A stretch of 64,000 nt of DNA from Macrostomum lignano (taxonomy: Eukaryota): contig NIVC01003792.1 of NCBI GenBank assembly GCA_002269645.1, positions 1-64,000 of the forward strand, written 5' to 3'. The notes below the pieces were generated by a model. That model did not search any database and was not told the origin of the DNA. It worked only from the letters and a program-made list of their open reading frames with translations. The stretch's first letter is position 1; each line of letters starts with the position of its first letter. The position numbers and the translations under genes were made by a program. Below, piece after piece: positions 1-64,000 of the stretch.

Positions 1-630
1 CCCCCCACCGCCCTGGCATTAGTTAGTCTAGTGTATAGTGGGGCTGGGCGCCCCCACGCCCCTGGCATTAGTTAGTCTAGTGGTATAGTGGGGCTGGCCG
101 CCCCCACGCCCCTGGCATTAGTTAGTCTAGTGGTATGTGGTTAGTGGGGGGCTGGCCGCCCCCCACGCCCCTGGCATTAGTTAGTCTAGTGGTATAGTGG
201 GGGCTGGCCGCCCCCACGCCCCTGGCATTAGTTAGTCTAGTGGTATAGTGGGGGCTGGCCGCCCCCCACGCCCCTGGCATTAGTTAGTCTAGTGGTATAG
301 TGGGGGCTGCATGGCCCCCCACGCCCCTGCATTTATTAGTCTGTGCGTATAGTGGGGGGCTCGCCGCCCCCAGGCCCTGCATTAGTTAGATCTAGTGGTA
401 TAGTGGGGGCTCGCCGCCCCCCACGCCCCTGGCATTAGTTAAGTCTAGTGGTATAGTGGGGGGCTGCCGCCCCCACGCCCCTGGCATTAGTTAGTCTAGT
501 GGTATAGTGGGGGGCTGGCCGCCCCCCCACGCCCTGGCATTAGTTAGTCTAGTGGTTATAGTGGGGGGCTGGCCGCCCCACGCCCCTGGCATTAGTTAGT
601 CTAGTGGTTAAAGGGGGCTGGCTCCCCCAC
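1..630. repeat. ~58-60 bp GC-rich minisatellite (type A) in unit 1
   Basis: Tandem GGCATTAGTTAGTCTAGTGGTATAGTGGGGGCTGGCCGCCCCCCACGCCCCT, about 10-11 copies, with an internal GTGGGGG..CCCCCAC hairpin. Confidence 0.97.
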
Positions 631-943
631 CGCTCCACCACCCCTCGAGAACTTTTCCCACATCTAAACACGTCTTTGTAATATGTTACAACTATATTCT
701 AGCCTTCAAACACCAGACATCAAATACTTGCTTGCCGACATGTATCGTAATATACTTTTTGCACTAACAATCATACGTGCCGCACTAAAAGATTCACTGT
801 TACTTTTTAAATACGTATAAAAAGAAAATAAATTTAAATAAATGTAATTTAATTGTATAAAAACATAATAGTTTTAGAGAAATAAAAATACAAAAAATCT
901 GGATCTGTTTGTCTAAAAGAACTTTAAACTAAAAAATTTTTCG

Positions 944-1008
944 GATCTCTTGGGAATCGAACCCTGCAGCACTCAATTGTATGGAAACTAACTCTGCCAC
1001 TGAGCCAC
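944..1008 (-). ncRNA. tRNA-like Pol III type-2 cassette, variant A (unit 1)
   Basis: Minus strand reads GTGGCTCAGTGGCAGAG..GGGTTCGATTCCC: A box TGGCTCAGTGG, B box GGTTCGATTCC, then a T6 run. The acceptor stem does not pair, so this is not a canonical tRNA. Confidence 0.6.
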
Positions 1009-3284
1009 AATTTGCTTACTAAGTTGGCCTATAGTACACGTATTTTATATCGAATATCGCTAATAGCAGCCATTTCTACATTTTTGCTGCTTTTTCATAC
1101 ATTTCTGCTCGTTGCATCGCAACGCTTCTACCTAAAAATACGAGTCGCATGTCGTTACAGAGATAACATCAAGGCGCATTCATCCAATGCATTTTCAAAT
1201 TATGTCAACAAATTTTCGGCTGCTAGGCGCCAAAATATTATTTTCACCTGTTCTGACAGGTATCAAACAGGTATTAAGACCTGTTAACCTAAGAATCAGT
1301 TTTCAAAACTGATTTAGCTGCATAATGCATCCATAGTGCTGTTTTTAGACACCAAACTTGAGTCTCTAGGTCCGCCAATGCAGAGTTATTAGCAAAAGTA
1401 TGCTCAAATTTGCCCAAAAATGGCCTACTCAAAATTCGGAGCCAATTTTCTCAAAAATACGAATTTTCCAGCCATATTGGCGTATGACCGGTGTAACTTT
1501 AGCTATTCGACTAAACAATATTGAAAATGCAGAAAAATCGGTGCGCAAAAATTCTTATTTTTCGACTTCAAAGTTTGTACCCAAATGGGCCGTTTTTCAC
1601 TTAACAGGTAAAAAGTACCTGTTAACAGGGTTTTTTCATGAGTGTCTTATGTCATTCAAAAGAGCATCCAATAGGCTACAATTTGACACTACACTCGAAA
1701 AATTCGCCCCATTTTAAAAAATTTTCCTTAACAACGTCTGATTTTCTGCAGAGCCCCCGGCTCTTTTTTCCCTGGTTTCCGGGTCACTGCTCAGCACAGG
1801 TAGGTCCAAATGCTTAGAAAATTCAGAAAACAAATTTCCATATGTTTGACACGTTGTGTTAAAGTCTCAACACCGTAGCTTAAAACGCTTTCTTATTTTT
1901 TGGGACTACTTTTTAAAACGTGACCCAGTTTTTCGAAAACGTCGTTTTTAGGCACTCTTTGGCACCTGGGCAATTTATTAATGCCCAATCGGCCGATCTC
2001 ACATTTCCGAATAGAGGACATCCTGTTGGTGATTTGTATAGAAAAAGTAAAAAATAAACTTTTTCCATCTCGACGAGATAGGCCTTTCAAAAGTGTTCTA
2101 AAAGTTGTACTTTTAAAGTGCAGATAGGCAGCCATGTGAAAAGTACATTTTAGCCCAAAAAACTATAGCGCCATCAAACAGCCCAAGTGTTTTTAAAGGC
2201 TAGGAGGCAGCTCAAAGGCCGCGCTATCGCGCGTCCTTTTCGCTGCGGTGAGGCAAAGTTGAAAAAAATGCCAAATTTTCGACCTCAAAAACACGTTTTT
2301 GTACTTTTAGCCTAACGTTATGTACAATCAAAAAATTCATTTCGGATCATTGTAGCGTTTAAATGCCCGCGTTTACTGAGCCCACTCGCTAAGCGCTGCC
2401 ATATTTCCTGCCTCTGTAATTGAGATCAAAGTTTTTGAAAAAGTGAAAAAACGCAGTTTTTGGTTGCCATGGCAACCAAAACGCTGCCATGGCAACCAAC
2501 TATTGTGCATCGATAGCGCTAGGTCTTTGACACATTCTGGCAAAAAACTGTTTGTAAATCGGTCGTACCGTTTTTTATTGCAGCGTTTCAAAGTTGAAAA
2601 CGTCATTTTTAGTGTGTCACATCTGTTGCACATCTTATCAGGGACGATTTCGCAAAAGTAAGCAGTATAGAAAAAATTCTCGCTTCGCTCGCATTTTTTC
2701 TATACTACTTACTGGCTCATCGTCCCACAACTAGTGAATGAAAGACGCTGTCGTCTTCAAAGGTGGGACGATGGTTTATATATGTTTGTAACTTTTATGG
2801 CCTAATTTTAATTTAAAAAAAACTAAGAAGCTTAGTTGATTATAATTTAATTTAAACAAAGTTTAAGCATAACTGTTTAAAAATTAATAAAAATACTTAT
2901 GATGGTTTATTATGTACATTATTGTTTATGGCTTAATATAAATTTTAAAAAAACTAAGAAGCTTAGTTGATTATAATTTAATTTAAACAAGTTTAAGCAT
3001 AACTATTTAAAAAAATTAATAAAAACACTTATGATGGTTTATTATGTCCATTATTGTTTATGGCTATGACCTATTTATTTAACCCAAATTAAGAACTAAT
3101 TAAAACGCTATATCGTGTTTTTATATTTTACGGCTATGACGTATGAAGAACTAAATAGCTTAATGGGCTACATTTTCAATTTGATTTAAACAAAGTGTAT
3201 ACATAACTGTGGAAATATAATAATAAAAAATATTTTATTAGATTACAAGAATATCCACTCTGCTGTTGTGTAGAAAGGGTTGTT

Positions 3285-3800
3285 AAGGCGGTTGTTGTTG
3301 TTTGTTGGTTGTAAAAGGGGTTGTTGTTGTTGGGGTTTTTGTTGTTGTTGGGGTTGTTGTTGTTGTTTGTTGGGGGGGGTGGTTGTTGTTGGGGGGTTTG
3401 CGTAACGTGGGGGCTGCCGCCCCCACACCCCCGCTCCCCCACCCCTCCCGCGCGTTGTTGTTGGGGAGGGTGGTTGTTGTTGTGGGGTTTGCGTAACGTG
3501 GGGGCTGCCGCCCCCACACCCCCGCTCCCCCACCCCTCCCGCGCGTTGTTGTTGGGGAGGGTGGTTGTTGTTGTGGGGTTTGCGTAACGTGGGGGCTGCC
3601 GCCCCCACACCCCGCTCCCCCACCCCTCCCGCGCGTTGTTGTTGGGGAGGGTGGTTGTTGTTGTGGGGTTTGCGTAACGTGGGGGCTGCCGCCCCCACAC
3701 CCCCGCTCCCCCACCCTCCGCGCGTTGTTGTTGGGGAGGGTGGTTGTTGTTGGGGTTTGCGTATTGTGGGGGCTGCCGCCCCCACACCCCCGCTCCCCCA
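3285..3800. repeat. GTT-rich stretch plus ~72 bp minisatellite (type B) in unit 2
   Basis: Tandem GCGTAACGTGGGGGCTGCCGCCCCCACACCCCCGCTCCCCCACCCCTCCCGCGCGTTGTTGTTGGGGAGGG.., about 5-6 copies, preceded by (GTT)n. Confidence 0.95.
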
Positions 3801-4087
3801 CCTAACCCCTCCGCAAAATTTCCCACCTCTAACACATCTTTTTAGCACGCTAAAACTGCTTGTAAGCCTTCTGGCGACCACGCAACACATACTTGCCGAT
3901 ATGTATCGTAATACTCTTTCTGCACTAACAAATCATCTGTGCCGCACTTTCAGCTTCACTCTTACTCTTTAATAAGGTATACAAGGAAAGGAAAATTAAA
4001 CAATTAATATTAAATTATATTCAAGTGAAAGAGAATTGAAATACTAATAAATCCGTTCCTGCTAAAAAAATTAAATATAAAAAAACC

Positions 4088-4154
4088 TGGCTCACTTGGG
4101 ATTCGAACCCGGGTACATGCAGTTTACAAAGCAACTGCCTTCGGCCACGATCCA
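4088..4154 (-). ncRNA. tRNA-like Pol III cassette, variant B (unit 2)
   Basis: Minus strand GTGGCCGAAGGCAG..TTGTAAA..GGGTTCGAATCCC followed by T7; the cloverleaf is degenerate. Confidence 0.55.
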
Positions 4155-4604
4155 TCTCTCGCTTAAGCAAAGCTCTACAGTGCACGCGCTTTATATCGAA
4201 TATTCCGTATGTATGGTAGCCACTTATACGATTTTTGCTGCTTTTTCATACATTTCTGCTCGCTGCATCGCAACGCCTTAACCTAAAAATACGAGTCGCA
4301 TGTCGTTACAGAGATAACATCAAGGCGCATTCATCCAATGCATTTTCAAACTATGTCAACAAATTTTTCGGCTGCTAGGCGCCAAATTATGAATTTTACC
4401 TGTTCTGACAGGTATTCAAACAGGTATTAAGACCTGTTAACCTAAGAATCAGTTTTCAAAACTTATTTAGTTGCATAGTGCATCCATAATGCTGTTTTTA
4501 GACACCAAACTTGAGTCTCTAGGTCTCGCCAATGCAGAGTTATTAGCAAAAGTATGCTCAAAATTTGCCCAAAAATGGCCTACTCAAAATTCGGAGCCAA
4601 TTTT

Positions 4605-6295
4605 CTCAAAAATACGAATTTTCCAGCCATATTGGCGTATGACCGGTGAAACTTCAGCTATTCGACTAAACAATATTGAAAATGCAGAAAAATCGGTGCG
4701 CAAAATTTCTTATTTTTCGACTTCAAAGTTTGTACCCCAAATGGGCCGTTTTTCACTTAACAGGTAAAAAGTACCTGTTAACAGGTATTTTTTCCAGAGT
4801 GTCTTGCGCATTCGAACGGGCATCCGATGGGCTACAATTTGACACTACACTCGAAAAAATTCGCCCAGTAATAAAAATTTTTCTTTAACAACATATGTTT
4901 TTTTGGTCGAGTCCCCCGGCCTCTTTTTTCCCCGGTTTCCGGGTCACTGCTCCGCACCGGTAGGTCCAAATGCTTAGAAAATTTAGGAAAACGAATTTCC
5001 ATATGTTTGACACGTTGTGTTAAAGTCTCAACACCGTAGCTTAAAACACTTTCTTATTTTTGGAGACTACTTTTTGAAAACGTGACCCAAATTTTCAAAA
5101 ACACTGTTTTTGACCCTTGTAGCCATATAGAGCAGCAATGAATGGCCCAATCAAGCAGATCTCAGCATTTCCGAATAAAAGACATCCATTTGAGTGATTT
5201 GGGTTGAAAAATTGAAAAAATCAAGATTTGCATCTGTATAGGATAAGCCTCTTTAAAGTGCACAAACGGTTTGTACTTTTAAAGTGCAGATAGGCAGCCA
5301 TGTCAAAAGTACATTTTAGCCCAAAAAATTATAGCGCATCTAAAAGCCCCAGGTGTTGTTGACATTAGGCAGCAGCTCAAAAGCCGCGCTATTGCGCGTC
5401 CTTTTCGCTGCAGTACGGGCAAGGTTGAAAAACATGTACAAAAAATTGGCCGAAAAATTGCATTTTTAAAAATCAGATGCAGTTTGCTCAAAAATACGAA
5501 TTTTCCAGCCATATTGGCGTATGACCGGTGAAACTTTAGCTATTCGACTAAACAATATTGAAAATGCAGAAAAATCGGTGCGCAAAATTTCTTATTTTTC
5601 GACTTCAAAGTTTGTACCCCCAAATGGGCCGTTTTTCACTTAACAGGTAAAAAGTACCTGTTAACAGGGGTTTTTTCCAGAGTGTCTTATGTCATTCAAA
5701 AGGGCATCCGATGGGCTACAATTTGACACTACACTCGAAAAAATTCGCCCCATTTTAAAAAAATTTCCTTAACAACGTTTGATTTTCTGCAGAGCCCCCG
5801 GCCTCTTTTTTCCCTGGTTTCCGGGTCACTGCTCAGCACAGGTAGGTCCAAATGCTTAGAAAATTTGGGAAAACAAATTTCCAAATGTTTGACACGTTGT
5901 GTTAAAGTCTCAACACCGTAGCATAAAACACTTTCTTATTTTTTGGGACTACTTTTTAAAAACGTGACCCAATTTTTCGAAAATGTCGTTTTTAGGCACT
6001 CTTTGGCACCTGGGCAGGTTATTGATGGCCCAATCGGCCAAATCTCAATGTTTCCGAATAGAAGACATCCATTTGAGTAATTTGTGTAGAAATATTAAAA
6101 AAAAAGTTTTCCATCTCGACGCCATAGGCCTCTAAAAAGTGCACTAAAAATTTGTACTTTTAAAGTGCAGATAGGCAGCCATGTGAAAAGTACATTTTAG
6201 CCAAAAAAACTACAGCGCATCAAACAGCCTTAAGTGTTTTTAAGGCTAGGAGGCAGCTCAAAGGCCGCGCGAAAGCGCGTCCTTTTCGCTGCGGT
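4605..6295. repeat. Internal ~0.88 kb direct duplication in B-type unit 2
   Basis: CTCAAAAATACGAATTTTCCAGCC..TTTTCGCTGC occurs at 4605 and again at 5487; the two copies have diverged. Confidence 0.9.
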
Positions 6296-7184
6296 GAGGC
6301 AAAGTTGAAAAAATGCCAATTTTTCGACCTCAAAAAACACGTTTTTTGTACTTTTACCTGTGAAGTGAAAGTACAATCAAAAAATCCATTTCGGATCATT
6401 TAGCGTTCGAATGCCCGCGTCTGCTGAGCCCACTCGCTAAGCGCTGCCATATTCTCAATCCTTATTTTTTGAGATCAAATTTTTTGACAATGTCGAAAAA
6501 ACGCAGTTTTTGGTTGCCATGGCAACCAAAACGCGTTGCCATGACAACCAAACACTGCGGATCTGTTAGCCCTAGGTCTTTGACGCATTTTGGCAAAAAC
6601 CGTTTGTAAATCGGTCGTACCGTTTTTTATGCGCAGCGTTTCAAAGTTGAAAAACGTCATTTTTATGTGACACCGTTACATCTTATCAGGGACGATTTCG
6701 CAAAAGTAAGCACCATAGAAAAAAATTCTCGCTTCGCTCGCCTTTTTTTCTATACTACTTACTGGCTCATCGTCCCACAACTAGTGAATGAAGACGCTGT
6801 CGTCTTCAAAGGTGGGACGATGGTTTATATATTGTTCGTAACTTTTATGGCCTAATTTTAAATTTAAAAAAAAACTAAGAAGCTTAGTTGATTATAATTT
6901 AATTTAAACAAAGTTTAAGCATAACTATTTAAAAAAATTAATAAAAATACTTATGATGGTTTATTATGTCCATTATTGTTTATGGCTATGACCTATTTAT
7001 TTAACCCAAATTAAGAACTAATTAAAACGCTATATCGTGTTTTTATATTTTACGGCTATACTGCATTTTCAATTTGATTTAAACAAAGTTTATACATAAC
7101 TGTGGAAATATAATAATAAAAAATATTTTATTAGATTACAAGAATATCCACTCTGCTGTTGTGTAGAAAGGGTTGTTAAGGCGG

Positions 7185-7515
7185 TTGTTGTTGTTTGTTG
7201 GTTGTAAAAGGGGTTGTTGTTGTTGGGGTTTTTGTTGTTGTTGGGGTTGTTGTTGTTTTGTTGGGGGGTGGTTGTTGTTGGGGGTTTGCGTAACGTGGGG
7301 GCTGCCGCCCCCACACCCCGCTCCCCCACCCCTCCCGCGCGTTGTTGTTGGGGAGGGTGGTTGTTGTTGGGGGTTTGCGTAACGTGGGGGCTGCCGCCCC
7401 CACACCCCCGCTCCCCCACCCCTCCCGCGCGTTGTTGTTGGGGAGGGTGGTTGTTGTTGGGGGTTTGCGTATTGTGGGGGCTGCCGCCCCCACACCCCCG
7501 CTCCCCCACCTAACC
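7185..7515. repeat. Type B minisatellite in unit 3 (about 3 copies)
   Basis: Same repeat as 3285-3800 with fewer copies. Confidence 0.95.
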
Positions 7516-7796
7516 CCTCCGCAAATTTTCCCACCTCTAACACATCTTTTTAGCACGCTAAAACTGCTTGTAAGCCTTCTGGCGACCACGCAACACATAC
7601 TTGCCGATATGTATCGTAATACTCTTTCTGCACTAACAAATCATCTGTGCCGCACTTTCAGCTTCACTCTTACTCTTTAATAAGGTATACAAGGAAAGGA
7701 AAATTAAACAATTAATATTAAATTATATTCAAGTGAAAGAGAATTGAAAATACTAATAAATCCGTTCCTGCTAAAAAAATTAAATATAAAAAAACC

Positions 7797-7862
7797 TGGC
7801 CACTTGGGATTCGAACCCGTGTTTAGGCCATTTACAAAGCAACTGCCTTCGGCCCCGATCCA
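7797..7862 (-). ncRNA. tRNA-like Pol III cassette, variant B (unit 3)
   Basis: Near copy of 4088-4154; B box GGTTCGAATCC is intact and followed by a T run. Confidence 0.5.
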
Positions 7863-8313
7863 TCTCTCGCTTGAGCGAAGCTCTACAGTGCACGCGCTTT
7901 ATATCGAATATTCCGTATGTATGGTAGCCACTTATACGATTTTTGCTGCTTTTTCATACATTTCTGCTCGCTGCATCGCAACGCCTTAACCTAAAAATAC
8001 GAGTCGCATGTCGTTACAGAGATAACATCAAGGCGCATTCATCCAATGCATTTTCAAACTATGTCAACAAATTTTTTCGGCTGCTAGGCGCCAAATTATG
8101 AATTTTTACCTGTTCTGACAGGTATTCAAACAGGTATTAGACCTGTTAACCTAAGAATCAGTTTTCAAAACTTATTTAGTTGCATAGTGCATCCATAATG
8201 CTGTTTTTAGACACCAAACTTGAGTCTCTAGGTCTCGCCAATGCAGAGTTATTAGCAAAAGTATGCTCAAAATTTGCCCAAAAATGGCCTACTCAAAATT
8301 CGGAGCCAATTTT

Positions 8314-10000
8314 CTCAAAAATACGAATTTTCCAGCCATATTGGCGTATGACCGGTGAAACTTCAGCTATTCGACTAAACAATATTGAAAATGCAGAAAA
8401 ATCGGTGCGCAAAATTTCTTATTTTTCGACTTCAAAGTTTGTACCCCAAATGGGCCGTTTTTCACTTAACAGGTAAAAAGTACCTGTTAACAGGTATTTT
8501 TTCCAGAGTGTCTTGCGCCATTCGAACGGGCATCCGATGGGCTACAATTTGACACCACACTCGAAAAAATTCGCCCAGTAATAAAAATTTTTCTTTAACA
8601 ACATATGCTTTTTTGGTCGAGTCCCCCGGCCTCTTTTTTCCCCGGTTTCCGGGTCACTGCTCCGCACAGGTAGGTCCAAATGCTTAGAAAATTTAGGAAA
8701 ACAAATTTCCATATGTTTGACACGTTTTGTTAAAATCTCAACACCGTAGCTTAAAACACTTTCTTATTTTTGGAGACTACTTTTTGAAAACGTGACCCAA
8801 ATTTTCAAAAACACTGTTTTTGACCCTTGTAGCCATATAGAGCAGCAATGAATGGCCCAATCAAGCAGATCTCAGCATTTCCGAATAAAAGACATCCATT
8901 TGAGTGATTTGGGTTGAAAAATTGAAAAAATCAAGATTTGCATCTGTATAGGATAAGCCTCTTTAAAGTGCACAAACGGTTTGTACTTTTAAAGTGCAGA
9001 TAGGCAGCCATGTCAAAAGTACATTTTAGCCCAAAATATTATAGCGCATCTAAAAGCCCCAGGTGTTGTTGACATTAGGCAGCAGCTCAAAAGCCGCGCT
9101 ATTGCGCGTCCTTTTCGCTGCAGTACGGGCAAGGTTGAAAAACATGTACAAAAAATTGGCCGAAAAATTGCATTTTTAATAATCAGATGCAGTTTGCTCA
9201 AAAATACGAATTTTCCAGCCATATTGGCGTATGACCGGTGAAACTTTAGCTATTCGACTAAACAATATTGAAAATGCAGAAAAATCGGTGCGCAAAATTT
9301 CTTATTTTTCGACTTCAAAGTTTGTACCCCAAATGGGCCGTTTTTCACTTAACAGGTAAAAAGTACCTGTTAACAGGGGTTTTTTCCAGAGTGTCTTATG
9401 TCATTCAAAAGGGCATCCGATGGGCTACAATTTGACACTACACTCGAAAAAATTCGCTCCATTTTAAAAAAATTTCCTTAACAACGTTTGATTTTCTGCA
9501 GAGCCCCCGGCCTCTTTTTTCCCTGGTTTCCGGGTCACTGCTCAGCACAGGTAGGTCCAAATGCTTAGAAAATTTAGGAAAACAAATTTCCAAATGTTTG
9601 ACACGTTGTGTTAAAGTCTCAACACCGTAGCATAAAACACTTTCTTATTTTTTGGGACTACTTTTTAAAAACGTGACCCAATTTTTCGAAAATGTCGTTT
9701 TTAGGCACTCTTTGGCACCTGGGCAGGTTATTGATGGCCCAATCGGCCAATCTCAATGTTTCCGAATAGAAGACATCCATTTGAGTATTTGGTGTAGAAA
9801 TATTAAAAAATAAAGTTTTCCATCTCGACGCCATAGGCCTCACAAAAGTGCACTAAAAATTTGTACTTTTAAAGTGCAGATAGGCAGCCATGTGAAAAGT
9901 ACATTTTAGCCCTAAAAACTATAGCGCATCAAACAGCCCCAGTGTTATTGACGCTATGAGGCAGCTCAAAGGCCGCGCTATCGCGCGTCCTTTTCGCTGC
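8314..10000. repeat. Internal ~0.88 kb direct duplication in B-type unit 3
   Basis: Same duplication, starting at 8314 and 9197. Confidence 0.9.
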
Positions 10001-10667
10001 GGTGAGGCAAAGTTGAAAAAAATGCCGATTTTTCGACCTCAAAAAACACGTTTTTTGTACTTTTAGCCTAGACGTTAAAGTACAATCAAAAAATCCATTT
10101 CTGATCATTGTAGCGTTCGAATGCCCGCGTTTACTGAGCCAGCCCGCTAAGCGCTGCCATATTCTCAATCCTTATTTTTTGAGATCAAATTTTTTGACAA
10201 TGTAGAAAAAACGCAGTTTTTGGTTGCCATGGCAACCAAAACGCGTTGCCATGGCAACCAACTATTGTGCATCCGATAGCGCTAGGTCTTTGACACATTT
10301 TGGCAAAAACTGTTTGTAAATCAGTCGTACCGTTTTTTATTGGCAGCGTTTAAAAGTTGAAAAACGTCATTTTCCTATGTGACACCGTTGCTACATCTTA
10401 TCAGGGACGATTTCGCAAAAGTAAGCACCATAGAAAAAAATTCTCGCTTCGCTCGCCTTTTTTTCTATACTACTTACTGGCTCATCGTCCCACAACTAGG
10501 CTAGCTAGACCATAGACCATAGACTGAACTACCCAAGCCCGGACTAGCTAGTCTGGACTAGTGAATGAAGACGCTGTCGTCTTCAAAGGTGGGACGATGG
10601 TTTATATTGTGTCCATTATTGTTTATGGCTATGACATCTATTTATTTAACCTAAATTGAGAGCTAAA

Positions 10668-12110
10668 AAGCCCCCCACGCCCCTGGCATTAGTTAGTCTA
10701 GTGGTATAGTAGGGGGCTGGCCGCCCCCCACGCCCCTGGCATTAGTTAGTCTAGTGGTATAGTAGGGGGCTGGCCGCCCCCACGCCCCTGGCATTTATTA
10801 GTCTAGTGGTATAGTGGGGGCTGACCGCCCCCCACGCCCCTGGCATTTATTAGTCTAGTGGTATAGTGGGGGCTGGCCGCCCCCACGCCCTGGCATTAGT
10901 TAGTCTAGTGTATAGTGGTATAGTGGGGGCTGGCCGCCCCCCACGCCCCTGGCATTAGTTAGTCTAGTGGTATAGTGGGGGGCTGGCCGCCCCCCACGCC
11001 CCTGGCATTAGTTAGTCTAGTGGTATAGTAGGGGGCTGGCCGCCCCCCACGCCCCTGGCATTAGTTAGTCTAGTGGTATAGTGGGGGCTGGCCGCCCCCC
11101 ACGCCCCTGGCATTAGTTAATCTAGTGGTATAGTGGGGGCTGGCCGCCCCCCACGCCCCTGGCATTAGTTAGTCTAGTGGTATAGTGGTATAGTGGGGGG
11201 CTGGCCGCCCCCCACGCCCCTGGCATTAGTTAGTCTAGTGGTATAGTGGGGGCTCGCCGCCCCCACGCCCCTGGCATTAGTTAGTCTAGTGGTATAGTGG
11301 GGGCTGGCCGCCCCCCACGCCCCTGGCATTAGTTAGTCTAGTGGTATAGTGGGGGGCTGGCCGCCCCCACGCCCCTGGCATTAGTTAATCTAGTGGTATA
11401 GTGGGAGGCTGGCCGCCCCCACGCCCCTGGCATTAGTTAGTCCAGTGGTATAGTGGTATAGTGGGGGCTGGCCGCCCCCACGCCCCTGGCATTAGTTAGT
11501 CTAGTGGTATAGTAGGGGGCTGGCCGCCCCCACGCCCCTGGCATTAGTTAGTCTAGTGGTATAGTGGGGGCTGGCCGCCCCCCACGCCCCTGGCATTAGT
11601 TAGTCTAGTGGTATAGTGGTATAGTGGGGGCTGGCCGCCCCCCACGCCCCTGGCATTAGTTAGTCTAGTGGTATAGTGGGGGCTGGCCGCCCCCACGCCC
11701 CTGGCATTAGTTAGTCTAGTGGTATAGTGGGGGCTGGCCGCCCCCCACGCCCCTGGCATTAGTTAGTCTAGTGGTATAGTGGGGGCTGCATGGCCCCCCC
11801 CCACGCCCCTGGCATTTATTAGTCTAGTGGTATAGTGGGGGGCTCGCCGCCCCAGGCCCCTGGCATTAGTTAGTCTAGTGGTATAGTGGGGGCTCGCCGC
11901 CCCCCACGCCCCTGGCATTAGTTAGTCTAGTGGTATAGTGGGGGCTGGCCGCCCCCACGCCCCTGGCATTAGTTAGTCTAGTGGTATAGTGGGGGCTGGC
12001 CGCCCCCCACGCCCCTGGCATTAGTTAGTCTAGTGGTATAGTGGGGGGCTGGCCGCCCCCACGCCCCTGGCATTAGTTAGTCTAGTGGTAAAGGGGGGCT
12101 GGCTCCCCCA
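10668..12110. repeat. Type A ~58-60 bp minisatellite in unit 4 (about 24-25 copies)
   Basis: Direct reading of the tandem repeat. Confidence 0.97.
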
Positions 12111-12426
12111 CCGCTCCACCACCCCTCGAGAACTTTTCCCACATCTAAACACGTCTTTGTAATATGTTACAACTATATTCTAGCCTTCAAACGACCAGAC
12201 ATCAAATACTTGCTTGCCGACATGTATCGTAATATACTTTTTGCACTAACAATCATACGTGCCGCACTAAAAGATTCACTGTTACTTTTTAAATACGTAT
12301 AAAAAGAAAAATAAATTTAAATAAATGTAATTTAATTGTATAAAAAACATAATAGTTAGAGAAATAAAAATACAAAAAATCTGGATTCTGTTTGCTCTAA
12401 AAGAACTTTAAACTAAAAAATTTTTC

Positions 12427-12493
12427 GGATCTCTTGGGAATCGAACCCTGCAGCACTCAATTGTATGGAAACTAACTCTGCCACTGAGCCACA
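12427..12493 (-). ncRNA. tRNA-like Pol III cassette, variant A (unit 4)
   Basis: Identical to 944-1008. Confidence 0.6.
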
Positions 12494-14414
12494 ATTTGCT
12501 TACTAAGTTGGCCTATAGTACACGTATTTTATATCGAATATCGCTAATAGCAGCCATTTCTACCATTTTTGCTGCTTTTTCATACATTTCTGCTCGTTGC
12601 ATCGCAACGCTTCTACCTAAAAATACGAGTCGCATGTCGTTACAGAGATAACATCAAGGCGCATTCATCCAATGCATTTTCAAATTATGTCAACAAATTT
12701 TTCGGCTGCTAGGCGCCAAAATATTAATTTTCACCTGTTCTGACAGGTAATCAAACAGGTATTAAGACCTGTTAACCTAAGAATCAGTTTTCAAAACTGA
12801 TTTAGCTGCATAATGCATCCATAGTGCTGTTTTTAGACACCAAACTTGAGTCTCTAGGTCTCGCCAATGCAGAGTTATTAGCAAAAGTATGCTCAAAATT
12901 TGCCCAAAAATGGCCTACTCAAAATTCGGAGCCAATTTTCTCAAAAATACGAATTTTCCAGCCATATTGGCGTATGACCGGTGTAACTTTAGCTATTCGA
13001 CTAAACAATATTGAAAATGCAGAAAAATCGGTGCGCAAAAATTCTTATTTTTCGACTTCAAAGTTTGTACCCCCAAATGGGCCGTTTTTCACTTAACAGG
13101 TAAAAAGTACCTGTTAACAGGGGTTTTTTCATGAGTGTCTTATGTCATTCAAAAGAGCATCCAATAGGCTACAATTTGACACTACACTCGAAAAAATTCG
13201 CCCCATTTTAAAAAATTTTCCTTAACAACGTCTGATTTTCTGCAGAGCCCCCGGCCTCTTTTTTCCCTGGTTTCCGGGTCACTGCTCAGCACAGGTAGGT
13301 CCAAATGCTTAGAAAATTCAAGAAAACAAATTTCCATATGTTTGACACGTTGTGTTAAAGTCTCAACACCGTAGCTTAAAACGCTTTCTTATTTTTTGGG
13401 ACTACTTTTTAAAAACGTGACCCAGTTTTTCGAAAACGTCGTTTTTAGGCACTCTTTGGCACCTGGGCAAGTTATTAATGGCCCAATCGGCCAGATCTCA
13501 ATGTTTCCGAATAGAAGACATCCATTTGAGTGATTTGGTGTAGAAATATTAAAAAATAAAGTTTTCCATCTCGACGCCATAGGCCTCACAAAAGTGCACT
13601 AAAAATTTGTACTTTTAAAGTGCAGATAGGCAGCCATGTGAAAAGTACATTTTAGCCCTAAAAACTATAGCGCATCAAACAGCCCCAGGTGTTATTGACG
13701 CTATGAGGCAGCTCAAAGGCCGCGCTATCGCGCGTCCTTTTCGCTGCGGTGAGGCAAAGTTGAAAAAAATGCCGATTTTTCGACCTCAAAAAACACGTTT
13801 TTTGTACTTTTAGCCTAGACGTTAAAGTACAATCAAAAAATCCATTTCTGATCATTGTAGCGTTCGAATGCCCGCGTTTACTGAGCCAGCCCGCTAAGCG
13901 CTGCCATATTCTCAATCCTTATTTTTTGAGATCAAATTTTTTGACAATGTAGAAAAAACGCAGTTTTTGGTTGCCATGGCAACCAAAACGCGTTGCCATG
14001 GCAACCAACTATTGTGCATCCGATAGCGCTAGGTCTTTGACACATTTTGGCAAAAACTGTTTGTAAATCAGTCGTACCGTTTTTTATTGGCAGCGTTTAA
14101 AAGTTGAAAAACGTCATTTTCCTATGTGACACCGTTGCTACATCTTATCAGGGACGATTTCGCAAAAGTAAGCACCATAGAAAAAAATTCTCGCTTCGCT
14201 CGCCTTTTTTTCTATACTACTTACTGGCTCATCGTCCCACAACTAGGCTAGCTAGACCATAGACCATAGACTGAACTACCCAAGCCCGGACTAGCTAGTC
14301 TGGACTAGTGAATGAAGACGCTGTCGTCTTCAAAGGTGGGACGATGGTTTATATTGTGTCCATTATTGTTTATGGCTATGACATCTATTTATTTAACCTA
14401 AATTGAGAGCTAAA

Positions 14415-15858
14415 AAGCCCCCACGCCCCTGGCATTAGTTAGTCTAGTGGTATAGTAGGGGGCTGGCCGCCCCCACGCCCCTGGCATTAGTTAGTCTAGT
14501 GGTATAGTAGGGGGCTGGCCGCCCCCACGCCCCTGGCATTTATTAGTCTAGTGGTATAGTGGGGGCTGACCGCCCCCACGCCCCTGGCATTTATTAGTCT
14601 AGTGGTATAGTGGGGGCTGGCCGCCCCCCACGCCCCTGGCATTAGTTAGTCTAGTGGTATAGTGGTATAGTGGGGGCTGGCCGCCCCCACGCCCCTGGCA
14701 TTAGTTAGTCTAGTGGTATAGTGGGGGGCTGGCCGCCCCCCACGCCCCTGGCATTAGTTAGTCTAGTGGTATAGTAGGGGGCTGGCCGCCCCCACGCCCC
14801 TGGCATTAGTTAGTCTAGTGGTATAGTGGGGGCTGGCCGCCCCCCACGCCCCTGGCATTAGTTAATCTAGTGGTATAGTGGGGGGCTGGCCGCCCCCCAC
14901 GCCCCTGGCATTAGTTAGTCTAGTGGTATAGTGGTATAGTGGGGGCTGGCCGCCCCCACGCCCCTGGCATTAGTTAGTCTAGTGGTATAGTGGGGGGCTC
15001 GCCGCCCCCCACGCCCCTGGCATTAGTTAGTCTAGTGGTATAGTGGGGGCTGGCCGCCCCCACGCCCCTGGCATTAGTTAGTCTAGTGGTATAGTGGGGG
15101 GCTGGCCGCCCCCACGCCCCTGGCATTAGTTAATCTAGTGGTATAGTGGGAGGCTGGCCGCCCCCCACGCCCCTGGCATTAGTTAGTCCAGTGGTATAGT
15201 GGTATAGTGGGGGGCTGGCCGCCCCCCACGCCCCTGGCATTAGTTAGTCTAGTGGTATAGTAGGGGGCTGGCCGCCCCCCACGCCCCTGGCATTAGTTAG
15301 TCTAGTGGTATAGTGGGGGCTGGCCGCCCCCCACGCCCCTGGCATTAGTTAGTCTAGTGGTATAGTGGTATAGTGGGGGCTGGCCGCCCCCACGCCCCTG
15401 GCATTAGTTAGTCTAGTGGTATAGTGGGGGGCTGGCCGCCCCCACGCCCCTGGCATTAGTTAGTCTAGTGGTATAGTGGGGGCTGGCCGCCCCCCACGCC
15501 CCTGGCATTAGTTAGTCTAGTGGTATAGTGGGGGCTGCATGGCCCCCCCCCACGCCCTGGCATTTATTAGTCTAGTGGTATAGTGGGGGCTCGCCGCCCC
15601 CAGGCCCCTGGCATTAGTTAGTCTAGTGGTATAGTGGGGGCTCGCCGCCCCCACGCCCCTGGCATTAGTTAGTCTAGTGGTATAGTGGGGGCTGGCCGCC
15701 CCCACGCCCCTGGCATTAGTTAGTCTAGTGGTATAGTGGGGGGCTGGCCGCCCCCCACGCCCCTGGCATTAGTTAGTCTAGTGGTATAGTGGGGGGCTGG
15801 CCGCCCCCACGCCCCTGGCATTAGTTAGTCTAGTGGTAAAGGGGGGCTGGCTCCCCCA
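14415..15858. repeat. Type A ~58-60 bp minisatellite in unit 5 (about 24-25 copies)
   Basis: Direct reading; variant repeats occur in the same order as in 10668-12110. Confidence 0.97.
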
Positions 15859-16173
15859 CCGCTCCACCACCCTCGAGAACTTTTCCCACATCTAAACACG
15901 TCTTTGTAATATGTTACAACTATATTCTAGCCTTCAAACGACCAGACATCAAATACTTGCTTGCCGACATGTATCGTAATATACTTTTTGCACTAACAAT
16001 CATACGTGCCGCACTAAAAGATTCACTGTTACTTTTTAAATACGTATAAAAAGAAAAATAAATTTAAATAAATGTAATTTAATTGTATAAAAAACATAAT
16101 AGTTAGAGAAATAAAAATACAAAAAATCTGGATTCTGTTTGCTCTAAAAGAACTTTAAACTAAAAAATTTTTC

Positions 16174-16240
16174 GGATCTCTTGGGAATCGAACCCTGCAG
16201 CACTCAATTGTATGGAAACTAACTCTGCCACTGAGCCACA
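16174..16240 (-). ncRNA. tRNA-like Pol III cassette, variant A (unit 5)
   Basis: Identical to 944-1008. Confidence 0.6.
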
Positions 16241-19200
16241 ATTTGCTTACTAAGTTGGCCTATAGTACACGTATTTTATATCGAATATCGCTAATAGCAG
16301 CCATTTCTACCATTTTTGCTGCTTTTTCATACATTTCTGCTCGTTGCATCGCAACGCTTCTACCTAAAAATACGAGTCGCATGTCGTTACAGAGATAACA
16401 TCAAGGCGCATTCATCCAATGCATTTTCAAATTATGTCAACAAATTTTTCGGCTGCTAGGCGCCAAAATATTAATTTTCACCTGTTCTGACAGGTAATCA
16501 AACAGGTATTAAGACCTGTTAACCTAAGAATCAGTTTTCAAAACTGATTTAGCTGCATAATGCATCCATAGTGCTGTTTTTAGACACCAAACTTGAGTCT
16601 CTAGGTCTCGCCAATGCAGAGTTATTAGCAAAAGTATGCTCAAAATTTGCCCAAAAATGGCCTACTCAAAATTCGGAGCCAATTTTCTCAAAAATACGAA
16701 TTTTCCAGCCATATTGGCGTATGACCGGTGTAACTTTAGCTATTCGACTAAACAATATTGAAAATGCAGAAAAATCGGTGCGCAAAAATTCTTATTTTTC
16801 GACTTCAAAGTTTGTACCCCAAATGGGCCGTTTTTCACTTAACAGGTAAAAAGTACCTGTTAACAGGGGTTTTTTCATGAGTGTCTTATGTCATTCAAAA
16901 GAGCATCCAATAGGCTACAATTTGACACTACACTCGAAAAAATTCGCCCCATTTTAAAAAATTTTCCTTAACAACGTCTGATTTTCTGCAGAGCCCCCGG
17001 CCTCTTTTTTCCCTGGTTTCCGGGTCACTGCTCAGCACAGGTAGGTCCAAATGCTTAGAAAATTCAAGAAAACAAATTTCCATATGTTTGACACGTTGTG
17101 TTAAAGTCTCAACACCGTAGCTTAAAACGCTTTCTTATTTTTTGGGACTACTTTTTAAAAACGTGACCCAGTTTTTCGAAAACGTCGTTTTTAGGCACTC
17201 TTTGGCACCTGGGCAAGTTATTAATGGCCCAATCGGCCCGATCTCAACATTTCCGAATAGAGGACATCCTGTTGAGTGATTTGGTATAGAAAAAGTAAAA
17301 AATAAACTTTTCCATCTCGACGAGATAGGCCTTTCAAAAGTGTTCTAAAAGTTTGTACTTTTAAAGTGCAGATAGGCAGCCATGTGAAAAGTACATTTTA
17401 GCCCAAAAAACTATAGCGCATCAAACAGCCCCAAGTGTTTTTAAGGCTAGGAGGCAGCTCAAAGGCCGCGCTATCGCGCGTCCTTTTCGCTGCGGTGAGG
17501 CAAAGTTGAAAAAAATGCCAAATTTTCGACCTCAAAAAACACGTTTTTTGTACTTTTAGCCTAGACGTTATAGTACAATCAAAAAATTCATTTCGGATCA
17601 TTGTAGCGTTTAAATGCCCGCGTTTACTGAGCCCACTCGCTAAGCGCTGCCATATTTTCCTGCCTCTGTAATTGAGATCAAAGTTTTTGAAAAAGTTGAA
17701 AAAACGCAGTTTTTGGTTGCCATGGCAACCAAAACGCATTGCCATGGCAACCAACTATTGTGCATCCGATAGCGCTAGGTCTTTGACACATTCTGGCAAA
17801 AACTGTTTGTAAATCGGTCGTACCGTTTTTTATTGGCAGCGTTTCAAAGTTGAAAAACGTCATTTTTAGTGTGTCACATCTGTTGCACATCTTATCAGGG
17901 ACGATTTCGCAAAAGTAAGCAGTATAGAAAAAAATTCTCGCTTCGCTCGCATTTTTTTCTATACTACTTACTGGCTCATCGTCCCACAACTAGGCTTTCT
18001 GCATACGGCCCTATGTAACTACCGCTCTATTGTAACGGACGCTACTGGTGCTACAAGCGTACGCATTTGACAATTAAAGAATACCAACGACAAGACCGGG
18101 TACAAGTACTTTCAAAATTATGCAGCTGATAACTACCTTAACGATTGTGCTTTTGTGCGCCTCGGAAAACTCTAATTGCGACTAAGAAGCGCTAGCTTTT
18201 AAAGCGTCTCAACAACGCGGCACTTAAGTATGTACTAACTATAACAAAAAGGACATCCGTGTTAACTTAGATTCTGAGTGTTTTGCCTCAGGAAGCCGAT
18301 CAAGGCTAAAAAATCAGGCAAGGATAAAAGCAGCTCTAGCTATAGTTAAAGAGGCTGGTTTGCCCAGCAAAAGCAGTTATTGTTTATGCCAAGAAAAGCG
18401 TGGAAAGAACTTTGCCTTTGCCTCTACGTGTGTATGCGGGTACATTGACGGAAAATAGCCAGTAACAACACTGAAAATACGTAACACTGGGTGTTCTAAA
18501 TGGATCGATCTGCGATGGCGTTTCTATACTTTTAATTGTTCGAATGACGCAGTACAGAGAGTCAACAAACAGCACCATATACGAGTGTAGCTTCACTATA
18601 CCACTTGAATGAATGTATCGATCACGATGGTCTCTGCATTACTCTATCAGTCTCTCTTTCATTGCACTCCGCAATTATTTGCGGACTATTGTGATGACTC
18701 TCGATCTGGAAGGTGAAATCAACGATCAACCAAAATAAGCAAAACTTTATTGGGATGAAAGCCACAAAATATTCGGTATTGCATGGCGCAAACTGTTAAA
18801 TCGAAGCTGTTTCAAAGCAGCTTACGAGCAAGTAGATTCTGTTTGCATTCACCGATTGACACATTTACGAGCATGCCAATTACATTCTCGGAAAATGTAC
18901 TTCAAGTCACTGAGTGGGGCTCATTTTTCACACACCGAATCTATTGTTTTAGAAATTCTCAACATAATTTCCGGTAGAATCACGCATCGAAGCACTCCCT
19001 AAGGATTGTTTTTTTCCCAATCGGTGCAGCTCATTCCGCAGAGCATCGACAAGCTCCTCCTTTTTAAAGTCAAAGATCCTCCGCTTAAATTTCTCCTTCA
19101 TTCTGAAGAATAGAAGGAAACAGAAAAGCGCCAGGTCAAGGGCAGCAGAGCGGGTTGCATGGTGACTGTTGAACTCCTGTTTTATTCTTTGACTTTGAGA

Positions 19201-19970
19201 GCTAGAGAGCCCATCAGCAGCTCCAGAAACAACTGTGGTAAGCACACCGTACTGTACCATTCAGCCGGCACAGTCGCCACCTGATTGAGCACAACGGGCA
19301 AAAGGAAAGTTTGCCAATGTTTGAAGCATCCTTTGCGAAACTTGATTGAAGCATCCTCGGCATCGCTGACCCACTGACGGATCTGCTGTTTAGCCTCAGG
19401 GTCATAGAAGTACCTAAGTTTCGCCACCTGTGGGAATTTAATCCACCAAGTTCGATTGCCCTCCATTGAACTTGGCAAGCATGAACTGGGCGAACTCGAC
19501 TTTACTCCCCGTTCACTCTGCATTTGGCTGATGTAGCAGATTTTTGTGTAGGATCTTAATAACTGTTGAATCCTACACTCCAAAAAGTGCTATAGTTAAA
19601 GAATTGCCATACGCTGATCTATGTCCTGTATTTTCCGCTCAACTTTAGCCACTACGGTGCATCATAACGTTGGGACGATTGCGGAGACTTCAACTTAATG
19701 GCTTTGGTCGAAATTTGATCAATGCCACACAATGCGACGAAGACTATCGCACATAATACTAGCAAATACGAGCGTAGTTAAATCTTTAGAAATATAAGAA
19801 CTTTATTTGGATCGAAAATTTGATTCCATAATTAGTGCCCATAGCCCTGAGGCAGCCATCGTCTTGAAACTGAAGACATGCAACGCTTGAAAGTTCATTT
19901 AGATAAAAGTACACCGCACGCATGCAGTGCTGCAACTGACAGTACATGAAAGCTATCTGCACAGACTTAC

Positions 19971-20149
19971 CATCGGCCTCTTGTTGATTGCTGAATGATT
20001 CGAACAGAGTCGAATTGCCGACGCCACCGACCAGGTCTACTGCACTCGGCGGCTCGCGCTGCGGGCCCTGCAGCTCGGCCTCTTCGGCTTTCCTCTCCTC
20101 TCTCGGACTGTCCGTCAGGCCGCACTCCTCTTCTTCAATTAGCGATTGG
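19971..20149 (-). CDS. Putative internal exon (acidic, cytoplasmic tail) of an unknown single-pass membrane protein
   Basis: Acceptor TTCTGTTTTCCCAG and donor GTAAGT; reads QSLIEEEECGLTDSPREERKAEEAELQG..; phase-compatible with 23516-23680. Confidence 0.55.
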
Positions 20150-21078
20150 CTGGGAAAACAGAATTTTTTCGTCTGATTAGCAGCTATTACTTTTAGGAGA
20201 TCGAATCTGCTTTTTGGCGTCGGTAATAATGCCTACTTACTTGAACCGCCCCATCTGTATATTAATTTCTATATACGCTCGCATGGATGGACGGATATTT
20301 GAAATAAGTGCACGGCCAGCAGTGGGAGACTCAACAGTGGAGTACAAGCTATAGGCTGCAGAAGCAGCAATTAATTCCTCCCTAAAGACAAAAAATTTGT
20401 CTCGCTTAGCTAACTCCCCGCCGAAGCCCGCCGGCCGCTGTAATTAAAGAGAAAGGCAAAGCAGAGAAGAAGAGAGCGGGAAAAAGAGAAAGTGAGGACG
20501 AGTTACTGAGCCGCCGAATTTGTCAGCTTTTCTCACTCTCGCAGGTCGGACTCGCGCGAAAGGGAGCAGGATTTAGGGGGGGAGTGGCAGGTATTTACAA
20601 ATTGCGGGCACGCTGGGCTTGGCACCTGGCGCTGGCCTGGCCTAGACAACTCGGCACGCTCGGCAAGATTTATCTCCTGATGAAATTCAGCACAAAGCCG
20701 ACAAAAATAGTTCGGAAATTCTTTTGGATGTTTTATTTTAGGGATCTTTACAGAAACATATTTACCTGAGGCAAGCCGAGATAAAGTTAGTTGTCGGCCA
20801 ATCTTCAGCCAGTGCATCCACGTGGATGTACAACAAGTAACTTAGAAGCCGCTACACTCGCAATTCGTGCGATTGTCTTTTCGACAACTGTGTTTTGCTT
20901 GTTGCCAGATCTATAGACAGCTGAGATATTGTTAATTTTCTGGTGAACGAAAAAATTTCTGTCCTGTTTAAGCAGCTTCAGCGAAAACTGGCCTTTCAGT
21001 TAAAAAAATTTTCACGACTTGCGAGTGTAGCGAATTCCTACTTCAATGGTTCATGGTATGCCCGCCTGTAGTTCTGCA

Positions 21079-21471
21079 CAAGTACCCATCTCCCCAAGTA
21101 CCCATCTCCCCAAGTACCCATCTCCCCAAGTACCCATCTCCCCAAGTACCCATCTCCCCAAGTACCCATCTCCCCAAGTACCCATCTCCCCAAGTACCCA
21201 TCTCCCCAAGTACCCATCTCCCCAAGTACCCATCTCCCCAAGTACCCATCTCCCCAAGTACCCATCTCCCCAAGTACCCATCTCCCCAAGTACCCATCTC
21301 CCCAAGTACCCATCTCCCCAAGTACCCATCTCCCCAAGTACCCATCTCCCCAAGTACCCATCTCCCCAAGTACCCATCTCCCCAAGTACCCATCTCCCCA
21401 AGTACCCATCTCCCCAAGTACCCATCTCCCCAAGTACCCATCTCCCCAAGTACCCATCTCCCCAAGTACCC
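21079..21471. repeat. Perfect 16-bp minisatellite (CAAGTACCCATCTCCC)n, about 24.5 copies
   Basis: Direct reading; no variant copies seen. Confidence 0.98.
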
Positions 21472-23515
21472 AGCTGCTCCGATCTGTAAGCAGCAATTGT
21501 CTCTGCATAGTGTAGGACTGATAACCCCCTCTCCATGAACTTGAATGCTTAAAAGCCTATTTTTAGGGTTTCAGAAGAAAACGCAATGATGCGATTTGAC
21601 AAGTCTGTCTGGTAGCAAATTGACGCGTCAGCCGCCCATTGTATTGCAGCAGCAGGTTTGCCAGCTCTTTGCATCCGTCATCCTGAGAGCCCCCCGACTG
21701 TTCCCATCAACTCGGTTCTGCAAACGTACTCATTTTGACAGTAGTAAAGAATATTCCTCAAGGCACGCAAGTGGGACGTTTTCATGCCAGGAAAAATTTT
21801 GACAGATAGGAGCAGAGACGCGGCAAGGGCGGGGTCGAGGCGGGGCATCAGCTGCTGCAGAAATTCAGGTACAGCGCGAGGCTCCCCGCGCCTCATTTCC
21901 TGATTCATTCGTGTTGAAAAAGCAACCTCAGACCGTTCTCTACTCAGTTTCCACCCTTGAGTCTACCGGCCTTTCCCTCGGCTGCCATTCTCTTTGTTCT
22001 TTTTCTTTATAGACACAAAATCAAGCCAGAGCATCAGTAGCCGCGCTAACAACCTATCCTTTCTTTCTCGGACTGCTAAGACTGACCGAACAGCTCAGTC
22101 AGATGGAAACATCACATTTTGCATTCATTATACTAGACTGTACAATCTTCAGGTACTCATGTGAAACACCCAGTCGATTCTGTTTGAGCCTGATGTCTCA
22201 TCCAATTCATTGATCTAATCCCAATTACAAGCCGTGCATGGCTGCTCCTCTCATGTCAGCAACATCCGTGATCTTCTATCCTATTATTTTCAGCTAGCAG
22301 CAGAGTGCGGGTTGTTTTATTTAAATAAATTTTCAAAAAGCAAGTATTGCGTCGCATCATTTCGAGCGCTACCATCAGTAAAAGTATCTGTGAACGGACG
22401 AACTAACCAGCTGCAGTAGGTATTGGAGAGCTAAAATTCTAACAAGATTACAGTAGACATCAAATTGTCAGTTTTACTGTGCATATTTTCTGTTCTGTAG
22501 CTCGTATTGATTAGCCTTCGAGCCAAAATGCGAAGGCGTTTTACGGCTGGATAGCAATAAACTAAGGGCTACGAGCTACGAAATTCCTTCCTAATGCGTC
22601 GTCTTAATTTCTACGGCTGGCTTCTACCCTGATAACTGGCAGGGTTCCTTCAAAGCCAAGGAAAAGGAAGCAACGAGAGAGAGGAGACGGAAAACTATGG
22701 GAAATCTTCCCCTTAACTGGGCTGCGACAGATGGCCGACGTTCTTAGTTAAGCCTCGTCATCCTCGCAGAGTTGAGGCAACGGAAGGAACGTAAAAAATC
22801 AGCATCTATCTCTCATGCGGCCTGTAAAAGTTAATTAACAACAGGAACCGTGGGACCGATTTTTGCCCAGTTCAAGGAAACCTTGCAGGCGGGAGTTTTC
22901 TATTTTCAACTTCGAAAACTCCCAGCTAGTAGGTCAGTTGCGTCAGTTCCGCGACCCCCTGAACGCACTTGCGTGCCCGAACTCTAGCCGGTAAACAGTC
23001 AATACGAGTTTGGAAAGTTCATCTTACATGGGAAACTCAATTTTCATTGATGCTAACCACATTTAATGCCTCTTAAACTGTATTTATAAACTTTGCTACC
23101 CTTCAATCAATTCTCTTAGAGGTCCCACAGTGTTCCAGCTAGCTGCGAAGGCGTAATCAATACAGCTGTAACATTGAGCCTTTCTTAAAAGTTCATACAC
23201 TTCCTTGACAGTTTTCATTCCCTTCTCAAAACGTGTCTGCGCACCTTACCTACACTCGTAGCTATCCTAACGGCTTGAACTTTCGTATTGATCCAGCTAC
23301 CTCATGACTCTCCTTTTAAGTGTAACTATTGCTCCTTGTTTCACCTTTTCTGTCTTTCTCTCTCTCCAGTTCAATCAATAGCTAATCTTTTTTTTTAAAA
23401 ACGTGACCTAATATTACAGATCAGGTGCCTTTCTGGCTCGTACACTTGGAAATCATACAGTTCTATATCAGGTACTCTGATTGAAGCTGATTTTTGAAAC
23501 AAAAATTGTTCTTAC

Positions 23516-23680
23516 CCTCTTTGGTAGGGCTCCATGGTTGAGCAGTCCATCCAGCTTGGTGTCTCGGAGCACGAGAAGCTGTCCAGCTCCTGCGGGATGG
23601 CGGCCGAACTGCCGTAGGCGTACGTACCGCTGTGTTTGCGACTGGAATTGTGTTTGGGAGTTCGGAGACTGGTTGTGAGG
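23516..23680 (-). CDS. Putative internal exon of the same membrane-protein gene
   Basis: Donor GTAAGA; the frame LTTSLRTPKHNSSRKHSGTYAYGSSAAIPQELDSFSCSETPSWMDCSTMEPYQR is open; 1+162+2 nt matches the phases on both sides; the acceptor choice is uncertain. Confidence 0.45.
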
Positions 23681-25146
23681 CTGCCGTCAAGCTGAGTACC
23701 CGGAGCTCTCTAGACTGCTCAGAGCTGACTTCCTGTCCCAGCTGACAGCTCTTCCTGCCTCCGCTGGCAATTGCTCAATTCGGATGCATACAGGGATCGT
23801 GGCACGTGACTCGGGGGGGGGACTCATGCCCTCAGTTCAGACTGTCACCACTGTCTCTAGCGGCCAGTTAGAACTCAAGCCAAGCCATCCATTCATTACG
23901 TTCAATAAATATCCATACACTTGTCTTCCAGGTAAGCCCTCCTGAGAAGTGCACTGCCAACAAGACAAATGAGGGACAGAGTTAAACCCTTTATCTCGAG
24001 CGCAGGCGCGCGTACAAGAGAAGCGAGCTGAAGGGAAAGTCATTTTGCGCGCGAGAGAAGCAGCCCCCTACCCGCGGCATATGTCTGCAAACATGAATAC
24101 TTCATATTTTCCCCGGAGGCTCAAGATGCTGATTAAAGAGAGTTTCTACCCAACTGTGCATAATTAATCGCCTATCCATCAATTATCAACAGAGCGCGCG
24201 CTTACTGAAGGTTATGAATGATCCCGAAATCCCCCAAAATAAAGGGGATAAAAATAAATTTCTAAGAAACAGCATAGAATGACGGCGAAGGCGAGTCGCA
24301 TTTGCAGTCCCGAACTTAGTGCAGCTGTCAGGCATATCGATAGCAGCTTCCTGCATTTCTGAGCCCAGAGAGACTGGCTTCAGTTGGATGAATTGAATTT
24401 TCTGATTTTCTCCCAGAAGATTTTCTGCGCAATTTCTGTAGCGTCTGTCTGAGCGGGCTTAAAAGCTCGCTAATCTCTCGAATTCTTTCGTCTTGGCAGT
24501 TGATTTTTTTTGCAAGCACAATGCTCCGGGAAATATTCTGAGCAAATATTTATCGTCTAAAATTAATAAATTCTGTCTTGGCCAAGCTAAACTGCAAACC
24601 TTGGATAACATTATTGAAAAGTGCCAGCAAAGTTAAGCAGCATTGGCCGCGGATAGCACACAGAGAGGCAGATAAAGCTGAGCCTCACAGTTTATCTGCT
24701 GCGGTAGGGTTGCAGCTCTGAGCAATGGGTCCTTTACGAGTGAAATTAGATAAGTTACCAAAATCTACTGGCAAAATTTTAGCATGGATCCTTTTTTTAG
24801 ATCATAATAAAAAATGAGTGGCAATTAGGATAAAAGAATGAGGGTAGCAATTAGACAAACTTTGATTATAGACGAATCAAATAATTGATTTGCGGACAAA
24901 GTTCTGACTGAGTCCAGCTTATTTAATTTTTCATTTTATTTACCTACTTTTTTACAATTCGTACCTAATACCGGAAACTGAAGATCGTTAATTTTTATTT
25001 CATTTTATGCCTTTTATGCAAAGAAGCCCCCCCCCCAACCGCGGCTGTTCATCACTTCAGAGTGTATATTTTTGGTGAATTTAGATTGTATCCATATTGA
25101 ACGAAAAATCAACTTCAGCTTATGGAGATATTTGAAAGCAGTATAT

Positions 25147-25960
25147 AGGGATATGGGATCTTGGAATATGGGATATGGGATGTTAGGATATGGATATGGG
25201 ATATGAGATATTGGGATATGGGATATTGGGATATGGATATGGGATGTTAGGATATGGGATATGGGATATGGGATATTGGGATAAGGGATATTGGGATATA
25301 GGATATTGGGATATAGGATATTGGGATATTGGGATATGGGATGTTAGAATATTTGATATGGGATATTGGGATATGGGATATGGGATATGGGATATGGGAT
25401 ATGGGATATGGGATATAGGGATATGGGATATGAGATATAGGATATGGGATATTAGGATTTGGGATATTGGGGTATGGGATATTGGGATATGGGATAATGG
25501 GATATGGGATATTGGGATATGGGATATTGGGATATGGGATATTGGGATATGGGATATGGGATATGGGATATGGGATATGGGATATGGGATATTGGGATAT
25601 AGGATATTGGGATATTGGGATATGGGATGTTAGAATATTTGATATAGGATATTGGGATATGGGATATGGGATATGGGATATGGGATATGGGATATTGGGA
25701 TATAGGATATTGGGATATGGGATATTGGGATATGGGATATTGGGATATGGGATATTGGGATATGGGATATTGGGATATGGGATATGGGATATGGGATATT
25801 GGGATATAGGATATTGGGATATGCGATATTGGGATATGGGATATTGGGATATGGGATATTGGGATATGGGATATTGGGATATGGGATATTGGGATATGGG
25901 ATATGAGATGTTAGGATATGGGATATGGGATATGGGATATGGGATATGTGATGTGGGATA
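25147..25960. repeat. Degenerate (GGGATAT)n / GGGATATT simple repeat
   Basis: Direct reading; it accounts for the spurious ORFs at 25190-26159. Confidence 0.97.
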
Positions 25961-26024
25961 TTGGCTATTTAAACATGGTGGATCTGCAGTGCTAAGGCCT
26001 GACGCAGCAGGACTCCCCACTCAC

Positions 26025-26155
26025 CCATTCTGGCTGTGGCTTTGGCTGTTAAAGCAGAACTTGCAGACCAGCAGGACGCCCACCACCATGAGGACACCGC
26101 CGAGCACGCCGCCAGCTAGGAACAGCACCATCAGCCAGGGGGTCACGCTGCCTTC
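26025..26155 (-). CDS. Putative exon encoding a transmembrane helix
   Basis: CAG acceptor and GTGAGT donor; EGSVTPWLMVLFLAGGVLGGVLMVVGVLLVCKFCFNSQ.. has about 24 hydrophobic residues followed by CKFC; codons are GC3-rich. Confidence 0.6.
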
Positions 26156-29100
26156 CTGAGTGGCCATATTTGGAGATTGAGAGACAGAAATCGGGAGTCA
26201 GGCCTGTCCTGGTAGGCGGCAGCTCAAAGCTTGGTTAAGAGCTCAGCTTCTCTCTGTGAGCAGCTTTTCTACTCCCAAAAGTGCAGAGAGGCAGAGAGAG
26301 AGAGAAGGGAAGCGACTGTCCAGTGGATAGCTGCCTAGTGTTCTGCTCGTGGGATCTGGATCCCCATTGGCTGGATTAGGAGCGGAGCGTTTGCAAGCAG
26401 ATAAAGTGCTCAAGCTCGGTAGCTACGTGTTTGAAAATTTGCCCATCCGTCAGACACAGAGCGAGAAAAGATCTACTCAGTCTTAATCCGAGTAAGATTT
26501 TGCGAAGCTTTGAGTAGCCTCTGAAAGGATGGCTGCTTTGAAGATGGGACTTGCACCAGAATCAGATAATAATTATTTACGAATGCTGGGTACTGAAGAT
26601 CCCCTGATTGTTTTGTTGAGGTGCTCTCTTGGGCACTTGGTTTTTTTCAATGGGTCAGCTGACCTCCTTGACCCCTCCTTGATAAAGGGGCAGAGCAGTT
26701 CAGAGGTAAACTCGTCCAAATATCCTTCTAAGATTCCTGACTCGATCCCGTGCTGAGCCACGTCTATTTGGGCTTTTTGGCCTGGGGTTGTCCTGCGATT
26801 GTCCATGACGGCCAACCCTGACAATTACTCGTAGAAAGTCTGGGCCGTTGTACACCCTGTGTGAGCGTACGTAAGCTCGTACTAGTGCGTGCCTGTGCTC
26901 AGGAGTCAACGGAATGGGTACTGAATATTTATTTTTTTATTTGACCACCGATTGTGTCGATGGGCCAACTAACCCCATTTTAGCCTAGGCCCTCTTAGCG
27001 AAGCCTATTTATTTGAGCTTTGCATTCTTCTCTTTCATAAAAGCTAAATATTGGCAGTTGGCCAAGTTAGAAGCATAAACAAGTGCGCATCATCCAAGTC
27101 GACAGAAACGGTTCAACTTACGCTGCCAGCGGAGCGGAGAAAAAACGGCCGTGACGAATGCGTCCGAAATCCTGCATGCGGTGCACGGGCCTGAATTTTC
27201 GCAGCGCTTCTATACGGCTCGGTTCCGCGTTGGGGAAGAGAGGCTCGGAAGCGCTGCAAGCTGGGTGAGGGATCCGAAGGCACGTTCTGGCGGACCCATG
27301 CAGCCCAGCGGCCCTGGTAGGAGGCCTCTAAAGCACCCCATCGATGCCTGCGCGCGTCCATGGGAGATTCCCAGAAACCAGTCCGGGCGCTTCCTCGATC
27401 CCCCAAATTCACTTCCTGCTTTTTCAGCCCCCTCTCATCCCCTGAACGCTCCAAAGCTTGCCCGAAATTTTCTTTCCTCATTTTGATACGCGCTCAGGCC
27501 GTGCACTATTCCAATGGAGCAGCGGCTGCAGATGCCTCCGCGTCTTCATGTCCCGCGGCCTTATTTGTGAACCTTTCCTTAGCGAATTCCTCCAACCAGC
27601 TGCCTCTCTGCGACGCCCCCGCTAAGAGGGCGTGGGAAAGTCAGGCCTGCCGCTCCTGCGTCATCAAAGCTGGCACCTTTTCTGTTCTTTTTCTGCTAAT
27701 AGTAAAAAAGACAAAATTGATTTTAGCCCATATTTTTTCTGTCGGCAAAAGATCAATACAATAATTTCTATAGGGCCTTTTTTAGCAGCTCTTGAATAGA
27801 CAGCTGAATTGGTAAAAAATAGGCCTCTAGTTCCTATTTTTAGGGGGGGGATAGAAAAAGAGTCTGGTTGAGCTCCATCATCAGCTAAGGGAAATAATAC
27901 AGGAACTGAGCCCCTTTGGCGGCTCCTGAGTTCCATCTAGATCTTTGATTTCTTATCGTCAAAAGACTGAGTCTTTCACAAACTCCCAGCCATCTATTAT
28001 GGATTGGATGTGAAACATTGAGTTGGTGAAAGCAGTCATGCCTGCTGATCACTGAGCCCGCAAACGCTCACACAGGTTGCACAATGCCCTAACTTCCACA
28101 TCGTCAGACACTTTCTGTGCCTTGGCCGTTGGCCCCTCGTGGTCGAAGAATCTCACAAACCTCGGGCCAATTTTCGTCCACGGGCACCAAAGAAATCGCC
28201 GGAGTCGGACGCATTTACCGCTGAGCTCTGCAAGTGAGTTTCTTGCCCGCGATGCTCTTCATCCTTGGAAATAATTGAGAAATTGAAGAATAGACAGTTT
28301 TCATTTCCTTCGAATAGAACCGATTGAAATTAAATAACAAGGGTGAGCGAGTGCGACAGACAGGGAAGTCAGAGAGAGTGACAGCAATTATGAAAATCAA
28401 ACAGCGGGATGTTTCCCACAGCGAGAAGACAGAAAACCGCTTAGCAACCGGGAAGGCCGGGAAGGCGGCTTTCCATTGTGCGCAGATTGGAGAGCTGGCA
28501 AGAGTTCCAGCGCGGAGGTGGATAAAAGCGGGGAGGTGGAGAGCAATTTGCAGCAGACAGGAGGTAAGAATGCCAGAGACTCAACATGAGGAAGGCGTTT
28601 TGCTTCTTCTCAGCTGAAAATTAGTCATGCTGAGAATCTGGGATCCAAGGGGAATCATTTCCACCGAGACCTGTTCGCATCGACCTCTTATAATCTTTTT
28701 TCTCATCGTACTCACGAAAACAGGCGCTATCTTCTAATGCCTTCTCAGAGTGACGACAGCTCGCCCGAGGCCCGCTGACGACAGCAATTTTCCACAGCGC
28801 AGTGCAAAGCGGCATTTCCCAGTCGCCGAGGAAAAGAGAGAAGATCTTGCCTCTAATTGCGCTTCTGCTGCTGCTTCTGCGTCGCTGCCTTTTTATTCAC
28901 CGTCAAGGCACTGCTCAAAGAACAGACTGCCGATAGAGAGACTACATTGGATTCTGGCGTCTCCGCATGAATAGCGAAAATACATCTGCTGCCGCACTCT
29001 TCCACGGATGTAGAATAGTAGAAATCTCAGGCTCACCTATTGTGCCTGGACAATGCCTAACCTGCTCAGCCTTGTCTCGCTCAAACGAAAGACTTTTACA

Positions 29101-29446
29101 GACAGCATTCAGCTTTGCGGATGCTGGGGCAGATTACTAAGCAGAGATCTAGACCGAGATTTAAAACTCTTGCAGTGTATGCTCTTCGATTTTACTGCCA
29201 CTATTAGGCTTGGGCAAAAAAAAAACTTGAATAGTGTAAAATTGAATAGTTAGGCAACATTTCAGAGTCTAATTTCTTCATCAGTAGTTAGTGTTTTTTA
29301 ATACTGTATAATGTCGTGCAGTTCAACAAATCAAATCTGGCCCTCTTTCTTTGGCCTAGCCAATCAACAAAAACATTTGCGGATGATATTACAGTCAGAA
29401 TCTTAATCTTCCGGCTATGCATTGATTCTGCCGCTGCCAATGATGG

Positions 29447-29800
29447 TACATTCTGCTTAGACCCACCCCACTCCCTGATTGTACATTCTGCTTAAACCCA
29501 CCCACTCCCTGATTGTACATTCTGCTTAAACCCACCCCACTCCCTGATTGTACATCCTGCTTAAACCCATCCCACTCCCTGATTGTACATCCTGCTTAAA
29601 CCCACCCCACTCCCTGATTGTACATCCTGCTTAAACCCACCCCACTCCCTGATTGTACATCCTGCTTAAACCCACCCCACTCCCTGATTGTACATCCTGC
29701 TTAAACCCACCCCACTCCCTGATTGTACATCCTGCTTAAACCCACCTCACTCCCTGATTGTAAATCCTGCTTAAAGCCACCTCACTTCCTAATTGTACTC
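29447..29800. repeat. 35-bp minisatellite, about 10 copies, just 3' of the Phactr stop codon
   Basis: Unit CCCACTCCCTGATTGTACATCCTGCTTAAACCCAC. Confidence 0.95.
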
Positions 29801-29922
29801 TGAACATGGCTACAATTTCATTCATACTTAATAATTGATTCCAGAAATTCAACAAAAATTATCACACGAGTCCAACAGCAACCCAGTTATTTTAAAGAAA
29901 AATTCCAGATAAGGACCGGCGG

Positions 29923-30015
29923 TCAGGATTTGTGGTAGCGGGTGTACTTTCTGCTGTTCTTATGAACTGGCATCTCCTTGGACTTGAACGCATTGAGCTC
30001 CTTCCTTATCTTCTC
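29923..30015 (-). CDS. PHACTR: Phosphatase and actin regulator (Phactr), last coding exon
   Basis: EKIRKELNAFKSKEMPVHKNSRKYTRYHKS* matches the conserved Phactr C-terminus; CAG acceptor, phase 0. Confidence 0.9.
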   Translation of the reverse strand, partial: EKIRKELNAFKSKEMPVHKNSRKYTRYHKS

Positions 30016-30577
30016 CTGCAATGGGTTTGGGGAGAATTTTCCCGGCTTAGCACAGCAGACTCCATAATCTTGAGGATTATTAATCTTCTGGCGTAATCTA
30101 TTGACAGTTCAATGTCACCGTTTAATCCCAGATAGAAGGATAATCTTATTTGATACTAAAAATGATTAAAATTTGCACTGTAATTTAGGAAATCATCTTC
30201 ATACTCATATAAATGCGAATGCTAGCATCAAAGTTTTTAATAAGACGCGTTTTGACCGACGCGAACTATTTTTGAAAAACAATGACGAGCATGAACTTAT
30301 GCGTCGAACCAAACGGTTGAGCAAATATGTATGATGTGTGAAATTCAATATTCAAGCCAAGGATTTAATCTTAAGAATGTACAAATGGACACTAGCTAAT
30401 AAAGAAAGGGCAGGGACAAATTTAGAATAGAATGCAGTTTCAAGGCTTCAAGTACATCACTTCCGTTTCATACAATCGAGTTCCATATTGTTTATTCTTG
30501 CACATGTAGATGCTCAATCGTTAGGTCTAAGTAATTGAAGGGGAACACTTTACCGCAGGTAATCTTCAGTTTCTCAC

Positions 30578-31368
30578 CTTGTCCACCTCCGAGAGGCAGG
30601 TCCAAGGCTTGTCAGTCACCCTGTCGTAGTCCTCAGTGCGGGTGACCTCGACGTAGTCGCTGAACTTGATGATCTGCCGGTCGCGCAGCTCCTCGACAGT
30701 CGGCCGGTAGCTCAGCTTCCTGGCTAGCAGGCGGATCTGCTGTCGCCGCTCGGATTCCAGCTGCTGGCTGCCGGTGGAGTGCAGGATGTTGCGCTCCAGC
30801 AGCTGCTCGCTGGTTGGCCTCAGGCTGAGCCGCCGCTCCAGCACAGCGCCGATTCTGTCCCGCTCCGACAGCGGCAGCTGCGAGCGAAGCCGCTGCAGGC
30901 CGGCCCGGCGCTCCTGACGGCGGTTTTCCAGGAAACGCGAGAACGGATCGCGACGTTTGAGAGAATCGAAGTTCTGCCGCTGCTGCTGCTGGCCCTGATG
31001 GGGCTGCTGCTTTGAAGCAAGCTGACCGCTACTGCTGCACTTTTTAATGATGCCCTTGGCTGGCTGGCGACCAAAGTCGGGCTCCTTTAAAGGGACCTGC
31101 TCATAGCCTTCAGGCACCGGCTCCTCTGATTCGGCAGGTTCGCAGGCTTCAACAGCGGTGACAGCCGTTGAGAACTCGGTTTGCCGCTGCTGGCCCTCGG
31201 GGATGAACTGAGACAGCGTCGCGAGCTCTCTCGTGTCCTTGCTTGGTTCGCATTCCACCGCGAGTCTAGAGGTGCAATTTTCTGTGGCTGTGAAGGCCAA
31301 GTCCGCACTGCTGACAGTCTGGACTATTGTTGCCGGGAGAGCCGCGGCAACTGTTCCATTCTGTGCGG
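30578..31368 (-). CDS. PHACTR: Phactr main exon: RPEL repeats and PP1-binding region
   Basis: LERRLSLRPTSEQLLERNIL and LARKLSYRPTVEELRDRQII (RPEL repeats), IKFSDYVEV and DYDRVTDKPW; AAG|GTGAG donor and TAG acceptor are in phase. Confidence 0.93.
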
Positions 31369-32935
31369 CTAATGAGATGGGTTAGATAGATTAGCAATCC
31401 ATTCATTAATGATAGCTAATGTAGACCTATATACGAGCAATATTAAGAAAAATAAAGATCGCAGCAGCTTCCGCAATGTTGATAATTGCAGCGAAACAGT
31501 CAGGCACGCAAGAACTGGTCGGATGCTTCCATCTCAAAAGTGACTCTGAAAACCGCTGAAGTAGTGAAAGAGCCCCAGGGAAAAGTTAGCCAAACGCCTT
31601 AAGCCAGACTTCAGCCCTGTGCACGCATGAAATGTTGCCACTTCGTCAAGTGCTAATAGTTCCCGAGGCCCCTGCGGCCCCTCCAATCAATATTGACCGG
31701 CCGTTAGTCCGTCCATTGGCAAAGCGAAAGCACTGCAGCTCATGAATTATTGATGAGCGGAGGGCAAGAATCAACTGCTAAACTGGGGACGGCTCTTGAG
31801 AAAGCAGTCTTGCCCGAACTGTTTCTTTGTGGAGTTGAGCGTTCTAGAAATTCATCTTTCTTGCTTTATTGACTTGGTTTCAAACTTAGAAAGTACTCGC
31901 CCTCTGGGGGGAATACTGTACAAAAAATACACAAAAGCATTTAAATTCCTCTCAACTGAAAGCCCTCCCTGTTAATACGAGTACAATACCGCACCCAGTC
32001 CCTTCTGCTAAAATTTCATTTAATGAAGTTTCATCTCAAGCCTTGGAGTCTTGGAGGTTACAAGTCGAATTTAAAGTCGGATCTACCGCGGGATGAAATA
32101 GATAATTTTTTACGAAGGGTACATGAAAAAAGAAATATTTGCTTATTAGGGAATTATCATTAGGGTTTGTGTGCACCCTGGCGCACTGCACTTTAAGCGA
32201 CATTGTCACACAACCGGCAAGAGGCACAACTGCCCATTCCGCCGACTCCCCTGAGCAGGTACACGAGCGCGTGGATACGTACACAGGCACACACGCACAC
32301 TGGAGTGTACAGCGGCCCTAACTTTATTTATCGTTAGGCATGTACATTTCACTGTGCCTTGGGCGTTGACTCTCAAGAGCGTTAATTGCACGAGCAGAGC
32401 CAAGCCGAGATTCCAATTTAGCCCCAAATTAATGTGACTGTACTTGGGACCGAGCCTGGACCGCTGGGACATCAGAGCGCCGCGCCAGACCACTGGGCGA
32501 CGGCCTCCCTAATGACCTTAGTAATTTTTTGAACGAATTAAAATATGAATCACACAAAAATGATAATAATTTTCGTTCAACTAAGAAAGTGCGACTGCTG
32601 TAAATCGGAGCATTCCAATAAAACTATTCGTCCCATCACCGATGCGCTCCCTGCGTACTCAAGTAGAAGGATGCTGAACTCTCAAACTGTTGTATCTTAA
32701 TTCACCAGAACGTGGAAAGCTACCTGGGACGATTTGGAAGTCTAAAAGGTAAGATACTTGTTAGTCACTTGCTAAGAAGGTTGACCTTTCCTACCGCTAT
32801 TAATTCAAGAACAACTTTAGTCAGCCATTGTGGTGAAAAAGTCCTTTTCCTAGTGAACTTCTCAGGACTTGAGAGTGCTTCTATTGAGTAGTCCATGGCC
32901 TGTCCTCTATTCCCAAGAAATCCAAGAGGCTTCAC

Positions 32936-33182
32936 CCGCTAAGCGACCTCCGCTGTTTCCACGCGTCCTGGCCTCCTGTTCGGACAGCCGAAGCAGTGAT
33001 TCCGCGCCGAACTCCGAGCCAATGCGCCGAGTGTAGCGCCGGGCGGTCACCGAGGACAGCGTCGTGACGCTGTCGGATAGATGGCGCCGGCAGCCGCGTC
33101 CGGCTTGCTGCTGGCTCCTGTGGTGCAGCCGCAGTGACTCGCTGCGCCGGCTGGACAGAGGCGTGGACTGGCAGCTGCCCAT
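32936..33182 (-). CDS. PHACTR: Phactr probable first coding exon (MGSCQS..)
   Basis: ATG at 33182; G|GTGAAG donor is phase 1 and matches the next exon; total CDS 247+791+93 = 1131 nt = 376 aa plus stop. Confidence 0.6.
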
Positions 33183-33638
33183 CGCTGGACAGAACAAGTT
33201 GGTAGGAGAGAAAATCTCTGTGTCTGTTCTGTAATGTAAGTTCGCGACAAGTCAGAAGTCTCAATCATTTAAGCCCGTCGGTTCGTCCAGTTCCGCTCCG
33301 TTGCTCAGACAGAATGAACGGGAAGCAAAAACTCTTTGCGGTGTCAATTTTTTTGCTTCTGTTCGTGCGCCATGAATTGAATTCACTTGGCTTCGTTGGA
33401 CCCTTCCTGCTGCTGTTCCTGTTAACTTATGACCTGAGCAACGCAGAGAGAAAATGTTTGAATAAACCAAAGGACACAATGTTACACAATCGTGCAACAT
33501 TCCTACACTAATTAAACAGGTAGGAATGTGTTTCTTACTTTATGCTCTGCTTATTACTTATAGTACCATATGCATGGCTTTAAGCAAGTGAGTGATTTTA
33601 ATGTTTCTAAGTGTGTTTCACGCATTCACATGTAAACA

Positions 33639-33830
33639 GGGACTGTAGCCTAGTGGTTAGTGTCGGACACCGGACTAAAAGGTCGCGGATTGGATTCTGG
33701 ATCCACTCGGAACAATTTGTGTCCTTAAGCAAGACACTTACCAGTAACTCTGCATTGCTTCAGTTCACCCAGCTGTAAAATGGGTGCCAGCATCAGCTGG
33801 GGTAATTAAGGCTGTGTGTGGCGACCCCCC
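33639..33830 (+). mobile_element. tRNA-derived CORE-type SINE
   Basis: A box TAGCCTAGTGG at 33646-33656 and a degenerate B box, then TGTGTCCTTAAGCAAGACACTT..CAGCTGTAAAATGGG resembling the CORE domain. Confidence 0.75.
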
Positions 33831-34692
33831 GTCCTTGGATTGAACAGTCGTACGCCTCCTTCAGATGCGCCACGCAATAGCTGCGGCTGAGCTGTCGGTT
33901 GCACATCTGCCCATAGGCGCAGGTGCAATCAATTATTATAACTGTTATCATCATTCACGCATACATACAGAGAGCTATTGTGAAGATAGACAAAGAGCGC
34001 ACGTATTATTGAGATACAATTTTATATCAAAATTATTCCGGAAAACGTTGACACAAGAAACTATCTCTTTCCTGTGTGCAGTGTTCTTACTGTCTTTTTT
34101 GAATTTGAAATCGTTTTTTCCTTGCTTAAAATCTGTAAACTAGTATCTAAACACGGAAAATCTAATGAGCCAGGGCCAGCAACGAGGCAGATCATCAGTA
34201 AAAAGTATAATACTGGGGTAGAGTTGCTCTCTTAGTAAATAGAATGACAAAGAGAACGACAATGCAAGCATTAGTTTTAATAGCCAACGCGTTTTGTCAA
34301 AGCTGTGGTCAGGATTCTTGAGGCTACGTACATTCGTTTGCACAAGCCATCGTTGAATGTGCAGCTGGCTGGCATGGCAGGGGCATATTATATTCATTTT
34401 AAAGTCACAAATAGGTCTTATATTCCACATATATGACGAGCGTACACACAGGAATATAATATCTATAGTCTACACGCATGTACTTGTAGATTTGTTCTCA
34501 TAAACTTCACGACTAGCTTCGTTTATGGACAAGATCGAGCAAATCTTCGATGAAATATTTAATTAAAAAGCGCTCTCTAATCCAGACACGATGCTAGAAT
34601 ATATAGTTTCTGCTCTATTTATAATGTAAGAAGATTATTGAATTGATTAGCATTCTCACGCTTAACAATACAAGTGCATCGCTGGCTGAACA

Positions 34693-35182
34693 ATGCAGCC
34701 CCGAGCTCAAGTAGAGCTGGACGCGGCGGCGGCCACGGACCTCTCGCCTAATGACGGCTTTGAATACTACGAGACGCAGCTGTTCGACGTCAAGCATTCT
34801 GCGACCATCCCGCTGGCCGCAGATGTCAATCAGGCGCTGCCTCTCCCTGTTCCTAGTGGTCTCGATGAGCAGCACCGTCTCCTCAGCGCTCTACTTTGCT
34901 CAGTCTCTGCTTCTGATTCTATTCGTGCTCACTCACCTGGTCTCTACCGTGATAGCCATCTTCATCATTGTTGAGATCAGCGTCATCACGCAGAATCGGC
35001 AGCCATTTGACATTCCACTGGCGTTTCGATTTAACAAAAGCTGCAGTACACTGATTGACGTGGCAGACGTGCTCAAGTTCTCCTGTTACTCAAGCGCCGT
35101 GATCTTCTCCGTACTCATGCTGTTTCTAATTATCGCTCTGCTGCTCTGTCTGGACGTCAATCTACATGACAATCTACGATGA
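34693..35182 (+). CDS. Small multi-pass membrane protein gene, probably frameshifted near 34825
   Basis: GC3-rich N-terminal frame from ATG 34693; the hydrophobic helices (SLFLVV.., LLLILFVLTHLVSTVIAIFIIV, SAVIFSVLMLFLIIALLLCL) lie in the overlapping frame 34751-35182. Confidence 0.45.
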
Positions 35183-36247
35183 AACTCGCGCGGCAGTGCG
35201 TCTCAGGGTCTTCACAGCGATATTATAATATTACTCATTACTACGGTTGCAGTTACGAGTTTCACTGCGTTAAACCTCTTTAAGCCATGCATGCATTTCA
35301 ACAGCCAGTAGCTCGTATATCGTTGCTAAAATAATTGCTATCTTGTTACGTCGCGTATACTTAAGCACCGCGGATAGACCATGTACTTTTCGTCTCTGTA
35401 CTTTTCGTCTTCCGTCAAGCCTGCAGCACCGGTACAACTTTGTGTACAGTGACACCGAATCTTTCATATTGAATGTACGATATGTACGAGCTATGAATCA
35501 ATAGTTTTCAATTGATTCAATCGATTCATATATAAATGATTCAATATATGAATCAATAGTTTTTTAGCAGAATGTAGGGAGTTTGCGACTACAGATAGGT
35601 CGTAGGTGCCTACATGTACATTTAATTTTGTATAAATAATATATTGTAGCGTGCACACTGGGTGAGCGTACGCATGTATATACGAGTAGTTACTGCATGC
35701 CTGCCTGCGAGAATATCCTCGTGCTTGTATGTGCTCAGGAGTGAGTGGATCGCGGAATAAGCAAAGATTGTTCCATCGCTGCGTGTGGGACGTCATATAT
35801 GGTGCCAACAGCCCTGCTGCGAACATTCTGTAGTGCTACTCCTCCTCGGGTTCTTGAAGATGTTCCTAGAAATAGAACCCGCTGCTCCTGAAGTAGCTAG
35901 ATAGCACCGTTGTACTACCTATCGATTTGCCTGAAATGAACCTAAAACGTTAGCCTTGACTTGGTAGGGTTGCTGCCACCTTGGTGTGCGGACTCGACGC
36001 GTCGGCAGAGTTGTCTATCCGTCACCTGAAATAAAATAACGAAGTCGCTCAGAGCAAAGGCAAATCTGTAAAATGTCTCGACATGTCTCTTAGTAGAATG
36101 CTGCTCGAACCTGAAAACCTGTAAAACCTGAAATGAGAGAGGAGAGCTCGGAGGCAGAGAGGCAGCTCCGGTCGAGCCCAGACAGGACGACGCAATCGGT
36201 TCCGCGTTGCTCCACGATCTGGAGAAAAATGGCTCGCAGATGCTCCG

Positions 36248-36674
36248 TATTTATAGCCGAGCGGACCCCCAAAAGTGACGTGAGTTTCATGCGGTGAGCG
36301 CGTGAAACTTCCTTATTTGGTCACTAAAATCATGCGAGCGACGCGTGATTCAAGGCCAACTTCCAAATAAGGCAACCCTGTCACGCAGCAGTGGCGTGAC
36401 TCAAGGTCAGTGGCCACGCACAGTGTGCGTGCACAGTCACGTGCTTTTCTGTGCTAAAAATAGAACATGGGCGGATGAGTCATCCTGTTTACTCCCTCTA
36501 GGCCGCCCTTCACTCCGCGCAGGTGATGAGTCATCCTGCTACGCCTCCTCAGCGCGAGTGGGAAGATATTGAGTGTGGCTGCCCACGCCTGCTCAGGCGA
36601 TGAGTCATCGGGCAGTAAACACTTAGGCCCAGCACAGGGTAACTCTCTCTCTCTTGCTCAGGTGGACTGAGTCA
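36248..36674 (-). promoter_or_regulatory. TATA promoter with clustered CArG, MEF2, AP-1, E-box and CRE-like motifs
   Basis: TATAAATA (minus) 36248-36255; TGACGTGA 36276-36283; CArG CCTTATTTGG 36311-36320 and CCAAATAAGG 36363-36372; MEF2 CTAAAAATAG 36454-36463; CACGTG 36438-36443; TGASTCA at 36397, 36476, 36527, 36601 and 36668. Confidence 0.75.
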
Positions 36675-37281
36675 CTGTGCAGCGGACCACAGCACTCTTG
36701 GGAAAGCTAGTGAATGCTGCTGAATAGCCAGTTAGCAGCCAGTCACTACAATTCATATGGATTATTATGCAGACGTTCAAAAAGGGAATAATTCAGCTTC
36801 TTAAAAATATTTGCATGGTTCGTAGCGTGTTGCGTAATTCTATCGAATACTCGAGTAGTCCATGCTTGTCTCCCTGCGACTGCTGCTTGTTGACTATGGG
36901 TTGACTGTCCACCTTGATCTGCACTAACAAATATACTATTTGCAAATTCAAACTTGTCACAATAATTCCAAGACGCACGAGCGTACTTAGTTACTAGAAG
37001 ATCGTTAAGCAATCGAAAGTATGAAACGACTAATTGGTAAACTACACTCGTAGTTGTGAGCTTCAAGACAAAGAAAACAACAATGCACGGTGTGATTTAT
37101 TTTCACGCGTTTACTATTTTTAAAACAAAGTTTGTTCTCTTTTCAACTCAGATTTCCTCACAAGATTTTCAATGTCCAAGAAAAATGAAGATTGCGTTCT
37201 CTTGCGCAGATTTAGCAAACAGCAATCATAAAAGAAAAGGCAGCGCAGTTTTTAGAACGAATAAAAAATTGCGCGTCCGAA

Positions 37282-40113
37282 TCAGTTCAGAACAAAGCGC
37301 TCTTTCAGCATGGCCTTCGGCTTGTGCCGCTTCTCATTGTAGGCCCGGTAGCGCTCCTCTTCGTTCAGCTGCCGCTGTCGTTTCACCTCATTTTCCATAC
37401 GGCGAACCCGCGTCTGCCTCTTGATGGCGTCTAGCGGCACCCGGGTGTAGCGCAAGCTGAACGACACGTCCTCTTCCAGCACCGGCACGTTTGCCACCGG
37501 CGACGGGAACCGGTAGGTGCACCGATTGGCGCTCGAGTCCAACGCTTTTTTGGCCGCTTCGGAGTCCATCGCTTTCACCAGCTTCTTGTTCTTCTCCGGG
37601 TAATAATCCACGGGCAGGTAGCTGATGCCCCGGCTTGTAAGGTCCGTTTTGAACTGCTTCTCCACGGCGTACTTTTGCTTGCGGAGCTCGAACATGTCGC
37701 AGAGTCGATCAGGCGTGCTGTACAGCCATATGAAGTTTTGCCGGAAAACAAGGTCTTCTGGCTTGTAGTAGAACTCCTTGGGTGTGCGCAGCGCCAGGAA
37801 GCTTAAGCCTTTGCGCGTGGCTTCGCACACCAGCGCCAGGCTCTCTACAAGCACACCTGGGATCACTTCACGAATTGTGCGGCTGTTCCAGTTAACGTTC
37901 TCCGTGATGATAGATGGGTTTACTTCCAGCAGCCAAGGCCTGCCACCTTCATCGATACAGATATCCAACGAGAAGACTTGGTAGCAGTTAGCCTTTTCCT
38001 TGATCTGGTCCAGTACGCTGCAACAAATGTTGGACACCATTGAGCGCATGGTGCGAAGGAATGCTTCATTTGTGCTAAAGTGCGTCCATGGGTCTTGACC
38101 TGGCGGCACGTCTGCAGGGTCAAAATCGGCAGCAGGTGCAGCCCCTGTGGCACCGGCAGTCCCAGCAGCACCACTCTCCGAGACAGTCGCACCCGCTGAA
38201 CTAGTTCCAGGGGCCGCGGCAGCACCAGATGTAGAAGCAGGGCTGTTGGCTCCTACACTTGGTGATGCGGAACCACTTGGCTGCACAGTACTAGTCGAAG
38301 TCGCCTGAGCAGTAGCATCTAGATTTTGAGCAGTCTTGTCCTTCTTTTGAGGTTTTGGGTTGAGCTCTGGCGCCTTAGTTGCCATCATGATGAGTGGTAG
38401 ATTTTGCTTGTTGCCCTTCAGGCAGCCGTGACGCACAGCAAAGTTGTACTCTTCGCACTCGTCATTGTCAAACTCGCCAGCATAAAAACCAACTCGATTA
38501 ATTGGCTCCAATGGATCCAGTTCGACCGATGGCTTCCTGTTTTTCTTTTTCTTGGCGTTGTTCTGCGTCTGAAGCACGTCCTCAGAGGTGTTGTCACCCG
38601 ATGTAGTCGTCGCATTGTTAGCACTGGCCGGTGGCTGGGTGGCTGGATCGATTTTGGGTCCGAAAGTGCGCCAAACTCGAGTACCTGCTAGGTGCTGTCG
38701 AGCTCTGAATTTCTCATTCTTCTGCATTTCCTTGTACGGATCGGGGACTTTTCTGACAAAGCCCGGATGCAGAAATCCCAGGACGCGCTTAAACCGAGTA
38801 ACGATTATCAGCAGGAACATTCGAATATCAAACTTCTGACCGGTGTTGGTGAGCATAGGATTTTTTATGTACCTCTGCACGACGAAATTTTGTCCCCACA
38901 TAAATCGGTTGGAAGTCTTCACCTTAAGGAAGGTGCGAAGTTGCTCCGCAGAGGAAAGAATTCGAACGCCACGTCCGCTGCGCATGTACGACGGCTTCAC
39001 AATCCAGTGGGCGTCGGGAGCTGTCCTAGATACATCTTCTATGAACACGTTCTGCTGAAGTGACGACGAAAACACCTTTGTCTCGGGCACAAAAATTTTG
39101 CTCACGAAACACGGGCACATGCTGCCGTCGTGCAGTTTGTCGATTCCGAGCTCGTTTCGTGCCTCCTTTGACATGGTTTCGAAGCAGCCAGGCTCTGTAC
39201 AAGGCTCCATGTTGTGTCGAGCGTACTGGTGCGGACACAGCATCTGACACGGAATTCGTTTCCGGGTATGAGGACAGAGATGCTCCTTGAACTGTATACC
39301 CTTGTGCAGAGTGTTGCTTTGCAAGGTGAAAGCGAGGCTTTGCTTATCCTTTAAATAGATGTCCAACGGCAAACGGTTGACAAAATGGTGCTCCGGTCGC
39401 AGAGTGGGTAGCACCTCGGTGGCCTTGCGCTTGCCCAGCCAGCAGAAAACACGCTCACCCCCGTCCGTCGGCAGATTCTTGATCTTCTCCATTTTCATAA
39501 AGTCGCAGAAGGCGGTAAAAAGCAGATCAAGGCAGCCCACTCCGTTGTTTTCTGTCTCGATGAAAAACTTTGTATTGTTGCAAAGCAGCTGGGGATAGCT
39601 TTCCTGATACAGGCGATTGTACATAGCCAGATGCTCGCCGAATCTGTACAGCTGTGTGCTGATAGAAAATGCTTTGCGTTCTTCAACCTTTGGCAACTCA
39701 GGCTCACCCTTGCCCTTCTTCTTTTTCTTCTTAGCGTTGCTCTTGTTTTCAATGTCATCGTTGGATGCATTTGTACTGTGCGAGGCCGGCAGCACCTCAG
39801 GAATAACTGCAGCTGTAGTTGCGGGCAGGCTCGTCTCAGCCACCACCACAGTCTCCGCAGCTTCTGGCGCCGTATTCGGCTCCACTACTCGTGGCACTTG
39901 CGAGTTGCTCTGGCTGTTTTGGTGAAAGGAGGACTCCGTGGACATTGGCTTAGCCTTCTTAAGCGACTGTTGGTCCATAGCGAACACATTCTTTATATCT
40001 TCTGTGGTAGCTGTCCCATCGCAATACTCGGAGTAGTTTGCTCGAAGCACTGCCGCATCGGCGCTGTTCGCTTTCTTTTTTAGAGGCATCTGCACGGGCG
40101 CGGCCTCTTGCAT
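37282..40113 (-). CDS. Tubulin-tyrosine-ligase-like (TTLL) ATP-grasp protein, 943 aa, single exon
   Basis: WIVKPSYMRSGRGVRI, FVVQRYIKNPML..KFDIRMFLL and YQVFSLDICIDEGGRPWLLEVNPS are TTL-family motifs; subfamily not assigned. Confidence 0.88.
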   Translation of the reverse strand: MQEAAPVQMPLKKKANSADAAVLRANYSEYCDGTATTEDIKNVFAMDQQSLKKAKPMSTESSFHQNSQSNSQVPRVVEPNTAPEAAETVVVAETSLPATTAAVIPEVLPASHSTNASNDDIENKSNAKKKKKKGKGEPELPKVEERKAFSISTQLYRFGEHLAMYNRLYQESYPQLLCNNTKFFIETENNGVGCLDLLFTAFCDFMKMEKIKNLPTDGGERVFCWLGKRKATEVLPTLRPEHHFVNRLPLDIYLKDKQSLAFTLQSNTLHKGIQFKEHLCPHTRKRIPCQMLCPHQYARHNMEPCTEPGCFETMSKEARNELGIDKLHDGSMCPCFVSKIFVPETKVFSSSLQQNVFIEDVSRTAPDAHWIVKPSYMRSGRGVRILSSAEQLRTFLKVKTSNRFMWGQNFVVQRYIKNPMLTNTGQKFDIRMFLLIIVTRFKRVLGFLHPGFVRKVPDPYKEMQKNEKFRARQHLAGTRVWRTFGPKIDPATQPPASANNATTTSGDNTSEDVLQTQNNAKKKKNRKPSVELDPLEPINRVGFYAGEFDNDECEEYNFAVRHGCLKGNKQNLPLIMMATKAPELNPKPQKKDKTAQNLDATAQATSTSTVQPSGSASPSVGANSPASTSGAAAAPGTSSAGATVSESGAAGTAGATGAAPAADFDPADVPPGQDPWTHFSTNEAFLRTMRSMVSNICCSVLDQIKEKANCYQVFSLDICIDEGGRPWLLEVNPSIITENVNWNSRTIREVIPGVLVESLALVCEATRKGLSFLALRTPKEFYYKPEDLVFRQNFIWLYSTPDRLCDMFELRKQKYAVEKQFKTDLTSRGISYLPVDYYPEKNKKLVKAMDSEAAKKALDSSANRCTYRFPSPVANVPVLEEDVSFSLRYTRVPLDAIKRQTRVRRMENEVKRQRQLNEEERYRAYNEKRHKPKAMLKERFVLN

Positions 40114-40759
40114 CGTGTCGCGTTGTTTACAAAATTATTCCGACACGAAAAGCTGCTCAACTTTCTATTGTAAATTGCGGGGAGCTTAGGCTCTGCTTGG
40201 CTTAACTTGACTTCTGCAAGGTACAGAAATGCGTCTCACTATAGAGATGCTTAAACTTTCGGCCACAGACGACTAGGACTGAAAGTAGGCGTAGGCTCGG
40301 GTTCGATTATCGCTCAAAATAGTCTATGGCATGGACTATTGTACGCAGTCGCTGCTATTTGAAGGATACATCCATCCACTAAACTAAAAATGAGTTGTCT
40401 TTAGAATAACCAGATATGCAACTCGCCAATATGCGCTCAACAACTTGTTTTGTGGTTGTGTAGTTTACATTTTTATTTGGTCATACGAGCGTATTAAAAA
40501 AGAAAAAACATTCTGATAACTTGAATTCAAAAAATAGGCATCGTATATATGCGATCGCGTATTCATGTAGATTACATCTAGATGCAAAATAGAACAAAAT
40601 GAAATGAGTTCACATACTGTTCAAAAAATGTGCGTGATGCGTTTAAGATTTAATTTTAATGACCGACGCACAAAGCAAACTGTTTGTGCTACACTACCGT
40701 TCAAAAACTACTGTATAGGTGAAATTCCACGTCTCGGTGTAAAATCCAATCTGCAGGAG

Positions 40760-41338
40760 TCACAGGACCTCGCAGTGAAAAGCTGGTTTTATTGGCTTTT
40801 TTGGAACCAACACAGCACGAATAGCCTCGTCAAACACGCTCTTCAGCCCTTTCTGAGTCAGGGCTGAACACTCAAGGTACTTCGCAGCGTTAATCTCCTT
40901 GGCCATTGTCATACCCTGCAGGTGGGTGATGGGGGCCAGCTTCTTTGCTTTTAGCTCTTTAATTGTCTCCTTGTCGTCGCGCAGGTCCATTTTTGTGCCA
41001 ACCAGCACGATTGGAGCGTTTGGACAGTGATGGCTCACCTCCGGGTACCACTTGGATCGAACGTTCTCAAAGCTTGTCGGACTGACGAGGGAAAAGCAGA
41101 TGATAAACACGTCAGTCTCGGGGTAACTGAGCGGTCGGAGTCGGTCGTAGTCCTCCTGGCCGGCTGTGTCCCACAGGCCCAGGTTAATAGGCCGGTCATT
41201 GGCCACCACGACGGCTGAGTAGTGATCGAACACTGTCGGCACATAGGTGCTGGGAAAGGCGTTCTCAACGTAAGAGATGAGCAGACAGGTCTTGCCAACT
41301 GTTCCGTCGCCAACAAAGACGCACTTTACCGACTGCAT
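40760..41338 (-). CDS. RAC: Rac-type Rho GTPase paralogue 1 (192 aa, divergent switch I, CAAX CEVL)
   Basis: [36 protein letters not shown]; intronless; ATG at 41338. Confidence 0.95.
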
Positions 41339-41344
41339 TCTTAG

Positions 41345-41385
41345 GATACTGTGAGATACTGTGAGATACTGTGAGATACTGTGAG
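41345..41385. repeat. 10-bp repeat (GATACTGTGA)x4 just upstream of the Rac paralogue 1 ATG
   Basis: Direct reading. Confidence 0.9.
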
Positions 41386-42408
41386 AATGAAATTTCCGAA
41401 ATTCTGTCTCTCGCAAGCCGTGTCAGCGTCACGCGTTTTATAATATTTGTGGCTTTCGAAATCGCTTATTTTTAGACTATGCCTCACTCAAACGATAGAG
41501 AAATAACACAGTAAGCTCGTACCTTCTCTGCCCAGTCGCCCTCTCCTCTTCATGCCCTCTCTTATTTTTCATGCTTGCTACAAGCTATTAATAGTCAGCT
41601 ACTGCGTAATTAGTAAGCATGCAAATTCTTTCCATAGCATCCTTGGATATGGAAGTGACAGAAACATTGCCACCTACACGAATCTCAACTGCTGCACCGG
41701 AAAGCAAATAATTAGTTGAATTTGGGGTTCAACTTTTTCTTAGATTCAATGTATCGATTCAATCTAGCAAATTGAAACTGAAAAACAACTTTACGGTTTC
41801 TTAATGGTACGAATTGATTAGAAACGCTGTGACACCCTGCCATGCATATTAAAATGTTTAGAAATACAGAAAAATCTGTCTATTCTCAAGCACATTCATT
41901 CGCTAAGGAGGGCAAGGCAAGCAGCATGCATCAACCTTCCCTCTCGAAAGGGTGAAGCTGCATAAACTCTCCACTTGGCCAGCGCTCGCAACCTTCTACT
42001 CATTTCAGAGCCCGATGCGATGCCCAGAGCAAAAGAGACGATGCCTTTGATGCCATCATCGCCTTCTCTTCTCTGCTGGTATGACTGACTAGCACGCAGC
42101 CTGAAAAAAATTGCAGTGTGCACAGAGCGTGCTTTTGTGCGCGCGCCCCACCCCAACGCCCCCTTGCCTAGCAGTTATCCCGACCCGCAAGTTTTGTCTG
42201 TGCAGACTAGCAATAGTCAGATCTATTTTTGCCAAGTCTACACAGAAACTGGAACTCAGCTATCTATCTACTTGTTTCTTTCATTCCTTTTTGCATATCG
42301 AAGCCTATCTCAGACATAAAAGAAAATTCTTACCAGGCGCAGAAATAGAATTTAGTTAGAAGATACGCTGTAAGCCAGCTCCTCTCTGTTTTAGACCTTC
42401 TGAGCGCG

Positions 42409-42996
42409 ATGCAGGCCATCAAGTGTGTTGTGGTTGGAGATGGAGCTGTTGGAAAAACCTGCCTCCTCATCTCCTACACGACCAACGCCTTTCCTAACGA
42501 GTACATCCCGACCGTGTTCGATAACTACTCGGCGAATATCATGGTGGACAGCAAGCCCATCAACCTGGGCCTGTGGGACACGGCTGGCCAGGAGGACTAT
42601 GACCGGCTGAGGCCGCTGAGCTACCCGCAAACTGACGTGTTTCTGGTCTGCTTCTCCCTCATCAGCCCGGCCAGCTATGAGAACGTGCGGGCCAAGTGGT
42701 ACCCGGAGGTGAGACACCACTGTCCCAGCGCTCCGGTCGTGCTGGTCGGCACCAAACTGGACCTGCGCGACGATCCAGAAACGATTGAAAAGCTAAAGGA
42801 AAAGAACCAGGCCCCCATCACCCACCTGCAAGGCATGTCGATGGCTAAGGAGATCGGTGCGGAGAAGTACCTGGAATGCTCAGCCCTGACTCAGAAGGGA
42901 CTGAAGAACGTGTTCGACGAGTCAATTCGAGCCGTGCTGCGGCCTCCCAAGCCCACACAGAGAGGACGAATTGGTGGGAAATGCAAAATTTTGTAG
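42409..42996 (+). CDS. RAC: Rac1-like GTPase paralogue 2 (195 aa, CAAX CKIL)
   Basis: Near-canonical Rac1 sequence [17 protein letters not shown]..; intronless. Confidence 0.97.
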
Positions 42997-43879
42997 TCAA
43001 AGCAGATTTTGGCTTTGACTTCACACACCGAGTTGCACGAAATTATATTCAAGATCAGCGCAGTTTTCTATAAGTAATAATAAATACTGCTTCTAACCTC
43101 AGTTTGTTTATGCAAATTAATTCGCGGATCTAAATCAATGCTTTCTAGACGATATTTTTAAGAAGAAGCAACATTAAAGGATGTTAGTTTCGGAGAACAA
43201 AGTTTTGCTCCCTTTCTCGCTTCCAAACAGAAGATTAATCTAAGATGAAAAATGTTTGATACTGCATGTTAATTTTCATATTTTATCCAGTCTTTGTTGT
43301 TTTAATCAAGTGGGCCCAAGCTGATCGAAAAAATTTTCTATTTTTGTTGGCTCAAACATACAGATATTTCAGCTGCGTACGGCTTTAATGCTGCCTTTTA
43401 TCCTAGAAATAATATTCTATATGTTTATGCTGCATTATGCAAATTTATGGTCGACATTAAGAGGCCTAGCCTCTATTTCTATTCTCTAGAAGACCACAGA
43501 AATTGAAGCCAAAATATAGCGGTGTAGAATCTAACAATATGTACAGACTTTTTCTTCATCGTTTAAAAAACGACATTGTAAACAATGTTCAAAAATGCTA
43601 TAAATTGATTTTCTACTGTTCTAAAAAGTTATTTTATGGCTATTTTTACTCTTAATTTTTTAGTGCACCCGCTGTGTTTGTATAATATTTACTTAGTTTT
43701 CTGAAAAATATTGTTCAAACAAATCAATTCAATTTTTATGGTGAATCATTTTAATCATCAAGGAATTTTCGACAATAAACAATATAAACTACCTACGTGT
43801 ATAAATTCTTCGATCTTTTAAGTTTGTTTATCATCCTTAGACAACAATATTTGTCTTTAGACTTCTCTTGAGTTTCAAA

Positions 43880-44470
43880 TTTCTGGGCCTGCAAACGTCG
43901 GGTAGAACCGAGTTCGTCCCGAGGTGAGTGATCGAGCCTGGCCCTGTTGGAAAACCGGGCAGTGGCAGATAAAGTGCTCAGCGTTTTCACTGTCTGAGCG
44001 ACAAAAGGGGTATCGCTCCTCCGGTACCTGGCCCTGAGATGGCGAGGGTAGCAGCCATGCCCGGAGAGGGCTATGCTAACCGCTCCCTGCTCCCTGCTAA
44101 AAGATCCCTGCGGTTGAGCCGAAGAAGGGTCTATATGCATTAAGGGGAGGGGCAGGGGCGGCAGCATGGGATTGCCTGCAGTTCCGAGTGTCGTGCCATC
44201 TGGGGAGACGCTCGGAGTCAGCCCAGCGACTAACTCGGTCAGAGATTGGGGCACCTGGGCCCCGCCGGCGGAGCAAACCTTGGCCAGCAGGTCAGCGCAC
44301 TTGTTGCCGAGGAAACCAGCGTGGCCCGGAATCCATTCGAGCTCCGCCCAGCTGGGTGTTGCAGTCCAGGATAGATTTGTAGCTGGCGGTGCTACGTACG
44401 GCAGAGAGCCCGAAGGGCTGCCTGGCTGTCGGAGTGAACAGACACTCAGAAAAGACTTCGGTTCAGGCAC
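43880..44470 (-). mobile_element. Degraded 3' fragment (RNase H and CCHC region) of a LINE related to 50035-55618
   Basis: WIPGHAGFLGNKCADLLAK and ALSGHGCYPRH parallel [19 protein letters not shown] and [11 protein letters not shown] of the long element; frameshifted. Confidence 0.8.
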
Positions 44471-45141
44471 ATGCTTGCTACTGAAACATTAAGTATATGA
44501 CGTCTTAGTCGAACAAGGACCAGTGCATGCATACAATTATGCTTCAACAAGATTAACCAATGACAAAAATAGGAAATTAGACAACTTTTGGCCTTCAACT
44601 TGGATAATTGTGCCGTACAAGCTCCAATTTTAGTTAGCAATAGAAAAAATAGCACAAAAACAGAACGATAATTAAATTTCAGTTATATCGCGCGTGTGCA
44701 TCAGTGCTGCGTGCTTTGATTTGCAAAGTAAGAGATTCATGCATCTTCCTTATCATGGATATGCTTAAACTTAAATGAATACCACGAAGGCCAGAATAGA
44801 ACTAGGCTGTCTCCGAAAATATCTGTCAACGAGCAGCAGCTCGATCCACAACCGCTGCACACCAAGACTAGAGCAGCTATCTTAAACGTTGACGATTAAT
44901 TCATAATTCTAAAGGCTTAAAAAGGCATAGCCATACAGCGAACTGCTTATAAACTACCGGCAGTGAAATTTGGCGCGTGCGAGGCACCAAGAAAGCCAGC
45001 CAGGCTTATCTAAACACATAAATAAGGAATCACTGTATCTTCCGTCGTGCATGAATTTCAGGGTAGGCAATTTCACAGAAAGTCATAAGCAGCCATTTCA
45101 GTAGTTCAGCTCAGCTTACCTACTGAAAGATTTGACTGAAC

Positions 45142-45723
45142 ATGCAAACGATCAAGTGCGTTGTGGTTGGCGATGGAGCAGTCGGAAAAACATGTCTGCT
45201 CATCTCCTATACTACCAACGCGTTTCCTAACGAGTACATCCCGACCGTGTTCGACAATTACTCCGCCAATGTGATGGTGGACGGCAAGCCCATCAACCTG
45301 GGCCTGTGGGACACGGCTGGCCAGGAGGACTATGACCGGCTGAGGCCGCTGAGCTACCCTCAAACCAACGTGTTCCTTGTCTGCTTCTCCCTCATCAGCC
45401 CAACTAGTTACGAAAATGTTCGATCGAAGTGGTACCCGGAGGTAAGTCACCACTGTCCCAACACTCCGATCGTGCTGGTCGGCACCAAACTGGACCTGCG
45501 AGACGATCCAGAAACTGTTGAAAAGTTGAAGGCCAGGTATCTGGCCCCCATCACGCACCTGCAAGGAATGACAATGGCAAAGGAAATCAACGCAGTGAAG
45601 TACCTGGAGTGCTCAGCTCTGACTCAGAAGGGGCTGAAGACTGTGTTCGATGAAGCTATACAAGCTGTAATGTGCCCGAAGCCGAAGAGCAGCAAGAAGG
45701 GACTCAGCTGCAAACTGCTTTAG
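45142..45723 (+). CDS. RAC: Rac1-like GTPase paralogue 3 (193 aa, CAAX CKLL)
   Basis: All G motifs and the Rho insert are intact; intronless. Confidence 0.97.
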
Positions 45724-46509
45724 ACGGCAGAGTGTGCGATCAAATCAAATCTGTTGTGCAGATTTTTCTACTTAGATATGAATTGAGCTTCAGGCCTAAA
45801 AAACGATAGCTTTTTCTTGGCTAAACAGTGATTTTTATTGTCGGCAATTGTGATTAAAGTTGTTATATCGATTTTGAAACGTAAGTAACATACCCCCCTC
45901 GTGTCTTGTTTTCTAATGCGAATATGCGTGTTGTCAATGTTTAGTACTTATAATAAATAAACAGTCTCTTGCTTATTCAGATTTTTCACATTGAATTTGC
46001 TGAACACTTCTAATTACTGATTAATGACTACGAGTATCTCAAAATATTATTCATCTCGTTGGATTAGCCTCGTGTGTTAATGAACAATATGTGCTGAATA
46101 TATAATGTCACTGCTTGTTATTTCGAGTTTGTAAAGTACGAAGTATTTCTACATAAATATACTCATTTACTTGATTACAAACAGAAAAATGAAGACGTTA
46201 AAAACAGTTATTATCAACGCCGTTTCGGCCGTAATTTTTAACGGAGAGCTTTTCCCATCATCTACACGCTCCATTTTCCATTACCGGTACTTGTGGCGGT
46301 TGTTTATATAGCCGCAAAAGTTTTATACAATTTTTTAAACAGTCACTCATGCCTCCTTGTATACGAGCTAGTTCTCGCCAAGCCAGATCCACCTCAAAAT
46401 TTTGGAGCGTAGGAACGAGGTGGGTGCGATTTAACAAAAGCACGCAATCGAGACTCAATCAATCAAGACATCTCAGTAATCGCGTAAGCCTTGCATAGGG
46501 ATGCATGTA

Positions 46510-46664
46510 CACTCAGCAACAGTCCTTGAAGACATGCACAGCCCTGCCAGAGAATTGGCAGAGCGACTGACTTCAGCTCACTACACTGCAATAACGCAAG
46601 GTTTCGCAACTCTCGCTCAGGCGCACACTTGGTCTAGGGTGGCGGTTTTGACTGTTGCTGAGTG
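46510..46664. mobile_element. 155-bp MITE, Tc1/mariner-type
   Basis: Perfect 15-bp TIR CACTCAGCAACAGTC/GACTGTTGCTGAGTG flanked by TA on both sides. Confidence 0.75.
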
Positions 46665-46682
46665 TATGTGCTTTAATTAGAT

Positions 46683-47218
46683 CAGAGCTCGGCAAACTCC
46701 GGCTCACAAGACCACTCAGTCCGGCCCGCGACCCCCTCCTCACCATCTAGCAATGATAAAGTAGTAATGGTAAAGTAGCAGGTTAGCCTGTAGTCTATAC
46801 TCTATACTCATTAGGCTAGGCCAGGGCTATCACAAGTGCTGAGAAGAAGGAGAGGTGGAAGCTAAGTAGAGGGCTACGGACGGGAAAGTGGGGGGGCAGT
46901 CACAAACTAAGCTATTCGCGCTTTCAATGTACATTGACTCAACTCTGGTCATGCCGCTATTAAATGATAGCTCGTACATTGCAGTCTCAATGTACACCGC
47001 GTCGCTTTGAGACTCCTTAAAAGCTACGTGAATCTCCCCAAACTAGTATGCTTTCGTTCAGCTTATTTTATCATCTACAGGACTTTTTGAAGTATCTTAA
47101 TCTAAGTTTAAAATACAAAAATTTGTGAAAAATTAAGTTTTAACTTGCATAGTCCGGCCCGTGGCTTCTGCCTACCCCTTTATCCGACTCGGACAAGTAA
47201 AAAGTTTGCCGACCCCTA
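46683..47218. mobile_element. hAT (Charlie-like) non-autonomous element
   Basis: Ends CAGAGCTCGGCAAACT and AGTTTGCCGACCCCTA, with subterminal AGTCCGGCCCG motifs; no 8-bp TSD recognised. Confidence 0.55.
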
Positions 47219-48953
47219 GAAAATAAATGGAAAGTAAAATAGAAAAAAATAGGTAGCTACGTATGCAGCCGAGGCTTGCGTACATTTTGTGCAGTGCTGA
47301 CCTCGGGGAATGCTGAGCACAGTCGAGTGATCTGCAGTTCAGCCTAAAATCCTTAACTCGTTCACAGCGGCAGAGGGATGACGCAACACACTAATCCACC
47401 GTTATTAAAGTACTCGTGCTTTTAAACCGCATCCCACACGATTGATATTTTGCGCTTTAAGATTTTTTAATAACCCCTAAAGCAGCAAATCCTACTTGCA
47501 GGATTTTTGATACAACAGCACAAATGCGCTCGTGTTTTGGCGGTAGCATAGTCAAAGACTACTTAATAAGCGACAATTAATCGTCCTTGACCATAGCATT
47601 CTCAACAGGGGCTTTTATAGCGACAAGATCGCTGGTCGAATGAGCGCACAAGGACCACTGTACGTAGTACAATATAACAGGTTAAACAAAAAAATCGTGT
47701 AAATTTTTTGGAGGAAGGTCAATTTCCAGGAAAAATACACTGCGGAGAGAGCAAAATCATTTTTTCATCACATAATCACTGATTGCATTTGATTTGATGC
47801 AATGAAGATTACCATTCATTTAGTTAAGCATTCACAACATGTTACTCTGTTGTACTTTTATAGTTGTGCAGTGAAAGGTTCATTTTCATATTGTTTTATT
47901 TTTACTTTATAAGCTGAAGTCAAAGTTGTGTAAATACTCAGAAGTGAGGTTTTTATTTTGTTACTCTGAGTAAAGTAATATTTGGTAATTAATTTTTTTG
48001 CATCCAGGTGTTCTTCTCAGTCATTTAGTTTCATTGAGATGAAAATATTAGTAGCTATCATTTTTAGTAGGAGTATAATAGGATTAGTAGCATTACTCAA
48101 GAAACATATTGTGTATTTATCGTATCCAATATACTCAGCAACATCGAAAAGTCGCCAATCGCTATCACAGAAGATTCCGTCTGTGGTCGCCACTTTTGAG
48201 TTAAAGTCTCTCAATCTTTGCGAGTGACGCAACTCATCTACGCCGCGGCTGACTTCAGTTGAGGCATGAAGTGGGGGGAGCGGTGTGCGAGGGTTGGACG
48301 GATTAAAGCTACCCCGATCAGTTTTCTCGTATCTTTTATTTCAGAATAGTCCAAGAGAAATTGCTCGTGTAGCGACTTTTCAATGTTGCTGAGTAAATGT
48401 ACTGATTGACAGAGACAAGTGAATCCTCGCACCGTAAAGCAACCAGTTTTCAACAAAAGAAGTATAAATCGTGTATCGATTTGAATTGAGAATATAGCAA
48501 TAATGGGCTAAACATATGCACACGCAAAACATTTCAAGAAAAATTCTCAAGATTACAAGGAAGGACATTAGGGACATTAGGGATCGCAAGTTATTATTCG
48601 CAGCACATGACCACCTATTATTAGACTTGCTTCCTGTAGTGCACGCCTCCTCTATGCCTTTACGCTTTCCTCTGACTCTAGAGCTATAGCTTTCTCGACC
48701 AACGTGCACTAGCACTGGCCCCTCCAACTACTCGTATTGCGTAACACTGTAGCTGCACATCGGCAGTGAATCTTTATAACAACTCAAATATACGGTCCAC
48801 AAGACCATGTTATTTCTTAGCGCACAAGCGCCCTTCACTTCTTTTCATACGTTAAAGTTATATACGAAGTAGTTAAAATATTTACCATTAATAAAACGAA
48901 CTTCAAATCTCTAAATTTAACGACTTAACAGTTGAATGCTCAATGAGTTTATT

Positions 48954-49725
48954 TCAAGGTTGGCTCAATGCTCTCGAAGGATCCAAGTAGCACTTCTTCG
49001 TGAGTCTGGACACTGTTTCCGAGACTGTGCTGAACCGTCGGTGCCCATGCTGTACCGGAGTGTTCTTCAAACGGTAGGCAACACTGGTCATCATGCTTAG
49101 GATATCGTTGCACTGGTACTCATCTGAAATAACTTTACTAAGAGCCTGGACGTAAAGCGAGCCCTTGCTCTCATCCCGAAAAGTGACGTTTCCTTCCGTA
49201 TTAGCAAAGCACATTAGAGTATCGGCGTCACAAGCGCGAGCGGGCACGCTCGATGACTGCGGCGCATCAACTGCTAAGCCTCTGCTCGAACACGAATTTT
49301 CCTCGATATGCTGGAAAGAAGAATAATTTGGGCTTGTCTCGCAGAGCCTCGCACTCGTTGGCCCGAATCGTGTCGTGATTGAAGAGATTTCCACTGGCAC
49401 GCCTTCTCGATCATAGATCCAGCCGTTACTTCCGTGACCCATCACAAATAAAATAAAGCAGCCAATCTTACTCAGCTCATCCCTCCGGGTGAGCTCGTCG
49501 TTGATAAACTCGAAGATTTCATGGCTCTTTGGGTTAAATTTCTTCACGTCAAAATTAAGTCTGGTAAACAAAGTTGACAAAATTTCAACATCTATCTCGG
49601 ATCCGACTCGATCGGAAAATTCAGACTCGCAGTTGTACTTGTGCACATTGATCAAGAGAAAGCGGCGCGTTGGCTGAGTCACTGGGTAGGCTTCATCCCC
49701 TGCTCCAGGATCGAGCATGTGTAAT
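48954..49725 (-). pseudogene. Caspase (C14) catalytic-domain exon lacking a functional active-site Cys: pseudo-caspase or pseudogene
   Basis: RVGSEIDVEIL, CFILFVMGHG and GSLYVQAL..SRLTKKCYL align with the intact caspase. A 1-nt deletion at about 49360-49364 hides KPKLFFFPAYRG in another frame, and the frame is restored about 25-30 codons later. TAG acceptor has the same phase as in the intact paralogue. Confidence 0.85.
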
Positions 49726-49911
49726 CTAAAAAAATTGTTTTATTTTTGTAAAACATGGCTTAAGTTGCAGAACCATGTACGAGCTCGTATTTTTTATATT
49801 CAATATCAAATACTTGTAATGCATAAGCTGGGTGCCAAAAATATAGGCTAACATATTTTGTAGCTCGATAAAACATTAATTCCCGTAAGGGCAACTCCAA
49901 AAAGCTCTTTC

Positions 49912-56800
<6,889 letters not shown>

Positions 56801-57834
56801 TTAAAAGCATTTTTGCGGAATAAAAGTACAGTAGAGACATGTACCCCTAGAAATTCCAAAAGCTACGAAGCTAGGACACTATGAAGATGATCCTACTGCT
56901 CTTTAAAAGTTACTCAAGATGACTAATTACTCAGAACTAGGCATACATTCATTCTCTACACAGTAACAAAAAAACAACGCAAAGACAATCGCATCCTGCA
57001 GACCTGCTGTAGGAAGCTGTAGCGAAAAGTTTTGTATAAAACTTGAAAGAAATAAACCTAGAGAATAATAAGTGATTTGTATTTACAAACTACAATAAAC
57101 ATGTAAATAATAATTTAAAAAATGCAAAACGAAAACTTCTAAAACTTTACAAAAACTGTAAAGCACAAGCTAAACGATCTCTACTACAAGCAATAAAGCA
57201 CAAAATGCAGCTGGCTAATTGCAGCCTGCGATCCTGAACTGAAAAACTGAAAATTCTAAATTGTCAATACTTAAAAACCATCTTTCGCTCAATAAATAAA
57301 AAAATATGTTTTTCTATGCTACATAGTCGAAGTATTATGCAAAACAAACTCCTAAAACGCACAACAGAGAAAAACAGCACAACGAAACAACCTAGCTCAC
57401 ACGAACAAAGGAAGGACATAAAGGCCTTGATCTTAAACTAGAAAACACGGAATAGAAATATCAAAAACGCTTAAAAATATAACAAAATACTAGCGATGTA
57501 AGGACCATTTTTGCCACAAGAAAACTGGAAAATGTTGCGAAGGTATTAACTAGTAAAATAGTAACTAGTAACCACAAATAACAGGCTGCTTCCATAAATA
57601 TTCATCTGAATCCTGGTCTTGTCATTCCTAGAATTCTGATCCAAACATCTTATTCTCGATCACCTTAACTAAATAACGTAACTAAAGAAACTGGTTGTAG
57701 CGCAGAAACAATAAACTTTAAGCAATTTCAGCGCAATACACTTTAACTGCGCGGGAGTGCTAAAATACATGTAGCGCTACAGTGGCAATTATGGCAGAGA
57801 CCAAGATTAACTTGCATTATAAATACTGAACTAC

Positions 57835-58487
57835 TCAGCCTGAGGGCACAAGCTTTCGCAAGCGCCGCTGACTTGAATCGGGCGGACGTCCATCAGCCTG
57901 TGACTCGCGTCGCACCAATCCTTTAAAGAAGGTATTTGCTAGACGCCTAGATACGTGGGTCAATTGCCCCGACTGCAGCTGGACATCCATGAACGCATCG
58001 AAAACAATTAAAAAGACAGACCGGAAGTAGTTGACGCAACGAGGTGTTGCAGCGTTGAAGTAAGCGTAGCATAGGCAAGCAAATACCACCAGCCACTCAG
58101 GAGGGTGACACAGCTTCCCTCGTGAAAGAAGCGAAGTGAATTCACTGCTACAGGCTGGTTCGTAAACCGTAGCAGCCTGACAGTCGAGCTTTTCCTTAAA
58201 GGCCACGTAGCCACTGATAAAATATAGCGCTGCATTCTCCGCGTCAGAAATGTTGTCGGACAGTTGTGGGAGATTGTCAACAATTTTCCAGTCTCCCTGC
58301 GAAATTTCAGCAGAGCAACAGGCCAACGGTTGATGGTCGTCACAGACTAACTCCAATTTACTGTAAAGTTGCATTCGGCGTAGCCGCGCACTGGCCAAAA
58401 TTTGATCAACGGATATATAATAACACCCGCCGTGGCCTTGCCGATAAATAGAAAACTCCCCCTCAAGCCGGTCAGTCTGCAGCTCAC
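57835..58487 (-). CDS. P-element/THAP9-like transposase, exon 4
   Basis: TAG acceptor; G|ELQTDRLEGEFSIYRQ contains the third catalytic acidic residue region; open to the stop codon. Confidence 0.88.
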
Positions 58488-58620
58488 CTAAAAATTTTTG
58501 AAGTTAGTGCCTGGGTATGCAGGTCATATTTATTGAGTGTCAATTTATTATGGCAATAACAATACCAAAAAATTCCCGTAATGTTACGGGAAACAGGGAG
58601 TAGTGAATAATACTACGTAC

Positions 58621-60279
58621 CGAGCAACACGTACGAAAACCCTACTTTCATCAGCAAATGTCTAGACAAATCAGCCAGGCCGTTCGCAGTCTGATGGATA
58701 GCCTTGCGTGTCTCAGTAGTCAGCGATCGAGGGCGGCTAGCACCCCTACCACCTGGCATGCGATCAACGACAGCTGCAAAACTGAGCAGCTCCTGAATTG
58801 CACTTGAGTTGGTGCTGCTAATTGGGGCTCGCCGAATGTCATTCAGACGAATGTGGGACTCTGGTGACTTTACGTTTACAACTGTCCAAAAGTTGAGAAC
58901 GCGCTCGACGAAGTCGGCAGTCTCAGAATAGCCATTCAGCTGTAATGCTGCAACTGTTTTCTCGTGGAATACATCAAGCACCAGCGAAACTTTCTGTCTC
59001 TCAAGAGGAGAGGGGCGGCACGCGACTGGATTAAGACGTGTCGTCCGTACAATATGATTTCGAGAAGCTTCCTCAAGCCTGGTGATTTCGTTCCACTTAG
59101 CCCGCTTGACTGGCTCTCCAATCACTGGCTGAAAGTCGATCTCACAAAAAGACTGCGTCAGCCAGTTGTTCCGGATGTTCTTCATCAAGTGTACTGGGTC
59201 GTACAGCAGGAACAGCGGCTGATCGGGATCAGCTGGATTCTTCGCCAACCAGGGAACAGCAGAATCCCCTTGCAACAGTTGGAAGCAGTTGCGATTGGTG
59301 AAGTGGTTGTCACAAATTAGACTGACAACTGTGCCCCCTAGCTGATGTATTAGTTGGACGAGATGCACTACTTGGTCGTACAGGAAGGCTGGTTGCAAGC
59401 TGTAAATGGGTATCAGCCGTGCAACATAAGCGGGACCGCCCATGAACGACTTTACCATCAGCGCCAAAACAGTACGAGCAATTTGACGGGGAGCATCCTC
59501 TGAATACCCAATGGTATGACAGCCACTGAATCGTAGCGACGGCTTGACATACACTTCATCGAATAGAATGATGCAGTACCGCTGCAATGGGCTACAGTTT
59601 TCAAGATGTGACTGCACAATCGACTGGCAGTCACTGTCTGACCCAACACTGCCAAGACCACCAATGTGCCGCTTGAGTGTAGATGGGTGAGGCAAACAGG
59701 TGTACTCTCTCAAAGTTTTATAAGCTCCTCTCCCGGCAAAATAGAACCTGGCTGCAGTCATGATGTCCTCAGAAGTGTATCGGATTCCGTTGGGATTAAG
59801 CGAACTTAGTTTTAGCTGTCTGAGAAGAAACAACTGCTGAGGACTGTAGCTGGTTGAACCAGTAGTAGCTTGCAACGCCTGCAAATGGCTATCCAATTCA
59901 GCAGACTGAGTAAACTCGGCATGCCTCACCCTATTCAAAACTGCCTCCAACTGGCTGAACCGCTCCATTCGGTGTTGAAAGCCAAGCAGATCAGAAATGC
60001 TGACAGGGGTATTGCGTCGGTGTGCTTCAGCTGCAAAGTTGCTTCTGATGGTAATAGACACCTCGACTGTTCGTTCAGTTACAATCATCAAGTTCACTCG
60101 ATCTGACTTTTGCTGCACAAGCCAGTTGTCAGTAACAACACAGGCTAGTTTGGGAACCTGCTCAGTAAAAGTCTGCCATGAACTGATGCGGTCCTGAGCA
60201 TTGAATTCTTCTAATTCATCTGGAATAGCAGCTCGCTCGCTCAGAAGCACACAACGTTGAGAAACCTCCCTGGATGATC
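58621..60279 (-). CDS. P-element/THAP9-like transposase, exon 3
   Basis: LPHPSTL, ILFDEVYVK, LICDNHFTN, YDPVHLMKNIRNN and YVLLG are P-transposase motifs; donor GTACGT. Confidence 0.93.
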
Positions 60280-60373
60280 CTAAATATAAATTATGGTTAG
60301 TAACAATAGACCCACATCCAAAAGGATATTATTAATGAATAGCATAGCATAAGTCAGATGAATCAGATCTTAC

Positions 60374-60515
60374 TTGGCACAGTTTGGCGTACTGCACTGA
60401 TAGGGACAGATGAAAAGATACTTGGAGGATCAACTGGTCGCAGAAAACGCTTTACTTTTATCATCCGAGCATTTTCAGGCCAGTGTTGGGCACAAATCTT
60501 TTTTATTGTGGTCAC
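60374..60515 (-). CDS. P-element/THAP9-like transposase, exon 2 (THAP C-terminal half)
   Basis: KICAQHW..PVDPPSIF; AG/GT boundaries in phase. Confidence 0.85.
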
Positions 60516-60598
60516 CTATGAAATTTAAATGCACACTTGCTTGACCAAACTTAATAATAGTGCATAAGATAATATATATATTATAACAACACATGTAC

Positions 60599-60730
60599 CT
60601 TAACTGAAGTGGGCAAAGCCATCATCCAGGCATCACAATCTGCTTTGTCCTTTGGAAAGCTATAAACAGCAACCTTTGGACCAGTCAAATAGTTGCCTTT
60701 GCAGTTGGGAATGCCGCACTTAAATGGCAT
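60599..60730 (-). CDS. P-element/THAP9-like transposase, exon 1 (THAP N-terminal half)
   Basis: MPFKCGIPNCKGNY..YSFPKD..AW is the THAP C-x4-C, FP, W signature; the spliced CDS is 2586 nt = 861 aa. Confidence 0.85.
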
Positions 60731-61950
60731 TAACAATGGATAGCTGTAATAATAGGTGATAAGCTGATAAAGATAGGCATAAGCAGTGAGTTAGATTTCT
60801 CAATAGAAGATGCAAAATATAACATTGATTAGGCCTAGAGACTAGGGTGGAGTAGGCCCTAGGATAATTTGGTTAAGGGAAATCTTTGTCCAGGGAAGAA
60901 ATGTAAGCAATTGAAATCAATATATACAATATCTATAAATACATAGTTCTTTGAAGTTATGGAATCCAAATGACAACACTTCTGCAATTGACTAAAACTA
61001 CCCTTTTAATTGCAAAAACAAAAGTAGGCTAGCTTATACTACTAGATAGGCCTACCCACCTTACTAGGCCTATATAGGCCCTATTTAATTTTATTTAAAA
61101 GTTTGAATCTCATTTTTATCTGACAGAGTCACTTAGATTAACATGAACTATTTCCTAAAATGGCATACATAGCTAAGTTTACTTACAAATTTAAAGTTAA
61201 ATAGTGGATTATGATTTACAAATCATAAAAGACATTTACATTTAGAAAATTTCATGTGTTTATTCTATCTCTATACAGGGCTTAGACCTTAGGTTTAATA
61301 GCATAGGTGGTACACAGTAGACATGTATTTTGAATGCCTACAACAGCTGTATCAATGAATTTCAGTGGATGAAACCACTTATTAGGGAACTTGGTTGGAG
61401 TATGGATATATAAATATAATTGAGTATGGGCCTATATTATGAATGAGTGTCCATTCTCAAACTTAGCATCTTGTTATCATGTTTGTATGACATGAGATAT
61501 GCTATGGCAATACAAATTTAATTTTTTTATTAGAGAGATTTAATATAGAAGGCCTGATATGCTAGGCCAGGCTGGCTATAGTTTAGCTAGCCAAAGTGCA
61601 TATATAGGCCCCCCCTAGTCTATGTAATTTCATGACTACGTCAAAATGTGATAAAACTATATCTATAGAACGTTTTCGCGACTAAAACATAATAGAAACC
61701 AATAGAACAGGGTCTTAAAAGTAAAATGTTAGATGGGTTTTTTTGAAGCAGGCTTAAATCAATTACAACAGGCTTCTGAATATTAAAAACGTGAAAATTT
61801 GCTATCTCGCCAATGTATTTTGCGGTGAAAATCGGACTTCAAAAAAATTTCCACGAAATCCGAGTGTAACGTCCTCTATCTACTAGTGGTCCTTGAATTT
61901 AGTTTAGTTGTTTAGTTTAAAACTGAATTATTCCAAATTCACTGTTGAGG

Positions 61951-62719
61951 CTACTTTTCTGTGTTCGACTCAAACTCGGAAGCTAGTCCGGGGTCCAAGA
62001 AGCACTTCTTGGATAATCGTGTCAACGTCTCCGACACGACGAATAACCTGTTCCCATCTCTTAGTACTGGGTTTTTCTTGAGACGGTCGTTGGCAATAGT
62101 CAGCATGTCGAGCAGGTGCTCGGTCTTGTGCATCTCTTCAATCACATCGCACACTGTCTGCACGTATGGCGACCCTTCTGTAGGGTTTCTTAGAGAAGCC
62201 TGGCCGCTTGGAGTGGCGAAGCACAACACGAAATCGCTATCCCTCGGGCAGTAATATGCATTAGACACTTGCTGGTCCACCCATGCACCTGGAATGGTTT
62301 CGCAACCCTTTCCTCGGCATGCCTGAATGAAGAAGAGTTTCGGCTTGTTACACAGTCCGGTGCACTCGTTTCCTCGAAACCGTTTAGCGATGGCCTGGAC
62401 CTCCCATGCTTCACCATCGATGCCGTAAATGGAGGATTCGTCACCATGAGCCATGATGAAGCATACGAAACAGCCATGGTTAGAAAGGTCCGGAGAGAGG
62501 GCTTTAAGACTTACGATTCGAACGAGTTCATTGCAAGTTAGATCTTCGTGAACCTCGACAATAAAATTTAAGCTGGTAAACAATCTCTTCACTCTATCCA
62601 CGTCTAATTCCGAGCCAATTCTTTCTTCAAATAGCGCGCGATTTCTATATTTTTTTATGTTGATGATCAGACAGAAGCCCTGAGGTGAGGTAACTGGATA
62701 AATGGCCTCCTTGTTTCGT
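61951..62719 (-). CDS. Caspase, catalytic-domain (last) exon, active site intact
   Basis: FCLIINI, RIGSELDVDRV, CFVCFIMAHG, KPKLFFIQACRG, GSPYVQ, TRLSKKCFL; CAG acceptor. Confidence 0.93.
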
Positions 62720-63197
62720 CTGGAATTGTTGAATTACGATTTTGTAGGTCGTAATGTAGCTTCGATATTATTTAAATGCAGTTATTTTAGTCAGTTCAAA
62801 GAGGGCCGTTGAGTACCCCTGCAAAATGAAGGCCTCAAAATAAAGAATCCTGAAGGTAAACAGCAATACCTATTCCTCTAACCCCTGAGCACGCGAACGC
62901 ACACGGATACGTACAAAGGCACACACTCACACAATGTAAGCAACCCTGACTTTCTTATCGTCAAACATGTACACACTCTGTACCTCGGAGATTGTCAAGA
63001 ATAATTTGATAAGCTTGATTTTCTCGCAAAAGCCCAAAGTCACTCGTAATTTGGCTTGGCACGAGAGTCAGACACCTTCCTGCTCACCTACTTTCACTCA
63101 ATTCAGACACCATGCTTTGCTAACTGCCAAAATCCGAACATAAAAATTTTTTTTAGTCTAGCGCAAGAGTAAAAGAGTGCATGCACCCAGAGCTCAC

Positions 63198-63728
63198 CTG
63201 TTCAGATCGTTTAACTTTTGTGTCGCAGCTTGGAACGAAACTCTAGGTTCCTGTGAAGGATAAACTTCAGTTTGTTCAGCGGGTCCAGTAGGTTCCTGTG
63301 AAGGATAAACTTCAGTTTGTTCAGCGGGTCCAGTAGGTTCCTGTGAAGGATAAACTTCAGTTTGTTCAGCGGGTCCAGTAGGTTCCTGTGAAGGATAAAC
63401 TTCAGTTTGTTCAGCGGGTCCAGTAGGTTCCTGTGAAGGATAAACTTCAGCTTGTTCAGCGGGTCCAGTAGGTTCCTGTGAAGGATAAACTTCAGTTTGT
63501 TCAGCGGGTCCAGTAGGTTCCTGTGAAGGATAAACTTCTGTTTGTTCGATGACTCCTGACTGTGCCTCAGTACTGGAGTTTAATCGACGAATACCTCGCG
63601 GCTTTGGAATCGGATGCGGAGGCACAACCGGCGGCTGTGCTTTATGGGGCTTAAATAAACCCTCAGATTGGCCAGAACAAACGTCATATTCCACGTCTCT
63701 ATGGTCGTTGGAGTCGAAACTTTGAGCA
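63198..63728 (-). CDS. Caspase internal exon with a repeat-rich linker
   Basis: AG|GTGAGC donor is phase 2 and matches the catalytic exon; open frame with EQTEVYPSQEPTGPA repeats; the 5' boundary is inferred. Confidence 0.75.
63248..63548. repeat. 45-bp coding minisatellite (about 6.7 copies)
   Basis: TTCCTGTGAAGGATAAACTTCAGTTTGTTCAGCGGGTCCAGTAGG, near-identical copies. Confidence 0.97.
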
Positions 63729-63801
63729 CTGTTTAAATGTGAGATTCGGTGATCATCTATTGCATGTATACTTTTTAATAGGATATTTCAAGTTAACTTA
63801 C

Positions 63802-63921
63802 GAGGCAAATTCGTTACACTCGTCGAAATCACGGTGAGGCTCATCCAGCTGATCGTGAGGCTCTGAGGCTTCAGTTTTGCTGCTTTCCTTTTCTTGTATT
63901 GAGCCGACTTCCAGAATTTTT
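63802..63921 (-). CDS. Caspase upstream exon (gene continues beyond the window)
   Basis: TTTTTACAG acceptor and GTAAGT donor; KILEVGSIQEKESSKTEASEPHDQLDE..; phases compatible. Confidence 0.55.
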
Positions 63922-64000
63922 CTGTAAAAACAAGACGCAAAATCTAATGGTGGACAAAAGAACCCCCATCATCGTTGAAACTTTACCATAATACGAGCGT

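What the first reader, a model, noticed from the sequence alone, without database searches (positions are those of the whole stretch)
36248..36674. Textbook immediate-early/wound-response promoter: TATA + 2 CArG + MEF2 + 5 AP-1 sites, aimed at Phactr
Five exact TGASTCA sites lie within about 280 bp (random expectation about 1 per 8 kb), three of them in a GATGAGTCATC palindrome. Two CArG boxes, a consensus MEF2 site, an E-box and a CRE-like site lie just upstream of a minus-strand TATAAATA. The nearest recognisable downstream gene on that strand is Phactr (ATG about 3 kb away). SRF is activated by RPEL-containing MRTF on G-actin depletion, so SRF-driven expression of an RPEL protein would form an actin-sensing feedback loop, with AP-1 adding injury input. 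The target gene is inferred.
Basis: partly seen in the sequence, partly recalled or inferred. Interest (0 to 1): 0.72.

Follow-up and report, generated by a model that had tools for sequence, protein, structure and literature searches.

The report
Predicted stimulus-responsive promoter upstream of flatworm Phactr
A 430-bp stretch of the Macrostomum lignano (regenerating flatworm) genome carries a far-from-random cluster of AP-1, SRF/ETS, MEF2, CRE-like and TATA motifs laid out like an inducible promoter facing a Phactr gene 3 kb away, but nothing here shows that it fires, what it transcribes or that it responds to wounding.

Summary
All five TGASTCA sites, three of them GATGAGTCATC, both CArG boxes, the MEF2 site, CACGTG, TGACGTGA and the minus-strand TATAAATA are at the stated places. 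The AP-1 cluster is far beyond chance (about 1e-5 for the whole window). It is not a tandem repeat and has no other copy in the sequence held.

The window is Macrostomum lignano contig NIVC01003792.1. The module is a GC-rich island about 400 bp past the poly(A) signal of a minus-strand TTL-family gene. All oriented elements point to the minus strand. I also found that both CArG boxes carry an abutting ETS core (CCW6GGAAGT, 2 found against 0.06 expected). That is the SRF plus ternary-complex-factor layout of fos/egr-type genes.

The next recognisable minus-strand gene is a true Phactr (RPEL repeats, PP1-binding tail, E = 3e-23 to Phactr1 structures). Its inferred ATG is at 33182, behind a strong splice acceptor.

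The target remains inferred. An annotated orphan ORF on the opposite strand and dispersed repeats lie in between, and 39% of M. lignano genes are trans-spliced. No TSS, expression or cross-species evidence could be obtained. This is a plausible new member of a known promoter kind, of moderate interest.

The parts
36248..36255 (-). TATA box TATAAATA; predicted TSS 25-35 nt downstream (A at 36230 in CCATTTT or A at 36220 in CCAGATC)
   Evidence: TSS position inferred from sequence only
36276..36283 (.). CRE-like / UPRE-like bZIP site TGACGTGA (minus strand TCACGTCA, intact CGTCA half-site), about -50 to -60
36307..36320 (-). Proximal composite SRE: CArG box CCAAATAAGG with abutting ETS core (CCAAATAAGGAAGT on the minus strand), about -90
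36359..36372 (-). Distal composite SRE: CCTTATTTGGAAGT on the minus strand, about -140. The W6 core is inverted relative to the proximal box but the GGAAGT flank is in the same direction.
36397..36409 (.). AP-1 site 1 (TGACTCA) overlapping a nuclear-receptor extended half-site TCAAGGTCA
36438..36443 (.). Palindromic E-box CACGTG
36454..36463 (.). Consensus MEF2 site CTAAAAATAG
36474..36484 (.). AP-1 site 2, GATGAGTCATC
36520..36535 (.). CAGGTG E-box overlapping by one base AP-1 site 3, GATGAGTCATC
36599..36609 (.). AP-1 site 4, GATGAGTCATC
36659..36674 (.). CAGGTG E-box 3 bp from AP-1 site 5 (TGAGTCA); distal edge of the module
36100..36700 (-). GC-rich island (52-59% GC) holding the whole module, flanked by 34-42% GC sequence
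36108..36175 (-). Pyrimidine-rich stretch with three TTTCAG/TTACAG acceptor-like sites about 60-110 nt after the predicted TSS. It could be a trans-splice acceptor region or first-exon sequence.
   Evidence: function inferred
37096..37101 (-). AATAAA poly(A) signal of the upstream TTL-family gene (CDS 37282-40113, minus strand); marks the upstream limit of the intergenic gap
29923..33182 (-). Candidate target: Phactr gene model of 376 aa. Exon A 33182-32936 (ATG 2 nt after the acceptor ttctgtccag), exon B 31368-30578, exon C 30015-29923.
   Evidence: The exon B/C junction is supported by homology; the exon A junction only by reading-frame compatibility.
34693..35182 (+). Intervening annotated orphan ORF BOX15_Mlig016741g1. 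It is 162 aa in the duplicate contig; in the window a 1-nt frame difference from that copy cuts it to 143 aa. No homologues were found.

Best explanation
The region 36220-36674 is a compact TATA-containing RNA polymerase II promoter with its proximal enhancer, on the minus strand of a Macrostomum lignano contig. It sits in the gap after the poly(A) signal of a TTL-family gene.

Read 5' to 3' on the minus strand, it has:
- five AP-1 (Jun/Fos-type bZIP) sites, two next to CAGGTG E-boxes (one overlapping the 11-mer by a base, one 3 bp from the core);
- a MEF2 site and a CACGTG box;
- two SRF sites, each fused to an ETS core (an SRF plus ternary-complex-factor type of serum response element);
- a CRE-like bZIP site at about -55;
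- TATAAATA and an initiator-like sequence.

The most likely mode of action is signal-dependent initiation. MAPK-activated ETS/SRF and AP-1, with CREB/ATF-type factors, would recruit Pol II to a TSS near 36220-36230.

The transcript would run down the minus strand through a 3-kb leader that is removed as an intron or an outron. It would reach the acceptor 2 nt before the Phactr ATG at 33182. The product would be an RPEL-repeat, PP1-binding actin regulator.

Shown: the motifs, their statistics, their orientation, the gene neighbourhood and the identity of Phactr. Inferred: that the element is active, the TSS, the link to Phactr, and the inducing signal.
For: - Motifs are present and the AP-1 cluster is non-random.
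- The composite CArG+ETS element occurs twice in the same orientation as the TATA box, against 0.06 expected. The inner W6 core is inverted between the two while the flank is kept, which a simple duplication would not produce.
- The four distal AP-1 sites share only the core and a short flank, and there is no tandem repeat. This fits retention of the motif rather than of neutral repeat sequence.
- The module is a GC-rich island.
- It lies 400-850 bp downstream of the minus-strand AATAAA at 37101 that follows the TTL-family gene.
- Distances from the TATA box are in the usual range: CRE about -55, SREs about -90 and -140.
- No conserved minus-strand ORF and no Rfam RNA lies between the predicted TSS and Phactr.
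- The only annotated feature in that interval is an orphan ORF with no homologues and the highest substitution density between the two genomic copies.
- Phactr is confirmed by RPEL Pfam hits, homologues and matches to Phactr1 structures.
- The Phactr open frame in exon B has no ATG, so an upstream exon or a spliced leader is required. A strong acceptor sits 2 nt before the ATG at 33182.
- In M. lignano, regions up to 2 kb upstream of the TSS sufficed for faithful reporter expression (PMC5730564).
- E-box plus AP-1 combinations are sufficient regeneration-response elements in zebrafish (PMC9922731).
Against: - No transcription, TSS or chromatin data were available to these tools.
- The only related genomic copy is 100% identical across the module within a 99.3% identical duplicate, so it carries no conservation signal.
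- The older paralogous locus has no counterpart of the module.
- BOX15_Mlig016741g1 on the opposite strand has its own TATA-like box (34616-24) and a + strand AATAAA at 36030. A minus-strand transcript would therefore run antisense through it.
- The exon A to exon B junction is supported only by frame compatibility, a 1-in-3 chance.
- Trans-splicing and polycistronic units occur in this species.
- Phactr loci of two other spiralians showed no comparable cluster within the sequence fetched. That test is weak.
- Consensus matches are not evidence of factor binding.
Confidence: 0.45

Rival explanations
1. It is a real minus-strand promoter, but it drives a separate unannotated transcript immediately downstream rather than Phactr. 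This could be a long non-coding RNA, an RNA antisense to Mlig016741, or a short-peptide RNA. Phactr would then start from its own promoter or receive a spliced leader.
For: - The annotation shows that RNA evidence exists over 34.7-35.2 kb, but the ORF chosen there is an orphan with no homologues.
- Minus-strand ATTAAA signals lie at 35626, 34563 and 34281.
- Acceptor-like TTTCAG sites lie about 95 nt after the predicted TSS. A 97-codon open frame spans 36235-35945 and would be in frame with a leader-donated AUG.
- The 3-kb gap to Phactr holds dispersed repeats.
Against: - No minus-strand ORF in the interval has any homologue among 5.8 billion proteins, except a 28-aa repeat fragment.
- No Rfam family is found there.
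- The Phactr open frame needs an upstream exon or leader, and no other TATA/motif cluster lies between 36200 and 33200 on the minus strand apart from TATAAATA at 34616-23.
Confidence: 0.2
2. The module is the same promoter but works as a tissue-specific (muscle or contractile-cell) promoter rather than an immediate-early or wound promoter. SRF, MEF2 and bHLH factors would set steady expression, and the AP-1 sites would modulate it.
For: - Two CArG boxes, a consensus MEF2 site and E-boxes (CACGTG and two CAGGTG) within 350 bp of a TATA box are the classic layout of muscle-gene and miR-1/133 promoters (my own knowledge; motifs).
- In human PHACTR1, an intronic variant is predicted or reported to alter MEF2 binding (PMC4917897).
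- Phactr is a cytoskeletal regulator.
Against: - Both CArG boxes carry an ETS core, typical of TCF-dependent immediate-early SREs rather than MRTF/myocardin-type muscle CArGs (my own knowledge).
- Five optimal AP-1 sites and a TATA-proximal CRE are features of an inducible promoter.
- No muscle miRNA lies downstream.
Confidence: 0.25
3. The cluster is an enhancer rather than a TSS. It would serve one or more neighbours: the three Rac genes, the TTL-family gene, or Mlig016741, whose 3' end it adjoins.
For: - The neighbourhood is rich in cytoskeletal genes: three Rac paralogues at 40.7-45.7 kb, a TTL-family gene, and Phactr.
- TATTTATA reads as a TATA-like sequence on either strand.
- AP-1 clusters are typical of distal injury-responsive enhancers.
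Against: - The oriented elements (TATAAATA and both CCW6GGAAGT) agree in direction, and the spacing from the TATA box is promoter-like.
- In M. lignano, tested regulatory information was proximal, within 2 kb upstream of the TSS.
Confidence: 0.12
4. It is a relic of a mobile element, such as a solo LTR carrying its own stress-responsive promoter, and is not a host regulatory element.
For: - LTR retrotransposons make up 21% of this genome.
- Several M. lignano LTR families have acquired functional stress elements (heat shock elements) upstream of a TATA box (PMC12801592).
- An enhancer-rich stretch followed by TATA is the U3 layout of an LTR.
Against: - No second copy exists in the 64-kb window, the duplicate contig or the paralogous locus.
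- Candidate TG...CA boundaries with target-site duplications occur at about the chance rate and lack terminal inverted repeats.
- No retroelement ORFs are adjacent.
- Genome-wide copy number could not be tested with these tools.
Confidence: 0.08

Closest known systems
Immediate-early gene promoters of the c-fos / Egr-1 type (serum response element = CArG + ETS/TCF site, TATA-proximal CRE, AP-1-like site)
   Same: TATA box, a CRE-like site about 55 nt upstream, CArG boxes with an adjoining ETS core, and AP-1 sites, all within 450 bp and in one orientation.
   Different: - The gene downstream is not a transcription factor but, at best, a Phactr.
- The ETS core overlaps the CArG GG instead of being spaced from it.
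- There are five optimal AP-1 sites, more than in those promoters.
- Nothing is known about inducibility.
- Whether flatworms have an Elk-type TCF was not tested.
Regeneration- or injury-responsive enhancers built from AP-1 plus E-box motifs (zebrafish fn1b RREs, PMC9922731; AP-1-rich injury enhancers, PMC10077677)
   Same: A homotypic AP-1 cluster with E-boxes, two of them next to AP-1 sites; the host is a regenerating animal.
   Different: Those elements were defined by transgenic assay and chromatin data; this one is defined by sequence only. It has a TATA box and looks like a promoter rather than a distal enhancer.
Muscle-type CArG/MEF2/E-box promoters (actin, SM22, miR-1/133; my own knowledge)
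   Same: Paired CArG boxes, a consensus MEF2 site, E-boxes and a TATA box.
   Different: The CArGs are ETS-flanked and AP-1 sites dominate. No muscle gene or muscle miRNA lies downstream.
M. lignano LTR promoters with acquired stress elements (PMC12801592)
   Same: Same species; compact TATA promoters preceded by clustered stress-factor sites.
   Different: The elements are AP-1/SRF sites, not heat shock elements. No LTR boundaries, no repeat copies and no retroelement genes are found here.
Human PHACTR1 regulation (multiple promoters; intronic MEF2-site variant rs9349379; PMC4917897)
   Same: A Phactr-family gene associated with a MEF2 site.
   Different: The human site is intronic and distal. 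No SRF/AP-1 promoter of a Phactr gene is known to me or was found in the papers searched.

Membership tests
TATA-dependent RNA polymerase II core promoter | TATA box about 25-35 nt upstream of an initiator/TSS | tested here: met
   TATAAATA 36255-36248 (minus strand); Inr-like CCA(36230)TTTT and CCA(36220)GATC. This is sequence evidence only.
TATA-dependent RNA polymerase II core promoter | Mapped capped 5' ends at the site | not testable with these tools
   RAMPAGE data for M. lignano exist (PMC5730564) but cannot be reached here.
TATA-dependent RNA polymerase II core promoter | Intergenic position upstream of a same-strand transcription unit | tested here: met
   The module lies after the TTL-family gene's AATAAA (37101) and before Phactr (33182-29923), both on the minus strand. 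An opposite-strand orphan ORF lies between.
Serum response element (SRF + TCF type) | CArG box CC(A/T)6GG | tested here: met
   Two exact boxes 52 bp apart.
Serum response element (SRF + TCF type) | Adjacent ETS core GGA(A/T) | tested here: met
   CCW6GGAAGT occurs twice in the same orientation, against 0.06 expected.
Serum response element (SRF + TCF type) | SRF/TCF binding and serum- or ERK-dependent induction | not testable with these tools
   Needs ChIP, EMSA or a reporter assay.
AP-1-dependent injury/regeneration-responsive element | Clustered TGA(C/G)TCA sites beyond chance | tested here: met
   5 sites in 278 bp; P about 1e-5 window-wide; none of 300 simulations exceeded 3.
AP-1-dependent injury/regeneration-responsive element | Injury-induced accessibility or reporter activity | not testable with these tools
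   No data could be reached, and no M. lignano wound-enhancer paper was found.
AP-1-dependent injury/regeneration-responsive element | Conservation of the sites in related species | tested here: inconclusive
   The only homologous DNA is a 99.3% identical duplicate, identical across the module. The paralogous locus lacks it.
Solo LTR / retroelement promoter | TG...CA termini with a target-site duplication | tested here: not met
   Only chance-level candidates, with no terminal inverted repeats.
Solo LTR / retroelement promoter | Multiple dispersed copies | tested here: inconclusive
   No copy in about 110 kb of M. lignano sequence held here. The whole genome could not be searched.
Phactr (phosphatase and actin regulator) family, for the candidate target gene | C-terminal RPEL repeats | tested here: met
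   Pfam RPEL, E = 3.3e-13, two repeats above threshold; match to the Phactr1 RPEL structure 4B1Z, E = 1.4e-15.
Phactr (phosphatase and actin regulator) family, for the candidate target gene | Conserved PP1-binding C-terminal tail | tested here: met
   Residues 304-375 of the model align to the Phactr1 chains of 6ZEE/6ZEF, E = 3e-23.
Phactr (phosphatase and actin regulator) family, for the candidate target gene | N-terminal RPEL repeat | tested here: not met
   No RPEL-like motif in any frame between 31300 and 37500. The closest homologues are also short forms without it.

The most novel reading that the evidence does not exclude
The module is a genuine ERK/JNK-responsive immediate-early promoter that switches on a Phactr (G-actin-sensing PP1 regulator) within hours of injury in a regenerating flatworm. 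That would tie wound signalling directly to actin/PP1 control. It would also give M. lignano, where transgenesis works, its first compact wound-inducible promoter.
Probability: 0.15. Interest if true: 0.55.

Novelty: new member of a known kind. Interest (0 to 1): 0.35.

Why it matters
If it is active and injury-inducible, this 0.5-kb fragment would be a ready-made inducible driver for transgenic M. lignano. It would also be a defined cis-regulatory entry point into the flatworm early wound response, which so far is described mostly at the level of induced genes.

It would add a Phactr-family gene to the set of SRF/AP-1 targets. The SRF sites with a fused ETS core could also be used to ask whether the split between TCF and MRTF cofactors of SRF predates vertebrates.

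If it is inactive or muscle-specific, it remains an ordinary predicted promoter.

Tried and rejected
1. **Phylogenetic footprinting.** The only homologous DNA reachable was a 99.3% identical duplicate contig, identical over the module. The older TTL-family paralogue locus has a different downstream gene and no counterpart. This gave no information.
2. **Transcript evidence through protein look-ups.** No M. lignano Phactr protein or RNA-derived contig is in the collections. Phactr is not annotated in the NCBI record.
3. **Hidden gene between the TSS and Phactr.** All minus-strand open frames of at least 40 aa were joined and searched. The only hit was a 28-aa fragment of a dispersed repeat. Pfam found nothing.
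4. **The intervening orphan ORF.** An exhaustive HMMER search found no homologues.
5. **Known RNA genes or muscle miRNAs downstream.** None were found.
6. **Solo LTR.** No boundaries and no other copies.
7. **Coding explanation for the repeated GATGAGTCATC.** Rejected: the third copy is in a different frame, the ORF is only 75 aa, and there is no Pfam hit.
8. **Conserved AP-1/CArG clusters at Phactr loci of Cichlidogyrus and Ridgeia.** None were found. Ridgeia's seven TGAGTCA sites are a 49-bp minisatellite that duplicates an exon edge.
9. **Literature.** I found no paper on Mlig016741, on SRF control of Phactr genes, or on Macrostomum wound enhancers.
10. **Published M. lignano promoter sequences.** The copies in the supplement are cut short, so motifs could not be compared.

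Full report
**Source and setting**

The window is Macrostomum lignano (free-living regenerating flatworm), assembly GCA_002269645.1, contig NIVC01003792.1. The 943-aa TTL-family ORF at 37282-40113 (minus strand) matches that record exactly. Its cluster is named BOX15_Mlig005554g1 [Macrostomum lignano].

The genes near the finding are mostly intron-poor:
- three Rac GTPase paralogues (40760-41416 minus, 42409-42996 plus, 45142-45723 plus);
- the TTL-family gene;
- an RPEL-repeat ORF at 30566-31300 (minus strand).

**Observation**

- TGASTCA occurs at 36397, 36476, 36527, 36601 and 36668. Only six more occur in the rest of the 64 kb, which matches the shuffle expectation of 6.08 per window.
- Three of the sites are the 11-mer GATGAGTCATC. 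The 9-mer ATGASTCAT occurs nowhere else (3 found against 0.35 expected).
- A Poisson bound gives about 1e-5 for five sites in any 300 bp of the window. None of 300 Markov simulations had more than three.
- The cluster is not a tandem repeat. TRF finds nothing there, and an alignment of the four distal sites shows that only the core and a few flanking bases (GATGACTCATC..CCTG) are shared.
- By contrast, the seven TGAGTCA copies I met in the Ridgeia Phactr locus are simply a 49-bp minisatellite.

The remaining motifs are:
- CArG boxes at 36311-20 and 36363-72;
- MEF2 site CTAAAAATAG at 36454-63;
- CACGTG at 36438-43;
- TGACGTGA at 36276-83;
- minus-strand TATAAATA at 36248-55.

**New details**

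- On the minus strand both CArG boxes read CCW6GGAAGT, so each is fused to an ETS core. This 14-mer pattern occurs twice against 0.06 expected, both times in the direction of the TATA box.
- The A/T cores of the two boxes are reverse complements of each other, while the GGAAGT flank keeps its direction. A plain duplication would not give this. It suggests that the composite is what is being kept.
- CAGGTG E-boxes sit next to two AP-1 sites: one overlaps the 11-mer of site 3 by a base, the other lies 3 bp from the core of site 5. TCAAGGTCA overlaps AP-1 site 1.
- Initiator-like CCATTTT and CCAGATC lie 25 and 35 nt after the first T of the TATA box.
- The module is a 52-59% GC island between sequences of 34-42% GC.

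**Position**

- A minus-strand AATAAA at 37101 follows the TTL-family stop codon (37282) by 180 nt. The module therefore begins about 400 bp after that gene's likely 3' end.
- Measured from a TSS at 36220-36230, the CRE-like site is at about -55, the two SREs at about -90 and -140, and the AP-1/MEF2/E-box block at -170 to -450.
- This is the layout of a compact inducible promoter of the fos/egr type (my own knowledge of those promoters).

**What lies downstream on the minus strand**

- The RPEL ORF is a true Phactr. Pfam RPEL gives E = 3.3e-13. The best homologues are annotated phosphatase and actin regulators of annelids, a mite and a monogenean flatworm.
- A last exon (30015-29923) encoding IRKELNAFKSKEMPVHKNSRKYTRYHKS is found by tblastn.
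- The assembled 376-aa model matches Phactr1 chains in PP1 complexes at E = 3e-23 and the RPEL-actin complex at E = 1.4e-15.
- The open frame of the main exon extends upstream to 31368 without any ATG. The start must therefore come from an upstream exon or from a spliced leader.
- An ATG at 33182 sits 2 nt after a strong acceptor (ttctctcctaccaacttgttctgtccag). Its exon can join the main exon in frame (donor after 32936, acceptor before 31368). That junction rests on frame compatibility alone.

**What lies in between**

- The NCBI record annotates one gene in the interval, on the opposite strand: BOX15_Mlig016741g1. It is 162 aa in the duplicate contig. In the window a 1-nt frame difference from that copy cuts it to 143 aa.
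- It has no Pfam domain. It has no homologue among 1.84 billion representative proteins other than its own copy.
- The 1 kb around it carries the highest substitution density between the two genomic copies outside one other interval at 46-47 kb.
- It does have a TATA-like TATTTATAA 70 nt before its ATG and a + strand AATAAA at 36030. It may therefore be a real young gene nested antisense in a Phactr leader intron, or a spurious ORF called on a transcribed leader. I cannot tell which.
- All minus-strand open frames of at least 40 aa between 36235 and 33190 were searched together. The only hit was a 28-aa piece of a dispersed repeat.
- Two dispersed repeats (33644-33914 and 32163-32510) have copies in an unrelated locus.
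- No Rfam family and no miR-1-like sequence is present.
- The interval therefore looks like intron, outron or intergenic DNA.

**Limits**

- M. lignano trans-splices 38.8% of its genes and has polycistronic precursors. RAMPAGE, spliced-leader and poly(A) maps exist, but only in the authors' genome browser (PMC5730564).
- The duplicate contig (NIVC01003617.1) is 99.3% identical overall and 100% identical over the module. Given 0.29% substitutions, that is not significant.
- It reflects the known redundancy of this assembly: 180 Mb in blocks at least 95% identical.
- The older TTL-family paralogue locus has a different downstream gene.
- No conservation test was therefore possible, and no RNA-derived contig of this species is in the collections.

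**Interpretation**

I consider it likely that this is a functional regulatory module. I consider it somewhat less likely than not, though the single best option, that it is the promoter of a minus-strand unit whose coding gene is Phactr.

In mammals, SREs with an adjoining ETS site are the TCF (Elk-type, ERK-driven) class. TCFs compete with the RPEL-containing MRTFs for SRF (my own knowledge; SRF cofactor competition is also stated in the abstracts of PMC8806183 and 10.1101/2024.02.26.582060). The sequence therefore argues for MAPK input, not for the G-actin-sensing MRTF loop.

The wound-response idea is reasonable. AP-1 plus E-box combinations are sufficient regeneration-response elements in zebrafish and Xenopus (PMC9922731). 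It is still untested here.

The same CArG/MEF2/E-box set would also suit a muscle promoter. A human PHACTR1 variant is linked to MEF2 binding (PMC4917897).

A mobile-element origin has a precedent in this species, where LTRs have acquired heat shock elements (PMC12801592). Here I found no LTR ends and no other copies, but the full genome could not be searched.

**Verdict**

This is a new, well-formed member of a known class of promoter, of moderate interest. Its practical value lies in the fact that M. lignano is transgenic-ready and that the decisive data (5'-end maps, a reporter assay) are within easy reach of the laboratories that hold them.

Noticed in passing
window 1-18000: A complex satellite: units of about 3.7 kb (with sub-units of about 0.88 and 2.8 kb) repeated at least five times. 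Each unit contains GC-rich blocks of a roughly 52-bp minisatellite (CCCCACGCCCCTGGCATTAGTTAGTCTAGTGGTATAGTGGGGGCTGGCCG) at 1-660, 10600-12100 and 14300-15800.
   Followed up: no
window 40760-41416 (-), 42409-42996 (+), 45142-45723 (+): Three intronless Rac-type GTPase paralogues within 5 kb, arranged as inverted repeats (77-82% complementary arms). They sit next to a TTL-family gene and Phactr, forming a small neighbourhood of cytoskeletal regulators.
   Followed up: partly
window about 34422, against L002 15721-19991: The duplicate contig carries a 4.3-kb block of tandem repeats (two arrays) that the window lacks, inside the interval between the predicted promoter and Phactr.
   Followed up: partly
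window 34693-35182 (+): The orphan ORF BOX15_Mlig016741g1 differs in frame by 1 nt between the window and the duplicate contig (143 against 162 aa). It looks like a small membrane protein with two hydrophobic stretches and has no homologues anywhere.
   Followed up: yes
window 33644-33914 and 32163-32510: Dispersed repeats with 76-87% identical copies in an unrelated M. lignano locus (L003). A piece of the first is also embedded in a UniRef GPCR gene model of this species. By eye the first looks tRNA-derived, but ARAGORN finds no tRNA.
   Followed up: partly
window 50296-55412 (+), 43793-44470 (-): A GC-rich (56-62%) non-LTR retrotransposon with reverse-transcriptase and RNase H-like ORFs broken into several frames. 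A separate RNase H-like fragment lies between the Rac genes.
   Followed up: no
window 57835-60250 (-): Transposase-like ORFs of the THAP9/P-element kind (Pfam TNP-like RNase H N-terminal domain, E = 4.6e-9).
   Followed up: no
window 48954-49718 (-) and 61951-62601 (-): Two single-exon caspase-domain ORFs (Peptidase_C14, E = 4.6e-25 for the first; the second identified by eye) about 13 kb apart.
   Followed up: no
window 63194-63694 (-), 29424-29843, 20977-21500, 25100-26000: Several short-period tandem arrays: a 45-bp repeat that encodes 15-aa repeats inside an ORF, a 35-bp array just after the Phactr 3' end, and 8/16-bp and 15-bp microsatellite blocks.
   Followed up: no
L005 11465-11879 (Ridgeia piscesae Phactr locus): A 49-bp minisatellite (8.5 copies) that duplicates an exon edge of the tubeworm Phactr gene. 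Each unit happens to contain TGAGTCA. This shows how an apparent AP-1 cluster can arise without function.
   Followed up: yes
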